IMG/VR virus record: IMGVR_UViG_3300046519_000323 | Coordinates: 24,040-88,039 of that record | Length of the DNA: 64,000 nt | Source of the DNA: a virus | Strand: one strand, 5' to 3' | Part shown: piece after piece, positions 1-64,000 of the stretch | Layout of the letters: each line of letters starts with the position of its first letter | Numbering within the stretch: the stretch's first letter is position 1 | The notes under the pieces: model-generated | Seen by the model: only the letters and a program-made list of their open reading frames with translations | The model's database searches: none | Told to the model about the DNA's origin: nothing | Program-made: the position numbers and the translations under genes

Positions 1-90
1 ATCAATAATTCCTTCGATCGTTACTGTTTCGCCTCGCACCATCATCGCAAGGGGTTTACGTACTTCAGCTTGTTGAATAGCTACTGACAT
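1..90 (-). CDS. 5' end of unidentified gene continuing beyond the window (MSVAIQQAEVRKPLAMMVRGETVTIEGIID...)
   Basis: ATG at 90..88 overlaps the TAA stop of the upstream ORF (TAATG coupling). Frame is open to the window edge. Confidence 0.4.
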   Translation of the reverse strand, partial: MSVAIQQAEVRKPLAMMVRGETVTIEGIID

Positions 91-791
91 TAGTATTGCC
101 CCGCATCAATTAAGCGCTTTGCGAGTGCTTCAGCTGTGTTTTTAATTGCCCGATCTACATGTGAATCAAGTTCAGGACGCTCACATTTAAAAGTGCCGTC
201 TTCATCAAACCATTCCACTCGTCGCGCATACTGTTTAAGCCATTGGTAGCGGTCACTATCCTTGTGTACTTCTGATTCATCCACTAAAAATGAAACGCTT
301 GTATTAAAGTGCTTAGCGAGTAATTTAAGGGTATTAAGCGTCGGATTATCTTCAGCACCAATTTCTAATCTATGTATCATTTCGTTGTTAAGAAATGTCT
401 TTTCAGCTACTTCAGATATAGATTCACATTTTTTACGGCGCAATTCATACAAGTTATGGCCTAAGATGCCGCGGACAATAACGCTGATAACATTCAGCTT
501 AATATATGGCTTACTGTGTAAACGCTTGTTATGCGGGTAACCATCATCTACGCCTATCCAATGACCGCAGCCGTACATACCTGCACTTTCCCAAATCATT
601 GCGGGCCCGTCTTTTTGCTCAGTCTCAGCAAAATATTGATAATGATTGTTTTCAGGGAATAGTTCGACAAACAAATCATTGATATCACAGCACGGCGCAG
701 ACTCTAGCACTTCGGTCAAGTAGCACATTAGCTCTTGCTCTGATTCAAATACAGAAGCATCTAACCCCAATTTTTCGATAATATTTTTCAT
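90..791 (-). CDS. XRE-family helix-turn-helix protein with unrecognised N- and C-terminal domains
   Basis: 233-aa ORF. Central Cro/C1-type HTH (GHNLYELRRKKCESISEVAEKTFLNNEMIHRLEIGAEDNPTLNTLKLLAKHF). Confidence 0.6.
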   Translation of the reverse strand: MKNIIEKLGLDASVFESEQELMCYLTEVLESAPCCDINDLFVELFPENNHYQYFAETEQKDGPAMIWESAGMYGCGHWIGVDDGYPHNKRLHSKPYIKLNVISVIVRGILGHNLYELRRKKCESISEVAEKTFLNNEMIHRLEIGAEDNPTLNTLKLLAKHFNTSVSFLVDESEVHKDSDRYQWLKQYARRVEWFDEDGTFKCERPELDSHVDRAIKNTAEALAKRLIDAGQY

Positions 792-907
792 TTCTTTTTC
801 GCCTTTTTTCTTTGTTTAGCCTTTTTACGAACTTCAATTGATGGTTGGGTAAGCTGCCATTTGTTTTGGGGACAATTAAAGTCCCGTGCCATTTCGTTAA
901 AATTCAT
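788..907 (-). CDS. small basic protein, 39 aa (MNFNEMARDFNCPQNKWQLTQPSIEVRKKAKQRKKAKKK), below the ORF-track cutoff
   Basis: Hand-translated. It fills the gap exactly, with ATGA start/stop overlaps to both neighbours (907..904 and 791..788), which suggests translational coupling. Confidence 0.45.
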   Translation of the reverse strand: MNFNEMARDFNCPQNKWQLTQPSIEVRKKAKQRKKAKKK

Positions 908-1497
908 TTCTTAACCTGTTTGTATGCTTTAAAGCTGTTAGGTATTTCCTGATCTTCTTCAATAGCAATTTGATCGGCCCCTTTTGCTTTAAAACAGACA
1001 AAAGGAAATTCAAAAATAAGGAGGTAAATAGCCACCCACGATAATGCAAACAACATGATTGGCTTAAGTATTAACGGCGTATCGTTCAACATCTTATAGG
1101 CGTTATTTACTTGCTTAAGAACCCACTCAGAAATAGGGCGATTTATCACAATTTTAATAACTGGATAACAGCGGTTAGTATCGCTTAACGCTTGTTTTAA
1201 CATTGCTGTTTGCACTTTGTGTTTTTCACCTGGTGCATTTACCGTTAAAAACCGCTCTTGTTGCATTTCATATAGAGCTCTGTGTGCCTCAGCTTGCCCA
1301 CCAAATTCATTTACGATTGAAATTGATTTTAAAACTCTTCTTAGCTCGCAAACGGTAAAGCCTTCACAAGAACGAACCCATACGCCTTTAATGATGTTTA
1401 GAGGCATGTTGTCAGGCACATGATATTTTTCTAACGATTGATAAAGCTTTTCAGCTTCATAAACACCATAGATACGAACCAAATCAAAAACGTTCAT
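904..1497 (-). CDS. hypothetical protein with C-terminal transmembrane helix
   Basis: ORF trimmed to the internal ATG (MNVFDLVRIYG...) just downstream of the upstream stop at 1508. Hydrophobic segment PIMLFALSWVAIYLLIFEFPFVCF. Confidence 0.5.
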   Translation of the reverse strand: MNVFDLVRIYGVYEAEKLYQSLEKYHVPDNMPLNIIKGVWVRSCEGFTVCELRRVLKSISIVNEFGGQAEAHRALYEMQQERFLTVNAPGEKHKVQTAMLKQALSDTNRCYPVIKIVINRPISEWVLKQVNNAYKMLNDTPLILKPIMLFALSWVAIYLLIFEFPFVCFKAKGADQIAIEEDQEIPNSFKAYKQVKK

Positions 1498-1507
1498 AGA
1501 TAGCCCC

Positions 1508-1918
1508 TTAATCGTAAGATGAAGGTGAGCTAGATGAATCACTTGAGCAGCTGCTATCACTTGCATAGCTCTCAGTCTGTCTCGAATATGAAGGGCTCTC
1601 TACGCTAGTATGCGTATTGCAATAATCACTTTGAATGACTGCAGTGCCATGAACCTCTGTAGGACCATTAACTTCAGCTTGATACAATGGTGCTAAAGTC
1701 ATTTGGTTGAGAGTAGTTTGATTGTGGTCATCACTATTATTCAGGCTGGTTTTGCTGCCTGAATAACGCTGTTTATTTACTGCCAAACGTTCTTGTTTAG
1801 CGCGTTCAAAACTTGCTTCACGCTTCGCTTGTACATGCAAATCTGTATGGGCTGTAAAGGTGCTTAATAAGAAAAAGCGTTTCCCACATTCTTGACACTT
1901 ATAAATCATTTTCTTCAT
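1508..1918 (-). CDS. small protein with a classical C2H2 zinc finger and a Ser/Asp-rich tail
   Basis: YKCQECGKRFFLLSTFTAHTDLH fits (F/Y)-x-C-x2-C-x3-F-x5-hydrophobic-x2-H-x3-H exactly. The C-terminus is SDSSCSSDSSSSPSSYD. Confidence 0.6.
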   Translation of the reverse strand: MKKMIYKCQECGKRFFLLSTFTAHTDLHVQAKREASFERAKQERLAVNKQRYSGSKTSLNNSDDHNQTTLNQMTLAPLYQAEVNGPTEVHGTAVIQSDYCNTHTSVESPSYSRQTESYASDSSCSSDSSSSPSSYD

Positions 1919-2633
1919 TCCATATTCTTAATGCGTAATAAATGTCAGCCAGCTCAATGTGAAAGACTTTATTAATAGTTAGAAGGGTGTTTTCATTTAG
2001 GTCGGTATATGTTTCACGCCAACTATCTAACATGGCTTCGTATGAGTGAAATATCATGCCAATAGGCTCTATACGCTCACGTACACCAACTACTACGCCA
2101 TCGCGTATTGTGTAAAAAGTATTGTAATAATCAGAGCTTTCCGCCCAATACGCTCGAACGACGACGGCAGCAAACTCAGGTGCCGTTTCTAGGATTTTTC
2201 TAGCACTGTCCACCCCACCCGCTTGTGACAGGATGGTTGCGGCGAATGCATAAGAGATAGACGGAACATTGATTAATGGCTGTTTAGACCCGTCTTTATG
2301 TTGACTAAACGTTTTAGTTTCTTCGTCGTACCAGTTGTCAATATCAGGGCTTTGGCTGCTATACAAAATAGAGCGAGCACGGTCTTCACCGAATTGCTGT
2401 ATGAATGCTGGATAATCGTAATCCGTTGCAATATCAGTACCGCAAAACGGGCAATGAGAAATAATTGTTTTATCGTTGCCAGTGGTACCGACTGCAATCG
2501 TAAGGCGTTTTAAATCTAAAATTTGATTGCTGAACACTTGCTCATGAAAGCCAAACTTTTGATGAACGGCGGCATTCGAAAGTGATTCACACATTTCGAG
2601 CCAATTACCCGTATTTTTACAAGCCATATTCAT
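1899..2633 (-). CDS. hypothetical protein
   Basis: 244-aa ORF, tightly packed in a minus-strand operon. Only a CPFCG motif is recognisable. Confidence 0.5.
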   Translation of the reverse strand: MNMACKNTGNWLEMCESLSNAAVHQKFGFHEQVFSNQILDLKRLTIAVGTTGNDKTIISHCPFCGTDIATDYDYPAFIQQFGEDRARSILYSSQSPDIDNWYDEETKTFSQHKDGSKQPLINVPSISYAFAATILSQAGGVDSARKILETAPEFAAVVVRAYWAESSDYYNTFYTIRDGVVVGVRERIEPIGMIFHSYEAMLDSWRETYTDLNENTLLTINKVFHIELADIYYALRIWNEENDL

Positions 2634-3226
2634 GCTGCAGCTCCCTGCAATGCATAATTCAATTCGGCCAAGTTAATAAGATTGGGGTTACTACCACGCG
2701 GCATTTTGAGCCATTTAAAGTTTACGAAATGACGCCAGCCACAATCATAACGGACGTAATTTTTACCATTTAAATCGTAGTGGGTAGCTGTTTTTGCTCT
2801 CCCTTCTAAAATGCTTCTGGCTTCATTCAGATCACTAAAAAGTTCTAAAAGCTCATCTTCAACCAGCTTGATAGCCTCTTTGACATCTTCAAGCGTGAAC
2901 TCGATACCATAGTAATTAAATGCTGAAGCGCCTTTAGTTAAACAATCACGTAGCTTCTCTATACCAAAGCGGAAACGAATATATCGAATATGATGCACAT
3001 GCTTATGGCGATCATAGTTTTCAACTACATCACGTAAATCTTCTACACGGTAGACGTTACGACCGTGGTTTTTAGTGATTTCGTTAAATACTTGTACTTC
3101 AAAATTTGACATTTTAAAGTAAGTTGCAGGGTCAAGCTTTTCGATACATTTGAGGCAGTTTGCTGCGTTAACCAATCCACCTAATGCTTCAAGCAGAGCA
3201 AAGCCGGTCTTAAAATTTCTTTCCAT
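2630..3226 (-). CDS. hypothetical protein
   Basis: ORF 2630..3265 trimmed to the ATG at 3226 (MERNFKTGF...), preceded by AAGGGG and lying after the upstream stop at 3237. Confidence 0.5.
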   Translation of the reverse strand: MERNFKTGFALLEALGGLVNAANCLKCIEKLDPATYFKMSNFEVQVFNEITKNHGRNVYRVEDLRDVVENYDRHKHVHHIRYIRFRFGIEKLRDCLTKGASAFNYYGIEFTLEDVKEAIKLVEDELLELFSDLNEARSILEGRAKTATHYDLNGKNYVRYDCGWRHFVNFKWLKMPRGSNPNLINLAELNYALQGAAA

Positions 3227-3236
3227 TTTTAGCCCC

Positions 3237-3539
3237 TTAAAACGTTGTTTGTTGACCGATAGCACGGGTCAACATCATCAAACCGATTTGAAAGTTATCA
3301 GTTGAGAGAGCAATAAATTTTTCAGGATTGGCTTTACACAAACGCTCATACTCTTCAACGTCAAAAACTTGGTTATTTACCTCATTCATACAGTTGTAGC
3401 GTTGGTTAGCGACGTAAGCTGTCACCTTTTGAATTACCGTCTCTACTAAAGGACCAAGTGCCTTAACCTCATTCATTAAATCCACTTCTTCTTGATTTAA
3501 TTCGCGGTACCCTTTGATTTTTTGATGTTGGTTTTGCAT
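3237..3539 (-). CDS. hypothetical protein
   Basis: 100-aa ORF abutting both neighbours. Confidence 0.5.
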   Translation of the reverse strand: MQNQHQKIKGYRELNQEEVDLMNEVKALGPLVETVIQKVTAYVANQRYNCMNEVNNQVFDVEEYERLCKANPEKFIALSTDNFQIGLMMLTRAIGQQTTF

Positions 3540-3935
3540 CTATTTCCCCTTAATAACCTTTAATATTTGTTGAAATTGAAAGTCGCCTCGTAAGCGCTTC
3601 GCTAAATACAAATGTTTTGCTAACTTAAAAATGCGTTGTGGTGTATTGACGTATGCAAGGTCAGTAAACGGCGGTAAGAAGCCATCAAAAACGCCGTGTA
3701 TTTCTTCAAAAATGACATCTACCAAAAGCTCGTAAGCTGGTTTGCAGTCCGATTCAGAATCCCATTCACCCGTACGGAACCAAAACATAAGTACATCGGG
3801 ACACTCGTCATAACCGAAATTTGACTTTTTAGCGGCCCCCAATTTGATAAGGACCTCTGCAGCACGTGCATTTATTTTTTTCGTGATTCTTGGTTTACGT
3901 GAAACCTTAACTTTTACAGCCATATCACCACCCAT
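3540..3935 (-). CDS. hypothetical protein
   Basis: 131-aa ORF. Its start overlaps the upstream stop (TAATG at 3937..3933). Confidence 0.5.
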   Translation of the reverse strand: MGGDMAVKVKVSRKPRITKKINARAAEVLIKLGAAKKSNFGYDECPDVLMFWFRTGEWDSESDCKPAYELLVDVIFEEIHGVFDGFLPPFTDLAYVNTPQRIFKLAKHLYLAKRLRGDFQFQQILKVIKGK

Positions 3936-4417
3936 TAAGCAACGGTTGTTACGCCTCGAATGATGTGTAGAACAGTTTCATACGCCTCAGCTTGGCCTTT
4001 CCAAAACTCCGCACTGTTTTCTTCACAGTTCTGAGAACGTACGGCGACTGCCTCACGCTGCCCTTTAATCTGTTTCGTAATGTCTTGGATTTGATTAGCT
4101 TGGGTTGAATTACCTAAGGCTTCAGAAAGCTGTAATTCCAATGAAATCGCTTTTGCATTGACCAGCATGTAATTTGCATTAGTGAGGTCATTAACAAGCG
4201 TATTAATGCTTTTATAGCGTGATGCAACAAAACCGCGACCATCCTGATAATCAGCTTTGTAAATTCGCTCGCTGGTGTCATACACGATTGCAGTCGCTTG
4301 ATGCTTATGAAAAGCGATGTATAAACTTTCATTTTGTACAGGCAATCTCTTCAAAACTGAATTGATTGCATCCGCCCCAATTAAAGAAATTAAATTTTTC
4401 TCAAGTGTCATATTCAT
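3935..4417 (-). CDS. hypothetical protein (first gene of an operon)
   Basis: ORF 3935..4480 trimmed to MNMTLEKN.... The upstream 60 nt are promoter-like AT-rich palindromes. Confidence 0.45.
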   Translation of the reverse strand: MNMTLEKNLISLIGADAINSVLKRLPVQNESLYIAFHKHQATAIVYDTSERIYKADYQDGRGFVASRYKSINTLVNDLTNANYMLVNAKAISLELQLSEALGNSTQANQIQDITKQIKGQREAVAVRSQNCEENSAEFWKGQAEAYETVLHIIRGVTTVA

Positions 4418-4474
4418 ATTCCGTATCTGAACGCGACAATTATATACAATATTGTATATATTTAAATACATTTT

Positions 4475-4488
4475 ATACACTAATGTAT
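4475..4488. promoter_or_regulatory. operator-like palindrome ATACACTAATGTAT (ATRCAT family)
   Basis: 13/14 match to the ATACATTAATGTAT palindrome seen at 9121 and 9152. It lies next to a perfect 20-bp palindrome TATATACAATATTGTATATA at 4441..4460, upstream of the 3935..4417 operon. Confidence 0.45.
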
Positions 4489-4498
4489 AATTAAGTTA

Positions 4499-4521
4499 TA
4501 AAAAAAGCCTCAATTGAGGCT
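4499..4521 (-). terminator. rho-independent terminator
   Basis: Minus strand reads AGCCTCAATTGAGGCT followed by TTTTTTT, directly after the stop of 4542..6569. Confidence 0.7.
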
Positions 4522-4541
4522 AATTAATGCATTTTGTGTAT

Positions 4542-6569
4542 TTAATTATGGCTTTTATATCCTATACCTCCCCCAATAACATGCGCTAAACCACGATCAG
4601 ATACATTTTGTGTAATAGAGGCATCTTGTTTATTAACAACTACAGGCGTCTTTGTTCCTTGTTTAGAGCTCTCAACCTTCAAGTCTTTTATAGTTGGTAC
4701 CTTTATTGGTTTAGGGCGATCTGAAGTAGTTTTTGTATTTACAGCGGTTACTGTCTTTGGCTTTATTGCGTAAGGTACCTGTACATCTGTTCTTACACTC
4801 GGCTTAACCGGAATAGCAGAATCATCGCCGTTTTGCTTTATCGATTTATCCAAGTTATTACGATAGTTATATTCTTTTGCTAAATGTGGCTTCCAGTCAA
4901 ACGACTCTCCATTTCTTAATTTACTTTGGCCGTAAGCCCATTTCACATAACCTTTACCCAAAACCCTCGCAGCATCTTCTTTTGTTGCATTGGGGTTGTT
5001 CTTCATATACTCACTAACTTTTGCATATGAACTATCATTATCAAGTTCCCATTTCATAAATTGCGCTTGTGCATCAAGTGAGGCTTGGCCTTTTATCATT
5101 TTTCCATTTTTATCAAGTAATCCGCGCCTACTCATAAATGCATTTAAACGTTCACGGCGGTCACCCTGCCAAGAAATCATACCCATATTAGTGCCGCCCG
5201 CTTTATCCTGGTGTTTACCGAATAGATATTCATCACGATAGTCATTTTCACGGCCAACCGAAGCTGTCATTGCTGCGGCCCAATTGGAATTAAAACCAGC
5301 TTTTTTCATAGCGTTATATACAGCAAGTTGCTTCTCTGTTTTATTCTTTCCGATTGGTGAATTGACATCACTGCCTACAGCTCCGCCACTCATATCATAG
5401 AGGCCCTGCATTCCCTTATCGTAAATTGATTTACCCCATCCGCCTACCGTTTGCACTGGGTGGGTAACAAGGTTTGTTGCACCGCTTGCCAAAGTTTTTA
5501 GAGAATCAGTAAACAGCTTTGAAAAATCAATATCCTTTAATTCGTCAGTCCATTCACCTACCTTTTTACCAAAAATGCCGCCAAGGTATGCCCCAAAACC
5601 GCCGCCCAAAATGGTTCCAGCTGGCCCAAATAACGACCCTGCAGCTGCTCCCGCAATACCCCCTGCTATTTCTCCAACGCCCTTACCTTTATCGCCAGCG
5701 TTTAAGCCATTCCAATCTTTTGCCAGCATTCCCCCACCGATTAATGCAGCAATCAACGGAAAGCGCTTTAATACAGTTTTGCCCAGCTTAGCTATGTTTT
5801 TACCTTTCCCAAGGCCAATTAGATCGGTTACACCAAAGCCGCCTGCAGCTGCTCCTTTATTGCCGCGTACAGCATCAATTAAACGCCGTAATAAGTTATT
5901 ACGCTCTCTATCGCTTTTGTCCTCACGGCGGTTTTCCTTGGCTTGTTCTTCAGACAAAACCTCATCATTTCGTTTTTTACGAGCACGGCCACTAAATAAA
6001 TTTACCGCTTTGGCCGTCATATGTGAAAAGACTGAACCAACGGGGCTAACAATATCCTTGAGCTCAGTTAATGCATCAATCGTAGGGTCATAACCTCTAA
6101 CGTCCCCATCTGCCCCTCTCACGTTAAGAGCATCTTTGATTTTAAAAAGTAGATTCTTGTCATCGGCACCAGCTGCTGAAACAAAACGACCGCTCTTATC
6201 CCGTTCACGTTGTTGCTGAGCTCGATACTCCGCGCTACTTGTTTTTATTGATTCTGAAGCGTCTCTTGCTTTCTTATATTGTGTTTTTGGCTCAACACTA
6301 TCACTTACACGTATAGGCGCCTTATTATTTGGCAAAGTTCGGTTAGCCTGTTTTTGGGCTGTTTTAGTGCCTTCTTGATAAGCCTCTTTTACTTCTTTAA
6401 CTGCCTCAGTAATGTCCTTACGTTCGCTATCAATAGCCTCTTTGACACCGCCTAGTACAGCCTGAAGGATTTCATAAGTATTGTCTTTGGTTTGATCAAT
6501 ACTTTCTGCCATTTGTCTTAACCGCTTTTCACCGATTAAAAAACCTGTCTCATCCGCTTTAATTGTCAT
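4542..6569 (-). CDS. tape-measure-like / virion-associated protein with lysozyme-like C-terminal domain
   Basis: 675 aa. Coiled-coil charged N-terminus, then a glycine-zipper membrane segment (GGIAGAAAGSLFGPAGTILGGGFGAYLGGIFG). The C-terminal block (AVYNAMKKAGFNSNWAAAMTASVGRENDY...GMISWQGDRRERL) resembles phage tail-tip lysozyme domains, from memory. Confidence 0.5.
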   Translation of the reverse strand: MTIKADETGFLIGEKRLRQMAESIDQTKDNTYEILQAVLGGVKEAIDSERKDITEAVKEVKEAYQEGTKTAQKQANRTLPNNKAPIRVSDSVEPKTQYKKARDASESIKTSSAEYRAQQQRERDKSGRFVSAAGADDKNLLFKIKDALNVRGADGDVRGYDPTIDALTELKDIVSPVGSVFSHMTAKAVNLFSGRARKKRNDEVLSEEQAKENRREDKSDRERNNLLRRLIDAVRGNKGAAAGGFGVTDLIGLGKGKNIAKLGKTVLKRFPLIAALIGGGMLAKDWNGLNAGDKGKGVGEIAGGIAGAAAGSLFGPAGTILGGGFGAYLGGIFGKKVGEWTDELKDIDFSKLFTDSLKTLASGATNLVTHPVQTVGGWGKSIYDKGMQGLYDMSGGAVGSDVNSPIGKNKTEKQLAVYNAMKKAGFNSNWAAAMTASVGRENDYRDEYLFGKHQDKAGGTNMGMISWQGDRRERLNAFMSRRGLLDKNGKMIKGQASLDAQAQFMKWELDNDSSYAKVSEYMKNNPNATKEDAARVLGKGYVKWAYGQSKLRNGESFDWKPHLAKEYNYRNNLDKSIKQNGDDSAIPVKPSVRTDVQVPYAIKPKTVTAVNTKTTSDRPKPIKVPTIKDLKVESSKQGTKTPVVVNKQDASITQNVSDRGLAHVIGGGIGYKSHN

Positions 6570-6641
6570 GTGTGACTAAACCATAAGATATTTTCTACAT
6601 TATCGTTTTAGTCTTAAGGTGTCTTTTTTGATATTTCCCAT

Positions 6642-6675
6642 AAAAAAAACCCCATAAAGACTAAACTTTATGGGG
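6642..6675 (-). terminator. rho-independent terminator
   Basis: CCCCATAAAG/CTTTATGGGG stem followed on the minus strand by a U8 run. A second hairpin GGGGCTTTCGCCCC lies at 6698..6711. Confidence 0.65.
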
Positions 6676-6763
6676 ATATGACTAAACAAATAAGAGTGGG
6701 GCTTTCGCCCCGGATTTAAGCAACGACCAATTGCTTACCCTTATATTACAATAGTTTGCATTT

Positions 6764-6794
6764 TGTTCAATTGTTCTTTTGAACATATGAACAT
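6764..6794. repeat. TGAACA/TGTTCA octamer cluster
   Basis: tgttcaattgttcttttgaacatatgaaca, about 200 bp upstream of the 4542..6569 start. Confidence 0.5.
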
Positions 6795-6808
6795 ATTTTT
6801 AACAATTA

Positions 6809-7750
6809 TTACTCTTCATCATCCTCATCCATCTCACTAACATCGTTATTAAGGCCCATGGCTTCCATCTGCTTATGAACTTCGTCAGTAACTTCTTTTT
6901 CAAGCTTACCTGATTCGATATACATACGCCGTGATTTGACCATTTCTGTTTGCTCCATGAGTCTTTGCTTTTGAGCCTCATACTCAGCGTCATCGTTAAG
7001 GTCTTGCATACGGTTGCCAGTTTCAGGCTCTTTAGTATCCTCAGGGGTAATTCCATATAAAGCAAAATCAGCCTTTAAAAGCTTGTCATATCCTGAAATG
7101 GCATTAACCAAGGTTTCAGTAAAACTCATATTGAAGTTATAAGCTGCTTCAACGTTATTACGATCTACTTCTTTAGCAATAAGCTTGAATTGAATGTTTG
7201 TCATTAACTCCTTTGACATGACAATTTGGTCAAGCGTATGTGCAAGCAATAGGTGAATACGATCAGTTGCATTACGGCCCCGCTTAACGACTTCAGCCGT
7301 GGTTTTTTTCTTATGCAGGCTTGTAGACAGTAACCTTTTGACTCCACCTATTGAAGTATTTACGATTGCCTCTCTTTTACGTAAATATTCTTGATCAGAG
7401 TTGTATTCATCAAGCTCTGAGCCCTGTTCATAATCATTAGCGTCATCATCTGAATTTTTTGAATCATCCCCAATTAGTAGTAAATGCCCTTTGGTTCGCT
7501 GGACGATCTTTGTTAGCTTCGCCGTAGATAGCTTGGCTAGACCATCAGCCCTCACCCAATCCTCACGCTTGGCTCGGGCGATGACTGTGGGGCGTGATGG
7601 TAGATCAAATATTTGTGTTTCGTTTCGGACAATCTCAAGCAAACGATCTATGCTTGAGCTGCCGTCTGCCTCATATACCGCTTTAATACATGACCAAACT
7701 TCATCAGAATATCGGGCTGTATTGCTTTTCTTCGCTTCAGTTTTCGACAT
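6809..7750 (-). CDS. DNA-binding protein, possibly terminase small subunit
   Basis: 313 aa. The N-terminal HTH-like region (YSDEVWSCIKAVYEADGSSSIDRLLEIV...PSRPTVIARAKREDW) and very acidic C-terminus are typical of small terminases, but no large terminase is adjacent. Confidence 0.35.
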   Translation of the reverse strand: MSKTEAKKSNTARYSDEVWSCIKAVYEADGSSSIDRLLEIVRNETQIFDLPSRPTVIARAKREDWVRADGLAKLSTAKLTKIVQRTKGHLLLIGDDSKNSDDDANDYEQGSELDEYNSDQEYLRKREAIVNTSIGGVKRLLSTSLHKKKTTAEVVKRGRNATDRIHLLLAHTLDQIVMSKELMTNIQFKLIAKEVDRNNVEAAYNFNMSFTETLVNAISGYDKLLKADFALYGITPEDTKEPETGNRMQDLNDDAEYEAQKQRLMEQTEMVKSRRMYIESGKLEKEVTDEVHKQMEAMGLNNDVSEMDEDDEE

Positions 7751-7772
7751 GTAGAACTAATCATTATTAAGT

Positions 7773-8444
7773 TTAGATTTCATCTGATAATAAAGCCGGT
7801 TCAGGCTTTTGAACTGGGTCTTTATGAATATTTAAATTAATTTTCTCAAACCCCTCTATTTGCTCAATCATGTTTAACTCAAGAGCTCTTTGATATTTAG
7901 CAGTCATAGTCTCAAAAGCCCTCACGTGGTTCTCAAGATCATTACTCATTAGAAGAAGCTCAGGATATAACGCACTAAAGGCCATATCATGCTTATGTTT
8001 ATTGATCTCTTTTACTAGATTTTTAGCTGCTACATGGAGCATAGCGCCTTGAAATTTAGGCAGCCTTTCCATTGTCTTTGTTAACACCATGCTGATTTGA
8101 TCGGCAGCTTCTAGGGCTGTACAGCGCATTGTATCGAGTATCAAACCGTTATGTGATGCAGCTAGATCGGGTTCAATTTCATTACTAATACCAAATAGAA
8201 AATCGATACTGCATTTGTATGCTAGACTTATTTTATAAAGGGTTTGAGCTGAAATTGGCTTTGAGCCTTTTTCAATTTCTACAATTCGATTGAGCTGCTT
8301 TTCATTCGAATAACCGAAAATAAGCTTCATCGCTTTAGCCCTTGAGAAACCCGCCCAATCACGCGCACGACGACAATTCTCACCAATCATTCTATTCAGT
8401 TTGTCTTTATCGACCGAATCTCTAAAAGTTGTAATTTCTGACAT
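7773..8444 (-). CDS. XRE-family transcriptional regulator
   Basis: HTH segment NCRRARDWAGFSRAKAMKLIFGYSNEKQLNRIVEIEKGSKPISAQTLYKISLAYKCSIDFLFG. Confidence 0.6.
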   Translation of the reverse strand: MSEITTFRDSVDKDKLNRMIGENCRRARDWAGFSRAKAMKLIFGYSNEKQLNRIVEIEKGSKPISAQTLYKISLAYKCSIDFLFGISNEIEPDLAASHNGLILDTMRCTALEAADQISMVLTKTMERLPKFQGAMLHVAAKNLVKEINKHKHDMAFSALYPELLLMSNDLENHVRAFETMTAKYQRALELNMIEQIEGFEKINLNIHKDPVQKPEPALLSDEI

Positions 8445-8446
8445 GA

Positions 8447-8917
8447 TTAGATACCTAAATACGATTTGATTTGAGCCATTGCATCAGCCACATTTCTGAC
8501 AAAAACGACTTTATTACCCAGCGATTGAAGTAATTTTATTTGAACTTCCTGTTCTGGCCGTAAGCGACCCTTTTCGCTTTTTAATTCAATCCACAACGCA
8601 CTAAATCCCCCACGTGCAACGGGTAGTAATAAATCTGGCGTACCAGCAATAACACCCATTTCTTTAAACTTAGCTGCCTCACCCTTTGAACGTAGCCCGC
8701 CGTTCGGAATGTGACGTATTAATTCTGAAACCCTGTACCCTTGGTATTTCAAAAAGGCGCATTCAGTGATGATTTGTTTTTGAATATCATCCTCTAAAGG
8801 AGATAAACCCATAATTCTGCGTTCTAACGCGGTACGGCGCGTCTTCTTCGTCTTAGAAGTTTTTAGAACAGGAATGTTTGTTTTAAATTTTGGTGATGAT
8901 TTAATGCGGTAAGTCAT
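8447..8917 (-). CDS. VRR-NUC domain nuclease
   Basis: GTPDLLLPVARGGFSALWIELKSEKGRLRPEQ matches the PD-(D/E)xK VRR-NUC core (D...ELK). Confidence 0.75.
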   Translation of the reverse strand: MTYRIKSSPKFKTNIPVLKTSKTKKTRRTALERRIMGLSPLEDDIQKQIITECAFLKYQGYRVSELIRHIPNGGLRSKGEAAKFKEMGVIAGTPDLLLPVARGGFSALWIELKSEKGRLRPEQEVQIKLLQSLGNKVVFVRNVADAMAQIKSYLGI

Positions 8918-9095
8918 TGAACTTAGCCTTTAATTGTTGTTCACAACGTAGAAATGCCTGCTTATTTATTTCCTCTATCGCTTTAACTTGTTTCCGGCTT
9001 CTTCCATGACGGATATGGCCGACTAAGTAATAAATACACACAGTAAATAACATCCCCAATACAAAAATCGTAAGAATTAACGCCGAATTATGCAT
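8901..9095 (-). CDS. small membrane protein
   Basis: 64 aa with one hydrophobic helix (ALILTIFVLGMLFTVCIYYLVG). First gene after the promoter region. Confidence 0.45.
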   Translation of the reverse strand: MHNSALILTIFVLGMLFTVCIYYLVGHIRHGRSRKQVKAIEEINKQAFLRCEQQLKAKFNDLPH

Positions 9096-9120
9096 AAAAA
9101 CTTAACCTATATACATTAAT

Positions 9121-9165
9121 GTATAAATATACTAAATAATTATACATTAATGTATCTATAATAAT
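9121..9165. promoter_or_regulatory. two perfect 14-bp palindromes ATACATTAATGTAT (9121..9134 and 9152..9165), putative operators
   Basis: Identical perfect palindromes 31 bp apart (three helical turns), directly upstream of the 9095 operon start. Confidence 0.6.
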
Positions 9166-9190
9166 ACAGAGCTGTATATAGTTTTAACCA

Positions 9191-9222
9191 AAAAAAAAGC
9201 TACTCGTTTGAGTAGCCTTTTT
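9191..9222. terminator. bidirectional rho-independent terminator
   Basis: A8 - GCTACTC gttt GAGTAGC - C T5. Confidence 0.65.
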
Positions 9223-9349
9223 CTGAAACTGTTACAGCCGCTTCACACTGTGCCCGATCTATCTGGATTGAATAGAAACAAGCCTCCCCGCCTGAGAACC
9301 CAATAATATACACATACGTATCAAAGTCAATACATAATACGTATTATTT

Positions 9350-9799
9350 TTACTTAAAGCGCATCGCTTCTAAAATGGCCGCGGGTACAGATTTATCTGT
9401 TTCCCTCATATCAGGTTCATTTAATACCAGGTGCAAACCTTTAATCGTCGATCTGAGTGTAATGTTTTCAACCTGCAGCGTATTCCTTTCCTCTGTCATC
9501 TTTTCCAGCTGTTTACGTAGCCGTTTAATCTCCTGATCTTTTTCATTACGATATTCGGCTACTGCTCTTTTATACCCTTTTGCTGAAGCAGTTCGCACCT
9601 GTGGGTGCCAATCTAAATCATTTGTGGACCAAGCATAATTAGAAAATAATTTGTAAAGACCATCTTCATGATGCTTGCTGAAATAAAGCACCTCAAAAAA
9701 GAGGAAACTAAAACTCCAAAAGGTTGGCTTATTCAAAAGATTAAATTCATGCTTTTTACGTAAATGTATGCCTTTAAGACCAAAAATAACTAAAAACAT
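9350..9799 (-). CDS. hypothetical coiled-coil protein
   Basis: 149-aa ORF. The C-terminal half is heptad-like (EIKRLRKQLEKMTEERNTLQVENITLRSTIKGL). Confidence 0.45.
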   Translation of the reverse strand: MFLVIFGLKGIHLRKKHEFNLLNKPTFWSFSFLFFEVLYFSKHHEDGLYKLFSNYAWSTNDLDWHPQVRTASAKGYKRAVAEYRNEKDQEIKRLRKQLEKMTEERNTLQVENITLRSTIKGLHLVLNEPDMRETDKSVPAAILEAMRFK

Positions 9800-9802
9800 G
9801 GC

Positions 9803-10183
9803 TTAATCTCGATCTATACAACGCCAGCCATTCATTTGGACTGCTGAATAAGGTACGCAGTCATTAAATGCATAGTATTCATACTTAGGCTTGTTTTGAT
9901 GACTCGATTTTCGTGAACTATATAAAGGTTTTTTTACTGTAACCTTGTTATTTACAGGCTTTGGGGGGACTTTCGTTATCGACCTGAAAGACGTGCTTTT
10001 GAAACTCGAGGCAGTTTGAGTACGACTTAGGCTATTAGCAGCTACGGGACGGCTGACAGGTGATGACCGACTAGCACTAAATGACGCACGTGATGAACTA
10101 ACGGCGCTATTTGCTGCTGTTGAGATAACGGCCAAAGGCATAGAAAAGGCTACAAGTAGACAAAGGCGTGAAACTCTTAACAT
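9803..10183 (-). CDS. secreted Ser-rich protein
   Basis: ORF trimmed to MLRVSRLCLLVAFSMPLAVISTAANSA (signal-peptide-like). The longer start would run through the TGAACA boxes. Confidence 0.45.
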   Translation of the reverse strand: MLRVSRLCLLVAFSMPLAVISTAANSAVSSSRASFSASRSSPVSRPVAANSLSRTQTASSFKSTSFRSITKVPPKPVNNKVTVKKPLYSSRKSSHQNKPKYEYYAFNDCVPYSAVQMNGWRCIDRD

Positions 10184-10215
10184 AAAAAAATCCCTATCAA
10201 AGAAAGCCATAAAAA

Positions 10216-10245
10216 TGAACAAATGTTCAAATAAACATTTGTTCA
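10216..10245. repeat. TGAACA/TGTTCA boxes (TGAACAAATGTTCA + TAAACATTTGTTCA)
   Basis: Read directly, immediately upstream of the 9803..10183 gene. Confidence 0.55.
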
Positions 10246-10293
10246 TATGGATTGAAGGGAAATATAAATAAATCGTTTTATTTGGCTTTGGTG

Positions 10294-10689
10294 TTATTCC
10301 ACTGCATTCGGATCATTAACTTGTTTTAACAAAGTGCGTATTTCTCGTCTTAGGAAATCAATAGCCCAAACCATTGGCTCATTTTTCCGTTTAATTGCCT
10401 CTTGATACTGCATATCCATTTGTACCAAATGACTCTCAAAGGTTGTTATAAACAAGGTTTGATTGCATTTAAGTCTTGAAATCTCCTCTTCAAGTTTATC
10501 AATTTTCAATAAAGCTTTTTCTGGTTCAAGTTGAAGGTTAGTAAAGCAAACACCGTCATGGATACATCCCTTACGCTCAATACATACCCATGGCGCACCT
10601 GATTGACATTTAACGAGAGCATTTCCCCATATATTTTCGTCATTACTACTCAAATCCTCTTCACACGGTAGTCGCTTCATTGCCCTCAA
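10294..10689 (-). CDS. hypothetical protein (Cys-rich N-terminus, coiled-coil C-terminus)
   Basis: 131-aa ORF. It overlaps the upstream gene end by 29 nt, so the start may be the internal MKRLPCEED. Confidence 0.45.
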   Translation of the reverse strand: MRAMKRLPCEEDLSSNDENIWGNALVKCQSGAPWVCIERKGCIHDGVCFTNLQLEPEKALLKIDKLEEEISRLKCNQTLFITTFESHLVQMDMQYQEAIKRKNEPMVWAIDFLRREIRTLLKQVNDPNAVE

Positions 10690-11452
10690 CCCCTGTTAAA
10701 CTCAAGCTTTCAAGTGTTTCTAAGATACCTGCAGTGAAAGACGGCGCTCGGTCGGCTTCAGGAATTTGATATTTACGTTCATATCTACGTATTACCCTGT
10801 CTTGCTCTTTATTGAGCCTTTCAAGTTCAGTGACTTGGTTTGTAAGCTTCGGAAATGCACGCTGCATATAAAGTATTTGTTCAGGGTCTTGTAAACGCGC
10901 AAGAGCCATACACATCAAATTAAACTCGTTTTGAAAATTCCGCTCATTAAACGCAAACGCTTTAAAGCTATTCATAACATCCGTATGACTGCGCCACATT
11001 CGCGGCTTATTGTCGTAAGTTGTTCCGCATGGCGTTTTAGGTACGGCCATAGCGCCAGCCATAACCTTACAGCGTCCACCAGCTGAAACATAAATCAGGC
11101 CCCATTTTTCTGGCAGCTCTTCAACTTTAATTAATCCTTTAGGGCATATGTAGTAACGCCATTTACCTATACCCGTTTCGGGTTTACCTCGATGAGGCTT
11201 TTTCCGATCTGCTAAGAAATCAGAACGGCTCACTTTTGCCTCTAAAACAACGCTACCAACATCATGACCACGTTCATAAACCTTGCCGTCAAACTCATAT
11301 GGTTCGACTGTACCGTGACGAATACCAAAGACATCAGGGTTTTCGCCGTAACATGCTGCTTCAATAATTGTAAAGTGGCATCCATGGCCGTTTGCTGATT
11401 CTGGACGCTTAAGAAACTTAGCGCCTATTTCACATAGCTCTCTATGATTCAT
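10661..11452 (-). CDS. MmcB-like (PD-(D/E)xK) DNA repair nuclease family protein
   Basis: Trimmed to MNHRELCEIGAKFLK.... ENPDVFGI...VVLEAKVSRSDFLADRKKPHR resembles the MmcB/DUF1052 signature, from memory. Confidence 0.5.
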   Translation of the reverse strand: MNHRELCEIGAKFLKRPESANGHGCHFTIIEAACYGENPDVFGIRHGTVEPYEFDGKVYERGHDVGSVVLEAKVSRSDFLADRKKPHRGKPETGIGKWRYYICPKGLIKVEELPEKWGLIYVSAGGRCKVMAGAMAVPKTPCGTTYDNKPRMWRSHTDVMNSFKAFAFNERNFQNEFNLMCMALARLQDPEQILYMQRAFPKLTNQVTELERLNKEQDRVIRRYERKYQIPEADRAPSFTAGILETLESLSLTGVEGNEATTV

Positions 11453-11666
11453 CGTAAAAACCTTCTGGAACCTTCCAAAAACAACCCTCGCCACCAGTGA
11501 AAATTTTGCCTTCAGAATCTTTTGCACTTATGGCCGTCACAAAACGGCCAACTTTCACTGCAGCTATTCTCAGCTCTCCTTTTGGGTTCCATTTATCATG
11601 AGAAGGCTTAACCAAATCACCAACGGACCACCCAAAAGAAGCGCTCTCTTTAATTTCGATATCCAT
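11442..11666 (-). CDS. hypothetical protein
   Basis: 74-aa ORF packed in the operon. Confidence 0.45.
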   Translation of the reverse strand: MDIEIKESASFGWSVGDLVKPSHDKWNPKGELRIAAVKVGRFVTAISAKDSEGKIFTGGEGCFWKVPEGFYDES

Positions 11667-11674
11667 GAATAAAG

Positions 11675-12214
11675 TTATTTACCGCGCTTTTGCCTGAACT
11701 CAGACTCCGTAATTTCTTTTAAATAGGGAGAAATTACCTTTGCCTTCCCTAAAACTTCTACTAAAACGCTATCCGCAAAAGTTGACATATGGCTAATACC
11801 CTCAAAAAAAGACGTGCGAACACAAAGTTCGTCTATTACAGCTGCCGTGGTGAATACTTGGTTAAATTGGAGGGTAAGTTTTTGGGCTACTTCAGTACAA
11901 AACTTTGTATTAGCCTTAGATGGCACATAGATAGTTGCGTCTTCAATTTCATCTGTGGGCCCTATATATTTAGTTGGTTCAACTGACTCCCAAAGTGTTA
12001 GATCAACTTTTTGTTTTTCCTTATCACCTATATAAAAGCCACTACAAACAAATTCTCCAATATTAAATTTAATATCAGGTGGATAATAAGCCTCAATAAA
12101 TCCATATTCTTTAGCTATGGCCGTGAACTTGTTACGGTGCTCATCCCGTTCATTCATTAATTTATTAAGTTGAGCAACTAAAGCCGGCTCTTCAATAATG
12201 TAGAATTTTTCCAT
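11675..12214 (-). CDS. hypothetical protein
   Basis: 179-aa ORF. Confidence 0.5.
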   Translation of the reverse strand: MEKFYIIEEPALVAQLNKLMNERDEHRNKFTAIAKEYGFIEAYYPPDIKFNIGEFVCSGFYIGDKEKQKVDLTLWESVEPTKYIGPTDEIEDATIYVPSKANTKFCTEVAQKLTLQFNQVFTTAAVIDELCVRTSFFEGISHMSTFADSVLVEVLGKAKVISPYLKEITESEFRQKRGK

Positions 12215-12217
12215 GTT

Positions 12218-12886
12218 TTAACCTAAATCAATAATTGTTAATTTGCCTGTATGAAATGCTCCTGTATCAATAAAGACACAGTTGTCACGGCGGAATGCGT
12301 TAAAAACCATAGTGTGACCTAGAAACACATAATCAATATTTTTCACTTCCTCATAACCCGGATTATGACGATCTACACGTCTACGCCCCCAAAGAGCCTC
12401 TTTTTGAGCCGATCTGATTGAAGTGGTGTCTTCTTGGCTCAATCTGGCTTTGAATTGCTCCCAATCATTCTCTTCAATATTGCCGTGTACAAAACCGTAC
12501 TTTTTGCCCTTATGATGAACCTCTAATACAGTCGGCATGTTACGAAAGGCTGCTAAAAACATATGTAGGTCAAATTCTGGTAGCTCATAGAACCAATGGC
12601 CCCCATTTTGAAGGTGACATTTCTTCATAACTGGGTCGCTCATGGCTTCAATACACAAAAGCTCATGATTGCCTAGCACAGCTTTAAACCAGTCTTCCCA
12701 AAGTAATTCGGCACATTCTTTACTTTGTGGTCCCCGATCAACTAAATCCCCAACGGAAATTAAAAGGTCATTATCAAAATCAAACCCTATTTCCTTTAGC
12801 CGGTTCATCAGTAAGTTATAACAACCGTGTAAATCACCAACGGCGAATAACTTACCTTTACGCTTATTATTTAGAACTTGAATCAC
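12218..12886 (-). CDS. Ser/Thr protein phosphatase (lambda PPase / calcineurin-like metallophosphoesterase)
   Basis: Canonical motifs GDLHGCY, GDLVDRGP, GNHE and GHT. Confidence 0.85.
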   Translation of the reverse strand: MIQVLNNKRKGKLFAVGDLHGCYNLLMNRLKEIGFDFDNDLLISVGDLVDRGPQSKECAELLWEDWFKAVLGNHELLCIEAMSDPVMKKCHLQNGGHWFYELPEFDLHMFLAAFRNMPTVLEVHHKGKKYGFVHGNIEENDWEQFKARLSQEDTTSIRSAQKEALWGRRRVDRHNPGYEEVKNIDYVFLGHTMVFNAFRRDNCVFIDTGAFHTGKLTIIDLG

Positions 12887-13310
12887 TTGCGCTCTCCGGT
12901 TCTTTTACCTGATCTTTCATTTGCTGAAAGTGGTCTTTATTTTGAGTGCGCCATTCTTTCCAAGTTTCATCGGTTTCAATGTGCTTAATCCATCGCGGAT
13001 GCTCTTTTTTCTCTACTTTAGAATGTCTGCAGCGAATAATGCCGTCATCCCCTTGAGCTTCCCCGTCACGATCAAGTCTGAGCTCTTCTAGCTCGTCATC
13101 ATCCATATCTTCTAATTCATCTTCATAGATATAGTTTTCACGATGTTCAGAACAAAAAAAGCCACCACAATGCTCTGTATGTTCAGGGTCTTCACAACAC
13201 GCAGCCCCCATACCTCTATCAATTTCAGTAAAACAACCAGGATGATCGCAGTAAGCTGGTACACCGTACCCTTGCCAACGGCCATTACGCTCATAAATTG
13301 AATAACCCAT
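12867..13310 (-). CDS. Cys/His-rich (zinc-binding?) acidic protein
   Basis: Trimmed to MGYSIYERNG.... CDHPGC...CCEDPEHTEHCGGFFCSEH cluster. Confidence 0.45.
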   Translation of the reverse strand: MGYSIYERNGRWQGYGVPAYCDHPGCFTEIDRGMGAACCEDPEHTEHCGGFFCSEHRENYIYEDELEDMDDDELEELRLDRDGEAQGDDGIIRCRHSKVEKKEHPRWIKHIETDETWKEWRTQNKDHFQQMKDQVKEPESASDSSSK

Positions 13311-13311
13311 A

Positions 13312-13611
13312 TTATTTAATCCCCGTTTCAACGTTACACATCCATTTGCGGATACGCTTAAACCAAGCCAAGCTGAAGAGCATGACTATATAAAAAATGT
13401 CTTTAAAATCGCCGTGCTTATTCCACAGCTGATCGTAGTAACTTGCTATTTCGAGCGCCGTTAAAACCATCACGACATCGAGAAAAATAATTTTTTTGTT
13501 TAAAACTAAATCTTTGTTTTCATATAGCCATTTGCAGATAAGGACCGATAATCCAGAAGTGACTATGGTTAACAAAGTCACAAAAAGACCTTTAATTGTT
13601 ATTAGGAACAT
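13312..13611 (-). CDS. membrane protein
   Basis: 99 aa with three hydrophobic helices. Confidence 0.45.
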   Translation of the reverse strand: MFLITIKGLFVTLLTIVTSGLSVLICKWLYENKDLVLNKKIIFLDVVMVLTALEIASYYDQLWNKHGDFKDIFYIVMLFSLAWFKRIRKWMCNVETGIK

Positions 13612-14018
13612 AACCGCTCCTGAATAACCTGCCCCATGGCTTGAGAGAGCTCAAAACCTTCTTTTTGATATACGAAGTGTGGGAACCTTTCGACCTCTTT
13701 AAAATCAATATGATTCATTGCATTTGAAGCTTGTTCATACAACTCATCAATCAACTGAGGATTAGTAAGTTTTACGCGCCACCCAGCACCTTTTTGCGGC
13801 TGGCTTAACTGTATGACTCCTTCAGCCTGTAATCTGACTGCAAGCATTAATCTCTGTCTCGAGTCAAAAGAACCCACTGAAGAAAGACTTGCCCATATGT
13901 AACTTAAATCAGGTCTTTTACGTTCAACATGCTTGTCTAGCTCAACAAACATAATGACCTGTTGAGCCAAGACTCTAAAAAGACATTCTTTAAAAAGTTC
14001 CTTATTTTTATTTTTCAC
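13602..14018 (-). CDS. hypothetical protein
   Basis: 138-aa ORF. Confidence 0.5.
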   Translation of the reverse strand: MKNKNKELFKECLFRVLAQQVIMFVELDKHVERKRPDLSYIWASLSSVGSFDSRQRLMLAVRLQAEGVIQLSQPQKGAGWRVKLTNPQLIDELYEQASNAMNHIDFKEVERFPHFVYQKEGFELSQAMGQVIQERLCS

Positions 14019-14590
14019 CCGTCCACCCCAACACCAAGACCTAAACTTAATTTTTTTTCTTTAAACCTGCGTTCATCAGCAAAGCTTTTAAAGGTTGAAA
14101 TGCAAGTCAATACACAGTGATTTGACTTCACTACAAAAGTTTTACCCTCACCAACTGACTTTAGAAAATTCTCTAACTCACCATTGAAACCCAACCATTT
14201 CTTTTTAAAGGGTCCATCCTGAACATAAATATCAGCCTCTTCATCCCCTAAGAATTGCCAGAACTCCATTCGATCAGGTGTTGCTATTTCAAGCTCACAT
14301 TCCACTATTTCACCAGTAGTTTCTTCAACGGCGCGTACACGGCTTACAATGTGAAAACTTTGTTCCGATTGGATTGTTCTAGTCTTTAGTGCAATTGCTA
14401 AATCGCCTTTATGGGCACTCGTCCATACCGTTGTTGGCGTATGTGTACTTTGTTGAGGGTCCACCCCTCCAAGCAAATGATGCAGCTCGATAATTCTGCG
14501 TGCATCTTCAACTTCCCAATGCATCTGAAACTTATGAGTTTTCAAGCGCATTAATTTCATTGGGTTATATTTCTTACGCGGTTTAGCCAT
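14015..14590 (-). CDS. hypothetical protein
   Basis: 191-aa ORF. Confidence 0.5.
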   Translation of the reverse strand: MAKPRKKYNPMKLMRLKTHKFQMHWEVEDARRIIELHHLLGGVDPQQSTHTPTTVWTSAHKGDLAIALKTRTIQSEQSFHIVSRVRAVEETTGEIVECELEIATPDRMEFWQFLGDEEADIYVQDGPFKKKWLGFNGELENFLKSVGEGKTFVVKSNHCVLTCISTFKSFADERRFKEKKLSLGLGVGVDG

Positions 14591-14639
14591 TTCAATTACT
14601 CACATAAACCGTAACTTGAAGAACAAAGCGTAATCTTCA

Positions 14640-16109
14640 TCATGCAACCACCGAATATTTTTGCTCATGTTTAAAGTTTGCTTCCACAAGTGCTCGCGCT
14701 ACCTGAGGGCAAACCGAATTACCACACATTCTCGTTTGTTCTTTCTTATTCAATTTGACGGTATTCCCATACTCATCAATGCCATGAGTAAAGATGTAAT
14801 TATCTGGAAAACCCTGAGCTTTAAATAACTCATGAGGCTGAAGCATTCGAAAACCGATATCTTCAATTGCATAGGTTTGACCCTTAATCGTTACTAGACC
14901 GAACCGTTCTTTTGTGGGAATGGTACGTATAGGCTGATCAACGGGGTTACCGTCGCGTTCATTTCCGTAGTAGGCAGTTAAAAAAGCTCTAACTTCAGCA
15001 AAATGACCGCCTGAAGCTGTAATTGTGTGAATAGGTGTATCTACAGGCTGACCAACATTGTTATTTCTTAGCTTTACTAAATTGCTGGTTACAAGGCTGT
15101 GATGATCTTGGCTGGTAATTGTGTGAATAGGCTCTTTTACAGTGCTGCCAACCACCCCTGTATAGTTCTTTGCCAAAAACGCTGACACAAGCGCATGATG
15201 ACCACCTTTTGTCGCTGCACAAATCGTACGTATAGGCTCATTGGCAGGCATACAGCGGGGACTTGATGCATTTGCACATTCTGTTAATACAGGCGCAATA
15301 AATGGCTTTTTGTTTTGATTAACTATGAAAGGCTTTTGAGCATTGATGACATAACGCATGATTCCAGCTGCTATACGTTTTAGGGTAGCTGGCTGAAGTT
15401 GTTTTTTTCGTTCAAAAATACTCGGGCAGTTCAGTGACCAGTCTATACATTCACTTACTGGCACCCACTCCCGTACTTTTTTCCCTTTTTTGATTTTTTC
15501 AGGCTCTTCATGGCTTAGTTCAGGCCAAACAATCGGTAAACCATCACGGCGAGCAATAAGAAATAAACGTTTACGTAACGTAGGGGCGCCGTAATAACTT
15601 GCACGTAAAAAACGCCATTCAACTTTATAGCCTTGATGACCTAAAGCGTTTATAAAACTTCGAAATGTTTCACCCTTAAATTTTGGGTCGGGTTTACCAT
15701 CTGGCCCCAATCTCCCCCATGTTGTAAATTCTTCTACATTTTCCAACATGATGACACGCGGACGAGTTAGATCAGCCCAACGTAGTGCGATCCATGCTAA
15801 GCCACGTATTTTTTTATCAACTGGTTTTGAGCCTTTTGCTTTAGAAAAATGCTTGCAGTCAGGTGAAAGCCATACTAACCCTACGGGCTGGTTCTTTGTT
15901 ATTACATCTGGCCGTACATCCCATACGCTTTCACAATAATGCTTTGTATGCGGATGGTTTATGCGGTGCATTGCTAACGCTTTTGGGTCGTGATTAATAG
16001 CGATGTCTACGGGACGGCCAAAAGCTTGCTCTAGGCCAGTGCTGGTACCGCCGCCCCCAGCAAAGTTATCAATAATTAACTCATGAGGAAAAAGGGCTAA
16101 AGCACTCAT
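14640..16109 (-). CDS. DNA (cytosine-5)-methyltransferase with four tandem TRD-like modules
   Basis: Motif I FAGGGGTSTG, motif IV-like SPDCKHFSKA, motif VI MLENV, QGFPDNY and GNSVCP. Between them are four repeats of a PI(H/R)TI...LV module. Confidence 0.8.
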   Translation of the reverse strand: MSALALFPHELIIDNFAGGGGTSTGLEQAFGRPVDIAINHDPKALAMHRINHPHTKHYCESVWDVRPDVITKNQPVGLVWLSPDCKHFSKAKGSKPVDKKIRGLAWIALRWADLTRPRVIMLENVEEFTTWGRLGPDGKPDPKFKGETFRSFINALGHQGYKVEWRFLRASYYGAPTLRKRLFLIARRDGLPIVWPELSHEEPEKIKKGKKVREWVPVSECIDWSLNCPSIFERKKQLQPATLKRIAAGIMRYVINAQKPFIVNQNKKPFIAPVLTECANASSPRCMPANEPIRTICAATKGGHHALVSAFLAKNYTGVVGSTVKEPIHTITSQDHHSLVTSNLVKLRNNNVGQPVDTPIHTITASGGHFAEVRAFLTAYYGNERDGNPVDQPIRTIPTKERFGLVTIKGQTYAIEDIGFRMLQPHELFKAQGFPDNYIFTHGIDEYGNTVKLNKKEQTRMCGNSVCPQVARALVEANFKHEQKYSVVA

Positions 16110-16378
16110 TTCGAAGCTGCCTTTTCATCAGTGAATAAAACAGCGGTGCTTGGGTTGTTTATTAATAAATTAAGCTGTTTTGCTTTCCATAGTTCAGCAT
16201 ATTTTTTAAAACCCTTTTCAGTCTGGCCCATACCAGCTTTACGCAATAAAATCGCACCTTCATGCGGTAAATTTTTTAATAAAGCGGCATTACTTACTTT
16301 TGAAAGTTCGATATAACGGCGATTATTAATCATATAAATTCTTACCCCTACACCTGTTAAGTCATTAAATTGCATCAT
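16106..16378 (-). CDS. hypothetical protein
   Basis: 90-aa ORF overlapping the methyltransferase start by 4 nt. Confidence 0.5.
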   Translation of the reverse strand: MMQFNDLTGVGVRIYMINNRRYIELSKVSNAALLKNLPHEGAILLRKAGMGQTEKGFKKYAELWKAKQLNLLINNPSTAVLFTDEKAASK

Positions 16379-16388
16379 TTAAATTTTA

Positions 16389-16418
16389 TGAACATTTGTT
16401 CATTTGAACATTTGTTCA
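16389..16418. repeat. two tandem TGAACATTTGTTCA boxes
   Basis: 16389..16402 and 16405..16418, immediately upstream of the 16378 start. Confidence 0.6.
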
Positions 16419-16489
16419 TTTACTCCATAGTCATATACTTTTTTAATACCCCCTCTGCTATTAATTAACAGAGAGGGCCCATTAATCTT

Positions 16490-17746
16490 TTAGAGTTCGC
16501 CTTTTAGGTATTTATCAATTCTGCTACCAATCCATTTCATGACTGGTACCGCCATCGAATTTCCTAAAGCAGCATATCGTTTAGTATCAGGACATTTATC
16601 AACACTTTTACCTCTATACGGTATACGTGTGTAGTTGTCTGGAAACCCCTGTAAACGCTCGCACTCTAAAGGAGTTAAACGCCGTACAACCCCATCACAA
16701 ATAAAGTTCTGGTTATGCATCCCTTGTTTTGAAGTTAAAGCACCAGCTAGAAAACCATCGCCGCCAACCGCTCTAACTTCATCACGACTATTTTGCTGAT
16801 AGTTCAGCGCTCCATTAACGTTTGAGATAGGCTTACAACCAGTAGAAGCCCTCAAAGTTGGCGCTCGTTGCAGTGCAACATCATCGGCTGCATTATCGTT
16901 AGCACAAAAAATTAAGTCCGCATCAAATAGAATTTTTCCATCCTCTACAGATTGATTGCCTAAACCCTTTTCATCAGATTTGCATAGAGTCCCTATGGGG
17001 TCTTTATGGCTGATCCAGCTCCTAGTTCGATTTGCATTCTTAGTGCCATTTCGAAGGGCTCGGGCAATCTCTTTTTTCGTGCTTCGGATCGGCGCAGAAT
17101 CCCTACGCATGCCACCGAACTCAAATAATATTTTTTCAGGACTGAACCCGTTTCGAGCACTTCCGATAACGAACACACGACGGCGTCGTTGTGGAACTCC
17201 GAAAAATTCGGCGTTAAGTATCCGCCATGCCGCTGCTCTTTCTGGTCCAAACAGAAAACCTGCGTTCTTCCACCGAGTCCCTGCCGGTTCGAGCTCACAA
17301 TTTTCTCCGGCAAGTGCTCCCAAAAAACATCCGTATGCATTGTCTTTTGTTGACAAGACACCAGGGACGTTTTCCCAAATAATGATAACTGGCTCTTTTC
17401 CATTCTTTATTCTCACTTCATCAATAACATTGGCGAGTTCAATGAAAGCTAAAGTCAATTGACCGCGATCATCATTAAGAGAGTTACGCAAACCTGCTAC
17501 GCTGAAAGCTTGGCACGGTGTACCACCAATCAAAATATCAGGTGCTTCTATTTCTCCTCTTCTAATCCTTTCGGCAATTTTTGTCATATCGCCAAGATTA
17601 GGAACTCTTGGGTAATAGTGCTCTAAAACAGCACTAGGGAAACTTTCAATTTCCGCAAACCAAATTGGTTGCCACCCAAGCTCATGCCATGCCACTGTTG
17701 GAGCTTCAATTCCAGAACAAACAGAGCCATACGTTAAAGCCATCAT
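16490..17746 (-). CDS. DNA (cytosine-5)-methyltransferase
   Basis: GGTPCQAFSVAG (motif IV), WENVPG (VI), RRRRVFVIG (VIII), LQGFPDNYT and GNSMAVPV (X). Confidence 0.85.
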   Translation of the reverse strand: MMALTYGSVCSGIEAPTVAWHELGWQPIWFAEIESFPSAVLEHYYPRVPNLGDMTKIAERIRRGEIEAPDILIGGTPCQAFSVAGLRNSLNDDRGQLTLAFIELANVIDEVRIKNGKEPVIIIWENVPGVLSTKDNAYGCFLGALAGENCELEPAGTRWKNAGFLFGPERAAAWRILNAEFFGVPQRRRRVFVIGSARNGFSPEKILFEFGGMRRDSAPIRSTKKEIARALRNGTKNANRTRSWISHKDPIGTLCKSDEKGLGNQSVEDGKILFDADLIFCANDNAADDVALQRAPTLRASTGCKPISNVNGALNYQQNSRDEVRAVGGDGFLAGALTSKQGMHNQNFICDGVVRRLTPLECERLQGFPDNYTRIPYRGKSVDKCPDTKRYAALGNSMAVPVMKWIGSRIDKYLKGEL

Positions 17747-17912
17747 TTTCCGCCTTCAGTAAAATTTGGAAAAAGATCGTGCTCTATATAGGAACATACA
17801 AAAAACCATTATTCCTATACGTGAAATACACATAACGCATCATTTTATGCATTTAAGTATAATTATGTATTAGTATTTATGCAATAACGTATAAATAATT
17901 ATTTAAGTTATT

Positions 17913-17934
17913 AAAAAACCCCGCATAAGCGGGG
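17913..17934 (-). terminator. rho-independent terminator after rep
   Basis: Minus strand reads CCCCGCTTATGCGGGG followed by TTTTTT. Confidence 0.7.
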
Positions 17935-17953
17935 TGTAAATACAAAATATGTA

Positions 17954-19216
17954 TTAAAGTTCTAATGAATCGACTGATTCTGCAACATCTTCTTCGGTAC
18001 CATCTCTTTCATCTTCTTGTTTTTGTAAATTCAGTAAACCATTTTTTAACTGACACCATACGTAATAATCAAAATCAATAAGTTTCACATCATTCAATAG
18101 GCTTGGTTTGCTCTTTAACAATGTCGCAAGGATATCTTTAGCTAGCTTACGGTTACTCACTTCATCATCTGTTACCGAGCCAGAATAAAACTCGCTGTAA
18201 TCATTTAAGAATTGAGGACACGATACAAGGAAACCTATTTGTTTCTGAGTAAAGCTATCAATGCGATTTATATATTTAATTCGATCAGGATGTTTGAAGT
18301 GTGAACCATCATCACTGTAAGGCACTGCAGCTTTAAGTAGCTTAGTTTTAAAGGCAAGTAATTTTGCTTCTATCTTCTTCATCCGATCTGAAGCTTTATA
18401 TTCATAATTAAAACGTAGCCCAACGATACTACGGCCACTCTTAAGATTTTCGACCTTAGTGATATTGATATTCGAAAGGTCATTAATTTCTTTAATTGAA
18501 GGATTGATAATCCGCCGTTTTAAATTATCAATATCGTCATATGACGGCTTATCCTCTAAATCGAGTGAAAATTTTAAATCTTCAAGTGATATTTCTAATG
18601 TATTTGATTTCCACTTATTTTCTATCAGCATTCTATACAAACGCATTGAATAGAATCCATCGAGCTGTGTCACTTGTTTAAGCTCATGAGCAAAATAACC
18701 TAATATTTTTTCATCATCTGCGGTATCAACAATTACACGATAGAAGTATTCATAAAATTCAGGAGCAAAACGTATATCAATACTTTTATGCTTAGCAATG
18801 TATTTACAATACGTAATCATTGGAACTTTAGCTGGTTCAGGTGAATCAGGTTCTTTTACTTTCATTACTAACGGCTGAAATTTCGTATAAATACGATGAA
18901 GTGCTTTATCTGCAGTCTTCTCGATCTGTTGTAATTCTTTTTCATCGAGTTCAGTTCCTTCACCTTGCAAAACTTTCTTATGTGTAAGTTCAGCGTAATT
19001 ACGCGCTGATATACGTATCTTTGCAAGCGGGTCAATATTTCCTTGATTCTCTAATTCCATTTTGCGAATTACGATCATAGCTGCAAACATGAGTTTTTCT
19101 TGGTTAGGGTCATTGCTATAACTTGCATAAGCCATAGTATTACGCGTAACAACCAAAGAATCTTTTTTTACTCGTTTAGCTATAATCACTTCTTCTTTTT
19201 GTTCGGTCATGAACAT
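17954..19216 (-). CDS. plasmid replication initiator (Rep_3/RepB-like)
   Basis: 420 aa. N-terminus (VVTRNTMAYASYSNDPNQEKLMFAAMIVIRK) is typical of iteron-binding Rep_3 initiators. Thirteen iterons lie directly upstream. Confidence 0.7.
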   Translation of the reverse strand: MFMTEQKEEVIIAKRVKKDSLVVTRNTMAYASYSNDPNQEKLMFAAMIVIRKMELENQGNIDPLAKIRISARNYAELTHKKVLQGEGTELDEKELQQIEKTADKALHRIYTKFQPLVMKVKEPDSPEPAKVPMITYCKYIAKHKSIDIRFAPEFYEYFYRVIVDTADDEKILGYFAHELKQVTQLDGFYSMRLYRMLIENKWKSNTLEISLEDLKFSLDLEDKPSYDDIDNLKRRIINPSIKEINDLSNINITKVENLKSGRSIVGLRFNYEYKASDRMKKIEAKLLAFKTKLLKAAVPYSDDGSHFKHPDRIKYINRIDSFTQKQIGFLVSCPQFLNDYSEFYSGSVTDDEVSNRKLAKDILATLLKSKPSLLNDVKLIDFDYYVWCQLKNGLLNLQKQEDERDGTEEDVAESVDSLEL

Positions 19217-19325
19217 ATTCCCCCAAAAATCCTACTAATTTTCATTTTGTACGTTTATAGCATCTTTTCCGTATTAACACTTAATACTTTTTTGTATCTT
19301 TAACCGCAAAAATCGGGAAATTTAG

Positions 19326-19801
19326 AGACAAGTTGTACGGTTTTATGATTTGAAGCCCTCCCCTCTTCTGTTATTAAGACATGTTGTACGGTTTTAATGG
19401 TTTTATCCGCTAAATAAGTTATAAAAAAATGTGCTTTGCCATTAACTTAATCAAAAAAAAGCCTACTTTTATCGGATAAAGACAACTTGTACGGAATTAA
19501 AAACGGCGAGACATGTTGTACGGAAAAGCTATTTAGACCACTTTTAAGACAAAAATTAAGCTAATACCGTGAAATTAATCATAATTATATGAATTGTGGA
19601 TAACTATGTTAATAAAAATAGACGTATTGTACGGAGTTAAGACAAGTTGTACGGAATAAGAGACAAGTTGTACGGTTTCAAATACATGTTGTCGGGTTTA
19701 AATGACGTGTTGTCGGGTTTAAATGACACCTCGTACGGAGTTTGAGACATCTTGTACGGGCGTTAAGACATGTTGTACGGTAGATAAGACAAGTTGTACG
19801 G
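19326..19801 (+). repeat. oriV iterons: 13 copies of AGACA(A/T)GTTGTACGG
   Basis: Copies start at 19326, 19377, 19480, 19509, 19620, 19640, 19661, 19682, 19703, 19724, 19745, 19766 and 19787, all in one orientation. The last nine have a 20-21 bp period. Those at 19682, 19703 and 19724 are degenerate. Confidence 0.85.
19595..19603 (-). promoter_or_regulatory. DnaA box (TTATCCACA on minus strand)
   Basis: TGTGGATAA is a perfect match to the 9-mer consensus and sits between the two iteron groups. Confidence 0.6.
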
Positions 19802-19846
19802 AGTTTGTGCTATAACACAATGATTTATAAGAATTTATTCAACCTC

Positions 19847-19929
19847 CTAAAACCCTTCTAAAACTACCTAAAACCCTATCAAAACCTATCTAAAACATTT
19901 CTAAAACTTAGTTAAAACATTAATAAAAC
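19847..19929 (+). repeat. eight helically phased A-tract repeats (yTAAAAC every 10-11 bp)
   Basis: Copies start at 19847, 19858, 19868, 19879, 19890, 19901, 19912 and 19923. Predicted intrinsically curved DNA flanking the iterons. Confidence 0.7.
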
Positions 19930-19971
19930 CCTCACTATTTTTTTTAAATTCATTTTTAAATTTGTTTCTTT

Positions 19972-19999
19972 AAAAAAAGTATACCTCGATGGGTATACT
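19972..19999 (-). terminator. rho-independent terminator
   Basis: AGTATACC/GGTATACT stem followed on the minus strand by U7, after the stop of 20033..20221. Confidence 0.6.
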
Positions 20000-20032
20000 T
20001 TGAATTAGAAAACCATAAAAAGAAAATTATAT

Positions 20033-20221
20033 CTATTTCCTTATACTTACAGTCCCCTTTGCACCAGGATAAAGTTTGATGAGCGAAAGAATAGCTTCGC
20101 TGGCATCACAAGCGGTTATATCGCCAGTCTTTGTTATATAAGTACCATCTTTGAAATACTTCAGATAAAAGCTATATATCTTCTTAGCCTCAATTTCATG
20201 AAAATACCCCATTTCTCTCAA
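20033..20221 (-). CDS. hypothetical protein
   Basis: 62-aa ORF overlapping the upstream stop by 4 nt. Confidence 0.45.
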   Translation of the reverse strand: MREMGYFHEIEAKKIYSFYLKYFKDGTYITKTGDITACDASEAILSLIKLYPGAKGTVSIRK

Positions 20222-20625
20222 TTCCCCTTAACGCTTTTTTGACTATCTAAAGTCTGTTCAATAACCAACTTATTTCTTTGACGTAAATCGTAAGCATAAT
20301 ATGAATTTTTTCGTTTACAAACTTTGCATCGGCAACCAACAGCATAACCTGTGCGGCCATGATTAACGTTACTTGGTAACACGCCACTTTCTTTAAAAGA
20401 TGTTTTGGCATCTTGAAAGTATTTTTGATTGTTTTTAATAATTATAGGTTTCATCACCGTTTCATAAAAATTAAGACATTCGTCACAACGACACTTATAT
20501 GTCGTATATGCGTTTCTAGTACCGTGTTTAGACTGATCACTAACAAATTCACCCGTTAACTTAAAATGTGTCCGTAATCGTTCTACCGCTTTTCTATGGT
20601 TAAGTTTATTTCTTAATTTGCTCAT
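20218..20625 (-). CDS. Cys-rich protein with duplicated C-R-C-x2-C motif
   Basis: YKCRCDECLNF and GCRCKVCKRK repeats; basic protein. Confidence 0.5.
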   Translation of the reverse strand: MSKLRNKLNHRKAVERLRTHFKLTGEFVSDQSKHGTRNAYTTYKCRCDECLNFYETVMKPIIIKNNQKYFQDAKTSFKESGVLPSNVNHGRTGYAVGCRCKVCKRKNSYYAYDLRQRNKLVIEQTLDSQKSVKGN

Positions 20626-20638
20626 ATATAACTCTTAA

Positions 20639-20680
20639 TTGTTCAAATGTTCATTTAAACATATGTTCAAATGAACATTT
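20639..20680. repeat. TGTTCA/TGAACA octamer cluster
   Basis: ttgttcaaatgttcatttaaacatatgttcaaatgaacattt, immediately upstream of the 20625 start. Confidence 0.6.
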
Positions 20681-20684
20681 GAGA

Positions 20685-21560
20685 TTAAACAAAATCTGCT
20701 TTTAAAGGTGTAATCCCTTTTTCTAACAATAAGTTAAGGGATGTTTCATTCACTGGGGTTTTGGTATAGATCACTTCAGATAAACCATATCTTAATAAGC
20801 CGTTTAAACAATATTGACAAGGGATGTCATCAACAAGCGTACCAACTTCACCAATCTCGGCTGCAGCATTACCACTACTCAAATTTAAGCGTGCCATTGC
20901 AGCGGAATGTACGTAAGGAGTCGGATTATCACGCTCACATAAATGACTTTTGAGCATTCCGTCATGACGCGAATCAAAACCTAAAGAAATAATTCGATAT
21001 TTCGAGCCTAGCTTTTGATACACCAGACACGCACCCATAAGACCATAATTTGCATGGGAACGTACCCGTCTGAGTACAGACTCAAGCTCGTTTAATGAAA
21101 AATATTTATTTCTAATTTGGCTTTCTAATTCATCTTTAATCAAAATGTGTTTATGAAAGCCTGCATTAACTTCTTGCTCAACATAAATCATACCCGACTT
21201 AAGATTTTTAACACCGTATCTCAAGACCACATAACGCGAATCACCTTTAGCGTTACGCATCTTTCTTAATGAAACAGTAGATGTCTTTAAATATGCTGCT
21301 AGGGCTTTCTGACGTCCGCTACCTCGCTGCATCCAGCTTTTAAGACGTTTATGAACACGCACCGCTTGTTTTTCTTCGACCTCAATTAATTCCATTGTCT
21401 TTCTAATTTCAGACATGAGCGTGTTATCCACTTTATAAGTGAATATCATGGAGTGAAGGGTTTGACGCTTAATACCCAGCATTCTAGCAAGCTGGGATAA
21501 ACGGCCACGGCGCCGACAAAGCCATTTATTTAGATTTTTATATTCATTAAGTAAGTTCAT
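20685..21560 (-). CDS. HTH protein fused to a dCMP/cytidine-deaminase-like domain with a degenerate active site
   Basis: N-terminal HTH (LSQLARMLGIKRQTLHSMI). The C-terminal part has VHSAAMARL where deaminases have HAE, plus a PCQYC zinc motif followed by GLSEVIYT. Confidence 0.5.
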   Translation of the reverse strand: MNLLNEYKNLNKWLCRRRGRLSQLARMLGIKRQTLHSMIFTYKVDNTLMSEIRKTMELIEVEEKQAVRVHKRLKSWMQRGSGRQKALAAYLKTSTVSLRKMRNAKGDSRYVVLRYGVKNLKSGMIYVEQEVNAGFHKHILIKDELESQIRNKYFSLNELESVLRRVRSHANYGLMGACLVYQKLGSKYRIISLGFDSRHDGMLKSHLCERDNPTPYVHSAAMARLNLSSGNAAAEIGEVGTLVDDIPCQYCLNGLLRYGLSEVIYTKTPVNETSLNLLLEKGITPLKADFV

Positions 21561-22381
21561 GCAGTTAGTCCCGTAAATAAATCTGGTTGCTTTTCAGCTT
21601 GAGGGTTAATCCATAAAATTTCTTGCCTGCCCACTGAGCCATTTTGCCCCGAAGCTGCAACGGTTTTATTTACTTTCTTCCATCCCAATCGATCATATAA
21701 ATCATTGTCATAGCCACATAAGATCACTTTACCCTGAACATGCTGAAGTAACTTAATAAGTTCTTCATGTTGTTCATTAGTCATTTCATGCGTATAAGCA
21801 TCACCTCCCAATTTACGACAATCATGTAAATAAGGCGGGTCTAAAAAAAATAGTGTGCTGGGACGATCATGTTCACGAATAACTTGTAAAGCGTCCCTTT
21901 TCTCAACCATGACTTTTTTGAAGCGTTCTGCAGCTTGCTCAATTAAGTCACCTTGCCGATTCCAAATCGTTATAAGATCGGTGCAACCTCGTGCTGTATC
22001 TGATCTAAAACCTGTACTACTTTTCGTTGAGCCTGTGCTTCCGAACCCCATTTGTGCTTTAACGATTAAACGGCGTGCTCGTTCAATTTCATCGCTAGAA
22101 AATTCTTTTGCTGCAATAAATTCACTTCTTGAATAAGGCGTATGATCAATAACATGTTTCAAAATTTGAGATTTTTTCGGGCAACGTAATACCTTAAAAA
22201 AATTTACTATTTCATCATCAATATCGTTATAAACTTCTACCCGGCTAGGCGTCTTTTCTAGTAAGACTGAAGCCGCACCACCAAATGGCTCAACATAAGT
22301 TTCATGGTGTGGGAAAAACGAAATAATCCAGCTTGCAAGACGAAATTTACCGCCATGATAGCGAAGTAATGGATGTTGCAT
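21557..22381 (-). CDS. DNA N6-adenine methyltransferase (Dam-like, D12 class)
   Basis: Trimmed to MQHPLLRYHGGKFRLASWI.... Motif I EPFGGAASV and motif IV DPPY. Confidence 0.8.
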   Translation of the reverse strand: MQHPLLRYHGGKFRLASWIISFFPHHETYVEPFGGAASVLLEKTPSRVEVYNDIDDEIVNFFKVLRCPKKSQILKHVIDHTPYSRSEFIAAKEFSSDEIERARRLIVKAQMGFGSTGSTKSSTGFRSDTARGCTDLITIWNRQGDLIEQAAERFKKVMVEKRDALQVIREHDRPSTLFFLDPPYLHDCRKLGGDAYTHEMTNEQHEELIKLLQHVQGKVILCGYDNDLYDRLGWKKVNKTVAASGQNGSVGRQEILWINPQAEKQPDLFTGLTA

Positions 22382-22391
22382 TACATTCCCC

Positions 22392-23354
22392 TTATATGAC
22401 TTCGATAGTGCTGGTTTGGCGATAACTACCCCAATCGCAATTAACAACAAGAATGCGGCCACTTTCGAGAAAACGGTCAGCCGATCGGCTTCCTATTAAT
22501 TTTTCGAGCTCGGTATGAGCAATGTTTGATGTAATTAACGTCGGTAGTCGTTGCTTGTACCGAGCGTCGAGTATTGTTGTATAGGCTTCAAATAAATATG
22601 AACTTGACGCTAGGCTGCCCACGTCATCAATGCATAGGACAGGAACTCTGGAAAGATAACTGTAAATTTCTTTCGTAGTAGTTCTGCAGTCCTTTTTCCA
22701 AGTTTCCTGAATATCATTAATTAGCTGTGCTTCGGTGATGAATACACAACGTAATTTATTTTCATAATAAATATCGTTCACATGCTTTGTTTTGCACTTC
22801 ACTGACCGCTTGATGATGTTTTGCAGAAATATACTAGCCATGGCTGTCTTGCCTGCGCCCATATCTCCTGACAGAAGTATATTTCTGCTATCCACTGCCG
22901 TACCTTTGGCAATAATCGCTTGAAGTTCTTTAATCAGAGCACTGATAATTAATTTTTGTCTTGGGCTCTTAGTCACATCAAGAGCTTCAAAAGTTTGATG
23001 AATACTATTTTTGGGTATTTTAGCCTTTTTATATTCATCAAAGATTCTTTGATTTGTTGCATCCGTTAAAGCTTCATAATTCCCTGCAGAATTACACTCG
23101 TAACAAGTACCTTCAACAGATTTAGCAATCATTTGAGGTACTTGGATTTGATTAAATCCATGAACCTCACAGCCTACGCGGACAGATTGTACGGAAATGT
23201 GGTTTTGTATCTCCATTCCTTCTAAACGGTTTTCACGCTCTTTCAATTCTTTATCGCAAAAAGGGCAATTTGAATCACCACTGTTTTTGAACTTTCGGTA
23301 GATACCGTGCGAAGAACAGGTAAATTCATTGTATAAGTCAGCCATTGCACCCAT
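22392..23354 (-). CDS. DnaC/IstB-like AAA+ helicase loader with N-terminal zinc-ribbon region
   Basis: Walker A GDMGAGKT and Walker B LCIDDVG. CPFC and CYEC pairs in the N-terminus. Confidence 0.7.
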   Translation of the reverse strand: MGAMADLYNEFTCSSHGIYRKFKNSGDSNCPFCDKELKERENRLEGMEIQNHISVQSVRVGCEVHGFNQIQVPQMIAKSVEGTCYECNSAGNYEALTDATNQRIFDEYKKAKIPKNSIHQTFEALDVTKSPRQKLIISALIKELQAIIAKGTAVDSRNILLSGDMGAGKTAMASIFLQNIIKRSVKCKTKHVNDIYYENKLRCVFITEAQLINDIQETWKKDCRTTTKEIYSYLSRVPVLCIDDVGSLASSSYLFEAYTTILDARYKQRLPTLITSNIAHTELEKLIGSRSADRFLESGRILVVNCDWGSYRQTSTIEVI

Positions 23355-23357
23355 TTC

Positions 23358-24332
23358 CTAAAAACCTTCAAAGTTGAATAACTGGTCTTCAGGAACCTCA
23401 ACCGTTGGCACCTTCTCAGCTCTTTGATCTGAATTATTTAAGATGAACCGGCTAAAATCTTTAGAAGGTTTTTTAAAAGAGCTGTTTTGAGCAGGTTGGT
23501 TGTAATGATCTGAACTTCCTAAGGCTCTCATACGAGCGAAGTGTGCTCTTTGTCCAGCTGGTGAATGATGGATTTTCAAAAGAAACTTAATCAGATTATT
23601 TAAACGTTGATGATCATTCAAATTTTTATATTGATCATGGTTTGCGTTGAAATCAATAAGGTAGGTATCTAGTTGCTCTTGAGTTTGAATCATTGAGCCT
23701 AAACCTGCCATTTGTAAACGACCAAAAAATATTGGTTCTTTCAGTAGAACCCTGTATTTCTCAAGTAGTTCATTTCTTTTTTCCATGTCCCCTCCCCTAT
23801 TAATCTTATTAAAATTATTACTTCTTAAATCATTGTATTTATTAGTGGTGGGTTCACCGCTAACGGAAAAGCCGTTTTCGGCTTCAGCTTTGTTTTCATC
23901 AATATCATCAAAATTAAAGCCAAGTTGAGCATCAGAAAGCATTGCTTCTTGAGTATCTTCAGAAGCTCGATCTTCAGCTTGAGCTATAATTTTTGTGTCT
24001 ATTGGTGATTCAAAGATTTGATAGACAACTTTGCCAAAAGTGCCATCTTCATTTTTTAACTGAGTACGTTTGATATACCCAGCTTGTTCAAGACGGTTAA
24101 GCATGCCTTGAATTGCATCACGGCCTTCTTTACCCCTTTTTACTAGCGCTTGTATACAAACCCTGTGTTTGTCACCCCACGACAACAATTCAACAAGTAA
24201 ACCTTTATCGGCACGTTTTATATTCGGGTCCCGTAAAAGTTTGTTAGAGAGAACGGTATAAGGGTTTTCTTTGCTGTGCTCAGCACGATAGATGGTCCTT
24301 TGCAGAACATCCAGTACAGCCATATTGGTCAT
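23358..24332 (-). CDS. phage replication initiation / replisome organiser protein (O-like, winged helix)
   Basis: N-terminal winged-helix-like region. Position between the cro-like gene and the DnaC-like loader matches lambdoid O-P organisation. Confidence 0.55.
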   Translation of the reverse strand: MTNMAVLDVLQRTIYRAEHSKENPYTVLSNKLLRDPNIKRADKGLLVELLSWGDKHRVCIQALVKRGKEGRDAIQGMLNRLEQAGYIKRTQLKNEDGTFGKVVYQIFESPIDTKIIAQAEDRASEDTQEAMLSDAQLGFNFDDIDENKAEAENGFSVSGEPTTNKYNDLRSNNFNKINRGGDMEKRNELLEKYRVLLKEPIFFGRLQMAGLGSMIQTQEQLDTYLIDFNANHDQYKNLNDHQRLNNLIKFLLKIHHSPAGQRAHFARMRALGSSDHYNQPAQNSSFKKPSKDFSRFILNNSDQRAEKVPTVEVPEDQLFNFEGF

Positions 24333-24349
24333 TGTTAAATCCTAAAAAA

Positions 24350-24631
24350 TTAGTCCCGAAGAATCTGATCTACTTTTACAGCTCCCTTTGTCAGCTCTTC
24401 TAATGTCCGCGCAACGTTGTACGGAACAGGAACCTCCCCCGATAAATAACGACTAATAGTCCCCTGAGAACAATCAAAAGCTACAGCGGCAGCTTGTTGA
24501 TTACAGAATTGAATACGCACAGTTGTTTGAAACTTACGTAACTTCTTCTGATCTTCAGCATTTAAAGAATCAAATAATTCTTTACGTCGCTGAGCTAATT
24601 CAGCTCGTTTTATGTCTTTCAAGTTTTGCAT
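24350..24631 (-). CDS. Cro/YdaS-like HTH regulator
   Basis: 93 aa with HTH (AVAFDCSQGTISRYLSGEVPVP). Divergent from the cI-like repressor. Confidence 0.65.
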   Translation of the reverse strand: MQNLKDIKRAELAQRRKELFDSLNAEDQKKLRKFQTTVRIQFCNQQAAAVAFDCSQGTISRYLSGEVPVPYNVARTLEELTKGAVKVDQILRD

Positions 24632-24869
24632 AAATGTATCTGAAATAACTTTTATGTATTAAAGGATGCAATAATATGCGGAAATGTATAAATGTTCAAT
24701 CTAAACGTATAAATGTAAGTACGATTCTGTCTACTGGTATTTGATACGCATAATGCATAAAATTGACTTGGGTTTATACATTAATGTAAAAAGTGTGGTA
24801 TACGTATCACATTCCAAGAATGTATTGATTCATTTATTAAATTATAATTTTATGACCAGAGGAACTAAG
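24632..24869. promoter_or_regulatory. divergent immunity-switch region with multiple ATRCAT/ATGYAT half-sites
   Basis: Contains ATACATTAATGTAA (24776..24789) and at least six further ATGTAT/ATGCAT/ATACGT half-sites between the cro-like and cI-like genes. Confidence 0.6.
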
Positions 24870-25580
24870 ATGTCGCATAGTCTTAACGAACTTAATAATA
24901 AGAATGAAAGTATTGGGGATAGAATCACTCGGCTTTTGCTTGAGAGAAAATCTGATCAATATCAATTAGCTAATGAATGTAAAACAACACAAGCGACTAT
25001 TAGTAGAATTATGAGCGGTAAGGTTAGTAATAGTAAATTTTTGCCAGCTATTGCACAGGCTCTTAACGTTTCTGTCGGTTATTTATTATTTGGCGGAGAA
25101 ACAGACGCTCAAGTCGAAGAATACAGTACAGAGCAATTGCGTATACATCAAAATGATTTTATGCTTATCCGCAAGTATGAGAACGTATTAGAAAATAATG
25201 AAGATACGCATACAAAAAAGAAAGCAGAGGACATGTTGATGTTAAAGAGTTTAATTCCGCCGGGGTCTACTTCAGAAGATTTACGTTACATTTTGGTTCA
25301 AGATCATTCAATGTCTCCGAAGATTCCAATAGACGCAAGGGTTTGTTTTACAACGAAAGAGACAACTGTTATCGCTGGTAAAGCATATGCTATTAAGTAT
25401 GGTTCACTAGACGAACAGATTCGTTATTTATACCCTCAACCTGATGGCGGATTACGTATCCGTGTAACACCAGAGCAATCAGATGAGTTTCCAGAAATGA
25501 TCGTTCCGCCCACTGAGATCAAGGAAAAAATCTTTAAAGTGCTTGGTAGGGTTTTTAGTGTTACAAGCTCTTGGATTTAA
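24870..25580 (+). CDS. CI-like repressor (XRE HTH + S24 LexA-type peptidase domain)
   Basis: Trimmed to the ATG at 24870 (MSHSLNELNN) after GAGGAA. HTH QLANECKTTQATISRIMSG. The C-terminal part has HSMSP (Ser) and KVLGRV (Lys), typical of S24. Confidence 0.75.
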   Translation: MSHSLNELNNKNESIGDRITRLLLERKSDQYQLANECKTTQATISRIMSGKVSNSKFLPAIAQALNVSVGYLLFGGETDAQVEEYSTEQLRIHQNDFMLIRKYENVLENNEDTHTKKKAEDMLMLKSLIPPGSTSEDLRYILVQDHSMSPKIPIDARVCFTTKETTVIAGKAYAIKYGSLDEQIRYLYPQPDGGLRIRVTPEQSDEFPEMIVPPTEIKEKIFKVLGRVFSVTSSWI

Positions 25581-25600
25581 AATAATTTTTATAATCAATC

Positions 25601-25625
25601 AACGGGCGAAAAAGCCCGTTTTTTA
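25601..25625 (+). terminator. rho-independent terminator
   Basis: AACGGGC gaaaaa GCCCGTT followed by TTTTT. Confidence 0.75.
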
Positions 25626-25795
25626 TTGCCTAATACATTGAAAAATACGAAAAAATACAATGTTTTTAATTTTTTTGCGTTTTTTACAAATATTTACTAA
25701 AACTCTCGGGTATCTTTTTTACGTTTTTATGCATACTTGCATAATTATATACAGAAGTGTATATTTTGAATTATTCTTTATGTGGAATTAAAAGC

Positions 25796-26137
25796 ATGCA
25801 AAAAATAATCGATGTAAGTGAAAATAACCCTGAAGACCTGAATCATTTAACAGCTTCCCCTGCATCTCTTAATCAATTAAGAGATAAAGCAAAGTTCATA
25901 CTCGGCTTAGCTTTGGAAGTTGAGAAGTCTATTCGTAATTTAATGACCGCCCTCTTCGCTATTCGTATCGTCCAAATACTTACCTCTTTTGTGATTGTCA
26001 CTGCCTTGTTCTATGCATTTCTCATTTACGGTGTAGATGCCCAAGAAACAGAAAATCAAGGTCGCTATCAGGCTAATCAGAAATACATTCAATTGGTTGA
26101 GGCTAAAAACCCAGAGGGAATATATATTTCTAAGTAA
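25796..26137 (+). CDS. membrane protein
   Basis: Trimmed to MQKIIDVSENN.... Hydrophobic stretch ALFAIRIVQILTSFVIVTALFYAFLIYGV. Confidence 0.45.
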   Translation: MQKIIDVSENNPEDLNHLTASPASLNQLRDKAKFILGLALEVEKSIRNLMTALFAIRIVQILTSFVIVTALFYAFLIYGVDAQETENQGRYQANQKYIQLVEAKNPEGIYISK

Positions 26138-26190
26138 ATGTTCATTTGAACAAATAAACAAATGAACAAATGAACAAATGAACAAATGAA
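26138..26190. repeat. TGAACAAA octamer array, including four direct 8-bp repeats (AAATGAAC)
   Basis: aaatgttcatttgaacaaataaacaaatgaacaaatgaacaaatgaacaaatgaa. Confidence 0.7.
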
Positions 26191-26211
26191 TATAATAGGT
26201 TGCATTTTTAT

Positions 26212-26508
26212 ATGGCTCAACGTGAAAGTATAGTTTGTCCGGCTTGTGGCAATAGATTGTTTTATGCCTTGGAAGTAAGGGTTTTACAAAAGCGTTTAGT
26301 AGACCCTAAAACTGGGGCTCTTATGAAGAGAATCTCATCTAATGTTCTACCTACAGAATATGAAGAACATTTGTTATGTGAAAGTGAACAATGTCTTTTT
26401 GTAATAACCAAAGGCAACAATGATTATCACAATTACATGCATCTTTTTGATAAACCAAATACCTCTGATCTTAGTGTTTTCAAAAAAGCTGTATACACAA
26501 TTTTTTAA
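26212..26508 (+). CDS. zinc-ribbon protein
   Basis: Trimmed to MAQRESIVCPACGNRLF.... A second Cys pair lies at CESEQC. Confidence 0.45.
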   Translation: MAQRESIVCPACGNRLFYALEVRVLQKRLVDPKTGALMKRISSNVLPTEYEEHLLCESEQCLFVITKGNNDYHNYMHLFDKPNTSDLSVFKKAVYTIF

Positions 26509-26510
26509 TA

Positions 26511-26655
26511 AGTTCATTTGTTCAAATGAACAAATGTTCAAATAAACATTAACGGTACATTCTATTTTATTTAATCTGCAGGTTTGAGATTGCTCAAATA
26601 GATTGGTGAACATACAAACATTTGAACAAATGAACATTTGTTCAAAGGAACATTA
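26511..26655. repeat. two TGAACA/TGTTCA clusters upstream of erf
   Basis: 26511..26550 (agttcatttgttcaaatgaacaaatgttcaaataaacatt) and 26607..26655 (gaacatacaaacatttgaacaaatgaacatttgttcaaaggaaca). Confidence 0.65.
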
Positions 26656-26668
26656 GATAGGTGATTTT

Positions 26669-27400
26669 ATGCAAACTGGATTTAACTTAAATAATAATCT
26701 TGCTAGTGACTTACGTGGTGTACAGGTTGTACATGCAATTGCTGCGGTTCATAAAGTTCTTGTAAAAATGGGTATAGCTAAATCTCGCCGTACAAATAGC
26801 ACAAACACAAAATTTACGAACTATAATTTTCGTAGTATTGATGATATGTATAACGTCATTTCGCCTTTGATGGCCGAGAATGGACTTTTATGTATTCCCA
26901 CTGTAAAAGATACCAAAATTACAGAAAATAAAAATCAACACGGCGGTATTGCCCGTCATGCAGTTGTCACGGTTTCATATAATTTTATTAGTGTTGATGA
27001 TGCTTCGATCATTACTGCAGAAATGGTGGGGGAAGCAATTGACACTGCTGATAAAGCCATAAGTAAAGCTTTAAGTATGGCTCAAAAAGGGCTTTTTGAG
27101 CAGGCATTCTCTATACCGACAAGACCTTTTACGAATGATGTTTCTCAACAATCGTTCCAGCGTGAACAAACTCAATTACCGAATAACGCACCAAACCCTT
27201 TACGCAATTTAAATGCTCCTGACTATCATGAATTAGATGCTTTTATAAATTTATTGGGCTCTATTGGTTGTAGCTTTGAACGTTTTCTTAAACAACGTAG
27301 CATCACAGAAAATCAAATTACCCGTGAAGTGCTGAAACAAGAAACAATTAATATCGAGAAATATTTGAACCAACAAGGTGCGCCAACCCACCAATACTAA
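26669..27400 (+). CDS. erf: ERF-family single-strand annealing recombinase
   Basis: YNFRSIDDMYNVISPLMAENGL and GEAIDTADKAISKALSMAQKGLFEQAFSIPT match conserved ERF blocks. Confidence 0.75.
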   Translation: MQTGFNLNNNLASDLRGVQVVHAIAAVHKVLVKMGIAKSRRTNSTNTKFTNYNFRSIDDMYNVISPLMAENGLLCIPTVKDTKITENKNQHGGIARHAVVTVSYNFISVDDASIITAEMVGEAIDTADKAISKALSMAQKGLFEQAFSIPTRPFTNDVSQQSFQREQTQLPNNAPNPLRNLNAPDYHELDAFINLLGSIGCSFERFLKQRSITENQITREVLKQETINIEKYLNQQGAPTHQY

Positions 27401-27410
27401 CCTTTCTTTA

Positions 27411-27477
27411 ATGAACATTTGTTCAAATGAACAAATGTTCATTTGATTAAAAGAACGTTTGAACTATTGAACATATG
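27411..27477. repeat. TGAACA/TGTTCA array upstream of parA (candidate parS/operator)
   Basis: atgaacatttgttcaaatgaacaaatgttcatttgattaaaagaacgtttgaactattgaacatatg. Confidence 0.6.
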
Positions 27478-27625
27478 AAGTTAATCGGTACAATACCTGA
27501 AAATACTTCTTTTAAAGGGCAGTGCCTTACTTCTCTTAGATATTAAACATATTCGTTCTGGCCCGATCTACTTGTAAATAATGATCTAAAGCCGAACTAT
27601 CATATAAATAAATTGGATTTAAGAT

Positions 27626-28264
27626 ATGACGACAAAATATATCTCAACGCTTCAGCTGAAGGGCGGGGCGGGTAAAACTACAATCGCAAGTAATCTTATT
27701 GGTTATTTCCTTTCTAAAAATAAAAAAGTCTTGGGCGTTGATGCCGATATGCAACAAGGTACTTTGCATGCCTGGTCAAAACTTTTTAAACACCCTAAAT
27801 TTGAATGTGTAGGGGTTAACAGTCTTGAAGAGTTAATTTCTGTTCTTCGTGAGGCTCAAGAAAAATTTGATATCGTTATTACTGACCTACCTCCGCGGCT
27901 AGCTGATATTGCACGATCAAGTTTAGTTTTTAGTGATGTCGTTTTGATTCCCGTTGCTATTTCATCGCCTGATGTTTGGGCTGCTATGGACTTAACAAAA
28001 CTTATTGAAGCTGCCAAAAGCGAAAGCGATAACGCAAAGGTTCGCATGGTATGGAATAGGTTTAAACCAACTAAACGCAAAATTGAGGCTAAAGAAGAAG
28101 TAAAGCAGCTTCTAGGGCACGATGAAATTAAACAATATATTTCTGACTATGTAGCTTATTCCGATGTGCTGGGTTTAGGTACTTGGGTGGGGGAACATAA
28201 TCACGAAAAAGCTAAAACAGAATTTTTGGCCTTTGCCAAAGAAGTAGAAAAGTTAATTAAGTGA
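27626..28264 (+). CDS. parA: ParA partition ATPase
   Basis: Deviant Walker A KGGAGKTT, plus the DAD and DLPP motifs. Confidence 0.85.
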   Translation: MTTKYISTLQLKGGAGKTTIASNLIGYFLSKNKKVLGVDADMQQGTLHAWSKLFKHPKFECVGVNSLEELISVLREAQEKFDIVITDLPPRLADIARSSLVFSDVVLIPVAISSPDVWAAMDLTKLIEAAKSESDNAKVRMVWNRFKPTKRKIEAKEEVKQLLGHDEIKQYISDYVAYSDVLGLGTWVGEHNHEKAKTEFLAFAKEVEKLIK

Positions 28265-28277
28265 AACGGTAATTTTT

Positions 28278-28544
28278 ATGACTAAAGCAAAGATGAATTT
28301 TGTAAAACCTACAGGTGAAGAAAAACCTCAAAATGACCGTTTTGGGGCTGCAGTTGAGTTTGCAAAGGCTTCAAAAGAAGTTGTTGAAGGCTCTAAAGAT
28401 GAAGCGCGTGAAAATTGGGATTGCCCCAATAATTTACGTAAAGAGCTTAAGCAGTTTGTTGCAGGTTCGACGCGTTTCGCAACTAAGAAAGAGTTTTTAA
28501 CACAGTGTTTAATTGATGGATTAAAGAACTATAAAGGTCAATGA
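28278..28544 (+). CDS. ParG/ParB-like small centromere-binding protein (ribbon-helix-helix C-terminus)
   Basis: 88 aa directly after parA. The C-terminal NLRKELKQFVAGS...KKEFLTQCLIDGLK pattern is RHH-like. Confidence 0.55.
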   Translation: MTKAKMNFVKPTGEEKPQNDRFGAAVEFAKASKEVVEGSKDEARENWDCPNNLRKELKQFVAGSTRFATKKEFLTQCLIDGLKNYKGQ

Positions 28545-29224
28545 AAAAGGCTATCGGTTATGTCCGTGTTAGTACGGAAAAACAAGTAAGCGAAGGTGTT
28601 TCTATTGACGCACAGGTTGAGCGTATTAAAGCATGGGCGCTAATTAATGATTATGAACTTGTCGAGGTTTACTTTGATGAGGGTATTTCTGGTGCGACCT
28701 TTTCTAAACGTGAAGGCATTAATAAAGCTTTAGCGAATGTTGAAAAAGGTATGGCATTTGTTTGCTATAGCTTAAGTCGTGTAAGTCGTCATCTTGAAGA
28801 TACCTTGATGATTGGCAAAATTATTCAGAATGCTGGCGCCGATCTTGTAAGCCTTACTGAGCAAATTGATACAACAACTGCTTCAGGCAAAATGATTTTT
28901 AATCTCTTTGGGGTTTTGAATCAATTTGAACGAGATCAGGTTGCTGAGCGTACACGTACGGCCATGCAATTCTTGAAAGCTAATAATAAAGCTTATACTC
29001 ATCCGCCATATGGCTTTGATCGTCGTGGCGATGACTTTGTTGAAAATGAGGCTGAGAAACGAGTCATTGAATTGATGCTTGAGCTTAGGCAAAAAGGTTA
29101 CGGTCACCGAAAAATAGCAACCCATCTTAATAAAAATGCAATTTATGCAAAAAATGGCGGGTTGTGGCATCCAAAAACCGTAAAAGGTGTATTAGATCGT
29201 ATTGAAGGTGTTAAAACAGAATGA
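28541..29224 (+). CDS. serine recombinase (resolvase-type, with a short recombinase-domain remnant)
   Basis: Catalytic AIGYVRVSTEKQ, then SRVSR and LFGVLNQFERD. The tail PPYGF...GLWHPKTVKGVL resembles the start of the large-serine-recombinase domain, but the protein is only 227 aa. Confidence 0.8.
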   Translation: MKKAIGYVRVSTEKQVSEGVSIDAQVERIKAWALINDYELVEVYFDEGISGATFSKREGINKALANVEKGMAFVCYSLSRVSRHLEDTLMIGKIIQNAGADLVSLTEQIDTTTASGKMIFNLFGVLNQFERDQVAERTRTAMQFLKANNKAYTHPPYGFDRRGDDFVENEAEKRVIELMLELRQKGYGHRKIATHLNKNAIYAKNGGLWHPKTVKGVLDRIEGVKTE

Positions 29225-29256
29225 TTAATACGGAAATTATCAAACATAGATTTTAA

Positions 29257-29271
29257 ATACATTTTATGTAT
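29257..29271. promoter_or_regulatory. ATACATTTTATGTAT palindrome (ATRCAT family, 3-nt spacer)
   Basis: Read directly, in the convergent gap after the resolvase. Confidence 0.35.
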
Positions 29272-29312
29272 AAATTAATTGACAATTATGCATATAGCCT
29301 AAGATTCTATGT

Positions 29313-29336
29313 ATGTTCAAATGAACATTTGAACAT
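29313..29336. repeat. TGTTCAAATGAACATTTGAACA cluster
   Basis: Read directly. It lies between convergent genes, so it is not obviously promoter-associated. Confidence 0.55.
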
Positions 29337-29374
29337 CGTAATCAAGCGTTGATATTTTAGAAAATTAAAGGCTC

Positions 29375-29560
29375 TTATTTAAGAGCCTTTAATAATTCGT
29401 TAAGTGCTTCGTCACGCGACTTTAAATTGTGTTCTTTCTTATAGTTCTCGATTAATTCCAGACTATCTTTAGTTAGCCAGAAATCTTTTCTTTCAAAACC
29501 TTTTGCTAACATTTCTTCGCGTTGTTTGGCTTTTCGTTGAGCTGCTGTAAGAGCCATCAT
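29375..29560 (-). CDS. small ribbon-helix-helix-like DNA-binding protein
   Basis: 61 aa. LTAAQRKAKQREEMLAKGFERKDFWL resembles small plasmid regulatory RHH/CopB-type proteins. ATGA overlap with the upstream gene. Confidence 0.5.
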   Translation of the reverse strand: MMALTAAQRKAKQREEMLAKGFERKDFWLTKDSLELIENYKKEHNLKSRDEALNELLKALK

Positions 29561-30009
29561 TATTCCTCAGTTTGTTCTAGGATTGATTCACGTTTGAACA
29601 TTGGGATAATAAAAACCTCTTGATCATTTTCGATATCTTTATAACCATCAAAGCCCATATTTGTAGCGCATTCACCACGGCGAGCTATAACGAAATCATT
29701 TGTACCTTTTTCAGCAAACCAATGGTTCCAAACGCTATCGGAACTATTTAAAAGATTTTTGGCCGTTTCAGATTCAACTTCAAATTCTTCTACAATTACG
29801 TTAATCAATTCTTCGTCATAAAGATCACAAGCTTCAACAAAACGCATATTTTCGGCATTGATTAAATACTGAATAGGTTCAGCTGTATTTTCTTCATCGT
29901 CGTCAACTGGCACTTCATAAACATCTTTTGAGAAAAATAAGCAATCATCATAATTGCCAGACATTGTAATTTTTTCAATTTTGCATGGGCTGGTATGAAA
30001 TAGTTTCAT
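29560..30009 (-). CDS. acidic protein, possible stand-alone ADP-ribosyltransferase-like (ART-PolyVal-type) domain
   Basis: FHTS near the N-terminus, LFFS about 20 aa later, and C-terminal GFDGYKDIENDQEVFIIP. Together these resemble the H-Y-E ART arrangement seen in polyvalent proteins. Weak, from memory. Confidence 0.3.
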   Translation of the reverse strand: MKLFHTSPCKIEKITMSGNYDDCLFFSKDVYEVPVDDDEENTAEPIQYLINAENMRFVEACDLYDEELINVIVEEFEVESETAKNLLNSSDSVWNHWFAEKGTNDFVIARRGECATNMGFDGYKDIENDQEVFIIPMFKRESILEQTEE

Positions 30010-30196
30010 TTTAGATTCCTCTGTTATGGCCCTATCTTAATTCGTGAGCGGTCACGTTGCAAGAGAATTTACTAATATTTTTGCTTTTCGTTCTAAATTA
30101 CTTTAAATGATCAAAATATAGTTTTTAATAACTTTTTCTGATTATTATGCCTGATATACATGAAACGTATGTTGATACATAGTGTGTATATTGCTA

Positions 30197-30231
30197 AAAC
30201 GTGAACCACCCATTCCGGTGGTTCACGTTTT
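30197..30231. terminator. bidirectional rho-independent terminator
   Basis: AAAACGTGAACCACC cattcc GGTGGTTCACGTTTT. Confidence 0.75.
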
Positions 30232-30269
30232 AAAATGAATGAGAAGGGTACTTGTACTGAAAAAATGCG

Positions 30270-32423
30270 TTATAGAAAAATTTCAGGTGGGTACGGCGTG
30301 TTGTCTGTTACAGGTTCAAAGTACGTTTCGTTAAGAAAAAAGCCGTTTGGTGCTATTTCTTTGTCTATGGTCATTGAGTCAAACATTACCTGAGGATATG
30401 CCCAAACAAGCTGCTTCATAACGCCCACATCGTTATTATTAACTTTATCGCCTAAAATCCGTTGCCATATTGGAGGCCGATATTCTTTAGTATCATCAAA
30501 CCCATATAAATATGCGATTGCTGAATCTGGAACAAAGCCAACTAAATAAGCAACTTTATCGGCTGGATAATCTAATTCTTCGAGTGGAATTTCATTTACC
30601 GCTTGCTTTGTTAAATCAAGACGACCCTCAAGAATCCAATCATATGCCTCCGTCATAATATAGTCGAAGTTAGGATATTTATAATGTTCGCTAGGGTAGT
30701 TAATATACGTCGCTAGGCTTTCATTATGTGTTCTGATCGATGGAAAAAATATAAGAGGGCAGACCTTTGCACTCGGATAAATCTGTTTAATCATAGTCCG
30801 AATATCACGGCAAGTCTGGCCTAATTTATTTCTTAACCATGTTTTAAACTCATCGTACGGCGTACCAGTTTTATTAATTGCTTCATATATAGTACCTAAA
30901 TCGGGTGCATATAAGCCTGTATCAGCATTAAAAGCTAGTCGAGTTTGATAATCATAAACACACGGTAGATTAGTCGCGGTATTAAACCACCACCACGGCT
31001 CACCGATCTGCATATTTACCTCACATCCGCCTGTCACCATTGTTGCAGCGAACTCTTTAAATGCTTTGTGTAAATAGGCTAGGGCATTAGCATGACATAG
31101 GCTGAAGAAATAACTTGGGGGTTCATAACCAGTACGGCCAAGTGCGTCGTTAATGTCGCGTTGTGCCCAAAACTCATTACCAGCTTGAGAATACATTTCA
31201 AAGCTCACGCTGAAAACAGGGGTGAACCCTGCATCGTTTAAGGCTTTTGCATATGCTTCATGCCATCGAATTGTGCAAGGGTTTACCACATCCTCATTGG
31301 TTACTAATGTGTCGGGTATTTGCCATTTGTTTATAGCTCCATTCCAATACATTTCAGGGTAGTGAGACATACCACAATAATGATTAATAAAGCCCTGGTA
31401 CCCAAGTGCTTGCATATTGTCTACAAGGCGTTGAGGGTTCAAATCGTAATGATCGTCGAAGCTGGTACACATACCCAAATCATGCACAGGTACTTGAACA
31501 ACTTTAGTAAGCAGCTTGGCCCCAGTGCCGGAAACTTGGGAATTAGTGATTCTTAAGTAGCCTACTTCCCCCGCTTCTAATGGATAAGGTGCAACTTCTT
31601 CAGAAGTTGGCAAGCCGTCTGCCCCTAGAACCTTATTTCCTACGTATGAACTTGTAATACCAGCGAAAAACATTTGAGTAATTTTATTTACTGGAAATGG
31701 TTGATCTGCGTAAAAACCTGCCTTAATTTCATCAAAATTAATGCTGATTGTAGAGGTATGGCCGACGGGGAAATCAGCATAATTGTATAAAGCAACATAT
31801 GCCGTTTTTTCTTCACCCTCTTCAATATATTTAATCGTCAGGGTTATGGCTTTTTGCTCGTCATTTAGTGCCGGCATTGACGGCGAGAGCTCAATATCAA
31901 ATTCCCATATCAAACCTGAATAATTGAAATTCGATTCATATGCTAATAATTTGTGATCTTTTTTGTCCTCAGTATCCCATATGATTCCTACTAAATCGTT
32001 GCTCATACGTGATTTGAACAAAACCTCGAACCCATTATCGAAGCTTGTAGTTGTAAATGACATTGTTTGAGGACCGTCAACCCGCCAATACTTAGGGTCG
32101 AAGCGATCAATAAATTTGGTACCTATCCTTAATTGAGGGGTAGTTTGACTGGCTGAGTCAGTTATTCGTAGAACCTGCAAGCTGTTTATGCCCGTGTTTA
32201 AAGCATCTTGAACGGCAGCATAATCTAAATTTCTTGGGTCATAGCCGAGCACGGTACGTATGTTTTTAGCAGTTATATTCATTGGCCTATCAAAACGGCC
32301 ACGTCTGAATTTACCTACATAAACATCATTTATCAGTTGTGAGTCCTTGGAACTAGAAGAGTCTCTAGTTCCTTGGTACTGAATACCCGCCTCAGGCCCT
32401 AATAGGGTCGTTTTGTGTGGCAT
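30270..32423 (-). CDS. tail fibre/tailspike protein with probable TIM-barrel glycosidase-like (depolymerase?) C-terminal region
   Basis: 717 aa. Its ~90-aa N-terminus is shared with the two neighbouring paralogues. The C-terminal part contains IGEPWWWF and other glycosidase-like aromatic/acidic blocks. Confidence 0.5.
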   Translation of the reverse strand: MPHKTTLLGPEAGIQYQGTRDSSSSKDSQLINDVYVGKFRRGRFDRPMNITAKNIRTVLGYDPRNLDYAAVQDALNTGINSLQVLRITDSASQTTPQLRIGTKFIDRFDPKYWRVDGPQTMSFTTTSFDNGFEVLFKSRMSNDLVGIIWDTEDKKDHKLLAYESNFNYSGLIWEFDIELSPSMPALNDEQKAITLTIKYIEEGEEKTAYVALYNYADFPVGHTSTISINFDEIKAGFYADQPFPVNKITQMFFAGITSSYVGNKVLGADGLPTSEEVAPYPLEAGEVGYLRITNSQVSGTGAKLLTKVVQVPVHDLGMCTSFDDHYDLNPQRLVDNMQALGYQGFINHYCGMSHYPEMYWNGAINKWQIPDTLVTNEDVVNPCTIRWHEAYAKALNDAGFTPVFSVSFEMYSQAGNEFWAQRDINDALGRTGYEPPSYFFSLCHANALAYLHKAFKEFAATMVTGGCEVNMQIGEPWWWFNTATNLPCVYDYQTRLAFNADTGLYAPDLGTIYEAINKTGTPYDEFKTWLRNKLGQTCRDIRTMIKQIYPSAKVCPLIFFPSIRTHNESLATYINYPSEHYKYPNFDYIMTEAYDWILEGRLDLTKQAVNEIPLEELDYPADKVAYLVGFVPDSAIAYLYGFDDTKEYRPPIWQRILGDKVNNNDVGVMKQLVWAYPQVMFDSMTIDKEIAPNGFFLNETYFEPVTDNTPYPPEIFL

Positions 32424-32435
32424 CAGTATTTCTCA

Positions 32436-33113
32436 TTATGCAGCTGGTGCTAGACAGAAAGCTAAATATTCAGGGTCAGGTCCAATTGAGCCTTGATACA
32501 TTGCTGAAGGGTTAATAGGCATCTCGAATACATTTGGCGTGCTCGCATCAATAACTTCAATTTTGATTCGCACATAATTAGATGACGTATTCTCAAAACG
32601 AGCTCCCACAGCCAAGTCATATCGGCCATTCACATTAGCTACAGGCTGCCAAGCTTCATCAACGGGTGTAAATACAACCCCGTGAACTAGCATTAACCAA
32701 TCTTTGAAAGAATCATCTCTGAAAATATTAGAATTTCCAAATAAGACATCATTTACAAATGCTCTATAAGTTCCGCCGTCAGTAAGAATTTGAGCTCCCA
32801 TTTTTGAGGTGGCATCAGCACAGCCAATAGGAATCCCCTCATAACGGTTAATAATACGCATCACTTGAATACTTGGTACGCCAGTATCTAGCGCATCTTG
32901 AACAGACACATAGTCTAAATTTTTAGGATCATAACCTAAAAGACCTCGGATATTTGATTTGGTGATTGTCATGGGGCGATCTAAACGACCGCGTTTAAAA
33001 AACCCCACAACCATATTATTGATAGGAGCGGCACCCGTAGTACCAGTTTTGTCTTGAGTTCCTTGGTATTGAATACCCGGTTCGTTTCCGATAATTTTCG
33101 TAATGTGTGGCAT
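32436..33113 (-). CDS. tail fibre paralogue 2 (shared N-terminal anchor, distinct C-terminus)
   Basis: N-terminus MPHITKIIGNEPGIQYQGT...GRLDRPMTITKSNIRGLLGYDPKNLDYVSVQDALDTG aligns with 30270..32423 and 33591..34436. Confidence 0.55.
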   Translation of the reverse strand: MPHITKIIGNEPGIQYQGTQDKTGTTGAAPINNMVVGFFKRGRLDRPMTITKSNIRGLLGYDPKNLDYVSVQDALDTGVPSIQVMRIINRYEGIPIGCADATSKMGAQILTDGGTYRAFVNDVLFGNSNIFRDDSFKDWLMLVHGVVFTPVDEAWQPVANVNGRYDLAVGARFENTSSNYVRIKIEVIDASTPNVFEMPINPSAMYQGSIGPDPEYLAFCLAPAA

Positions 33114-33202
33114 GAAATAACTTTCTAGATTAGTGAACTTATAATAATTTTAGGTCTTTTCTATTTTTGTACTTTTGATTATTCCTATTGAAAAGTAGAG
33201 TT

Positions 33203-33229
33203 AAAAAAAACAGGTTTTACCTGTTTTTG
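33203..33229. terminator. bidirectional rho-independent terminator
   Basis: A8 - CAGGT ttt ACCTG - T5. Confidence 0.6.
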
Positions 33230-33253
33230 AAATTTTTGAGTCAGCTTGTACGC

Positions 33254-33541
33254 TTATCGCTCTTTCCATTGGGTGATATCGATCTCTATTGCCTCTTTTG
33301 GATTAAAAGTTATATTTCCTTCGGTGGAAGCTGTAATTTTTCTAAAGCCACTATGTATAAAACAATAGATAAATCCATCTTGTTTATCAGCTATTTGCCA
33401 AGTTTCGCCATATGCATAATGTCCAAAACGACCAGCCCAGCCACAATTTAGGTAGTCAAAAAAGAAATCATACATTTTTTCTAAATCATCTGTTTCTTTG
33501 GCTGGTAGTCTTACTTTAAAAAGATTGGGTAAATTGTTCAC
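33254..33541 (-). CDS. hypothetical protein (possible fibre chaperone by position)
   Basis: 95-aa ORF between two fibre paralogues. Confidence 0.4.
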   Translation of the reverse strand: MNNLPNLFKVRLPAKETDDLEKMYDFFFDYLNCGWAGRFGHYAYGETWQIADKQDGFIYCFIHSGFRKITASTEGNITFNPKEAIEIDITQWKER

Positions 33542-33590
33542 TCAATACTTCCTTACTTAAATTTTGTTTTAAAGTTTCTCTCAGTTAAGT

Positions 33591-34436
33591 CTACACAATT
33601 TTAAAGATTTTACCTGTTTGATTTACTTTATCAAAAGCAAGTTTGGCGACTATTACGCCTTCTGTTTGTGTTGAGTCCTTTGTTGCAGTTGTATTGTGGT
33701 CCATTACTATTTGTTGAACCACTACACCGCCTTCATTTGTAAAGTTCACGCCATTACTTATCATGGTACCACCTTTGTAGGTAGTGAATTGAATTTGAAA
33801 ATTTCCATTCACAAGGGTCCTATACCAAAAAGCTTTAAGTGTGATTTCGAAATCATTTACATTGCCGTAATCAGCTGCAAGGCGCTGAAGATTTACTAAA
33901 ATATCTTCTCCCCCTGTTGCTGTATTGTCCCCGCCCCAAGTTAAATAATCTGAATCGATATTAGCTTTATTCCAGCCAACGACGATATTACGCGCTGGCA
34001 ATGTAATCGATGTGCGTGTATCAAGATCAAGCCCCCCACTTTCTGCCCATTCATAGCTTATAACAGCATAATCAAAAGCTAGGATAGGCGTAGTGTTAGG
34101 GTCTTCAGGTTGGGGCTCTGGTTGGGGTTCCGGTTCAGGCTCTTCAAGTATTTCTGAAAAATCTTTCTCAACATAAATACGAAATACAGAAAGCTTCTCT
34201 ATTCCTGTTTCTAAAGCATCTAAGACGGCGATGTAATCTGGATTCCATGGCTCATGACCCAATAAACCGCGTACATTCGCATTTGTAATAGTCATGGGTT
34301 TATCTAAACGGCCACGTTTAAAACTGCCGATCAAAACGTTATTGATAGGCGGTTTGTCATTGATATCTTCATCAATTGTGAAACCCCGATTTTGAACACC
34401 TGACTCATTTTCTAGGTTTTCAGAATAAATATTCAT
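33591..34436 (-). CDS. tail fibre paralogue 3 (shared N-terminal anchor, EP/QP linker, distinct C-terminus)
   Basis: Trimmed from the TTG start to the ATG (MNIYSENL). GRLDKPMTITNANVRGLLGHEPWNPDYIAVLDALETG aligns with the paralogues. EPEPEPQPEPQPEDP linker. Confidence 0.55.
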   Translation of the reverse strand: MNIYSENLENESGVQNRGFTIDEDINDKPPINNVLIGSFKRGRLDKPMTITNANVRGLLGHEPWNPDYIAVLDALETGIEKLSVFRIYVEKDFSEILEEPEPEPQPEPQPEDPNTTPILAFDYAVISYEWAESGGLDLDTRTSITLPARNIVVGWNKANIDSDYLTWGGDNTATGGEDILVNLQRLAADYGNVNDFEITLKAFWYRTLVNGNFQIQFTTYKGGTMISNGVNFTNEGGVVVQQIVMDHNTTATKDSTQTEGVIVAKLAFDKVNQTGKIFKIV

Positions 34437-34452
34437 GTTGATTACCAAAACT

Positions 34453-34479
34453 TCGCCCTGAATTACCAGGGCGATTTTA
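34453..34479 (-). terminator. hairpin terminator after the lysis cassette
   Basis: TCGCCCTG aattac CAGGGCGA. The minus strand continues AGTTTTGG. Confidence 0.5.
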
Positions 34480-35091
34480 TTAAGATACGAAGAGTTGTTT
34501 TTCAGCTTGTCGGCGGTTCATTAGACCAGGGATTTTATGGCCTGCATCAAAAACCCAGCGGTCGAACTGTTCAGCTGCAGCCCGTCCCTGATTTGCATTG
34601 ATTAAACGAAGCATTGTGCTTTTGGTGAATTGAGTTTCACCCACGTTGTAAACAAAACTTGCTAAGGCGTCGAATTGGTTTTGTGTAATACGCACTGTCA
34701 CATATCGATCAAGACAAGCATCTACCCAACGACAATCATTAATGAGCCATTGTGAAGCTTGCTCTTCAGTGCATTTATCCCCTTTTGCTACTGCACGGCC
34801 ATCAGGGTATTTAATGGTACCGTAACCAATTGTCCAAACCCCACCCGTATCTAAATATCCATCAGTTCGGAAACCTTCTAATTTCTTAATTAAGGAATAC
34901 CCACGGGCAGAAATGTCACGTTGGCCTGTGATTCCCCCAAAGGTATAATTAATTGATCTTGCAAAAGTATCGAGTCCCACTGCTGCAATGATTTGATCAC
35001 CTGCAATTACCTGATCTTGTCTTAATGTTCCGCCCGACATTGCTTTTAACCACGAAAATGCCGCTGCAATTTGTTCTTTATCTGCGCTCAT
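34480..35091 (-). CDS. endolysin, GH24 (T4/lambda-type) lysozyme
   Basis: LEGFRTDGYLDTGGVWTIGYGT carries the E-x8-D-x5-T catalytic triad spacing. Confidence 0.85.
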   Translation of the reverse strand: MSADKEQIAAAFSWLKAMSGGTLRQDQVIAGDQIIAAVGLDTFARSINYTFGGITGQRDISARGYSLIKKLEGFRTDGYLDTGGVWTIGYGTIKYPDGRAVAKGDKCTEEQASQWLINDCRWVDACLDRYVTVRITQNQFDALASFVYNVGETQFTKSTMLRLINANQGRAAAEQFDRWVFDAGHKIPGLMNRRQAEKQLFVS

Positions 35092-35372
35092 GAATCACAT
35101 CCTTCCATTTTTTGAAAATAAGCGGTGAGGTAGTGAATAAATAACGCAACTAAAAGAATCAAAATTAAAGAAATTCCAAGTGAATATTTATTAACGATAA
35201 AACTGCTAGAAGCTAAAATAATTAAAACTACTATCCAGCTTCTTTTACAATTCGCCGTGTAGATAATACGGCTTGGTAATAATGTACAAATAAATGTGAT
35301 TATGATGGCAGTTAAGCAAACTATATTTTTGATTAAATAAATATCCATATTATTAACCCTCACGGTTATCAT
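35088..35372 (-). CDS. small membrane protein of the lysis cassette (holin/antiholin or spanin-like)
   Basis: 94 aa with three hydrophobic helices. Overlaps the endolysin start by 4 nt. Confidence 0.5.
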   Translation of the reverse strand: MITVRVNNMDIYLIKNIVCLTAIIITFICTLLPSRIIYTANCKRSWIVVLIILASSSFIVNKYSLGISLILILLVALFIHYLTAYFQKMEGCDS

Positions 35373-35859
35373 TTTGCTTAAATGATTTCTTAATCTTTTT
35401 TAGGTCTGCGTCAGTTACAAAAAGACGTAGGCCCGTAAACTTAATTGCACCTGCATGAACTAAATGAATAATGGCGGGTGATACAAAAGAAACCCCTGCA
35501 ACCCATATAATGACTGCAGGGGTAATATTGTTCTCAGTATGAATGTAATAGACAAAAGCTAAAAAACCGCCCGTCATTGAAATCAGGAGTTTAATTGGCT
35601 TAGGTATTGGTTTCGCACCATACTCAGGCGTTGGAAAAAAATAACCTATTGTTGTCCCGCAAATTAAAACAAAAATGCAGGCTAACGTTAAAATAAAATC
35701 GCTATGACTAGCAGTAGATTGTCGAAGGGCTTCATTCGTTAAGAATGCCGCCCCCTTAGGGTTTTTATCGAGAGCGGCAAAAGCAGCTTCAGTACATGGC
35801 AAAAATAGCCATACTACTCGCCACATCAGCGCTAACGAAAATTTAAGAACATCGCTCAT
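35353..35859 (-). CDS. holin-like multi-pass membrane protein
   Basis: 168 aa, four or more hydrophobic helices, charged C-terminus. Lies upstream of the endolysin. Confidence 0.5.
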   Translation of the reverse strand: MSDVLKFSLALMWRVVWLFLPCTEAAFAALDKNPKGAAFLTNEALRQSTASHSDFILTLACIFVLICGTTIGYFFPTPEYGAKPIPKPIKLLISMTGGFLAFVYYIHTENNITPAVIIWVAGVSFVSPAIIHLVHAGAIKFTGLRLFVTDADLKKIKKSFKQNDNREG

Positions 35860-35869
35860 ATATACTCAC

Positions 35870-36136
35870 TTATTTGGTGAATCCTGCAGCGGCGGCCAGC
35901 ATGCAAGATAATTCTGAGTACATTTGAGCATCTTTCTTTAAAGCTTCTTTTTTAAGTTTCCATGCTGGGCTTTCGTAATATTCATCAATGAAATAAAACG
36001 GCAACTCTAAAACGTCATTCAGTTTGATATCACTATCAAGACTGAACTGTTGAATTTTCTTGTACCAGGATTGAATAGAGTTCTCTTGTTGGGCCTGTGA
36101 TTGCTGAAGTAGCGCGAAATCGTACGGGTGCATCAT
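35870..36136 (-). CDS. hypothetical protein (start uncertain)
   Basis: 88-aa ORF. Its first 101 nt overlap the end of 36036..36767 in the +1 frame. Confidence 0.35.
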   Translation of the reverse strand: MMHPYDFALLQQSQAQQENSIQSWYKKIQQFSLDSDIKLNDVLELPFYFIDEYYESPAWKLKKEALKKDAQMYSELSCMLAAAAGFTK

Positions 36137-36767
36137 CTGTACCCCCGTTATTAACCTTATTTAAAACGATTCCATTTGAATAAGAGATATCGACCAGCGT
36201 ATTTAACTGATTTCTTACATATGAAAATTTATTGAATAGATCATTAAATATAACTTGATCTAGTGAGAGTAAAGTTTCAGATCGGCTTTGAATAATCTTG
36301 CAGGTAAAATCTAAAGTCTTTTGCGGGGGTAATGCGGGTAAACCTTCAATATCATCGCATCCGATTTGTAACGCCATTGCTCCAATAATCCAATCAGCCG
36401 TATTTTCACAACCCAGCTCAAGCGCTTCAGCTTCTAGCCCCGTTAAATGTCTTGCTGAAATACCATTCTCTTCTATTCGTTTGCTAGAAAAGTTACTTAA
36501 ATCACCATTTAGATATTCAGAAATATCAATAGACCGATCTAAGTTTTTATCTTCAATAAAATTCAAGTATTTCAGGAAAATTGCATAACGTTCACTTACC
36601 GTTAAATCACCTGGTACAACCTCAGGCCCCAATATTGAAGATAATGCTTTACTTAGCATTGCTTCGTAGTGATTTGCTTTGATTTTTGCCATGTCCAAAA
36701 TATCACTACAAATAAGATGGCCGAACTTATAAAGACGGCCAGCAATTTTGTCTTGAAAATTACTCAT
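36036..36767 (-). CDS. hypothetical structural/assembly protein
   Basis: 243-aa ORF. Confidence 0.5.
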   Translation of the reverse strand: MSNFQDKIAGRLYKFGHLICSDILDMAKIKANHYEAMLSKALSSILGPEVVPGDLTVSERYAIFLKYLNFIEDKNLDRSIDISEYLNGDLSNFSSKRIEENGISARHLTGLEAEALELGCENTADWIIGAMALQIGCDDIEGLPALPPQKTLDFTCKIIQSRSETLLSLDQVIFNDLFNKFSYVRNQLNTLVDISYSNGIVLNKVNNGGTDDAPVRFRATSAITGPTRELYSILVQENSTVQS

Positions 36768-36772
36768 TAAAA

Positions 36773-37546
36773 TTACTCACTATATAACGATGAAATATTG
36801 TTTTTGTCCCATGCCTGTCTGCTTAAGAAAGTAACTTGCGTGGTGACAAACATACGGTTGCCGTCCTCATCCTTGGGTGTAGTCAGAGGCTCAGAATAGG
36901 ATTGAATTAATAAAGGAGCGTAGCGTTTACCGCCGTAATACACCGCAACAAAAGGCGGTACCAATGACGGGAAAAGCGACTGCAGAGACTTATCTTGTGC
37001 AAAGTTTGCTAGAAGTGACTGGTCGCTTAAAGACTCGGGCAATGTCCATTGTTTTAATAAATCTAGCTGGTCTTCAACTTCAGTTTTTGCATCTGCCCAT
37101 GCTTCGAAATGTAGGGAAAGAGGCAGTGTTAAAGCCCCTGTAGAAACATAGATTTGAGTTGAGTTTTCTTTTGTAAGGTTACTACGGCCAGTTAAGGAAT
37201 TAAGACTTTCCTTTTTATCATCGCTCATTTCAATGCCGATTGAACCTAAAACACTATCGAGTGTTTCTACCCATTGCCCTGATTGCAGCTGACCCATAAG
37301 TGTCGGTAGTTTTTGTTCAGGATTGGAATTTTCAAAGGGCGTTGAATACTGGTTTTCAATGGTGAGATCACCATCAATACCCAGTGCGGAAACTTGATCT
37401 GATTCTTCTAAAAGTTTGCCATCTTTATCACAACGGCGAATACGAACGATTAAATGTTCATTAATCTTTCCGTATTGGGATTTATTTTGATATTTGGGGG
37501 CCTGAGTAGGGGTATTTTGAGGCTCTGCAGGTAGTTTGTAAGCCAT
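36773..37546 (-). CDS. hypothetical virion structural protein
   Basis: 257-aa ORF at the head of the late block. No motif recognised. Confidence 0.5.
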   Translation of the reverse strand: MAYKLPAEPQNTPTQAPKYQNKSQYGKINEHLIVRIRRCDKDGKLLEESDQVSALGIDGDLTIENQYSTPFENSNPEQKLPTLMGQLQSGQWVETLDSVLGSIGIEMSDDKKESLNSLTGRSNLTKENSTQIYVSTGALTLPLSLHFEAWADAKTEVEDQLDLLKQWTLPESLSDQSLLANFAQDKSLQSLFPSLVPPFVAVYYGGKRYAPLLIQSYSEPLTTPKDEDGNRMFVTTQVTFLSRQAWDKNNISSLYSE

Positions 37547-37617
37547 AGGAAACCGAAAATAAGAGAATTAAGCTTATTTTATCGGTCCCCTATTTATTGA
37601 AATTTTTAGAGTTCCAT

Positions 37618-37953
37618 CTATTTTTTAACGTATTCAGGAAAATCTATTAGAATCTCTTTGCAGAGTTTATCTTTTCCAACTTCTGCACGACGCTCATCAA
37701 ATTGGCTCATACCAAATTTAATAACTTCCTGACTATATTTATCCCCTAATTCGTGTTTTGTGCATTTTGCTGCATCAGTGGTTAGCGACTTAGCGTAATA
37801 GCGATAATTACATGTAAATTGTGCTCTGCTCATAAATCCATGAAGTGCTACAGCTTGTTCGCAATATGTCGGCTCTTTACCATTTTTAGGCTCTAAAGCG
37901 TGAGTTAATGGAATAGTAAATAAAGCTAAAGTAATCACAAAAATTAAACGCAT
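37618..37953 (-). CDS. small secreted protein (signal peptide, four Cys)
   Basis: MRLIFVITLALFTIPLTHA signal-like N-terminus. Sits alone between a terminator and the structural genes. Confidence 0.5.
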   Translation of the reverse strand: MRLIFVITLALFTIPLTHALEPKNGKEPTYCEQAVALHGFMSRAQFTCNYRYYAKSLTTDAAKCTKHELGDKYSQEVIKFGMSQFDERRAEVGKDKLCKEILIDFPEYVKK

Positions 37954-38042
37954 GATTTCCCCTTTTATGTGGTTTAAATTTATATTGAGCTAGTAATTGT
38001 TCGCGTATTTAATATTAATTGTTTTTTAGTGTCTATTAATAA

Positions 38043-38067
38043 TAAAAAAAGAGGGTAAATACCCTCT
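38043..38067 (-). terminator. rho-independent terminator
   Basis: Minus strand reads AGAGGGT attt ACCCTCT followed by TTTTTTT. Confidence 0.7.
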
Positions 38068-38090
38068 CTTAATGAAAACTAAATCACATT

Positions 38091-38327
38091 TTATGCATCT
38101 TCAACAATTTTAACTGTTTCGCCAGCGCCACAATTTAAACAATGAGTATAAACACCATTACATAAAGTTTCTGTCCACTCGCCATCTATTTTAAAGTTTT
38201 CAGGAAACTCTGATTCAGGTAATGTTTGTGAATTAAATGTATTTGAATGAGGTGCAACACCGAAATAAGGAAAGATAGAATCCCCATTACCATCATCACA
38301 GTGTTCACAACATTTACTTTCGCTCAT
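38091..38327 (-). CDS. Cys-rich small protein
   Basis: Trimmed to MSESKCCEHCDDG.... A second cluster is HCLNCG. Confidence 0.45.
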   Translation of the reverse strand: MSESKCCEHCDDGNGDSIFPYFGVAPHSNTFNSQTLPESEFPENFKIDGEWTETLCNGVYTHCLNCGAGETVKIVEDA

Positions 38328-38523
38328 CAGCGATATACTCCATTTCCCAAGTTGGGTGAAAATAGTTTGATCTTTTTTCACCCTCGAGCCTAATTGTTAA
38401 ATGCATTGTGCCATCAGTACGTGTACCTGTGATGACACCTTGTTTACCCTCGGCAATTACACGCATGCCGCGCTTTGCTGGTACACCGTACATTTTACGT
38501 ATTGCTTCCATTGTGCCTTTCAT
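38314..38523 (-). CDS. hypothetical protein
   Basis: 69-aa ORF. Confidence 0.45.
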   Translation of the reverse strand: MKGTMEAIRKMYGVPAKRGMRVIAEGKQGVITGTRTDGTMHLTIRLEGEKRSNYFHPTWEMEYIADERK

Positions 38524-38556
38524 AACATTCCCCCTAATAATTTATGTCACCCTTAT

Positions 38557-38589
38557 GTGCCACATGTATGTGTCACATACATGTGGCAC
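38557..38589. promoter_or_regulatory. perfect 33-bp palindrome GTGCCACATGTATGTG-T-CACATACATGTGGCAC
   Basis: 16-bp arms with a 1-nt centre, no flanking U-run, in the 74-bp gap between 38598..39086 and 38314..38523. Confidence 0.55.
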
Positions 38590-38597
38590 TACGGTCT

Positions 38598-39086
38598 TTA
38601 AATAAACGAAATATGGGTTACTGTATCGTCTTCTTTTATTGTCATTGATACTTGCTGTACTGGTGCCGAAGCTACAGGCTTGGGACTTTCAATAATAAAT
38701 CCTATTTCATGATCTTTTTTGCAATACCAGTACCCTGTCGAATAATCTTCATTCTCAGGTAGGACTTTAAACACTTGTCTAGCTAATTTCTCTTGCTCTT
38801 CATGCATAGTGAAAAAACCTTGATTTTCCCAAGCCTGAAGACTGCCATTAGCTAAACGTATGAGTACAAGGTCAGAACCAAATAAACCAATTTTTTTACG
38901 TACCTGTACTGCAAAGCCCACACACTGCATTACGCTTGCATAGGGATGAAGAGCATATAAAAATTGCCCTTGTTTTAACTCCGTGCCACTATCGAAATTA
39001 GAAGTTATAAGTCTTGAACCTTTCTCATAATCTCTGTTTTCGATTATTTGTTTTAAAACTTCTAAACGTTTTTCTTCAGTAATCAT
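38598..39086 (-). CDS. hypothetical protein
   Basis: 162-aa ORF. Confidence 0.5.
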   Translation of the reverse strand: MITEEKRLEVLKQIIENRDYEKGSRLITSNFDSGTELKQGQFLYALHPYASVMQCVGFAVQVRKKIGLFGSDLVLIRLANGSLQAWENQGFFTMHEEQEKLARQVFKVLPENEDYSTGYWYCKKDHEIGFIIESPKPVASAPVQQVSMTIKEDDTVTHISFI

Positions 39087-39126
39087 AAAATGCCCCTAAT
39101 ATTAAATATTTAAGAATGAAACTCTG

Positions 39127-39432
39127 TTAATTGGGTGTTTTAGCTTTAGGTATTTGTAAAGAACTAACTGTTTCCAAAATTAAAACTACAGCTTCATACT
39201 TAACCCTATTTAAATCGTCATGAGGGGGATTAAAAAAACTAATAAAACCTGAAAAACTTGAGCATTCACCTTCTTCTTCAAGATGGGCATAGTATTTATA
39301 CGCTAAGTCAAAAACTTCTTTTTGAAATCTTAACGTCGCATTTTCATGTTCTACTTCAGCACGGCGTTCAAGTATTAAATCCCGCTCATCATCAGTTAAT
39401 TCCATCATTGTAGCCATTAAAAACTCACCCAT
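39127..39432 (-). CDS. hypothetical protein
   Basis: 101-aa ORF. Confidence 0.45.
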   Translation of the reverse strand: MGEFLMATMMELTDDERDLILERRAEVEHENATLRFQKEVFDLAYKYYAHLEEEGECSSFSGFISFFNPPHDDLNRVKYEAVVLILETVSSLQIPKAKTPN

Positions 39433-39516
39433 TTTTAAGGAAATTAATTCCTTTGTTTTCGTATATATTTTGGTTAAGCCGTACCAACATTGGTTAATAC
39501 GGCCTCTAAAGTTGAA

Positions 39517-39720
39517 TCAATTTGATGCTTTATTATTTTCAAGTAATTCTGTTAAAGCTTCCTCAAGTGTTGCGCCGTAGCTGGTATTTAAAGGGCTACC
39601 CGCTTCCACCAATGTAGCCATAAAACCCTCAGTGTCGAGACTTAGGGCAACTTCACAAACTTCATCGGGGTCATTTGCTAAGATTTCACGAATTAACTGA
39701 TCTATTTTATTACTGCTCAT
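39517..39720 (-). CDS. hypothetical acidic protein
   Basis: 67-aa ORF. Confidence 0.45.
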   Translation of the reverse strand: MSSNKIDQLIREILANDPDEVCEVALSLDTEGFMATLVEAGSPLNTSYGATLEEALTELLENNKASN

Positions 39721-39735
39721 AGGTTTTTTACTCTG

Positions 39736-39975
39736 TTAAATGAAGTCGCTTGCATTAAAAGCCTTTTGAACTTTGGCTCTTGCTTGCCACATGGCCCAAC
39801 CATAACTTAAACGTTCAGCTGCTTGCATAACAATAAGTTGATCAGCAAATTGATGTTTTGGCATATAAGCATTTAATGCCGCTATATATTCAACTCGTTC
39901 GAAAAGCAGTTCTGTATTCTGAGTTGCCTCAAAAAGTTCTCTTTCCTTATTCAAGTCAATTTGTTTACTGTTCAT
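39736..39975 (-). CDS. hypothetical protein
   Basis: Trimmed to MNSKQIDLNKE..., which minimises overlap with the upstream gene. Confidence 0.45.
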   Translation of the reverse strand: MNSKQIDLNKERELFEATQNTELLFERVEYIAALNAYMPKHQFADQLIVMQAAERLSYGWAMWQARAKVQKAFNASDFI

Positions 39976-40543
39976 TTTTTGATTTAACCATTTCAGTACC
40001 AGCATTAATTAGAGCTTTAAATGCTTTTAAATACTCTTCAGGATTTCCATAACGAAAGCTAAGGAGCCCCGACATCAGTGCATACCATTGGTCCTGTGTT
40101 CCAAATTTTGGCAACCAGTAACACTTTATGTCTTTATTAAGTTTTTCAATAAAAACATCTTCACCAGCCTCCCATTTACCCTTTTCGCCCGTAGCTAAAA
40201 AATTGAGATAGCGTTGAACAATTACTGAGGATTTATCGGCACAACATGCACTACCCTCAAATTGAGTGCATAGTTTTTCAATATGGTTTTCATAAAATTG
40301 AAAATCTGTGAAAATCTGAACATATTCATCACTAGCGTTTTTTACAGTTTTTACGGCTTCTTCTACCGCGTCTTCAAATTTATAGAGGACCATACAATTA
40401 AAAATAGACGGCGTTTTAAATATTTCAGGATGTTGAATTATATATTTATAAACAGGATGTTCTTGCGCCGCTTTCGATTTGCTCGCTAGTAATCCGCCAA
40501 AAAGATTATTTAACCCTTCTTCGATTTCTGCTGTTTTAACCAT
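39965..40543 (-). CDS. hypothetical protein
   Basis: 192-aa ORF. Confidence 0.5.
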   Translation of the reverse strand: MVKTAEIEEGLNNLFGGLLASKSKAAQEHPVYKYIIQHPEIFKTPSIFNCMVLYKFEDAVEEAVKTVKNASDEYVQIFTDFQFYENHIEKLCTQFEGSACCADKSSVIVQRYLNFLATGEKGKWEAGEDVFIEKLNKDIKCYWLPKFGTQDQWYALMSGLLSFRYGNPEEYLKAFKALINAGTEMVKSKNEQ

Positions 40544-40579
40544 GTTAAAAGTTTCCTATTAAGTTAATTTAAAATATTT

Positions 40580-41113
40580 TTACCAGGGGAAAATAACGGC
40601 TTCTTCAGCCGGGTAATAGCAAAGCGGAGCGGTACAGTTTTTGATTTGTTCATTTAACTCATCAAAAGCTTTTTGTAGCTCTTCAGGTAACTCAATCCCG
40701 TCAGGTAAATGTTCCTGGTATATATCCTCAGGAGCGATCTGATCAGCATATTTAGGGGTTGCAAAAACAAGCATTAAATCTTTTTCGTTTTGCTGCTTTT
40801 CTTTCATGTACTCGAGTAAAGCTTGACGACTTTCTGAGAAAAACCATTTGTCTGCAGTGATTGAATAAATATGCTCCCCTTCCCATACTCGCTTTGGGAA
40901 TTGTTCATACTTTTCACGTTCATCGATGTTATGGCATTCTTCACAATAGCCTTGTTTCGGAATGACATGACCCCTATTACATTTACGGTGTGTTGAGCCG
41001 TCATAACGAGCTAAGCTCTCATTTAAATACATATTGCCGATTCTGGAAATCCAAACCGTTTCTTGCACGGGTTGTGCTGCAATTTGATCTGTTGGTAAGA
41101 CTATTTCAGTCAT
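40580..41113 (-). CDS. hypothetical protein with a Cys/His cluster
   Basis: Trimmed to MTEIVLPTDQ, 1 nt after the upstream stop. HRKCNRGH...CEECH. Confidence 0.5.
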   Translation of the reverse strand: MTEIVLPTDQIAAQPVQETVWISRIGNMYLNESLARYDGSTHRKCNRGHVIPKQGYCEECHNIDEREKYEQFPKRVWEGEHIYSITADKWFFSESRQALLEYMKEKQQNEKDLMLVFATPKYADQIAPEDIYQEHLPDGIELPEELQKAFDELNEQIKNCTAPLCYYPAEEAVIFPW

Positions 41114-41114
41114 T

Positions 41115-41663
41115 TTATTTAGCCTGTACTGATTCAATAATTTGTTGCATTAATTGGTAGGTTTTTGGAGCTCGCCAAGCCGAATCTTCTGGGTAGTTAG
41201 ATTCTTCCTTAAATAAGGCTTCTAGTTGGTCCCATTGGGCAATTAGTGCTGCCCATACTGAAGATACTTTTGCCATGTCTGACAGCTTCTCACGCAGCTC
41301 AGGGACAGCATCTAAAAGCTTTATGCAACGACTTAGATCAGCTGGGTCCCGTGGGTAATCCTTCGCCGTACTTAATGGGCTGACATTCATCAATGTGACA
41401 GCCATACAGATACTTGATAGACCTGTTCGGCCTGTAGCGAACCAGCGAATAACCTTCTCAAAACTCTCTACATTTCTGTAAAGCTCGAAATAGGTTGGAG
41501 CTTGTATATAGAAGTGTTTACGAGCAATATCATCGCTTACCGTAACAACATCTAAATTCTGCTTTGCTGCAGCAATACGTGTTTGTCTGTTGAACTTTGT
41601 CTTTGAACCGATTTCAACAACTTGACCGCTTGTATCCATAGTCATTACAGAGGTGCCATTCAT
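41115..41663 (-). CDS. hypothetical protein
   Basis: 182-aa ORF. Confidence 0.5.
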   Translation of the reverse strand: MNGTSVMTMDTSGQVVEIGSKTKFNRQTRIAAAKQNLDVVTVSDDIARKHFYIQAPTYFELYRNVESFEKVIRWFATGRTGLSSICMAVTLMNVSPLSTAKDYPRDPADLSRCIKLLDAVPELREKLSDMAKVSSVWAALIAQWDQLEALFKEESNYPEDSAWRAPKTYQLMQQIIESVQAK

Positions 41664-42259
41664 ACGGTTGCCTCCTTTTTATTACTAAAGAAGGTTTCGA
41701 CCATGGCTTTTTGAAAGGACTTAATATATTCCTCAAGTTGGGTAAATTCGGGATTTATTTTTTTGCTAAATACTGAACTTTCATACCAATTTGAATCAAA
41801 AAGTTTTTCAAAAAACTCGAAAGTAGATTCATTGTGATACATGAAATCCATACTTAAGCATTGCTCGTTATTGATAACGGCATCATATGCATTACGTATG
41901 ATTTCCTTAAAATCAAAATCGTTATCTTCAGCATTAAACAAAAGCTCTTTGATACGTTCTCGATATTCGCTGTATATAGACTTAAAGAAATTATCGATAT
42001 CTGTATCATCAATCTGATAAGGCTTTTTAAATAGTTTTTCGACTAGATAACATGGTGTTGCAGTAGCAAGAAATCGCTTTAATGGCATACCTGCATTAGC
42101 CCATGTGTGTGAACCAATATAATCATCATCGATATTAAAAATTGCTTTGCCGCTATGCTCGCCTGTAGGCATAACCATGACGGTTATAGGTAGACATAGT
42201 TCACGGTCAAAAAAGCTCAAAACTTCTTGAGTTGAAGACGAAAGATTATAATTTTTCAT
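41660..42259 (-). CDS. hypothetical protein, paralogue of 42246..42851
   Basis: Shares LKRFLATATPCYLVEKLF / LKQFLAETYPESLINRLF, FFEKLFDSNWYESS / ILNKIFGEDFWWSS and the C-terminal EEYIKSFQKA / QMIKEFQQYL blocks. Confidence 0.5.
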   Translation of the reverse strand: MKNYNLSSSTQEVLSFFDRELCLPITVMVMPTGEHSGKAIFNIDDDYIGSHTWANAGMPLKRFLATATPCYLVEKLFKKPYQIDDTDIDNFFKSIYSEYRERIKELLFNAEDNDFDFKEIIRNAYDAVINNEQCLSMDFMYHNESTFEFFEKLFDSNWYESSVFSKKINPEFTQLEEYIKSFQKAMVETFFSNKKEATV

Positions 42260-42851
42260 TAATTTGCCCCTTCAAATACTGTTGAAACTCCTTAATCATT
42301 TGAAGCTGATACTTATATGTTTCATTGTCTTTTTCAGGAGGGCTTGAAGACCACCAAAAGTCTTCACCAAAAATTTTATTTAAGATTGCATTGGTTTCTT
42401 CACTTAGGTCTTTACATGCGAGCTCAGGGTTTTCAAAACAAACGTCTAACAAATCAATGTAGACACTGCGTAGCTCTTTTTTAGATACTTCTTCTGAACG
42501 GCGTGCTTCAAATATTTGCGATCGACAATTTTGATATGCCCATTCTATTAACTCTTCGCCAGTTTCAACCGGTTCTTTACTACTAATACTGCCAAATAAC
42601 CGATTTATAAGACTTTCAGGATATGTTTCAGCTAAAAACTGTTTTAAAGTCGTGTTGTCGCCATTTGAGTAAAAAGCTGTTCCAACGCAATCAGGCAGGA
42701 TGATAGTAATGCGGCCACCGCCTGTACTTCCGTACTTAAAGCTTTCATCATTTGGTTCAATGATGGCTTTCAGCCATTCCTGACCATTAAGCATCTTGGT
42801 CAAAGTGATGCATTCAATGAGCTGCGTCTTTGCTTCAATTTTATTTGTCAT
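42246..42851 (-). CDS. hypothetical protein, paralogue of 41660..42259
   Basis: See the paralogue blocks listed for 41660..42259. Confidence 0.5.
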   Translation of the reverse strand: MTNKIEAKTQLIECITLTKMLNGQEWLKAIIEPNDESFKYGSTGGGRITIILPDCVGTAFYSNGDNTTLKQFLAETYPESLINRLFGSISSKEPVETGEELIEWAYQNCRSQIFEARRSEEVSKKELRSVYIDLLDVCFENPELACKDLSEETNAILNKIFGEDFWWSSSPPEKDNETYKYQLQMIKEFQQYLKGQINEKL

Positions 42852-42854
42852 TTG

Positions 42855-43001
42855 TTAGTACCGGTATAGGGCTTCTTTTGAGCGAACAAGGTCGCAATAA
42901 TCAAGGACTTCGTGCAATTTCACGCCGTGAAAAGTCCACGGCGTAGCTTTCTTGCTATGAATCACTAAAACGAGAGTTTTGGAGCTATACGAAAAACCCA
43001 T
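42855..43001 (-). CDS. small protein, 48 aa (MGFSYSSKTLVLVIHSKKATPWTFHGVKLHEVLDYCDLVRSKEALYRY), below the ORF-track cutoff
   Basis: Hand-translated. The ATG directly abuts the exonuclease stop (TAA 43004..43002), and its own TAA lies 3 nt before the next ATG (42851). Confidence 0.45.
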   Translation of the reverse strand: MGFSYSSKTLVLVIHSKKATPWTFHGVKLHEVLDYCDLVRSKEALYRY

Positions 43002-43688
43002 TTAAGCCACCTGCTCTAATGCTTTTCTTAAATGTCGATCAAGGTCATTGCGGCCTAACATATATTCGATGTAGCTTTTAGGCAGATCTGCAATAGCCTC
43101 GCCCTTATGCTTACCAAAGGGCATATTCGTGGGTATTTGAATTGCTTCAGCTACAAGAGCAAGGCTGTTTAAATCGGTTATCGCAAGCTTCTGTATAATT
43201 TGATTCAGCAAACTGGCAGTTAATAAGATATCTACTGAAGCAGAATGTGCATTACGTAAATAGTCCCGAATTTTTACGGTATCTTTTGCAAAGAAATACG
43301 ACAATGCGCTAAGCGTATGAGAATCAAGTTCGGGCCATAAATGACGAGAAAGTGATAGCGTACAGATTGCTTTAATTTGATTAGTATTCACCCCAGCACG
43401 ATTCAGTGCTTGGATGTCATAGTCAATTTTATGGCCGACTATGTAAATTGTTTCTGCAGGTAATTTAAAAAGACTACAGTGAGGTTGTCCCTCAATTTCA
43501 GATTCTAATATGTGGTGAACTGCCATAGCACCTAAGCTAATTGGTTCGCCACAAGAAAAATATTTCTGAACTAGTTGGGATTGGTCAACAACGACCTTCG
43601 TATTTTGGATTGCTAATGGTACGTAAGCGATTTCGATGGGTAGACCATGTAATTTATGCGTTTCAGTGTCGAGAATAATTGCTTTCAT
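43002..43688 (-). CDS. DnaQ-like 3'-5' exonuclease (exodeoxyribonuclease X-like)
   Basis: Exo I ILDTET, Exo II GHKIDYD, Exo III HSASVD. The C-terminal FGKHKGEAIADLPKSYIEYML block is typical of ExoX-like C-termini. Confidence 0.75.
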   Translation of the reverse strand: MKAIILDTETHKLHGLPIEIAYVPLAIQNTKVVVDQSQLVQKYFSCGEPISLGAMAVHHILESEIEGQPHCSLFKLPAETIYIVGHKIDYDIQALNRAGVNTNQIKAICTLSLSRHLWPELDSHTLSALSYFFAKDTVKIRDYLRNAHSASVDILLTASLLNQIIQKLAITDLNSLALVAEAIQIPTNMPFGKHKGEAIADLPKSYIEYMLGRNDLDRHLRKALEQVA

Positions 43689-43987
43689 TTCGGCAAACTC
43701 TCTATCGCTGCAGCACTATGAATTACACAAACTTCGGCAACCAGCTCAAAGTTTTTATAAAAATCCTTATTGATGAAAACACTAATAATTTTGATGCCAG
43801 CTGAATCAGCCGGTTCACTTTCAGAACGTGATTTTTCATCACAATAATGCTGAATAGCTGCAGCAATGTGCTCGTCATCTATGCTTGCGCTTTCCTGAAG
43901 TAATTCAAAATACTCATTCTGTATTAATACAGCAGTTTGTATATTCTGAATCCCCGAAAAATCAACATCTAAGCTTATAATTTTCAA
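43685..43987 (-). CDS. hypothetical acidic protein (first gene of the leftward early operon)
   Basis: 100-aa ORF directly downstream of the promoter/operator region at 44000-44110. Confidence 0.5.
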   Translation of the reverse strand: MKIISLDVDFSGIQNIQTAVLIQNEYFELLQESASIDDEHIAAAIQHYCDEKSRSESEPADSAGIKIISVFINKDFYKNFELVAEVCVIHSAAAIESLPK

Positions 43988-44051
43988 TAAAATCCCCTTC
44001 TTACCTATTCTTTTTGAAGAATATACATTTGATACTAATGATGTATATATT

Positions 44052-44065
44052 ATGCATTAATGTAT
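44052..44065. promoter_or_regulatory. operator-like palindrome ATGCATTAATGTAT (ATRCAT family)
   Basis: 13/14 match to the family palindrome, in the divergent region between 43987 (minus-strand operon) and 44218 (plus-strand gene). ATATACAT...ATGTATAT arms lie at 44021..44048. Confidence 0.5.
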
Positions 44066-44217
44066 AATTTGTATAGTATAAAATGCATAAAATGTATATT
44101 TAATGATTAATTGTTAATTTTTAGCTGTATTTAAAACTTTAGAATTAGTAAGTAACAATTTGTTTTTCAATAACTTATAATCAATAAGTTAGGTAATAGA
44201 AAATAAAGAGCTTAGAC

Positions 44218-46062
44218 ATGACAAACATTAATGATTCTTTAAAATCGATGCGGGAAATCTTTTTAGAATGTAATTGGTCTTATGACCTTGAAGAGTATAA
44301 AAATTATAATTATTCATCTTTATGGACAAGCCTTTTCCAAGCTGCTTTTAAGATGAAAGAAGCAGGTAGAGAAGATCACTATCAGGTTCTAACATTACTC
44401 TCATTTATTGTTTCATTTCGTTTAACTACTGAGCGAATACATGAGCCTTTTAAATATGGTCCTGCAGACATTAATGAGGCTCTTGCTGAATTTAGGCCAG
44501 AAGGACCAATACAAGAAGATTTTGATTTTTTTGAATCTATTTTAGATGATATTGAACACCCTTTTTTAAGAGCACGTTTAGCCGATTTTCTCTGGATTTA
44601 TAAAAAACCGAAAAAACAGATATATGCTCATAAAGCAATAGATAGCTATACAGAATTGCCGATTGATCAGCGTTGGTATGAAGATATAAATCTATGTTGG
44701 GAAAGAGCAATAAGATTAGCTATTCAAATTAAAGATTCTGCCCGACTTGATAAAATTCATACTGAAATGTTCAGTGCTATAAAAAGAGAAATTTCTAATA
44801 CTGATTACATATTTTTAGCCCTCTCCATTGGTCAAATTCTTGATGCGCAGTTACTTGATAAACCTTATAGAAAGGACCTAGCAGAATTATATTTTACACA
44901 GGCTAAATCATTAGAAAGTAATCATTACTATGAAGCAGCACGGCAATATTATGAATTAGCTGCTAAAAAATATTATCAAATTAAGGATATGGATAGCCGA
45001 GGAAATGCATTGTGTGCCATCGCTAAATGTTATGAAAATGAGGCGGTAGGACATAAGCTTAAAATAGTGGCTAGTGATCTATATGAAAAAGCATTAGTTG
45101 CGTATCGAGCAATATCTAAAAAGGATAGAGAGCGATTAGGTTTAGAAGGAAAGATACAGGATATTCAAACTAAAATTATTGAGACTGGTAAAGCTTCCTT
45201 AGAGGATTTCATTTATCTACCTAATGAAAAGTTCGATGATACAGAGATTGTTGAACAAGTTAAAAACCAAATTTCGGGTAAAGCTGACCCTATAAATGCC
45301 TTAGAAACATTTGCCTCATTATGTTCTGAACCAGATTATGCATCGCTAGAGGGTCGGGCAAATGAGTTTTTTGATAAATCTTTCTTTGGTCGGATGTTCG
45401 GTGGAAAACATTATGAGCAAGATGGGCGAGTAATAGCTAAAACCCCGGCAATTAATACGGGCGAAAGTGTTGATAGCCCACAAAATCAAGATGCTTTAAG
45501 AGGGCAAATATTTAGAACTTATACAAATGATGTCTCATTGTTTGTTAAAAGTATTATTATGCCCGCATTAGATCAGCTCACCAGTGAACATCAGATTAAT
45601 AAAGAGCTGTTACGTCATATTTGCAAAGATGCACCAATTATTCCTGAGGACCGTTTAAATTTAATAGTGGAGGCACTTTGGTATGGTTTTGAATATGAAT
45701 TTGCTGCTGCGATTCACCTTGCTTGTCCACAATTAGAAAACATCGTTAGACAACAGTTAAAAGCAAAAGGCGCAATTACAGCAAATCACGATATAAATGG
45801 TATTGTAAATGAAGTGGGCCTAAGCACTTTAATGGAGCGACCTGAAGCACTAGAGGTATTTGGTCAAAATCTTACTTTTGAAATTCAATGTGTATTTACT
45901 GAATCGCTGGGCTTTAATTTAAGAAATAAGGTAGCTCATGGATTATTAAATGATGCTGAAGCATTCGACTCGACACAGTGTGTATATGCTTGGTACATGC
46001 TTTTAAGAATTATATTAAAGAATAGGCGCTTTAAAAAAATAAATTTTGAAGTAAGCGAATGA
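44218..46062 (+). CDS. large helical-repeat protein with C-terminal HEPN-type RNxxxH motif (DUF4209-like)
   Basis: 614 aa. GFNLRNKVAHGLLND (R-N-K-V-A-H encoded at 45922..45939) fits the HEPN Rx4-6H motif. TPR-like segments such as YYEAARQYYELAAKKYYQIKD. Conserved-looking PFLRARLADFLW. Confidence 0.6.
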   Translation: MTNINDSLKSMREIFLECNWSYDLEEYKNYNYSSLWTSLFQAAFKMKEAGREDHYQVLTLLSFIVSFRLTTERIHEPFKYGPADINEALAEFRPEGPIQEDFDFFESILDDIEHPFLRARLADFLWIYKKPKKQIYAHKAIDSYTELPIDQRWYEDINLCWERAIRLAIQIKDSARLDKIHTEMFSAIKREISNTDYIFLALSIGQILDAQLLDKPYRKDLAELYFTQAKSLESNHYYEAARQYYELAAKKYYQIKDMDSRGNALCAIAKCYENEAVGHKLKIVASDLYEKALVAYRAISKKDRERLGLEGKIQDIQTKIIETGKASLEDFIYLPNEKFDDTEIVEQVKNQISGKADPINALETFASLCSEPDYASLEGRANEFFDKSFFGRMFGGKHYEQDGRVIAKTPAINTGESVDSPQNQDALRGQIFRTYTNDVSLFVKSIIMPALDQLTSEHQINKELLRHICKDAPIIPEDRLNLIVEALWYGFEYEFAAAIHLACPQLENIVRQQLKAKGAITANHDINGIVNEVGLSTLMERPEALEVFGQNLTFEIQCVFTESLGFNLRNKVAHGLLNDAEAFDSTQCVYAWYMLLRIILKNRRFKKINFEVSE

Positions 46063-46068
46063 AAAGAT

Positions 46069-46092
46069 TGCCCTCTTTGTGAGGGCATTTTT
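46069..46092. terminator. bidirectional terminator between convergent genes
   Basis: TGCCCTC tttgt GAGGGCA followed by TTTTT. Confidence 0.7.
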
Positions 46093-46096
46093 AATA

Positions 46097-46669
46097 TTAA
46101 TATTCTTGGACAGGTTCGCAAATCATTGATAAGAAATAATCAAATAATGCTTCTCTTTGATCTACTTCAAGCTTACTTATGAGTTGCGTTAAAGCCCCAT
46201 CAATTATAAATAGCAACAAGTTTGCATCTTGTAGAGTTGTAGTAGAGTTGTAAGACCTAATCATTTTATGAATTTCATGAACTAACCATTTCCTATAATC
46301 TGTGATTGTTGTGTAAGCTTCAGGGTACTCATTTTTTATCTCAAATATTCCCTTAAATAATAAAAAGTAATCACTCTTAATATCTGCATGAAGGAAAAAA
46401 ACTTGTTTGAGCTGATCTATTACAGATATATCTGTAGATAAATGCGCTGCTGACATGACTTGTACTTTTAATTTTTCGCTTTTAAAAATTAAACAGGTTG
46501 TTATGAGCTTTTCTTTTTTTGGGAAATACTTATAAAGGGTCATTTTTGAAACATCAGATTCATTTGCAATTGTATTTACCCCTGTGTTATGAAAACCAAG
46601 TTCTGTAAAAAAATTGCAAGATGTCTCGATTAAATTAAGTATTTTTTCTGTACGCAGTAAATTTGCCAT
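46097..46669 (-). CDS. TetR-family transcriptional regulator
   Basis: Trimmed to MANLLRTEKILNLIE.... HTH GFHNTGVNTIANESDVSKMTLYKYFPKKEKLI. Confidence 0.8.
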   Translation of the reverse strand: MANLLRTEKILNLIETSCNFFTELGFHNTGVNTIANESDVSKMTLYKYFPKKEKLITTCLIFKSEKLKVQVMSAAHLSTDISVIDQLKQVFFLHADIKSDYFLLFKGIFEIKNEYPEAYTTITDYRKWLVHEIHKMIRSYNSTTTLQDANLLLFIIDGALTQLISKLEVDQREALFDYFLSMICEPVQEY

Positions 46670-46885
46670 ACATCTAACACCTTTAATATGTACCATTAAT
46701 TAATACGAATTGACGTGATGGTCTTTCTAAATATCAAAAAAATGGCATGCAAAAGTTCATTGAGTTGCGATTAAACACCTCAAAACTTAAAAGAAATTTT
46801 AAAAAATAGATTATTCAGAATTGATGACTTTTAATTGATCAACTCTAAAAGAATGTAATTATGTTGTATCTTTATATTGAATATG

Positions 46886-47125
46886 CATGGCGGTAGTCCT
46901 CCATTATTTCTAATAGAAAATCTGCCATGAATTTATAAATTGGTGGCAGAACGAAAGAGGGTTGACAGACTGGGCAAGACACCAGCACACATAAATGTGT
47001 CCCTCTCCCGTCCTACCGCTACGAGAGGGGACGAGAAGCACACACAAAATTAATCCTCAGAAAGAATTAATTCTGATGCTGTCTTGCACAACGAGGTCTG
47101 TCAAAACCTCCTGGCTTGGGGCCAG
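46886..47125. ncRNA. candidate structured RNA (or DNA structure): GC-rich island of nested helices, class unknown
   Basis: About 50% GC by hand count over 46941..47130, against very AT-rich flanks. Complementary pairs: 46886-93/46922-29, 46962-70/47096-104, 46974-81/47080-87, 46999-47007/47023-32, 47048-54/47066-72 and 47111-15/47121-25. Confidence 0.35.
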
Positions 47126-47258
47126 ACTGAGAAGAATAAAGAGAGGTTATAAAACTGTCAATAAACTATATTTTTTTAATTGTAAAAAAAAATTGAAAAT
47201 AAATAAATACTTAACAATTCAAATGCCTGTTAATTGAACGTAACCCTTTTTATTAAAT

Positions 47259-47273
47259 TTGATTAACAATCAA
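47259..47273. promoter_or_regulatory. 15-bp palindrome TTGATTAACAATCAA (candidate TetR-type operator)
   Basis: Perfect inverted repeat with the same TTGATT/AATCAA arms as the umuC-proximal repeat. Confidence 0.4.
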
Positions 47274-47401
47274 ACAGAATTTTTAATTTATTATTTTTAA
47301 ACCTAGACTTATGTATTTTTAACAAGTCTTAATTACTCGCTATTACTGTTTCTACCACCTATCGCTAATATTTGAAATCGTCAAAAACACCCGTTACGAT
47401 T

Positions 47402-47428
47402 AACTTGATTTTGTTACGTAATCAAGTT
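47402..47428. promoter_or_regulatory. inverted repeat AACTTGATT-N9-AATCAAGTT ending 5 nt before the umuC ATG
   Basis: Perfect 9-bp arms. The AACTTGA/TCAAGTT arms recall the published Acinetobacter UmuDAb SOS-box arms (from memory, unverified). Confidence 0.45.
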
Positions 47429-47433
47429 TTATC

Positions 47434-48729
47434 ATGGAAAAAAAGGTTTATGCACTCGCTGATATTAACAACGCTTATTGTAGTTGTGAGCGGGTTTTTA
47501 ACCCTCAGTTACTTGGTAAGCCATTGATTATATTAAGTAATAATGATGGTTGTGCAATAAGTCGCTCAGACGAAGCCAAAAATATAGGCATCAAGATGGG
47601 GGTGCCACTTTTCAAACTTAAAGAAATTATTAAAGAACATAATGTGATTGTTCACTCGAGCAATTTTCCGGTCTATGCGGAAATGTCACGGCGATTTTAT
47701 AATGTTCTTGCTGAGTTTGTTGGTGAAAAAGAATTAGAAATTTATTCAATTGATGAGTGTTTTCTTGATTTAACTACTTTTCAAACATTACACGACTTAA
47801 CTGAATATGCTCGAACGATGAAAAACCAAGTATATCAATACCTTGGTTTACCAATTTGCATCGGAATTGGTCGCTCCAAAACGGAGGCCAAGCTCGCCAA
47901 TTTTATAGCTAAAAAGAATAAACATTACAAAGGTATATGTAATTTATTAGACATCGATTTAACCAATCTTGAATCAATCTATCAATCAATTCCTATCGAA
48001 GAGGTTTGGGGCATAGGTTCACAGCATGCAAAAAAGTTACGTACGCTTGGGTTTAATACTGTTTATGATTTGGCCATAAATGCAAATCCGCAGCACATAC
48101 AACAACTATTTTCAGTCGTAGTTAAACGCACCGTGCTCGAGCTGCAAGGAACAGCTTGTATTGAGCTTGAACATACAAAGCCTGATCAGAAGCAAATCGT
48201 TTGTTCCCGTGCATTTGGCCGACCTGTAATGAATATTGATGATTTAGGTGAAGCCATATCTCTCTACACTCAAATTGCAGTGCGTAGACTAAGGAAGCAG
48301 GGTTTACTTTGCGGTACCATTACAACATTTGCACATTCAAACCCGTTTGATGAAAACGTAAAGTTTTTTAGAAGTACAGCCTCAATTGGATTACCCGTAC
48401 CTACTGATAGCGCTATGCTTTTAGTAAAGGCAGCAATGCATACTCTGCCCAAATTATTTAAAGAAGATATAGCATTTAAAAAATGTGGTGTGTTACTTAC
48501 TGCGTTGGAACCAAAAACAGGTTTTATTCATGACTTACTAGTTGATATTGATTTAATTGAACAACAAGAAAACTTAATGAAAGCATTTGATAAAATTACT
48601 GAGCGTTTTGGAAAGAAAAAAATCGGTATTGGCAGTTGCACCCTACCCGATCGAAACTGGTCAATGAATCAGCAATATAAATCTCAAAACTATTTTAGTT
48701 TAGAGGGTCTACCATTAATTAATAATTAA
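47434..48729 (+). CDS. umuC: Y-family translesion DNA polymerase V catalytic subunit UmuC
   Basis: Collinear with E. coli UmuC: ALADINNAYCSCERVF, LSNNDGC, YSIDECFLDL, VWGIGS, and the C-terminal W-x-M...Y block. Confidence 0.9.
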   Translation: MEKKVYALADINNAYCSCERVFNPQLLGKPLIILSNNDGCAISRSDEAKNIGIKMGVPLFKLKEIIKEHNVIVHSSNFPVYAEMSRRFYNVLAEFVGEKELEIYSIDECFLDLTTFQTLHDLTEYARTMKNQVYQYLGLPICIGIGRSKTEAKLANFIAKKNKHYKGICNLLDIDLTNLESIYQSIPIEEVWGIGSQHAKKLRTLGFNTVYDLAINANPQHIQQLFSVVVKRTVLELQGTACIELEHTKPDQKQIVCSRAFGRPVMNIDDLGEAISLYTQIAVRRLRKQGLLCGTITTFAHSNPFDENVKFFRSTASIGLPVPTDSAMLLVKAAMHTLPKLFKEDIAFKKCGVLLTALEPKTGFIHDLLVDIDLIEQQENLMKAFDKITERFGKKKIGIGSCTLPDRNWSMNQQYKSQNYFSLEGLPLINN

Positions 48730-48841
48730 TTAAAACCAAAAGTATTATTCAAGTTTCATATTTAATAAAAATAACAAAGCTATTTTGAGCGGTTTGATAT
48801 TATGCACCTTTGCATATTAACAATAACGAGACTTTCTTATA

Positions 48842-49381
48842 ATGGCTACGCCGTATATTACGATTGGCTGCCCCACAACTGGCGGCGGTCAAGTGATTTC
48901 AGGGAATAACATGTTCCTGATTGAAGGCATTCCCGTTGCTTGTGTTGGTGACAAAGCTACCTGCCCCACTCATAAAATTGTAGCAACGATTGTATCTGGT
49001 GATCCGTACATGCAGATTTTTGGTAAATCTGCAGCACGTGTAAATGATTCCCTTTCTTGTGGTTGTAAACTCCTACCAAAGCAAAATTTAGTTGTTCAAG
49101 ATAACGGCGGTGGTGCGGCGCAAAGTTCTCAAGCCAATAATGCACAAGATAGCTTTGTGCCTCAAACCGATGAACATGGGCTCAAATATCAACTTAAAGA
49201 CCAAGAGACTGGTAAACCTCTCGCTCAACAATACTTTAAATTGAAAGGTCCAGACGGTACCGAGATTGAAGGATTTACAGATAAAAGCGGTTATACAGAA
49301 CTAATAAAAACAGGTACAGAAGCAAAAGAAGTCGATTTAACTACTTTTGATCTTTCGAAACCGATGGCAGAGTGGAATTAA
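48842..49381 (+). CDS. PAAR-domain protein with ~85-aa C-terminal extension
   Basis: GIPVACVGDKATCPTH and GKSAARVNDSLSCGC are PAAR-repeat-like (AxxGD/ND...C, SAAR). Gly/Gln linker, then an extra domain. Confidence 0.7.
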   Translation: MATPYITIGCPTTGGGQVISGNNMFLIEGIPVACVGDKATCPTHKIVATIVSGDPYMQIFGKSAARVNDSLSCGCKLLPKQNLVVQDNGGGAAQSSQANNAQDSFVPQTDEHGLKYQLKDQETGKPLAQQYFKLKGPDGTEIEGFTDKSGYTELIKTGTEAKEVDLTTFDLSKPMAEWN

Positions 49382-49383
49382 GA

Positions 49384-50082
49384 ATGGCAGATAGTAATTT
49401 AGGAAACCCGTATAGACGTCATATACCGGGCTCATCCCCTGCATGGGACGCTTACCCTCAAGAGCAAAAGGTTTGTGATATTACCGAACCCCTTTGTAAC
49501 TCTCATATTAAAATTAGAAATTACTCGATGGTAAGACCCTATAATTTTATGATGAGCGCGCATCACTGGGCTCAAGTAGCAGACAATACTATTGAATTAC
49601 TTATGGCGGTACGCTTTGGGATGGAATGGGATGTTAATAAACTTCCTGATAGTAATATCGCTGACCCTGCTTTTCACACTAGAATGTATATTAAGTTCCA
49701 TAATTATTTATTAAAACATTCGGTCAAAGAGATTCCCCGTATTGTTGGAGAATTTCAGAGTACGGCCTTTAAAGTACGCTTTCTAAGTACGTTTGCGGTC
49801 GATGAATTATTAGAATTACGTAATTTAAGTAAGTTCGATCAGGGCAAAGAAGTTTACTCAAAAATTGAAGATTTGAAAGATACTTTTTCAAAACTCGATG
49901 TAGCCTCAGCTTCCGAAGATTTAGCCTTGTTGCAAATGAATGACGGGCCTTTGCATATAAACAGAGACATGTTTAAAAAAGTCTTTAATCAAGATTTCAA
50001 CCCTAAAATGATTCAGATCATGAAACAAAATAGAGAATATCCAGGAGACCCGACTAATGTTATCAGTAAAGGCTTCTATTAA
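49384..50082 (+). CDS. hypothetical protein (candidate cargo/effector of the PAAR protein)
   Basis: Trimmed to MADSNLGNPY..., starting 2 nt after the PAAR stop. No motif recognised. Confidence 0.5.
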   Translation: MADSNLGNPYRRHIPGSSPAWDAYPQEQKVCDITEPLCNSHIKIRNYSMVRPYNFMMSAHHWAQVADNTIELLMAVRFGMEWDVNKLPDSNIADPAFHTRMYIKFHNYLLKHSVKEIPRIVGEFQSTAFKVRFLSTFAVDELLELRNLSKFDQGKEVYSKIEDLKDTFSKLDVASASEDLALLQMNDGPLHINRDMFKKVFNQDFNPKMIQIMKQNREYPGDPTNVISKGFY

Positions 50083-50086
50083 GTAC

Positions 50087-50545
50087 ATGAAACCACTTCT
50101 AATAACCTTAGTGTTGATGGTTAGTGGTTGTGCAAATACACAAGTAAACAACGATAAAGAAGCCTTAAAAAATGCAACACGTGGCGCTGTTGGCATGGTA
50201 TTGCTTGATCATCATATGTATAAGAATGCTATAGCGAGCGGTAATAATGCAGTTACTCAGTCAATGCTTGCGTCAACTTTATTGAAAGCGGGTATTTTAA
50301 AAACTTATGAGAAAGAGGTAGGTGACGGTTATACGATTGAGTCAAGCTTACCGTTAGCAAAGTTAAATAAGCTTTGTTGGATGGGTAAATTTGTTCAGCA
50401 CTATAAAAACGATATACCCGCAGAAGCCTTGCCAGCATATAAAGATACACTTGTATGGCTAGATTCAAAGCAAGCCAATTTGTTAAAGAAACTCAATGAG
50501 TCATATAAGAAAGATGAACTCGGTGATGATGATTGCCGTAAATAG
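50087..50545 (+). CDS. lipoprotein (candidate immunity/exclusion protein)
   Basis: Trimmed to MKPLLITLVLMVSGCANTQ, with lipobox L-M-V-S-G-C. Starts 4 nt after the upstream stop. Confidence 0.65.
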   Translation: MKPLLITLVLMVSGCANTQVNNDKEALKNATRGAVGMVLLDHHMYKNAIASGNNAVTQSMLASTLLKAGILKTYEKEVGDGYTIESSLPLAKLNKLCWMGKFVQHYKNDIPAEALPAYKDTLVWLDSKQANLLKKLNESYKKDELGDDDCRK

Positions 50546-50575
50546 TAAAAAGCCCTCACTTAGAGGGCTTTTTTA
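50546..50575. terminator. bidirectional rho-independent terminator closing the accessory island
   Basis: AAAAAGCCCTC actta GAGGGCTTTTTT. Confidence 0.8.
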
Positions 50576-50581
50576 ATAAGC

Positions 50582-64000: not shown

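What the first reader, a model, noticed from the sequence alone, without database searches (positions are those of the whole stretch)
44218..46062. 614-aa helical-repeat protein with a C-terminal HEPN RNxxxH motif: candidate single-gene abortive-infection/defence effector
- Seen: it is a monocistronic plus-strand gene with its own promoter region and terminator.
- The C-terminal segment ESLGFNLRNKVAHGLLND carries R-N-K-V-A-H (45922..45939). This is the Rx4-6H signature of HEPN RNases, including the polar residue after the Arg.
- I recall the same NLRNxxAHG signature as the hallmark of DUF4209.
- The first ~450 aa are TPR-like or helical repeats (for example YYEAARQYYELAAKKYYQIKD), suited to a sensor role.
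- Established: HEPN domains are the killing module of many Abi, toxin-antitoxin and CRISPR-associated systems.
- No antitoxin-like partner is visible. The neighbour is a convergent TetR.
- Inference: a prophage-encoded, sensor-gated RNase that protects the lysogen from other phages. To my knowledge this architecture has not been characterised as a defence system, but I cannot check the literature here.
Basis: partly seen in the sequence, partly recalled or inferred. Interest (0 to 1): 0.7.

Follow-up and report, generated by a model that had tools for sequence, protein, structure and literature searches.

The report
Catalogued, untested HEPN phage-defence candidate gene

Summary
The ORF (44218..46062, 614 aa) and its RNKVAH motif are real. 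The protein matches Pfam DUF7380 + DUF4209 and, over its full length, PADLOC's PDC-S39 (E 3.5e-198). PDC-S39 is one of 145 explicitly untested candidates (Payne 2024). DUF4209 was assigned to the HEPN RNases in 2013.

In 41 homologues (28-93% identity) R569, N570 and H574 are invariant, as is E507-x3-R511 on the preceding helix. Foldseek found no HEPN neighbour, so fold-level evidence is inconclusive.

Context supports defence. Relatives sit in the P2 gpA-gpQ hotspot, inside DISARM operons, in ICE cargo next to RM genes, and on many plasmids. No partner gene is conserved family-wide.

In four Acinetobacter lineages the gene stays next to a C4-antisense-RNA->TetR cassette. That cassette also occurs widely without DUF4209, sometimes beside other defence genes.

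Verdict: a new member of a known candidate family. The mechanism is inferred and no experimental test was found.

The parts
44020..44100 (.). Cluster of ATGTATA/TATACAT (4 copies) and ATGCAT (2 copies) motifs in the AT-rich upstream region; candidate operator, function unknown
   Evidence: 4 copies within about 75 bp against 0.36 per kb in the whole window. Imperfect inverted repeats. Conserved in the A. baumannii plasmid orthologue. Absent upstream of the chromosomal homologue L089.
44152..44181 (+). Sigma70-like promoter candidate (GTAACA-18-TATAAT) for the DUF4209 gene
   Evidence: a consensus match only. The region is about 89% identical to the A. baumannii plasmid orthologue.
44218..46062 (+). 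614-aa DUF7380 + DUF4209 protein = PADLOC PDC-S39 family, the candidate HEPN effector
   Evidence: dN/dS 0.15-0.27.
44248..44751 (+). N-terminal DUF7380 domain (aa 11-178), helical, with invariant R120, D123 and W126; putative sensor or regulatory part
   Evidence: E 1.3e-31; invariant columns; helices.
44758..45207 (+). Middle helical-repeat (TPR-like) region (aa 181-330), the least conserved part of the protein
   Evidence: weak TPR-type matches; 22% identity to distant members against 49% in the HEPN core.
45736..45750 (+). E507-x3-R511, the second HEPN active-site motif (Ex3[KR]) on predicted helix 495-516
   Evidence: Invariant in 41 sequences. Helix position. Criterion taken from Anantharaman 2013.
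45733..46008 (+). DUF4209 (Pfam PF13910) domain, aa 506-597; the predicted HEPN core spans roughly aa 477-605
   Evidence: C-terminal model pLDDT 93.1, pTM 0.88. Most conserved region of the protein.
45922..45939 (+). R569-N-K-V-A-H574, the Rx4H HEPN motif with N after the Arg
   Evidence: R569, N570, A573, H574 and G575 invariant.
46069..46087 (.). Bidirectional intrinsic-terminator-like hairpin (7-bp stem, 5 GC pairs) between the gene and TetR
46097..46696 (-). TetR-family regulator (likely true start M10 at 46669); conserved neighbour in the Acinetobacter clade
   Evidence: TetR_N. (42-93% identity to the TetRs next to DUF4209 homologues). (alternative start).
46859..46902 (-). GGAGG RBS (46898..46902) and a 9-codon ORF (46859..46888, MHIQYKDTT) between C4 and TetR, in the position icd occupies in P1
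   Evidence: Short ORFs are seen at the same place in L089 and L098 (read by eye).
46939..47023 (-). C4-type antisense RNA; hypervariable hairpin-2 loop UGUCUUGC at 46974..46981
   Evidence: Rfam RF01695, 56.4 bits against a 45-bit gathering score. Fold. Loop coordinates.
47080..47087 (-). GCAAGACA, an exact complement of the C4 hairpin-2 loop, 64 nt upstream of C4 in the same leader
   Evidence: Covariation across 65 cassettes: 72% have a complement of at least 7 nt against 2.3% in mismatched controls.
47133..47161 (-). Sigma70-like promoter (TTGACA-17-TATTCT) of the C4-TetR leader
   Evidence: TTGACA and the -10 region are conserved in all five aligned contexts.

Best explanation
The gene encodes a member of the DUF7380-DUF4209 (PADLOC PDC-S39) family: a roughly 600-aa, almost all-helical protein whose C-terminal domain is a HEPN-type, metal-independent RNase. 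It is carried as accessory cargo on a roughly 85-kb Acinetobacter phage-plasmid, next to that element's C4-RNA/TetR regulatory cassette.

Proposed mechanism (inferred, not shown): the protein is made in cells carrying the element from its own promoter and is held inactive. There is only one Rx4H motif per chain, so two HEPN domains must come together to form an active site. The N-terminal DUF7380 and the variable helical-repeat region would keep the enzyme latent and sense an infection cue. On infection by another phage, the sensor permits HEPN pairing and the enzyme cleaves RNA (tRNA, mRNA or rRNA). Translation stops and the infection is aborted, which protects sister cells carrying the phage-plasmid.

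Shown here: family membership, motif invariance, purifying selection, and mobile or defence-linked contexts. Inferred: RNase activity, latency and gating, the trigger, and protection of the host.
For: Family: Pfam DUF7380 (E 1.3e-31) and DUF4209 (E 2.6e-16). PADLOC PDC-S39, full length, E 3.5e-198. phrog_31613, full length.

HEPN sequence criteria from Anantharaman 2013 are all met and invariant across 41 homologues at 28-93% identity: Rx4H (R569, H574), a polar N570 after the Arg, and E507-x3-R511 on the preceding long helix. A beta-hairpin insert (522-532) lies between predicted helices 2 and 3. That paper lists C6orf70/DUF4209 as a predicted active HEPN family, fused to TPR and occurring in R-M related operons.

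The HEPN core is the most conserved region (49% against 22-24% for the middle region). dN/dS is 0.15-0.27. The family is large, with a conserved length of about 600 aa: 3,830 clusters at 50% identity.

Defence and mobile contexts:
- Between gpA and gpQ in a P2-like phage, which is the validated P2 defence hotspot. DUF4209 is system #13 there, with 193 occurrences.
- Embedded as DrmD-DrmMI-[DUF4209]-DrmA with overlapping stop and start codons.
- In ICE cargo beside an AAA_23 cluster, a methyltransferase, a PvuII-type RM system and a McrA-like HNH gene.
- Shedu, MADS and type IIG RM neighbours.
- 29 plasmid records, including a haloarchaeal plasmid.

No conserved partner: the commonest neighbour cluster occurs in only 6 of 76 loci.

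Precedents: HepS, a prophage-encoded single HEPN protein with no antitoxin, is latent, is activated by phage tail-tip protein and cleaves tRNA anticodon loops. HEC-08, a DUF3644 HEPN protein found by embedding, gives defence that depends on the motif histidine.
Against: No experimental test of this family was found; Payne et al. call the PDC systems untested, and later papers only list PDC-S39 as a PADLOC hit.

Foldseek found no significant HEPN neighbour for a confident C-terminal model. Against the PDB the best E-value was 1.2, and the only HEPN-containing hit was Csm6 6tug_E (TMq 0.40, E 7.9). Nothing was found in BFVD. A profile search against PDB sequences found no HEPN chain.

Many homologues sit among ordinary genes with no defence neighbour, for example the A. 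baumannii and A. pittii chromosomal copies.

Rousset et al. report activity for three other P2-hotspot systems but not for DUF4209. Whether they cloned it could not be established.
Confidence: 0.6

Rival explanations
1. Guard or back-up nuclease for a DNA-modification-based system (PrrC-like logic). The protein is kept silent by binding a restriction/modification-type complex and is released when a phage anti-restriction factor disables that complex. The stand-alone copy on the phage-plasmid would guard an element- or host-encoded partner.
For: In L011, L052 and L061 the gene is embedded in DISARM-type operons between DrmMI and DrmA or other genes, with overlapping stop and start codons. A DrmD-like helicase cluster recurs in 6 of 76 loci. 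Anantharaman 2013 notes R-M related operons. Payne 2024 names PrrC as the archetype of an embedded system. The window's element carries two C5 cytosine methyltransferases.
Against: Most loci, including this window, have no adjacent RM, DISARM or BREX genes. The methyltransferases in the window are about 27 kb away. A family-wide obligate partner would be expected to co-occur and does not.
Confidence: 0.12
2. A regulated toxin that serves the phage-plasmid itself rather than defending against other phages, for example post-segregational killing or addiction, or host RNA shut-off during lytic growth. It would be controlled by the adjacent C4-RNA/TetR cassette.
For: The C4-TetR cassette stays next to the gene in four Acinetobacter lineages in three different arrangements, including what looks like a minimal three-part island in A. 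pittii. In P1 and P7, C4 is part of an immunity circuit. Carriage on plasmids is common.
Against: C4-TetR occurs in 80 metagenome loci without DUF4209, so it is not a dedicated partner. No C4-loop target that covaries was found in the DUF4209 5' region: the window and L086 share the 5' UTR but have different loops. No operator motif is shared. DUF4209 homologues outside this clade lack the cassette. Chromosomal, DISARM-embedded and ICE-cargo copies do not fit an addiction role.
Confidence: 0.12
3. A counter-defence or establishment factor of mobile elements: an RNase or RNA-binding protein that helps the incoming element overcome host immunity.
For: In K. pneumoniae IncF plasmids the gene lies near an antirestriction protein, umuDC and a methyltransferase. 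In the window it lies about 4.5 kb from genes with DarA_N/LPD3 and LPD1/InPase domains; from my own knowledge these resemble the P1 Dar antirestriction proteins.
Against: Embedding inside DISARM operons and placement in the P2 and ICE defence-cargo slots are signatures of defence genes. No known anti-defence family matched. The gene is not linked to the Dar-like genes by strand or operon.
Confidence: 0.05
4. A non-catalytic or housekeeping helical scaffold or RNA-binding protein whose Rx4H motif serves ligand binding rather than cleavage, as in some non-nuclease HEPN relatives.
For: No HEPN fold match was obtained with Foldseek. Anantharaman 2013 describes HEPN families that are substrate-binding or regulatory (MtlR, NT-associated).
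Against: Those non-catalytic families have lost the motif. Here R, N, H and the Ex3R motif are all invariant. The patchy distribution, borne on mobile elements, argues against a housekeeping role.
Confidence: 0.05

Closest known systems
PADLOC phage defence candidate PDC-S39 (Payne et al. 2024 bioRxiv 10.1101/2024.01.29.577857) = Pfam DUF7380 (PF24098) + DUF4209 (PF13910)
   Same: Full-length match to the PDC-S39 model (E 3.5e-198, aa 1-602 of 614). Same two Pfam domains and a length of about 600 aa as all 43 close and 150 listed distant homologues. The DISARM embedding that motivated the PDC set is reproduced here.
   Different: Nothing structural; this is a member of the family. This copy is stand-alone on an Acinetobacter phage-plasmid and sits next to a C4-TetR cassette, a context I did not find described in the papers read.
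C6orf70/ERMARD-type HEPN family (Anantharaman et al. 2013, PMC3710099)
   Same: The paper equates this family with DUF4209, reports a conserved Rx4-6H motif, fusion to TPR, a 'bacteria > eukaryotes' distribution and occurrence in R-M related operons. All of this agrees with what is seen here.
   Different: According to that paper the eukaryotic proteins carry a transmembrane region and are predicted to act at the ER membrane. No such region was noted in the bacterial protein's all-helical model, though no transmembrane prediction was run. The bacterial protein carries the DUF7380 N-terminal domain.
HepS of Salmonella prophage Gifsy-1 (Sargen et al. 2026, PMC13043305)
   Same: A single HEPN protein encoded by a temperate phage, with no antitoxin or partner. 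It is latent by default and acts by abortive infection through a motif-dependent RNase (tRNA anticodon loops). It is located among accessory genes near the antirepressor region.
   Different: HepS homologues are under 250 aa and are solo HEPN domains with the motif at R100-H105. The window protein is 614 aa with large N-terminal domains and belongs to a different HEPN family. No sequence or Foldseek link to HepS was seen.
PrrC / RloC anticodon nucleases
   Same: HEPN-type RNase domains. PrrC is almost always embedded in type I RM operons, which parallels the DISARM-embedded DUF4209 copies.
   Different: From my own knowledge, PrrC and RloC have N-terminal ABC-type ATPase domains; the window protein matched no ATPase family. 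The window copy is not embedded in any RM system.
P1/P7 immI circuit (c4 antisense RNA - icd - ant)
   Same: The neighbouring RNA matches Rfam C4 above the gathering score. It is preceded by a promoter and leader and followed by a short ORF with an RBS. Its variable loop has covarying complementary sites in its own transcript.
   Different: The protein gene downstream is a TetR-family regulator, not icd/ant. The cassette is multi-copy and mostly chromosomal in Acinetobacter-like genomes. Its relation to the DUF4209 gene is adjacency only.

Membership tests
PADLOC PDC-S39 | Full-length match to the family HMM (PDLC05012 / PDLC05011) | tested here: met
   E 3.5e-198, aa 1-602 against profile positions 1-599 of 615; second model E 2.3e-104.
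PADLOC PDC-S39 | Occurrence of family members embedded in BREX, DISARM or type I RM operons (the 'guilt-by-embedding' criterion of Payne 2024) | tested here: met
   For homologues, not for the window copy. L011 is DrmD-DrmMI-[DUF4209]-DrmA and L061 is DrmMI-[DUF4209]-PDC-S64. The criterion is described.
Pfam DUF4209 (PF13910) and DUF7380 (PF24098) | Score above Pfam's gathering threshold | tested here: met
   DUF4209 59.9 bits against 22.3; DUF7380 110.2 bits against 27.
HEPN superfamily | Conserved Rx4-6H motif with a polar residue (N, D or H) immediately after the Arg | tested here: met
   R569-N570-K-V-A-H574. R, N and H are invariant in 41 homologues. Criterion.
HEPN superfamily | Second conserved acidic residue in an Ex3[KR] motif on helix 2, N-terminal to the Rx4-6H motif | tested here: met
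   E507-N-I-V-R511 is invariant and lies on predicted helix 495-516. Criterion.
HEPN superfamily | Four-helix up-down core of two alpha-hairpins, with an insert between helices 2 and 3 and the motif at the end of helix 3 or the start of the following loop | tested here: inconclusive
   The secondary-structure order fits: helices 477-491 and 495-516, hairpin insert 522-532, helix 542-561, the motif in short helix 568-573, then helix 586-605. The three-dimensional arrangement could not be inspected. Foldseek gave no significant HEPN hit; the best was Csm6 6tug_E at TMq 0.40, E 7.9.
HEPN superfamily | Profile-profile similarity to established HEPN families | not tested
   Anantharaman 2013 reports HHpred probabilities of 75-98% for its newly recognised HEPN families in general, DUF4209 among them; no family-specific value was seen. 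No HEPN reference alignment was available here. A profile search against PDB sequences found no HEPN chain.
HEPN superfamily | Metal-independent RNase activity that depends on the motif Arg and His | not testable with these tools
   Requires biochemistry.
Abortive-infection / anti-phage defence system | Reduces phage plating or causes infection-dependent growth arrest | not testable with these tools
   No experimental report was found. The PDC systems are described as untested.
Toxin-antitoxin pair | A conserved, co-occurring neighbouring antitoxin gene or RNA | tested here: not met
   Across 76 diverse loci the commonest neighbour cluster occurs in 6 loci and is a DISARM helicase. TetR and C4 are adjacent only in one Acinetobacter clade and occur widely without DUF4209.
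HepS family | Stand-alone HEPN protein of under 250 aa | tested here: not met
   The window protein is 614 aa with two further regions.
P1-type C4 antisense circuit (for the neighbouring cassette) | C4 RNA structure; loop complementarity to sites in its own operon; icd/ant downstream | tested here: inconclusive
   RNA: met (56.4 bits). Complementary sites: met upstream (72% against 2.3% in controls) and partly met downstream (14% against 1.5%). icd/ant: not met, since a short ORF and a TetR gene follow instead.

The most novel reading that the evidence does not exclude
The HEPN gene may not be a truly solitary system in Acinetobacter. It could be one of several alternative defence cargoes placed under, or beside, a previously undescribed regulatory cassette: promoter, then a leader with a covarying target site, then a C4-type antisense RNA, then a short ORF, then a TetR-family repressor. 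In this reading the cassette gates expression of the neighbouring defence gene, here DUF4209 and elsewhere RosmerTA, Tmn, Septu or retron genes. That would give the multi-copy 'Group 1' C4-like sRNAs of A. baumannii a function and a target.
Probability: 0.15. Interest if true: 0.7.

Novelty: new member of a known kind. Interest (0 to 1): 0.4.

Why it matters
The DUF7380-DUF4209 family is large: 3,830 clusters at 50% identity. It is spread over bacteria and at least one haloarchaeal plasmid (Natrinema), and the 2013 HEPN survey traces the DUF4209/C6orf70 family to eukaryotes. It is common cargo of validated defence hotspots. Even so, I found no experimental test of it.

Showing that it is a sensor-gated HEPN RNase would convert a database candidate into a real single-protein abortive-infection system. 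It would also bear on the uncharacterised eukaryotic ERMARD/C6orf70 proteins that share the domain.

For this window specifically, the gene is an ordinary member of that family, so the finding is a good candidate for a defence screen in Acinetobacter rather than a discovery.

The more unexpected by-product is the obligate C4-RNA->TetR cassette with loop and target covariation. It may explain what the abundant C4-like sRNAs of A. baumannii act on.

Tried and rejected
1. Fold confirmation. Foldseek on the full-length model returned only TPR-type solenoids at E about 1e-3. The C-terminal domain was re-modelled alone (pLDDT 93.1) and searched against the PDB and BFVD; nothing was significant. A profile search against PDB sequences found no HEPN chain. 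The result is inconclusive, not negative.

2. HepS identity: rejected. HepS is a solo HEPN protein of under 250 aa from a different family.

3. TetR as a family-wide partner: rejected. There were no TetR hits in any of the 80 diverse genome loci.

4. C4-TetR as a dedicated DUF4209 partner: rejected. Of 83 TetR loci, 71 carry C4 but only 2 carry DUF4209.

5. C4 acting as an antisense regulator of the DUF4209 mRNA: not supported. No complementary site in the 5' region covaries with the loop. The window and L086 share the 5' UTR but have different loops. Only short matches of 5-7 nt at the start codon were seen, in the window (by eye) and in L089.

6. A shared TetR operator between the DUF4209 promoter and the C4-TetR promoter, or with the chromosomal homologue: not found.

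7. Integrated prophage with att sites or a tRNA: no tRNA or tmRNA in the window, while Rep_3 and ParA are present. The element is a phage-plasmid.

8. Close DNA relatives in the phage and plasmid collections: none beyond short patches.

9. The exact fraction of neighbours that are defence genes could not be computed, because the batch scan reports only the 25 commonest families.
Full report
**1.

The ORF at 44218..46062 (+) encodes 614 aa, and the motif R569-N-K-V-A-H574 lies at 45922..45939. The gene is monocistronic:
- Upstream is a 229-bp AT-rich gap with a sigma70-like site at 44152..44181.
- Downstream, a bidirectional terminator-like hairpin at 46069..46087 separates it from a convergent TetR ORF.

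dN/dS of 0.15-0.27 against four orthologues shows the gene is under purifying selection.

**2. What the protein is.**

- Pfam finds DUF7380 (aa 11-178, E 1.3e-31) and DUF4209 (aa 506-597, E 2.6e-16), both well above the gathering thresholds.
- PADLOC-DB matches the whole protein to PDC-S39 (E 3.5e-198).
- PHROGs matches it to phrog_31613, a family of unknown function. NCBIfam has nothing.
- A word-indexed search gave 43 homologues at 30-93% identity, almost all with both Pfam domains (two truncated ones lack DUF4209).
- An exhaustive HMMER scan of 1.84 billion representatives gave 3,830 clusters at E <= 1e-3 and 797 at E <= 1e-30. The best 150 are nearly all about 600 aa and match over the full length.
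- Distant Bacillus and Xanthomonas plasmid members, which align only in the C-terminal 170 residues, are also about 581 aa.

**3. Is it a HEPN domain?**

Anantharaman et al. 2013 name DUF4209 (their C6orf70 family) as a newly recognised HEPN family. They describe it as predicted to be catalytically active, fused to TPR, 'bacteria > eukaryotes', and 'occurring in R-M related operons'.

The same paper gives explicit criteria: Rx4-6H at the end of helix 3, a polar N/D/H after the Arg, a second acidic residue in an Ex3[KR] motif on helix 2, an insert between helices 2 and 3, and a four-helix up-down core.

How the protein fares:
- In an alignment of 41 homologues (28-93% identity), R569, N570, A573, H574 and G575 are invariant, and so are P504, Q505, E507 and R511.
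- E507-x3-R511 lies on predicted helix 495-516.
- A beta-hairpin (522-532) follows, then helix 542-561, the motif in short helix 568-573, and helix 586-605.
- The HEPN core is the most conserved part: 49% identity to distant members against 22-24% in the middle region and 33% in DUF7380.

The sequence-level criteria are therefore met.

The fold-level test failed to give an answer. The full-length model (pLDDT 85) hit only TPR solenoids. A C-terminal model (pLDDT 93.1, pTM 0.88) had no significant neighbour in the PDB; the best E-value was 1.2, and the only HEPN-containing chain listed, Csm6 6tug_E, had TMq 0.40 at E 7.9. Nothing was found in BFVD. I treat the fold as unconfirmed rather than refuted.

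**4. What the literature says.**

- PDC-S39 comes from Payne et al. 2024. [quoted passage not shown]
- Two later papers merely list PDC-S39 as a PADLOC hit, in P. aeruginosa PAO1 and in an E. coli O157:H7 strain.
- No paper in the library mentions DUF7380. DUF4209 appears only in the 2013 paper, and a search for ERMARD with 'phage' gave nothing relevant.
- Rousset et al. 2022 define a defence hotspot in P2-like phages between gpA and gpQ. Their supplementary table lists DUF4209 as system #13 (193 occurrences) and system #55 (76 occurrences). It is not among the three newly validated systems.
- A close functional precedent is HepS (Sargen et al. 2026): a prophage-encoded single HEPN protein without an antitoxin, latent as a tetramer, activated by siphovirus tail-tip protein, and cleaving tRNA anticodon loops. 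HepS is under 250 aa and belongs to a different family.
- HEC-08, a DUF3644 HEPN protein found by embedding, gives defence that depends on the motif histidine.

**5. Contexts of homologues.**

- Phages. In the collection of 50,697 phage records, only P2-like coliphages carry relatives. In vB_EcoM-569R9 the gene lies exactly between gpA and gpQ.
- Diverse genomes. Across 80 loci from many phyla, neighbours are highly variable, and the commonest neighbour cluster occurs in only 6 of 76 loci. That cluster is a DISARM helicase. L011 reads DrmD-DrmMI-[DUF4209]-DrmA and L061 reads DrmMI-[DUF4209]-PDC-S64, with overlapping stop and start codons.
- Other neighbours include Shedu, MADS and type IIG RM genes, alongside housekeeping genes.
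- ICEs. In Enterobacter and Salmonella the gene follows TraG. It is flanked by an AAA_23 ATPase cluster with a methyltransferase, or by a PvuII-type RM system, plus a McrA-like HNH gene.
- Plasmids. 29 plasmid records carry it, including Klebsiella IncF plasmids and a Natrinema plasmid.

This supports an association with defence and mobile elements, and it shows there is no family-wide partner.

**6. The element in the window.**

It is not an integrated prophage:
- The window has no tRNA or tmRNA.
- It encodes a Rep_3 initiator, ParA, a resolvase, ERF, an S24/HTH repressor and two C5 methyltransferases.
- It also encodes tail, head, lysis and exonuclease genes.
- Downstream are large proteins with DarA_N/LPD3 and LPD1/InPase domains, which from my own knowledge resemble P1 Dar proteins.
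- Contigs carrying the identical protein are 66-88 kb.
- The 93%-identical homologue is on an 85,808-bp A. baumannii contig that NCBI labels a plasmid, and a 77% homologue is on an 84-kb A. seifertii contig with the same gene order.

The region between TetR and umuC varies between these relatives: a PAAR protein in the window and A. seifertii, against DUF4123 plus Tox-REase-5 in A. baumannii.

**7. The TetR neighbour is not incidental.**

Rfam finds a C4 antisense RNA at 46939..47023 (-), upstream of TetR on the same strand and preceded by a TTGACA-17-TATTCT promoter. The same trio of DUF4209, C4 and TetR recurs in four lineages:

| Lineage | Loci | DUF4209 identity to the window protein | Layout of TetR relative to DUF4209 |
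|---|---|---|---|
| Window-type phage-plasmids | window, L086, L103 | 100%, 93%, 77% | convergent |
| ~81-kb viral contigs | L106, L107 | 51-62% | convergent |
| A. baumannii chromosome | L089 | 53% | divergent, with C4 in the 718-bp gap |
| A. pittii chromosome | L098 | 43% | co-directional; the island seems to hold only these three parts |

The TetRs are 42-57% identical to one another outside the window group.

More distant DUF4209 loci lack both TetR and C4, including A. portensis and A. kookii.

The converse test was decisive. Among 83 loci fetched with the TetR alignment, 71 have C4 a few hundred nt upstream on the same strand. The 12 exceptions have less than about 290 nt of upstream sequence available. 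Only 2 of the 83, the viral contigs already known, have DUF4209 within 6 kb.

So C4->TetR is an obligate and widespread cassette, and DUF4209 is only one of its neighbours. The genes next to it elsewhere include RosmerTA RmrA, M78 peptidases, Tmn, Septu PtuA and a retron-type reverse transcriptase. They also include TonB receptors, aminotransferases and regulators.

**8. The C4 circuit is real.**

- All copies fold into a long closing stem plus two hairpins.
- The second loop is hypervariable. It has an exact complement 52-71 nt upstream of C4 in 47 of 65 cassettes (32 distinct loops), against 30 of 1,300 mismatched loop/leader pairs.
- In the window, the loop UGUCUUGC (46974..46981) pairs with GCAAGACA (47080..47087).
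- A downstream site of at least 7 nt occurs in 14% of cassettes against 1.5% of controls. In L089 that site overlaps the RBS of a short ORF, as in P1 c4->icd.
- In the window, a GGAGG RBS and a 9-codon ORF lie between C4 and TetR.

No covarying target exists in the DUF4209 5' region, and no operator is shared.

Weiss et al. 2016 described these RNAs as multi-copy, highly expressed, RNase P-processed 'Group 1' sRNAs of A. baumannii whose targets were unknown. The passages I read do not mention TetR or the upstream site.

**9. Interpretation.**

The most economical reading has two parts:
- The gene is an ordinary member of the PDC-S39 / DUF4209 HEPN candidate family, carried as accessory cargo on a phage-plasmid.
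- Its retained linkage to C4-TetR in one Acinetobacter clade reflects either a conserved accessory-gene slot beside a regulatory or immunity-like cassette (compare HepS near the Gifsy-1 antirepressor region) or real regulatory coupling. The present data cannot separate these two.

The mechanism is inferred from motif invariance, domain conservation and precedent; none of it is shown. That mechanism is a latent protein with one HEPN domain per chain, released by an infection cue sensed through the N-terminal helical regions, followed by RNA cleavage and abortive infection.

Rival readings remain possible: a PrrC-like guard of modification systems, a toxin serving the element itself, a counter-defence factor, or a non-catalytic protein. 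Each fits less of the evidence.

**10. Verdict.**

- Novelty is low for the gene itself, because it belongs to a catalogued but untested candidate family.
- Interest is moderate, because the family is large, sits in validated hotspots and has not been tested.

The C4->TetR cassette is the less expected result and deserves its own follow-up.

Noticed in passing
window 46097..47161 (-); also L086, L089, L098, L103, L106 and L114-L195: An obligate cassette of promoter, leader, C4-type antisense RNA, short ORF and TetR-family gene. It was found in 71 of 83 TetR loci, and the other 12 have truncated upstream sequence. The hypervariable C4 hairpin-2 loop covaries with a site 52-71 nt upstream: 72% have a complement of at least 7 nt against 2.3% in controls, across 32 distinct loops. 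This may identify the cis target and the downstream gene of the multi-copy 'Group 1' C4-like sRNAs of A. baumannii (Weiss 2016), whose targets were unknown.
   Followed up: yes
L153, L167, L184, L185 (upstream of TetR): Some cassettes carry two or three tandem C4-like copies upstream of one TetR gene, for example L167 at 430-515, 549-630 and 870-955.
   Followed up: no
window 14640..29224: Plasmid-type and regulatory genes inside a phage genome, marking the element as a phage-plasmid: Rep_3 initiator 17954..19216 (-), ParA 27626..28264 (+), resolvase 28541..29224 (+), ERF 26669..27400 (+), S24/HTH CI-like repressor 24741..25580 (+), and two C5 cytosine methyltransferases at 14640..16109 and 16490..17746 (-).
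   Followed up: partly
window 50582..55890 (-): Two large proteins with LPD1 + InPase domains (1028 aa) and DarA_N + LPD3 domains (738 aa). They resemble the P1 Dar antirestriction and head-internal proteins. In A. seifertii the second one is split into two genes.
   Followed up: no
window 47434..50545 (+); L086 13009..18893: A variable cargo region between TetR and the Dar-like genes. The window has a umuC-like Y-family polymerase with no adjacent umuD, a PAAR protein (48842..49381) and two further ORFs. The A. baumannii plasmid has DUF4123 + Tox-REase-5 (type VI secretion-type cargo) before umuC.
   Followed up: partly
window 47434..48729; L197 4883..6148; L199 1376..3072: A Y-family (UmuC-type) polymerase lies within a few kb of the DUF4209 gene on three unrelated replicons: the Acinetobacter phage-plasmid, B. 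cereus pBC33-1 and K. pneumoniae pINF281.9. This could be coincidence within plasmid cargo regions.
   Followed up: no
window 44020..44100: Four ATGTATA/TATACAT and two ATGCAT motifs are clustered upstream of the DUF4209 gene (background 0.36 per kb). They are conserved in the A. baumannii plasmid orthologue but absent from the chromosomal homologue's upstream region. Possibly an operator for an element-encoded regulator.
   Followed up: partly
window 41660..42851 (-): Two tandem paralogous ORFs (199 and 201 aa) of the Phage_phiTE_072 / phrog_3451 family, function unknown. They are conserved in all related phage-plasmids.
   Followed up: no
one or more loci in alignment set A3 (neighbours of DUF4209 homologues); the locus or loci were not identified: RtcB, RtcA (RTC) and RtcR each matched one protein among the 116 neighbour proteins scanned; the scan does not say whether they lie in the same locus. 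If they do, an RNA-repair operon that seals 2',3'-cyclic phosphate ends, the product type of HEPN RNases, sits next to a DUF4209 gene. It may be chance.
   Followed up: no
L094-L097 11859..15548 (-): In Enterobacter, a three-gene cluster (365 aa, 198 aa, and a 660-aa AAA_23 ATPase) stays next to DUF4209 in two different contexts, an ICE and a Tn3-flanked site. It could be a neighbouring defence system or a local partner.
   Followed up: no

Follow-up and report, generated by a model that had tools for sequence, protein, structure and literature searches.

Antisense RNAs of the C4 type were first found in phage P1. The c4 RNA of P1 and P7 (immI, RF01695) comprises 77 nt with three stems (P1, P2 and P3), and in phage P1 it is preceded by a sigma-70 promoter, the target boxes a1 and b1 and a hairpin, in this order. 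The annotated a1 of P1 lies in a hairpin loop (CGG-UUUUGACAG-CCUG), b1 follows after 7 nt, and the hairpin between b1 and c4 (ACCGCA/UGCGGU) is followed by AUUUUUGUGU. Downstream of c4, P1 further possesses the boxes a2 and b2, which cover the ribosome-binding site of icd, and then the antirepressor gene ant. RNAs of this class are freed by RNase P from a longer precursor and have a tRNA-like stem with GGW at the 5' end and RCCA at the 3' end. To our knowledge, the function of the a1/b1 boxes is unsettled even in P1. The CI RNA of satellite phage P4 is a small RNA that RNase P helps to excise from the leader of the operon to which it belongs. Through its recognition sequence it can pair with complementary sites that lie upstream and downstream on the same transcript, and this pairing leads to premature termination, i.e., to feedback control. 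For the region upstream of c4, a c4-a1b1 motif has been described (Weinberg et al. 2010, RF03163), with two adjacent hairpins, UUUUGACAG in the loop of the second one and b1 immediately 3' of it.

In Acinetobacter, C4-similar sRNAs are known as Group 1 or Group I (Weiss et al. 2016, PMC5320573; Kroeger et al. 2018, PMC6182133). In A. baumannii AB5075 the Group 1 sRNAs are annotated with lengths of 180-219 nt (PMC5320573, Table 1), and members of the family are reported to be expressed and processed in A. baumannii (PMC5320573, PMC6182133; for processing, see PMC5320573). They consist of a leader hairpin (Region 1), whose loop is CACAUU or CUACAUU according to Weiss et al. (PMC5320573), and a c4 core (Regions 2-3); a1/b1 boxes and a linkage to TetR genes are not described in the searchable text of PMC5320573 and PMC6182133. 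A. baumannii also possesses the TTTR family of TetR-type regulators (ABUW_1645, ABUW_1959, ABUW_2818, ABUW_3353 and others; Perez-Varela et al. 2022, PMC9802203). C4 is not mentioned in the text of PMC9802203, and our literature search found no paper linking C4-like sRNAs to TTTR genes.

A C4 RNA and its leader upstream of tetR

The window (the whole 64-kb stretch of viral DNA that was analysed) carries portal, baseplate and tail genes and is thus part of a phage genome; searches of plasmid and phage collections for close relatives of this replicon gave short patches only. Positions 46941..47130 form an island with 50.5% G+C (96 of 190 nt) between flanks of 26.2% (46697-46940) and 23.4% (47131-47433), the value for the whole window being 38%. 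The original prediction had seen this contrast correctly (about 50% against about 25%) and had also rightly proposed, as one possibility, that a phage carries here a structured RNA with a regulatory role. However, it had excluded c4 and regarded the RNA as a candidate novel class, whereas c4 is the very class to which it belongs. In the Rfam/Infernal scan that had been proposed as a check, RF01695 matches 47023..46939 (minus strand) over model positions 1-87 of 87 with 56.4 bits, above the curated gathering score of 45 bits (E = 3e-8, more exactly 3.3e-8, for the whole window). No family besides C4 was found between 46650 and 47450 at E <= 10. This includes the c4-a1b1 model RF03163, which scores 51 bits on P1 and yet has no match to the window leader even at this threshold. 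A reading as tRNA or tmRNA was dismissed as well, none being found in the window. Judged by its sequence, the island is a C4 antisense RNA with its leader, encoded on the minus strand upstream of tetR (Table 1); its class is known and, as a class, ordinary.

Table 1. Features of the c4 locus, with positions in the window
Feature	Position	Strand	Description
Sigma-70-type promoter of the c4 transcript	47133..47161	-	TTGACA, 17 nt, TATTCT; predicted, scored 10 of 12
Leader hairpin H1	47111..47125	-	CUGGC-CCCAA-GCCAG; 'Region 1' of Acinetobacter Group 1 sRNAs; predicted fold
Leader hairpin H2	47093..47110	-	GAGG-UUUUGACAGA-CCUC; predicted fold
Target box a1	47104..47096	-	UUGACAGAC; in and beside the H2 loop; perfect 9-nt complement of a'
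Target box b1	47080..47087	-	GCAAGACA; 8 nt, fully complementary to b' (loop of P3); 8 nt after a1
Leader hairpin H3	47039..47072	-	AAUUAAUUC / GGAUUAAUU, loop UUUCUGA, then UUGUGUGUG
Spacer before c4	47018..47038	-	holds the pyrimidine tract GUCCCCUCUC (47032..47023), complement of the 5' arm of c4 stem P1
c4-type antisense RNA	46941..47017	-	77 nt; three stems, 3' tail ACCA
c4 stem P1	47017-47001 with 46961-46945	-	17 bp
c4 stem P2	47000-46996 with 46991-46987	-	
c4 stem P3	46985-46982 with 46973-46970	-	
Recognition loop b'	46974..46981	-	UGUCUUGC; loop of P3
Recognition segment a'	46962..46970	-	GUCUGUCAA; single-stranded joiner from P3 to the 3' arm of P1
Downstream module	46859..46929	-	outer stem CAUGGC/GCCAUG, 46929-46924 with 46891-46886
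Mini-ORF	46888..46859	-	9 codons, MHIQYKDTT and stop; predicted from sequence
TetR-family regulator gene	46097..46669	-	190 aa; ATG 46669; Pfam TetR_N E = 1.7e-10
Bidirectional terminator-like hairpin	46069..46087	both	7-bp stem, 5 G-C pairs

The folding of the two strands is very different. On the minus strand the 77-nt core reaches -38.9 kcal/mol (z = -5.1; 0 of 200 shuffles were as good), with identical energies for the minimum-energy and the centroid fold, which are the same structure, whereas the plus strand gives only -23.7 kcal/mol (z = -1.55) and the plus-strand leader a z of -0.98. Furthermore, stem P1 contains four G.U pairs, which are possible on the minus strand only. Given that its pairing is strand-specific (G.U pairs) and covaries in the manner of an RNA, the element is unlikely to be a structured DNA site. 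The idea of a novel multi-helix RNA on the plus strand, or of a DNA structure such as an origin or a site of recombination, perhaps with a connection to umuC, is therefore hardly credible: the helices do exist, and the nested model has a low energy, but for the minus-strand precursor, and the element matches a curated family while the plus strand folds no better than its shuffles. Nor does the linkage to umuC recur in homologous loci, whose neighbours fall into 39-40 clusters, with a umuC fragment at one locus only.

All six complementary pairs of the original prediction are present at their coordinates and with their sequences, they exceed what chance would give, and they can now be assigned. 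Helix 1 is the outer stem of the downstream module, helices 2 and 3 are a'/b' with a1/b1, helix 4 joins the pyrimidine tract to the P1 arm, helix 5 is the core of H3 and helix 6 is H1. The G-T pair of helix 1, a wobble only if the RNA were on the plus strand as the original prediction noted, is an A.C mismatch on the strand of the RNA. A relation to umuC or to a missing umuD is not supported, for the element points away from umuC and the neighbours on the umuC side differ in nearly every homologous locus; umuC itself carries its own UmuDAb-type SOS box/operator. The apparent partner of c4 is tetR, downstream on the same strand, and not umuC. A plus-strand ORF (46995..47237) overlaps the antisense of c4, leader and promoter and is without support.

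The resemblance to phage P1 extends over the whole locus. The two c4 RNAs share the number of stems and the length, the a' segment and the 3' end (CUGCCACC) are identical, GCUGGU...CCAGUCUGUCAACCCU...CUGCCACC is common to both, and the P3 stem is identical too. GGU at the 5' end (47017-47015) stands at the expected RNase P site as in P1, and the RNA ends in GCCACCA (46947-46941); GGU and CCACCA are conserved among homologues and match the P1 c4. RNase P is predicted to cut 5' of G47017, as the 17-bp stem with its ACCA tail imitates the acceptor end of a tRNA. Promoter, a1, b1, hairpin and c4 follow each other in the order and spacing of P1, with a1 again in a hairpin loop and b1 8 nt after a1 instead of 7 nt. 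H3 is the equivalent of the P1 hairpin, i.e., both have a U-tailed hairpin after b1, about 62-66 nt before c4. In contrast to P1, the window element has Acinetobacter as its host genus, a different and unique b' loop and a P2 loop UUUA rather than a UUCG-type tetraloop, and lacks a2/b2, icd and ant (no icd or ant homologues were found in the window by tblastn); instead, it is followed by a 9-codon mini-ORF and a TetR-family gene. The arrangement of the c4-a1b1 motif (two adjacent hairpins upstream of c4, the second with UUUUGACAG in its loop, b1 immediately 3') can be recognized as well, although the covariance model finds no match at E <= 10 and the first hairpin has 5 bp in the window, compared to 7 bp in P1.

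The element belongs to the 'Group I / C4-like' sRNAs of Acinetobacter. Its blastn matches are confined to Acinetobacter (up to 16 places per chromosome), and its DNA is 72-86% identical to copies in Acinetobacter plasmids and chromosomes. Like the Group 1 sRNAs, it combines the leader hairpin of Region 1 with the c4 core of Regions 2-3, and the H1 stem CUGGC/GCCAG is present with a variant loop (CCCAA versus (CU)ACAUU). It differs from them in its location on a phage genome and in its private b'. The promoter hexamers are identical and equally spaced in homologues, and the same promoter class is present in loci L001, L005, L030, L062 and L079. The transcript is predicted to start near 47126, which gives ~187 nt to the 3' end of c4, within the 180-219 nt of the AB5075 Group 1 sRNAs. 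With regard to a possible TetR operator at the c4 promoter, inverted repeats are present there, and the promoter classes follow the TetR clades, a pattern in which co-evolution and common descent are inseparable.

Covariation of the recognition segments with the leader boxes

The element aligns with 74 other copies over the whole leader and c4, with a mean column identity of 78%. Among 75 Acinetobacter homologues, 96.5% of the structure cells are paired (42-52% in slid controls), and ten structure pairs show compensatory changes. In the three stems, 99.7-100% of the cells are paired, and compensatory pairs occur in P2 and P3; since the search for homologues used an exact 21-nt pattern from the 5' arm of P1, which was thereby fixed, only G-C/G-U changes could be seen in P1. 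In the leader, the H1 stem is 100% paired with one compensatory pair, all four pairs of the H2 stem have compensatory changes, and H3 is paired in 89.9%, with three pairs changed on both sides. H3 looks like a terminator or attenuator.

Both recognition segments are predicted to be mainly accessible (unpaired probability 0.65 on average for b' and 0.79 for a'), and both vary together with the leader boxes; the two long-range helices of the original prediction, which had proposed a test of covariation in homologous regions, are evolutionarily maintained, with compensatory changes in the 75 homologues. For a':a1, compensatory changes occur at 4 of 9 pairs, in 15-35 sequences, and 96.4% of the positions pair (22-32% in slid controls). 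The homologues have 34 distinct b' loops and a matching b1 for each of them; in cognate b':b1 combinations the longest run of Watson-Crick pairs measures 7.4 nt on average, compared with 3.4 nt in non-cognate ones. Altogether there are 44 distinct a'/b' combinations with matching a1/b1 for every one, and the b' loop of the window is absent from the other 43 and from the viral and metagenome collections. In the window copy, all 17 positions of a1/b1 match a'/b'. This covariation is blind to whether a'/b' pair with a1/b1 in cis or in trans.

The target of the c4 RNA is most likely the transcript from which it derives, because the sole a'+b' match in 64 kb is a1 plus b1 of its own leader. Indeed, a scan for a+b sites on both strands of the window returned only this leader site and the gene's own antisense. 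The best weak candidate for a second target, 10798-10824 (minus strand), was rejected because of a mismatch in a and its location within a 288-aa ORF. An energy-only duplex scan for targets was uninformative, since the stem bases inflate the scores. Between c4 and tetR, no cognate-specific complement of b' is present in 71 loci (5.22 versus 5.29), and the downstream UGGCAGA, considered as a degenerate a2, was rejected because it is invariant whatever the a' type and shows no covariation.

Alternatively, the RNA could be a classical immunity RNA as in P1. The processed c4 would then repress in trans an a2/b2-like target outside the 64-kb window, e.g., a gene of the antirepressor or kil-like kind, in the same phage or in a related incoming one, and a1/b1 would only titrate c4. 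The window is indeed a phage sequence, the RNA and its leader have the architecture of P1 immI, and the private b' would suit heteroimmunity, as between P1 and P7. Moreover, three Acinetobacter loci (L002, L063, L082) keep a P1-like a2 (UUGACAG, 4 nt after c4) and a b2 beside the ribosome-binding site. However, the window holds neither a second complete a+b site nor icd or ant homologues, and the b' of the relatives has no specific counterpart downstream of c4. Furthermore, the exact b'-a' string occurs in none of the viral contigs and in none of the metagenome contigs, i.e., no c4 RNA with this recognition sequence was found in them, and the at least 119 matches to the a-N-b pattern in IMG/VR seem to be due to chance (unrelated coding regions, none adjoining c4). 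We consider an immunity function unlikely, if still worth keeping in mind. The covariation of a1/b1 with a'/b' in 44 types, with a downstream target usually gone, points to self-targeting as the main role.

Two predicted precursor folds and a possible feedback

Besides the c4 fold, the precursor is predicted to adopt a closed fold, in which a1 pairs with a', b1 with b' and the pyrimidine tract with the 5' arm of P1. The energies are -73.1 kcal/mol for the c4 fold and -72.4 kcal/mol for the closed one, the long-range pairs having an ensemble probability of 0.37. The nested multi-helix model of the original prediction survives as this alternative precursor fold, but on the minus strand. For 74 family precursors the median difference between the folds is 0.8 kcal/mol (within 3 kcal/mol in 81%), and the P1 precursor has a closed fold that is near-isoenergetic as well (-75.3 versus -74.6 kcal/mol); these near-equal energies are a thermodynamic prediction only and are partly expected from 17 nt of complementarity. 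In P1, ACGCCC/GGGCGU form a pairing analogous to that of the window tract with the P1 arm. The tract pairs only in the closed fold, and its pairing with the P1 5' arm (86.5%) does not exceed the slid control (88%), the partner arm being fixed by the search pattern. The prediction thus places the precursor, in P1 as well as in Acinetobacter, between two near-equal folds, only one of which is a substrate of RNase P.

The locus is probably the leader and gene of a self-targeting c4-type RNA, read from right to left on the minus strand, that would exert feedback at the RNA level. Transcription would begin from the promoter at 47161-47133 and first produce a leader of ~110 nt with H1, H2 carrying a1, then b1 and the U-tailed H3, followed by the 77-nt RNA with its 17-bp stem and ACCA tail mimicking a tRNA acceptor. 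To judge from conservation and from the precedent of P1/P7, RNase P would cut 5' of G47017 and free the 77-nt RNA, which would expose b' in the P3 loop and a' in the joiner. In cis, the closed precursor fold would destroy the RNase P substrate and hide the recognition loops; in trans, free c4 would bind the leader of new transcripts. Either mode may feed back on the amount of c4 and on read-through to the mini-ORF and the TetR gene, in a manner that would resemble the action of P4 CI RNA on its own leader. By analogy, P4 CI is the closest counterpart of the proposed mechanism; however, it has no sequence or model match here (Rfam reported the C4 family only), and the downstream site of P4 (seqC) is missing in the window.

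The TetR gene downstream of c4

tetR has the same orientation as c4 and starts 272 nt past its 3' end. A homologous TetR gene (35-47% identity) is located 270-361 nt downstream in 70 of 84 Acinetobacter c4 copies, and these cassettes sit in varied genomic contexts; members of this c4 family are nearly always joined to a TetR gene that follows them. We infer that c4 and tetR are co-transcribed in the window, because neither terminator-like nor promoter-like sites were found between them. Among relatives, co-transcription may not be the rule because 64 of 71 have a hairpin plus T-run in this interval. The hairpin at the ends of tetR and of a convergent 614-aa gene is the likely end of the c4-tetR transcript.

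Between c4 and tetR, the outer stem of the downstream module encloses a hairpin that is predicted to sequester the Shine-Dalgarno sequence GGAGG (46902-46898) of the mini-ORF (-16.2 kcal/mol, z = -3.26). The mini-ORFs of homologues have GGAG, a TTG, ATG or GTG start and 9-29 aa, and their Shine-Dalgarno sequence is also sequestered (AACUCC/GGAGUU or UCCAAU/AUUGGA). Compared with the Group 1 sRNAs, the window module looks internally shortened and has no hairpin plus T-run before tetR.

The window copy could also be a passenger or a decaying copy, i.e., a c4-TetR moron from an Acinetobacter chromosome without a regulatory role for the phage, whose RNA is perhaps made but idle. The cassette is indeed chromosomal and multi-copy in Acinetobacter, the mini-ORF is shortened, the hairpin plus T-run of most relatives is missing, the P2 and H1 loops are atypical, and no TetR of the set diverges more than that of the window (over residues 1-60 it is 40% identical, compared with a family mean of 58%). 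However, all three stems are intact, the promoter scores 10 of 12, and a1/b1 match a'/b' completely despite the unique b'; both sides have therefore changed together, which argues for continued selection. We regard an idle copy as quite improbable and prefer the self-targeting RNA described above.

The TTTR genes are TetR-type regulators with the same c4 cassette in front. The primers published for the 5' regions of ABUW_1645 and ABUW_1959 (PMC9802203) have exact matches in the loci studied here, at the expected offsets, where they fall on the promoter of c4, its 3' arm and the hairpin of the mini-ORF. The window TetR is homologous to the cassette TetRs, with its divergence in the region of the DNA-binding helix; the same operator or switch phenotype cannot be assumed for it.

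The class assignment itself is routine, but it removes a false 'novel RNA' and ties the element to tetR instead of umuC, and the attachment of c4 to a family of TetR regulators deserves a closer look. Physically, a large family of TetR genes has the C4-like sRNAs of Acinetobacter as its 5' regions, and this family includes the regulators of the virulence-linked opaque/translucent switch. The stochastic firing of TTTR regulators leads to a testable RNA-switch hypothesis, in which the c4 leader would be a two-state switch, either open and accessible to processing or closed by pairing with itself, setting the expression of the TetR-type regulator cell by cell; we offer this as a speculation that is rather unlikely to be correct as it stands. 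If true, the stochastic ON/OFF behaviour of the TTTR genes in A. baumannii phase variation would find its missing cause in the C4-like sRNAs that precede them, and the phage would possess an orthogonal version, whose a'/b' code is private, with which to impose or sense such a state in its host.

A C4 antisense RNA on the minus strand between tetR and umuC

The 190 bases at 46941..47130 include 96 G+C (50.5%), with 26% and 23% G+C in the remainder of the gap between tetR and umuC and 38% in the window overall; this GC-rich island and all six complementary pairs drawn in it by the original prediction were confirmed. The prediction had excluded c4 and proposed a novel RNA class. However, the single Rfam match in the whole window is C4 antisense RNA (RF01695, minus strand, 47023..46939), spanning the full length of the model with 56.4 bits (gathering score 45). 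A permissive Rfam scan of the tetR-umuC gap gave no family besides C4, and there is no tRNA or tmRNA in the window. Because c4 had been ruled out, a direct comparison was made with phage P1, using its annotated immI region. The phage P1 c4 RNA (GGUGGGGCGUGAUGGGGAGGCUUCGGCCUGCUGGUUUCACUAACGCCAGUCUGUCAACCCUGUCACGUCCUGCCACC) and the RNA of the window (GGUAGGACGGGAGAGGGACACAUUUAUGUGUGCUGGUGUCUUGCCCAGUCUGUCAACCCUCUUUCGUUCUGCCACCA) have in common the P3 stem, the entire a' recognition segment and the 3' end. The island RNA is a further member of the c4 family, a known kind of RNA.

The minus strand of the 77-nt core folds with -38.9 kcal/mol (z = -5.1) and the plus strand with -23.7 kcal/mol (z = -1.55). 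Four G.U pairs in the 17-bp P1 stem become A.C mismatches on the opposite strand. The minus strand is without doubt the RNA strand, and the plus-strand RNA originally considered does not hold. In view of phage P1 and the conserved GGU and CCACCA motifs, RNase P would release the 77-nt RNA from a precursor (Table).

Features of the C4 locus and its surroundings in the window
Feature	Position	Strand	Remarks
Inverted repeat	47174-47186 with 47211-47223	-	TTTACAATTAAAA / TTTGAATTGTTAA
Predicted promoter	47161-47133	-	TTGACA-17-TATTCT
Hairpin H1	47125-47111	-	originally predicted pair CTGGC/GCCAG
Hairpin H2	47110-47093	-	UUUUGACAGA in loop
Box b1	47087-47080	-	
Hairpin H3	47072-47048	-	originally predicted pair AATTAAT/ATTAATT; followed by UUGUGUGUG
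Pyrimidine tract	47032-47023	-	half of originally predicted pair 46999-47007/47023-47032
c4 RNA	47017-46941	-	77 nt
Short-ORF module	46929-46859	-	outer stem is originally predicted pair 46886-46893/46922-46929; ORF MHIQYKDTT*
UGGCAGA box	46921-46928		UGGCAGAU
First predicted terminator past c4	46087-46069		common to tetR and the 614-aa gene
614-aa gene	44218-46062	+	convergent with tetR
Inverted repeat before umuC	47402-47428	+	AACTTGA-TTTT-GTTAC-GTAA-TCAAGTT
PAAR-domain gene	48842-49381	+	
Replication-initiator-like protein	17954-19216		
Tail protein	30270-32423		
Polyvalent LPD1/InPase protein	50582-53668		
Portal	56604-58193		
Baseplate	61434-62888		

The position next to umuC had been called notable. 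Among homologous loci, umuC stands beside the cassette (i.e., promoter, leader, c4, short ORF and TetR gene) at only one other place, and there as a fragment; the true neighbour is tetR. Readings of the island as a plus-strand RNA of a new kind, or as a DNA site, linked to umuC are contradicted, and their probability is close to nil. A perfect inverted repeat, 6 nt upstream of the start codon of umuC (47434), is arranged like the UmuDAb/DdrR operator of Acinetobacter (probe AACTTGAAAATGTAACTTTTTCAAGTT; PMC11332147), with TTGA/TCAA arms and a GTnAC core, 4 nt apart each. Host SOS-type control of umuC is therefore probable, and would explain the missing umuD without invoking the RNA.

On its gene content across 4542-62888 the window is phage DNA, with two DNA methyltransferases besides the genes listed in the Table; no close relative was found in phage or plasmid collections. 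The 614-aa protein, originally called HEPN-like, matches Pfam DUF7380 (N-terminal) and DUF4209 (C-terminal). PAAR genes also occur near six homologous loci (L003, L049, L056, L058, L065, L069; up to 86% identity, mostly divergent from c4), at L003 together with the umuC fragment, and the corresponding side of the plasmid locus L001 carries VgrG-C-terminal, DUF4123 and Tox-REase-5 genes. These may represent a recurrent toxin-island context.

Leader complementarity in the Acinetobacter relatives

The phage P1 leader has the same order of elements as the window and nearly the same spacings: a1 (UUGACAG) lies within the loop of a hairpin with a CGG/CCUG stem, b1 comes 7 nt later (8 nt in the window), a hairpin ACCGCA/UGCGGU and AUUUUUGUGU lie 3' of b1, and the distance from b1 to c4 is 66 nt (62 nt in the window). 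In phage P1 nomenclature, the originally predicted helix TTGACAGAC/GTCTGTCAA pairs a1 with a', and GCAAGACA/TGTCTTGC pairs b1 with the P3 loop b'. As the Rfam a1b1-motif model matches phage P1 but not the leader of the window, we call this leader architecturally parallel rather than a model-level member.

Matches of the element in blastn come from Acinetobacter only, at up to 16 places per chromosome. The family is that of the 'Group 1 / Group I, C4-similar' sRNAs, with 21 strongly expressed copies apparently processed at a GGW site in A. baumannii AB5075 (PMC5320573) and 18 copies with northern bands of 100-250 nt in ATCC 17978 (PMC6182133). A pattern scan (one genome per species) yielded 80 loci, nearly all in Acinetobacter, from which 75 distinct leader-plus-c4 sequences were aligned; the exact 21-nt pattern lay in the 5' arm of the c4 P1 stem, so that this arm could not vary. 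The hairpins are 96.5% paired (42-52% in slid controls), with changes on both sides in ten pairs. The a1:a' helix is 96.4% paired (22-32% in controls), and 4 of its 9 pairs are altered on both sides, in 15-35 sequences. The feature originally noted is genuine, and it is a structured regulatory RNA.

As their length varies, b' loops were tested one sequence at a time. At the b1 position, every one of the 34 distinct loops finds its own matching complement; the mean length of the longest Watson-Crick run is 7.4 nt for cognate and 3.4 nt for non-cognate pairs. Each of the 44 a'/b' combinations has matching a1/b1 boxes. The b' of the window (UGUCUUGC) is unique among these combinations and does not occur in viral or metagenome collections. 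An idle passenger copy of the cassette is quite improbable, since b' and b1 match at every position although each is unique.

Targets and predicted folds of the precursor

In phage P1, the working target of c4 is a2/b2, directly downstream of c4 over the icd ribosome-binding site, followed by ant. The window contains no icd or ant homologues. When both its strands were scanned for an a-box with a b-box after it, the sole matches were the leader site and the complement of the gene itself; the best other candidate was rejected as imperfect and located in a coding region. Between c4 and the next gene in 71 homologous loci, b' loops have no cognate-specific complement (5.22 vs 5.29). The exception is a subgroup (L002, L063, L082) with a P1-like a2 4 nt after c4 and b2 adjoining GGAG. 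For the window, a P1-style trans target beyond its ends is conceivable but unlikely. The only matched partner of a' and b' within reach is their own leader.

The recognition segments of c4 are predicted to be accessible (unpaired probability 0.79 for a' and 0.65 for b'). If the 187-nt precursor is constrained to a1:a' and b1:b' pairing, the optimum approximates the nested model of the original prediction, including pairs 46999-47007/47023-47032 and 47048-47054/47066-47072, but on the minus strand. The predicted energies are -73.1 kcal/mol for the c4 fold and -72.4 kcal/mol for this closed fold, whose long-range pairs have an ensemble probability of 0.37. Among 74 family precursors the median difference is 0.8 kcal/mol (81% within 3 kcal/mol), and about half of them have the closed fold as their minimum-energy structure.

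The pre-c4 transcript of phage P1 (NC_005856, 431-620) is predicted to behave similarly (c4 fold, -75.3 kcal/mol; closed fold, -74.6 kcal/mol, just 0.7 kcal/mol above); its closed fold combines a1:a' and b1:b' with pairing of ACGCCC to GGGCGU in the 5' arm of c4. Between its b1 and c4 sits a U-tailed hairpin (483-506), with AUUUUUGUGU after it. To our knowledge, neither this closed fold nor the U-tailed hairpin has been discussed for phage P1.

The best reading of the predicted energies and the covariation is that c4 targets its own leader. As the tRNA-like stem is missing from the closed fold, this fold should not be an RNase P substrate and would also conceal a' and b'. The a1/b1 boxes would hold the c4 RNA in cis or in trans, and this self-pairing would set the amount of free c4 as well as the transcription or translation reaching the mini-ORF and tetR, a logic comparable to that of the P4 CI RNA.

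The cassette with a short ORF and tetR

In most copies the arrangement 3' of c4 is independent of a'/b' specificity: a UGGCAGA box is followed by a hairpin burying GGAG, a start codon (TTG, ATG or GTG, depending on the copy) and an ORF of 9-29 aa. This short ORF is conserved (46859-46902 in the window; the matching 100 nt 3' of c4 in L001-L085). Its usual length is 17 aa (LHIHYFLAAFAKSYNDTT), but the window and several loci have 9 aa and L002 has 29 aa. The Shine-Dalgarno GGAG lies in a hairpin with covarying arms (AACUCC/GGAGUU, UCCAAU/AUUGGA; in the window, UUUUCUAUUA/UAAUGGAGGA), and the 'coding' sequence of the 17-aa form is partly a hairpin itself (UUGGC-N6-GCCAA). The module could encode a peptide, act as a leader ORF or be RNA structure alone.

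The TetR-family gene of the window (Pfam TetR_N) is co-oriented with c4 and begins 272 nt past it, and a homologous gene lies 270-361 nt downstream, likewise co-oriented, in 70 of 84 Acinetobacter c4 copies; the C4-like sRNA genes of this genus are thus almost always the upstream part of a cassette. Cassette TetRs are 35-47% identical to that of the window, which is a divergent family member judging from its residues 1-60 (40% identity; family mean, 58%). Genes outside the cassette fall into 39-40 unrelated clusters on either side. Promoter-region classes track TetR clades; therefore, promoter, RNA and regulator move as a single unit. No terminator-like or promoter-like site was found between c4 and tetR in the window; a hairpin with a T-run occurs ~226 nt after c4 in 64 of 71 relatives. 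The inverted repeat ~15-60 nt upstream of the c4 -35 hexamer is kept in the promoter class common to L001, L005, L030, L062 and L079, whose TetRs are nearest to that of the window, and is a candidate operator for the TetR of the cassette itself.

In A. baumannii, the opaque-to-translucent virulence switch is driven by stochastic activation of eleven related TetR-type regulators (TTTR family; PMC9802203). The 5'-region primers of that study for ABUW_1645 and ABUW_1959 correspond to parts of the cassette. Three have exact matches in homologous loci, with the offsets expected (3' arm of c4 plus CCACCA, hairpin of the mini-ORF, -35 region of the promoter), and a fourth (ABUW_1645) resembles the a1-type hairpin (UUAGCAGAC class) without an exact match in these loci. 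C4 is not mentioned in its text, and no later paper tying C4 to TTTR was found in the searchable literature. The sRNA SrvS increases TTTR mRNA levels (PMC9802203, supplement); the 3' arm of its hairpin GCGGCAGAU...AUCUGCCGC complements 7 nt of the invariant UGGCAGA box present in most cassettes, which could be chance, given the short length.

The part that deserves pursuit lies at the level of the cassette: the absent downstream target, the linkage to tetR and the two folds of the precursor.

Follow-up and report, generated by a model that had tools for sequence, protein, structure and literature searches.

Acinetobacter baumannii ranks among the priority pathogens in hospitals, and the T6SS shapes both its competition and its gene exchange. 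The described system closest to the locus analyzed here is that of A. baylyi, in which Tpe1 lies downstream of PAAR-2, according to PMC6838775, and in which Tpe1-Tpi1 is, according to PMC6899460, an experimentally validated, periplasm-acting T6SS effector-immunity pair. Extended PAAR proteins have received several names: Shneider class 2, "PAAR-2a", with the neighborhood PGN1 (Repizo 2019), and groups A to L (Lewis 2019). The purpose of their C-terminus "remains to be elucidated" in PMC6833914, and PMC6838775 gives no toxin for PGN1, the OprD-adjacent PAAR neighborhood. Prophages are unmentioned in the main text of either survey (PMC6838775 and PMC6833914), and the accessible portions contain no mention of the gene 2 family, the lipoprotein family, or the co-variation described below.

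We analyzed a PAAR locus in a 64,000-nt stretch of viral DNA (IMG/VR record IMGVR_UViG_3300046519_000323, positions 24,040 to 88,039), referred to as the window. A preliminary description, made from the letters alone, had read three of its genes as a spike, cargo, and immunity cassette on a phage-plasmid and had left two options: (a) a mobile module that arms the T6SS of the host or (b) a protein that caps the spike of the phage itself.

Results

A three-gene cassette in an accessory island

The layout described earlier, with three co-oriented genes downstream of umuC closing at a strong terminator, was reproduced at 48842..50545. The features of the locus are the following:

48842..49381, + strand: gene 1, PAAR protein, 179 aa
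48842..49105, + strand: PAAR domain, gene 1 residues 1-88 (Pfam)
49106..49168, + strand: Gly/Ser/Gln-rich linker DNGGGAAQSSQANNAQ, gene 1 residues 89-109 (read from the sequence)
49169..49381, + strand: predicted C-terminal TTR/CnaB-type beta-sandwich, gene 1 residues 110-179 and stop (AlphaFold, Foldseek)
49384..50082, + strand: gene 2, candidate cargo effector, 232 aa, uncharacterized family
50057..50545 (or from 50087), + strand: gene 3, lipoprotein, candidate immunity protein, with lipobox and invariant Cys
48795..48803, + strand: extended -10-like element TGaTATTAT, 5' of gene 1 (upstream alignment)
48801..48816, no strand assigned: palindrome TATGCA-N4-TGCATA, overlapping the -10 element
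50547..50573, no strand assigned: intrinsic, bidirectional terminator separating the cassette from the convergent 1028-aa gene (hairpin folding)

The gene that precedes the cassette is umuC-like (Pfam IMS, IMS_C, and DUF4113), and the cassette is placed between it and a convergent gene for a 1028-aa polyvalent protein. The surrounding accessory island comprises a PDC-S39 defense candidate, a TetR gene, and umuC and is transcribed against the direction of the tail genes. A megablast of the cassette together with 13.5 kb of phage against phage and plasmid collections returned almost nothing, and the genomic context was therefore taken from protein-level look-ups.

The spacing between genes 1 and 2 is 2 nt, as reported before, while the second reported gap, of 4 nt, holds only if gene 3 begins at ATG 50087 (152 aa). 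Starting from the in-frame ATG at 50057, gene 3 would encode 162 aa, and its first 26 nt would lie within gene 2. The start is ambiguous, with 50057 the probable one, because the longer N-terminus (MLSVK...) resembles those of homologues (MFVKK..., MSVNR...) and because gene callers likewise choose the longer, overlapping form in related loci.

Across seven aligned upstream regions from homologous PAAR cassettes, the TGnTAT..T core of the -10-like element was invariant or nearly so, suggesting that this element may be the promoter of the cassette. The palindrome noticed earlier in the gap before gene 1 is indeed there; the significance attached to it did not stand. Perfect inverted repeats with 6-nt arms and spacers of 0-10 nt occur at 0.68 per 100 nt in the window, so that about 0.8 are expected in the 112-nt gap that holds the palindrome, and it was not found upstream of six homologous cassettes. 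A role as operator was rejected because of this chance frequency and lack of conservation, and the palindrome is probably a chance occurrence. At the other end of the cassette, the terminator folds into a stem of 11 bp (-16 kcal/mol, z -3.7) with an A-run on one side and a T-run on the other, and its position between convergent genes makes it bidirectional. A simple consensus terminator scan did not list this hairpin.

Gene 1 encodes a PAAR protein with a predicted C-terminal beta domain

The Pfam PAAR_motif (PF05488) matches residues 9-78 of gene 1 with an E value of 1.3e-21 and 77 bits, against a cutoff of 27. As the match begins at residue 9, there is no N-terminal extension, and about 100 residues lie beyond it, made up of the linker and the beta domain. 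By its sequence, gene 1 can be classed as a bona fide PAAR-repeat protein of Shneider class 2 (PAAR plus C-terminal extension). A comparison with PDB sequences gave weak matches to the T6SS and eCIS PAAR proteins Tre23, 4jiv, and SalCis10. The PAAR domain is 76-94% identical to most Acinetobacter homologues, independent of the cargo.

In the AlphaFold model of gene 1, the PAAR half has a pLDDT below 50 and is unreliable. The linker, whose length and sequence vary across 46 homologues, is likewise modeled below 50. Residues ~110-179 are predicted to be beta-rich with a pLDDT of 75-89. The PAAR-type repeats, the linker, and the additional C-terminal domain that had been read from gene 1 were thus borne out by the Pfam match and by a modeled beta domain of ~70 aa. 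[quoted passage not shown] Next came CnaB, SpyCatcher, and transthyretin folds, at E 0.02-0.5. A TDxxGxT motif is invariant in the C-terminal domain of homologues. On the basis of the model, we propose that this domain may act as a cargo adaptor that binds gene 2.

Gene 2 and gene 3 are candidates for an effector and its immunity protein

Gene 2 had been described as lacking any recognizable motif, and the scans agree: Pfam, NCBIfam, and PADLOC gave no match, a profile search of PDB sequences gave insignificant matches only, and single Pfam scans of 21 diverse family members, with E values up to 10 allowed, turned up scattered noise only. The sole match among PHROGs is PHROG 24557, of unknown function. 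With 26 sequences as input, AlphaFold gave a poor model of gene 2 (pLDDT 60), for which Foldseek returned nothing below E 1.9; the profile search and structure prediction that the preliminary description had suggested for the 232-aa protein yielded no family and no fold match. When 1.84 billion representatives were searched exhaustively with an HMMER profile, only 25 proteins of the gene 2 family and no distant annotated relatives were recovered.

The family is restricted to Acinetobacter and mostly helical, with C38, P52, Y53, F55, W62, E71, D83, Y102, F105, N186, and F201 invariant. By inspection, the N-terminus of gene 2 is hydrophilic and has no signal peptide. The HExxH zinc-binding motif is absent from gene 2, which aligns with the HExxH protein of one homologous locus (L008) over 18 residues only. 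A lysozyme-like nature of gene 2, considered because of how an invariant Glu and an invariant Asp are spaced in a protein that is all helical, was dropped, as nothing was found in support. Taken together with its position in the cassette, gene 2 is a toxin candidate of a previously unstudied family.

The clean lipobox noted earlier in gene 3, LMVSGC, is present, and its Cys is invariant in 10 homologues, as are C97 and C150 (152-aa numbering). The gene 3 family was found in Acinetobacter only. No known family was found for it, and weak matches to omptin and TrsH were noise. These features make gene 3 a candidate for an immunity protein that faces the periplasm.

The trio occurs in phage, plasmid, and chromosomal contexts

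Wherever the upstream gene is visible, in the window as well as in 11 other locus types, gene 2 or its homologue comes directly after a PAAR gene, and a PAAR gene stands before every full-length gene 2 homologue whose neighborhood was inspected. For a single member of the family, the index of the sequence collection gives 841 blocks; a copy at the end of its deposited record (L023) and the sampled copies of other members all lie behind a PAAR gene. The trio sits amid housekeeping genes at no fewer than five chromosomal sites (L010/11, L012, L015, L018/20, and L021-23, the last adjoined by OprD), and no phage genes were found within 5-10 kb on either side of these. It lies beside the defense genes RexA and Lamassu-like in L014 and within DarA-type prophages in L003-7; L013 is a siphovirus-like prophage that carries the trio and has tail genes of the tape-measure, GP38, and DUF1833 types. 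In the related phage-plasmid pGFJ2 (L025), it is found at a different place, next to tail genes. From these chromosomal, defense-island, prophage, and plasmid contexts, the trio appears to be an autonomous module. One further locus, L001, was dropped as a phage context because the "phage MD-2021a" records, which include 328-378 kb contigs with T6SS genes, look like bacterial assemblies.

Across 11 loci, whose pairs are not phylogenetically independent, the C-terminal domain of gene 1 correlated in identity with gene 2 (Pearson 0.96) and with gene 3 (Pearson 0.90), and gene 2 correlated with gene 3 (r 0.88), whereas PAAR-domain identity showed no such correlation (r 0.18 and 0.27, with the C-terminal domain against PAAR at 0.27). 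In pGFJ2, a different PAAR domain (30% identical) is joined to the same families of C-terminal domain, gene 2, and gene 3. As judged from these comparisons, the cassette is modular, with the C-terminal domain, gene 2, and gene 3 co-varying and the PAAR domain independent of them.

Three subtypes of gene 2 were distinguished, each with its own lipoprotein subtype behind it. Non-cognate lipoprotein copies lie downstream of the cognate one in L001, L013, and L021, and L021 carries a window-type lipoprotein (42% identical) without a window-type gene 2. L010 has three lipoprotein copies in tandem, and in L019, gene 2 is cut by an IS while the lipoprotein is intact. Two further downstream genes, of 167 aa in L021 and 211 aa in L018, are weakly lipoprotein-like. 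We read the co-variation, the orphan immunity arrays, and the decay of the effector gene as the usual signs of effector-immunity polymorphism.

The carrier element has a spike of its own

One ParA-like and one PmgG-like gene, Rep-like genes, DarA_N/LPD proteins, and a C4 antisense RNA are encoded in the window. No tyrosine integrase was found among the window ORFs scanned, and T6SS core genes are absent from the window. With these plasmid-type genes, the earlier assignment of the carrier element to the phage-plasmids is plausible. The gene at 58270..58782, called a gpV-like spike before, is indeed a baseplate-spike homologue (phrog_11, E 3e-14).

This spike raises the question of option (b), in which the PAAR protein would cap it, gene 2 would be ejected into the infected cell, and the lipoprotein would serve superinfection exclusion. 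Such a reading fits a contractile-tailed element with a gpV-like spike in which gene 1 is the only PAAR gene (a second one was searched for in the window), it fits the PAAR cassette of pGFJ2 adjoining tail genes, and PAAR tips are known in some phages and eCIS, such as SalCis10. In spikes of the P2 gpV type, however, an HxH motif forms an iron- or metal-loaded apex that offers no flat platform for a PAAR protein, and the spike of the window ends in ...FDTHKHG, an HxH motif of its own, kept as HYH in the pGFJ2 relative. The solved phage tail-tip protein 9zd7 shows a similar GIPFHTHKHG, within an overall match that is not significant (E 0.09). Moreover, some 8 kb separate the spike gene from the cassette, which belongs to an accessory island on the + strand and has a promoter-like element and a terminator to itself, whereas the late genes, those of the tail included, run on the - strand. 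The trio also occurs at the phage-free chromosomal sites and in the siphovirus-like prophage, so that it is not tied to a contractile tail. In myophage ABMM1, whose spike is homologous, no homologue of gene 1 was detected at a threshold of E 1e-8. An A. baylyi locus free of phage genes, laid out as reported for the T6SS pair Tpe1/Tpi1, encodes a PAAR domain that shares 92% identity with that of gene 1.

Discussion

We consider it probable that the cassette is a passenger ("moron") module for the host T6SS, carried by a P1-like Acinetobacter phage or phage-plasmid, and not a part of the virion. Option (a) of the preliminary description, a mobile T6SS spike, cargo, and immunity module, is the one favored by the distribution, the co-variation, the orphan immunity genes, and the decay of gene 2, together with the close similarity of the PAAR domain to A. 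baylyi PAAR-2; the addiction of the host to the plasmid that was attached to this option would be a speculative further step. In the mechanism that we propose, the N-terminal PAAR domain of gene 1 would cap the tip of the host VgrG trimer, and the flexible Gly-rich linker would carry the small TTR/CnaB-like beta-sandwich, which would hold the gene 2 protein non-covalently, so that gene 2 could be fired as cargo into neighboring cells. As gene 2 has no export signal and its putative antidote faces the periplasm, it would most likely act on the envelope, in the periplasm of the target, with the conserved E71, E81, D83, and H98 as candidate catalytic residues. Gene 3, a lipoprotein presumably stabilized by a disulfide, would neutralize gene 2 in the producer and its kin, and lysogens would thus gain a weapon together with protection against the same weapon.

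Some published observations point the other way. Extended A. baumannii PAAR proteins have been argued to be unlikely to deliver specific effectors, and PAAR-dependent toxicity was not seen in A. baumannii AB307-0294, both by Lewis et al. (PMC6833914); Tpe1 itself is toxic only conditionally.

The alternative that survives best keeps the link to the T6SS and takes gene 2 as an adaptor, chaperone, or structural accessory and gene 3 as a protein with another envelope role, the module modulating T6SS firing. It would explain why gene 2 has no toxin motif or fold, it agrees with the result from AB307-0294, and chaperones can be needed for PAAR-dependent delivery (as cited in PMC6833914). We nevertheless regard it as unlikely. 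Gene 2 does not match the Pfam adaptor families DUF4123, DUF1795, and DUF2169, and no other toxin candidate was seen in the examined cassettes, which consist of PAAR, the gene 2 homologue, and downstream genes that, as far as compared, are mostly lipoprotein paralogues, apart from the two weakly lipoprotein-like genes of L021 and L018. Divergent lipoprotein arrays, non-cognate copies, and the loss of gene 2 with the lipoprotein kept fit immunity rather than the partner of a chaperone.

A second alternative takes the trio as unrelated to the T6SS, acting in phage-carried defense, exclusion, or addiction inside the lysogen with a co-opted PAAR protein, for instance through a toxin that attacks the envelope once infection sets it free. 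Phage morons are often defense genes, and defense genes adjoin the cassette in the window (PDC-S39) and in L014 (RexA and Lamassu-like). Yet none of the three proteins matched PADLOC-DB v2 at E 0.01 or better, many copies lie amid housekeeping genes outside defense islands, and the PAAR domain is near-identical to that of the A. baylyi locus laid out like the T6SS pair Tpe1/Tpi1. Furthermore, seven of eight T6SS-negative Acinetobacter species carry no PAAR gene, according to PMC6838775. We hold this explanation to be very improbable. A cap for the phage's own spike is the least credible reading, given the HxH apex of that spike, the opposite-strand accessory island, and the phage-free copies of the trio.

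Going beyond the passenger module for the host T6SS, gene 2 could found a new class of T6SS toxins, different from all characterized effectors in fold and in an activity against the envelope, and delivered by a PAAR-tethered, TTR-like adaptor, with temperate Acinetobacter phages and phage-plasmids routinely shuttling such units, often by umuDC; we offer this extension tentatively, as a possibility somewhat short of an even chance. If true, lysogeny would re-arm the T6SS of the host and penalize cells that lose or lack the element, and the phage would profit from interbacterial killing.

The analysis gives extended PAAR proteins a concrete putative role, with a conserved head, an exchangeable adaptor, and matched toxin and antidote candidates, and it names gene 2 as a widespread candidate effector family. 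The unit appears to be exchanged among unrelated phages, a phage-plasmid family, and chromosomal islands, which bears on both lysogeny and interbacterial fitness. If gene 2 proves toxic, toxin and immunity protein would represent new folds; if not, the puzzle of the extended PAAR proteins remains.

Comparison with known systems

The closest counterpart is PAAR-2 (ACIAD0052), Tpe1 (ACIAD0053), and Tpi1 (ACIAD0054) of A. baylyi ADP1. The 92% identity of the PAAR domain was measured on the A. baylyi PAAR-2 protein P0114, at whose locus an HExxH protein comes next, followed by a protein with a signal peptide, and which we tie to ACIAD0052 by the layout described in the accessible literature. P0114 and gene 1 share a length of ~180 aa and a build in which a Gly-rich linker joins the PAAR domain to a small beta domain that carries TDxxGxT, and the gene order matches that of the window: PAAR, a signal-less protein of ~225 aa, and an exported protein of ~150 aa. 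In contrast, the C-terminal domains are only 29% identical, and the window cargo is unrelated: it lacks HExxH, and no similarity to the A. baylyi HExxH protein could be detected. The immunity candidate of the window is a lipoprotein of another family, and the copy lies on a phage, not on a chromosome.

Aux3 of V. cholerae (PAAR2-TseH-TsiH) likewise combines PAAR, a PAAR-dependent cargo, and periplasmic immunity on a myovirus-like mobile element (PMC7721734). It differs in genus and PAAR lineage, in its integration by a tyrosine recombinase as opposed to the plasmid-like element of the window, and in its cargo: TseH is described as a hydrolase that degrades peptidoglycan, and no known domain is present in gene 2. 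The TTR domain of VgrG1 with Tle1 from EAEC (6sjl) resembles the arrangement proposed here as a small beta-sandwich on a spike component, with a cargo effector bound in that entry; there the domain is fused to VgrG and in the window to PAAR, and the match is modest (E 7e-4).

Within Acinetobacter, gene 1 fits the extended PAAR class as characterized in the literature, with an orphan location, 172-280 aa, and no annotated C-terminal domain. The OprD-adjacent loci L021-23 match PGN1 as described in PMC6838775, with an OprD-family porin as anchor and a class 2a PAAR protein of about 181 aa. PAAR morons of Burkholderia temperate phages (KL3 gp51, phi644-2 gp28, and phiBt-TXDOH) are comparable and distant, with about 32% identity over 85% of gene 1, including some of the C-terminal region. 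Some Burkholderia phage PAAR proteins are annotated as "T6SS PAAR-repeat protein". PAAR proteins at phage and eCIS spike tips (T4 gp5.4 type and SalCis10) belong to the same fold family as gene 1. These tips have ~100 aa, are encoded in the baseplate module, and are needed by the particle, whereas gene 1 carries an additional domain, is located in an accessory island, and belongs to a module that also occurs free of phage.

In conclusion, the expectation that an effector of unknown family would be new stands for the family itself, while the PAAR class and its neighborhoods were already catalogued in PMC6838775 and PMC6833914. As far as the sequences tell, this type of three-gene module is already known from PAAR-2/Tpe1/Tpi1 and Aux3, and what is new is the family of the toxin candidate.

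Organization of the cassette and its signals

As the preliminary description had stated, three closely spaced plus-strand genes follow a umuC-like gene in the window and are closed by a strong terminator.

47434..48729, umuC-like gene (Pfam IMS, IMS_C, DUF4113), ending 112 nt before gene 1
48795..48803, extended -10-like element, TGnTATTAT
48801..48816, palindrome, TATGCA-N4-TGCATA
48842..50545, plus strand, the three-gene cassette
48842..49381, plus strand, gene 1, PAAR protein (179 aa)
49384..50082, plus strand, gene 2, candidate cargo effector (232 aa), beginning 2 nt past gene 1
50087 or 50057 to 50545, plus strand, gene 3, lipoprotein
50547..50573, terminator hairpin, 11-bp stem flanked by an A-run and a T-run (-16 kcal/mol, z -3.7)

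The 4-nt gap between genes 2 and 3 holds only if gene 3 starts at ATG 50087 (152 aa); a start at ATG 50057 (162 aa) gives a 26-nt overlap, and this longer form has an N-terminus like those of its homologues and is the form picked by gene callers in related loci. The hairpin, placed between the cassette and a convergent gene of 1028 aa, can serve as terminator for both. No umuD (Peptidase_S24) partner for umuC was found in the window (46700..48729); in the prophages of loci L003, L005 and L013, umuD and umuC directly precede the cassette.

The extended -10-like element is conserved among the upstream regions of homologous cassettes. The palindrome pointed out earlier in the upstream gap is present but is taken as chance, since repeats of this type occur at 0.68 per 100 nt in the window and it is not kept upstream of six homologous cassettes. 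About 10 nt 5' of the -10 element, the partly palindromic motif ACAGTAT-N1-2-(G/T)TCT(G/A) (ACAG..CTGT), which may be an operator, occurs in five of seven PAAR cassette promoters (L001, L003, L008, L012, L013); among the seven upstream regions aligned, it is not in those of the window and L010.

The surrounding element

The cassette is located within a plus-strand accessory island, which also takes in umuC; the tail and polyvalent-protein genes run on the other strand.

44218..46062, plus strand, PDC-S39 defence candidate in the same island (614 aa; full-length PADLOC match, E 3.5e-198; Pfam DUF7380, DUF4209)
46097..46696, minus strand, TetR-family gene of the island
46939..47023, minus strand, C4 antisense RNA, P1/P7 immI-type (Rfam RF01695, 56.4 bits against a gathering score of 45, E 2e-9)
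58270..58782, minus strand, gpV-like spike

The window also encodes a portal, a tail tube, a baseplate protein and a PmgG-like head protein, polyvalent proteins (DarA_N/LPD3 and LPD1/InPase), CI-like repressor, Erf-like, Rep-like and DnaC-like proteins, a ParA-like partition protein and a serine recombinase. This gene content and the C4 RNA, together with the lack of a tyrosine integrase among the window ORFs scanned, make a P1-like phage-plasmid plausible rather than proven; the element had been called a phage-plasmid earlier. The circular 78.6-kb Acinetobacter soli plasmid pGFJ2 (NZ_CP016898.1) is related to this element, with a spike 53% identical and LPD1 and TetR matches in common.

The C4 RNA lies directly upstream of the minus-strand TetR gene, a position that fits a P1-like element, TetR being an unusual partner gene. 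TetR/AcrR genes of Acinetobacter plasmids share 41-44% identity with the window TetR, and the TetR of L015 (8170..8724), which sits divergently upstream of a chromosomal cassette copy, shares 39% (E 1e-50). Plasmid-borne TetR regulators repress A. baumannii's type VI secretion system (T6SS), and by sequence likeness the window TetR could be a regulator of the cassette or of T6SS.

The three proteins

Gene 1 matches Pfam PAAR_motif with 77 bits (cutoff 27); among PDB sequences it weakly matches PAAR proteins of T6SS and eCIS. An alignment of 46 homologues, every one from Acinetobacter, bears out the PAAR domain plus extra C-terminal domain of the preliminary description and has three parts: an almost invariant N-terminus of ~88 residues, a variable Gly/Ser-rich linker and a C-terminal domain of ~70 residues with an invariant TDxxGxT. 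Elsewhere in the PAAR family a different extension, of ~190 residues, occurs (the 279-aa class). AlphaFold predicted the C-terminal domain as confident beta structure (pLDDT 75-89), the PAAR half being unreliable. The top PDB match of this domain was the VgrG1 chain of the EAEC VgrG1–Tle1 complex (6sjl_A; E 7e-4, prob 0.97), followed by CnaB, SpyCatcher and transthyretin folds; the predicted likeness to 6sjl_A is modest.

The lipobox noted earlier in gene 3 (LMVSGC) is confirmed. Ten homologues all keep its Cys and two more besides, which fits a disulfide-bonded, periplasm-facing protein. The family is unannotated and found only in Acinetobacter.

Gene 2, in which no motif had been recognised, indeed matches nothing in Pfam, NCBIfam, PADLOC or PDB sequences. 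When 1.84 billion representative proteins were searched exhaustively with a profile, only 25 relatives came back, and all named homologues are hypothetical proteins of Acinetobacter. Diverse members share invariant C38, P52, Y53, F55, W62, E71, D83, Y102, F105, N186 and F201 and nearly invariant C31, R77, E81 and H98; the N-terminus has no hydrophobic stretch. Structure prediction, a step suggested earlier, gave a mostly helical but poor model (pLDDT 60), for which no structural neighbour was found.

The trio recurs in chromosomes, prophages and plasmids

The decisive evidence is the genomic contexts of the trio, which we collected by looking up the places that encode homologues. Wherever the upstream gene is visible, gene 2 homologues stand directly behind a PAAR gene and are followed by at least one lipoprotein gene.

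Genomic contexts of homologous loci
L003-L007, A. baumannii: end of integrated prophages; integrase, SRAP, umuD, umuC, PAAR, gene 2, gene 3, then DarA/ddrB-ParB phage genes
L013, A. dispersus: prophage with the same integrase/umuDC/cassette order; tape-measure, GP38 and DUF1833 genes
L010/L011: chromosome, between folB/folK/ubiB/thiF and lipase genes
L012: chromosome, after murB
L015: chromosome, between the TetR gene and cstA/efp
L018/L020: chromosome, between tmk and nadB
L021-23: chromosome, downstream of an OprD-family porin gene
L014: adjoining RexA and Lamassu-like genes
L025 (pGFJ2), 7968..10096: between tail genes, opposite strand; tandem PAAR genes (147 and 186 aa), gene 2 homologue, lipoprotein gene

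The L013 prophage is siphovirus-like, given its tape-measure, GP38 and DUF1833 genes, and no phage genes were seen at the five chromosomal sites within the 5-10 kb viewed on each side. From these contexts, the trio is an autonomous unit that moves among chromosomes, plasmids and phages unrelated to one another. The loci next to OprD correspond to the 'PGN1' neighbourhood that Repizo et al. described, with no toxin listed for it (PMC6838775). In pGFJ2 the cassette PAAR gene is preceded by the second PAAR gene, a layout resembling the A. baylyi PAAR-5/PAAR-2 pair described in a passage of the same paper.

In A. vivianii (L012), a short 83-aa PAAR gene (11346..11597) lies directly downstream of the chromosomal trio. 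Two records named 'Acinetobacter phage MD-2021a' (CAKLQF020000001.1, CAKLQH020000001.1) are contigs of 328-378 kb encoding a 'putative type VI secretion protein'; their appearance is that of complete bacterial assemblies, so the phage label and the name 'Pyocin large subunit' for the PAAR gene are unreliable. Temperate Burkholderia phages (KL3, 39580..40032; phi644-2, 23932..24411; phiBt-TXDOH; others) encode PAAR proteins ~32% identical over 85% of gene 1, a sequence likeness suggesting that phages of other genera, too, carry extended PAAR morons.

Co-variation and effector–immunity signs

Across 11 loci (55 pairs, which lack phylogenetic independence, so that the figures are descriptive), identity of the gene 1 C-terminal domain tracked gene 2 identity (Pearson 0.96, Spearman 0.84) and gene 3 identity (correlation 0.90), and PAAR domain identity correlated with neither (0.18 and 0.27).

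Identity to the window cassette
L001: PAAR domain 93%, C-terminal domain 35%, gene 2 33%
L021: PAAR domain 93%, C-terminal domain 35%, gene 2 23%
pGFJ2: PAAR domain 30%, C-terminal domain 38% (same family), gene 2 about 40-42%
L008 (A. baylyi): PAAR domain 92%, C-terminal domain 29%

In L008, the downstream protein is unrelated to gene 2 and carries an HExxH motif (IHEMAHVW); a signal-peptide protein follows. These comparisons are evidence for the C-terminal domain as a putative specificity adaptor.

At least three subtypes of gene 2 can be told apart, and behind each stands its own lipoprotein subtype. Lipoprotein genes of other subtypes occur further downstream (an L021-type copy in L001 and L013), L021 has a window-type lipoprotein copy (42% identical) and lacks a gene 2 of that type, and L010 has three copies in tandem. 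In L019 (3085..5489, one genome), an insertion sequence with an rve-family transposase cuts gene 2, leaving 170 of 202 codons, and the lipoprotein gene is intact. Subtypes, extra copies and gene 2 decay are, as patterns of sequence, what polymorphic effector–immunity loci usually show.

Gene 2 could instead be an accessory protein and not a toxin. Lewis et al., in passages on extended PAAR proteins, doubt that these deliver specific effectors and describe one strain in which PAAR-dependent toxicity was not seen (PMC6833914), and the toxicity of Tpe1, a T6SS effector of A. baylyi, is described in PMC6899460 as no more than conditional.

The capping of the phage's own spike by gene 1, the second option of the preliminary description, is not supported: although gene 1 is the sole PAAR gene in the window, so that the case against rests on spike motif, cassette position, distribution and phage vB_AbaM_ABMM1 rather than on a competing tip gene, the window spike ends in its own HxH (...GIEFDTHKHG; GIPFHTHKHG at the equivalent place in a solved tail-tip protein, the overall match not being significant, E 0.09), HYH is retained at the spike end in pGFJ2, the cassette lies outside the tail module in opposed orientation and occurs also without any phage and in a non-contractile-tail prophage, and myophage ABMM1 has a homologous spike domain without a gene 1 homologue at E 1e-8 or better. 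In P2 gpV-type spikes, HxH holds iron in a self-sharpened apex, leaving no platform for a PAAR protein. The ABMM1 homologue of the 170-aa window spike (44% identical) is the N-terminus of a 3451-aa protein (L024 11995..22350); after the window spike gene come the portal gene and, as genes of their own, those for polyvalent proteins (DarA_N/LPD3, LPD1/InPase).

A proposed T6SS effector–immunity model and known systems

The other option, a T6SS spike-cargo-immunity module, is borne out in its observed parts, namely domain identities, gene order, distribution, co-variation, orphan lipoprotein copies and gene 2 decay; secretion, all binding steps, gene 2 toxicity, its compartment of action and immunity are what we infer. 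According to this model, the PAAR domain would dock onto the host VgrG tip, and the tethered TTR/CnaB-like domain would carry gene 2 as non-covalent cargo. T6SS firing would then send gene 2 into neighbours, where it would act in the periplasm, and the gene 3 lipoprotein would shield the producer and its kin.

The new points are these: an uncharacterised family, widespread in Acinetobacter, is assigned as candidate cargo and paired with a matching lipoprotein family; sequence-derived evidence points to the C-terminal domain as a specificity adaptor; and the cassette is carried repeatedly beside umuDC, in unrelated prophages and in a phage-plasmid family. An orphan extended PAAR protein with cargo effector and immunity gene, sometimes phage-borne, is already known. 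A passage in PMC6838775 reports PAAR genes to be absent in 7 of 8 T6SS-negative Acinetobacter species. Tpe1–Tpi1 (ACIAD0053–0054), downstream of the PAAR-2 gene, is described in sections of PMC6838775 and PMC6899460 as a validated periplasm-acting T6SS pair, and by reported layout P0114, the PAAR-2 protein at L008, is likened to PAAR-2 (ACIAD0052)/Tpe1/Tpi1. V. cholerae offers a further case, Aux3, in which PAAR2–TseH–TsiH forms a unit carried by a prophage-like myovirus element (PMC7721734).
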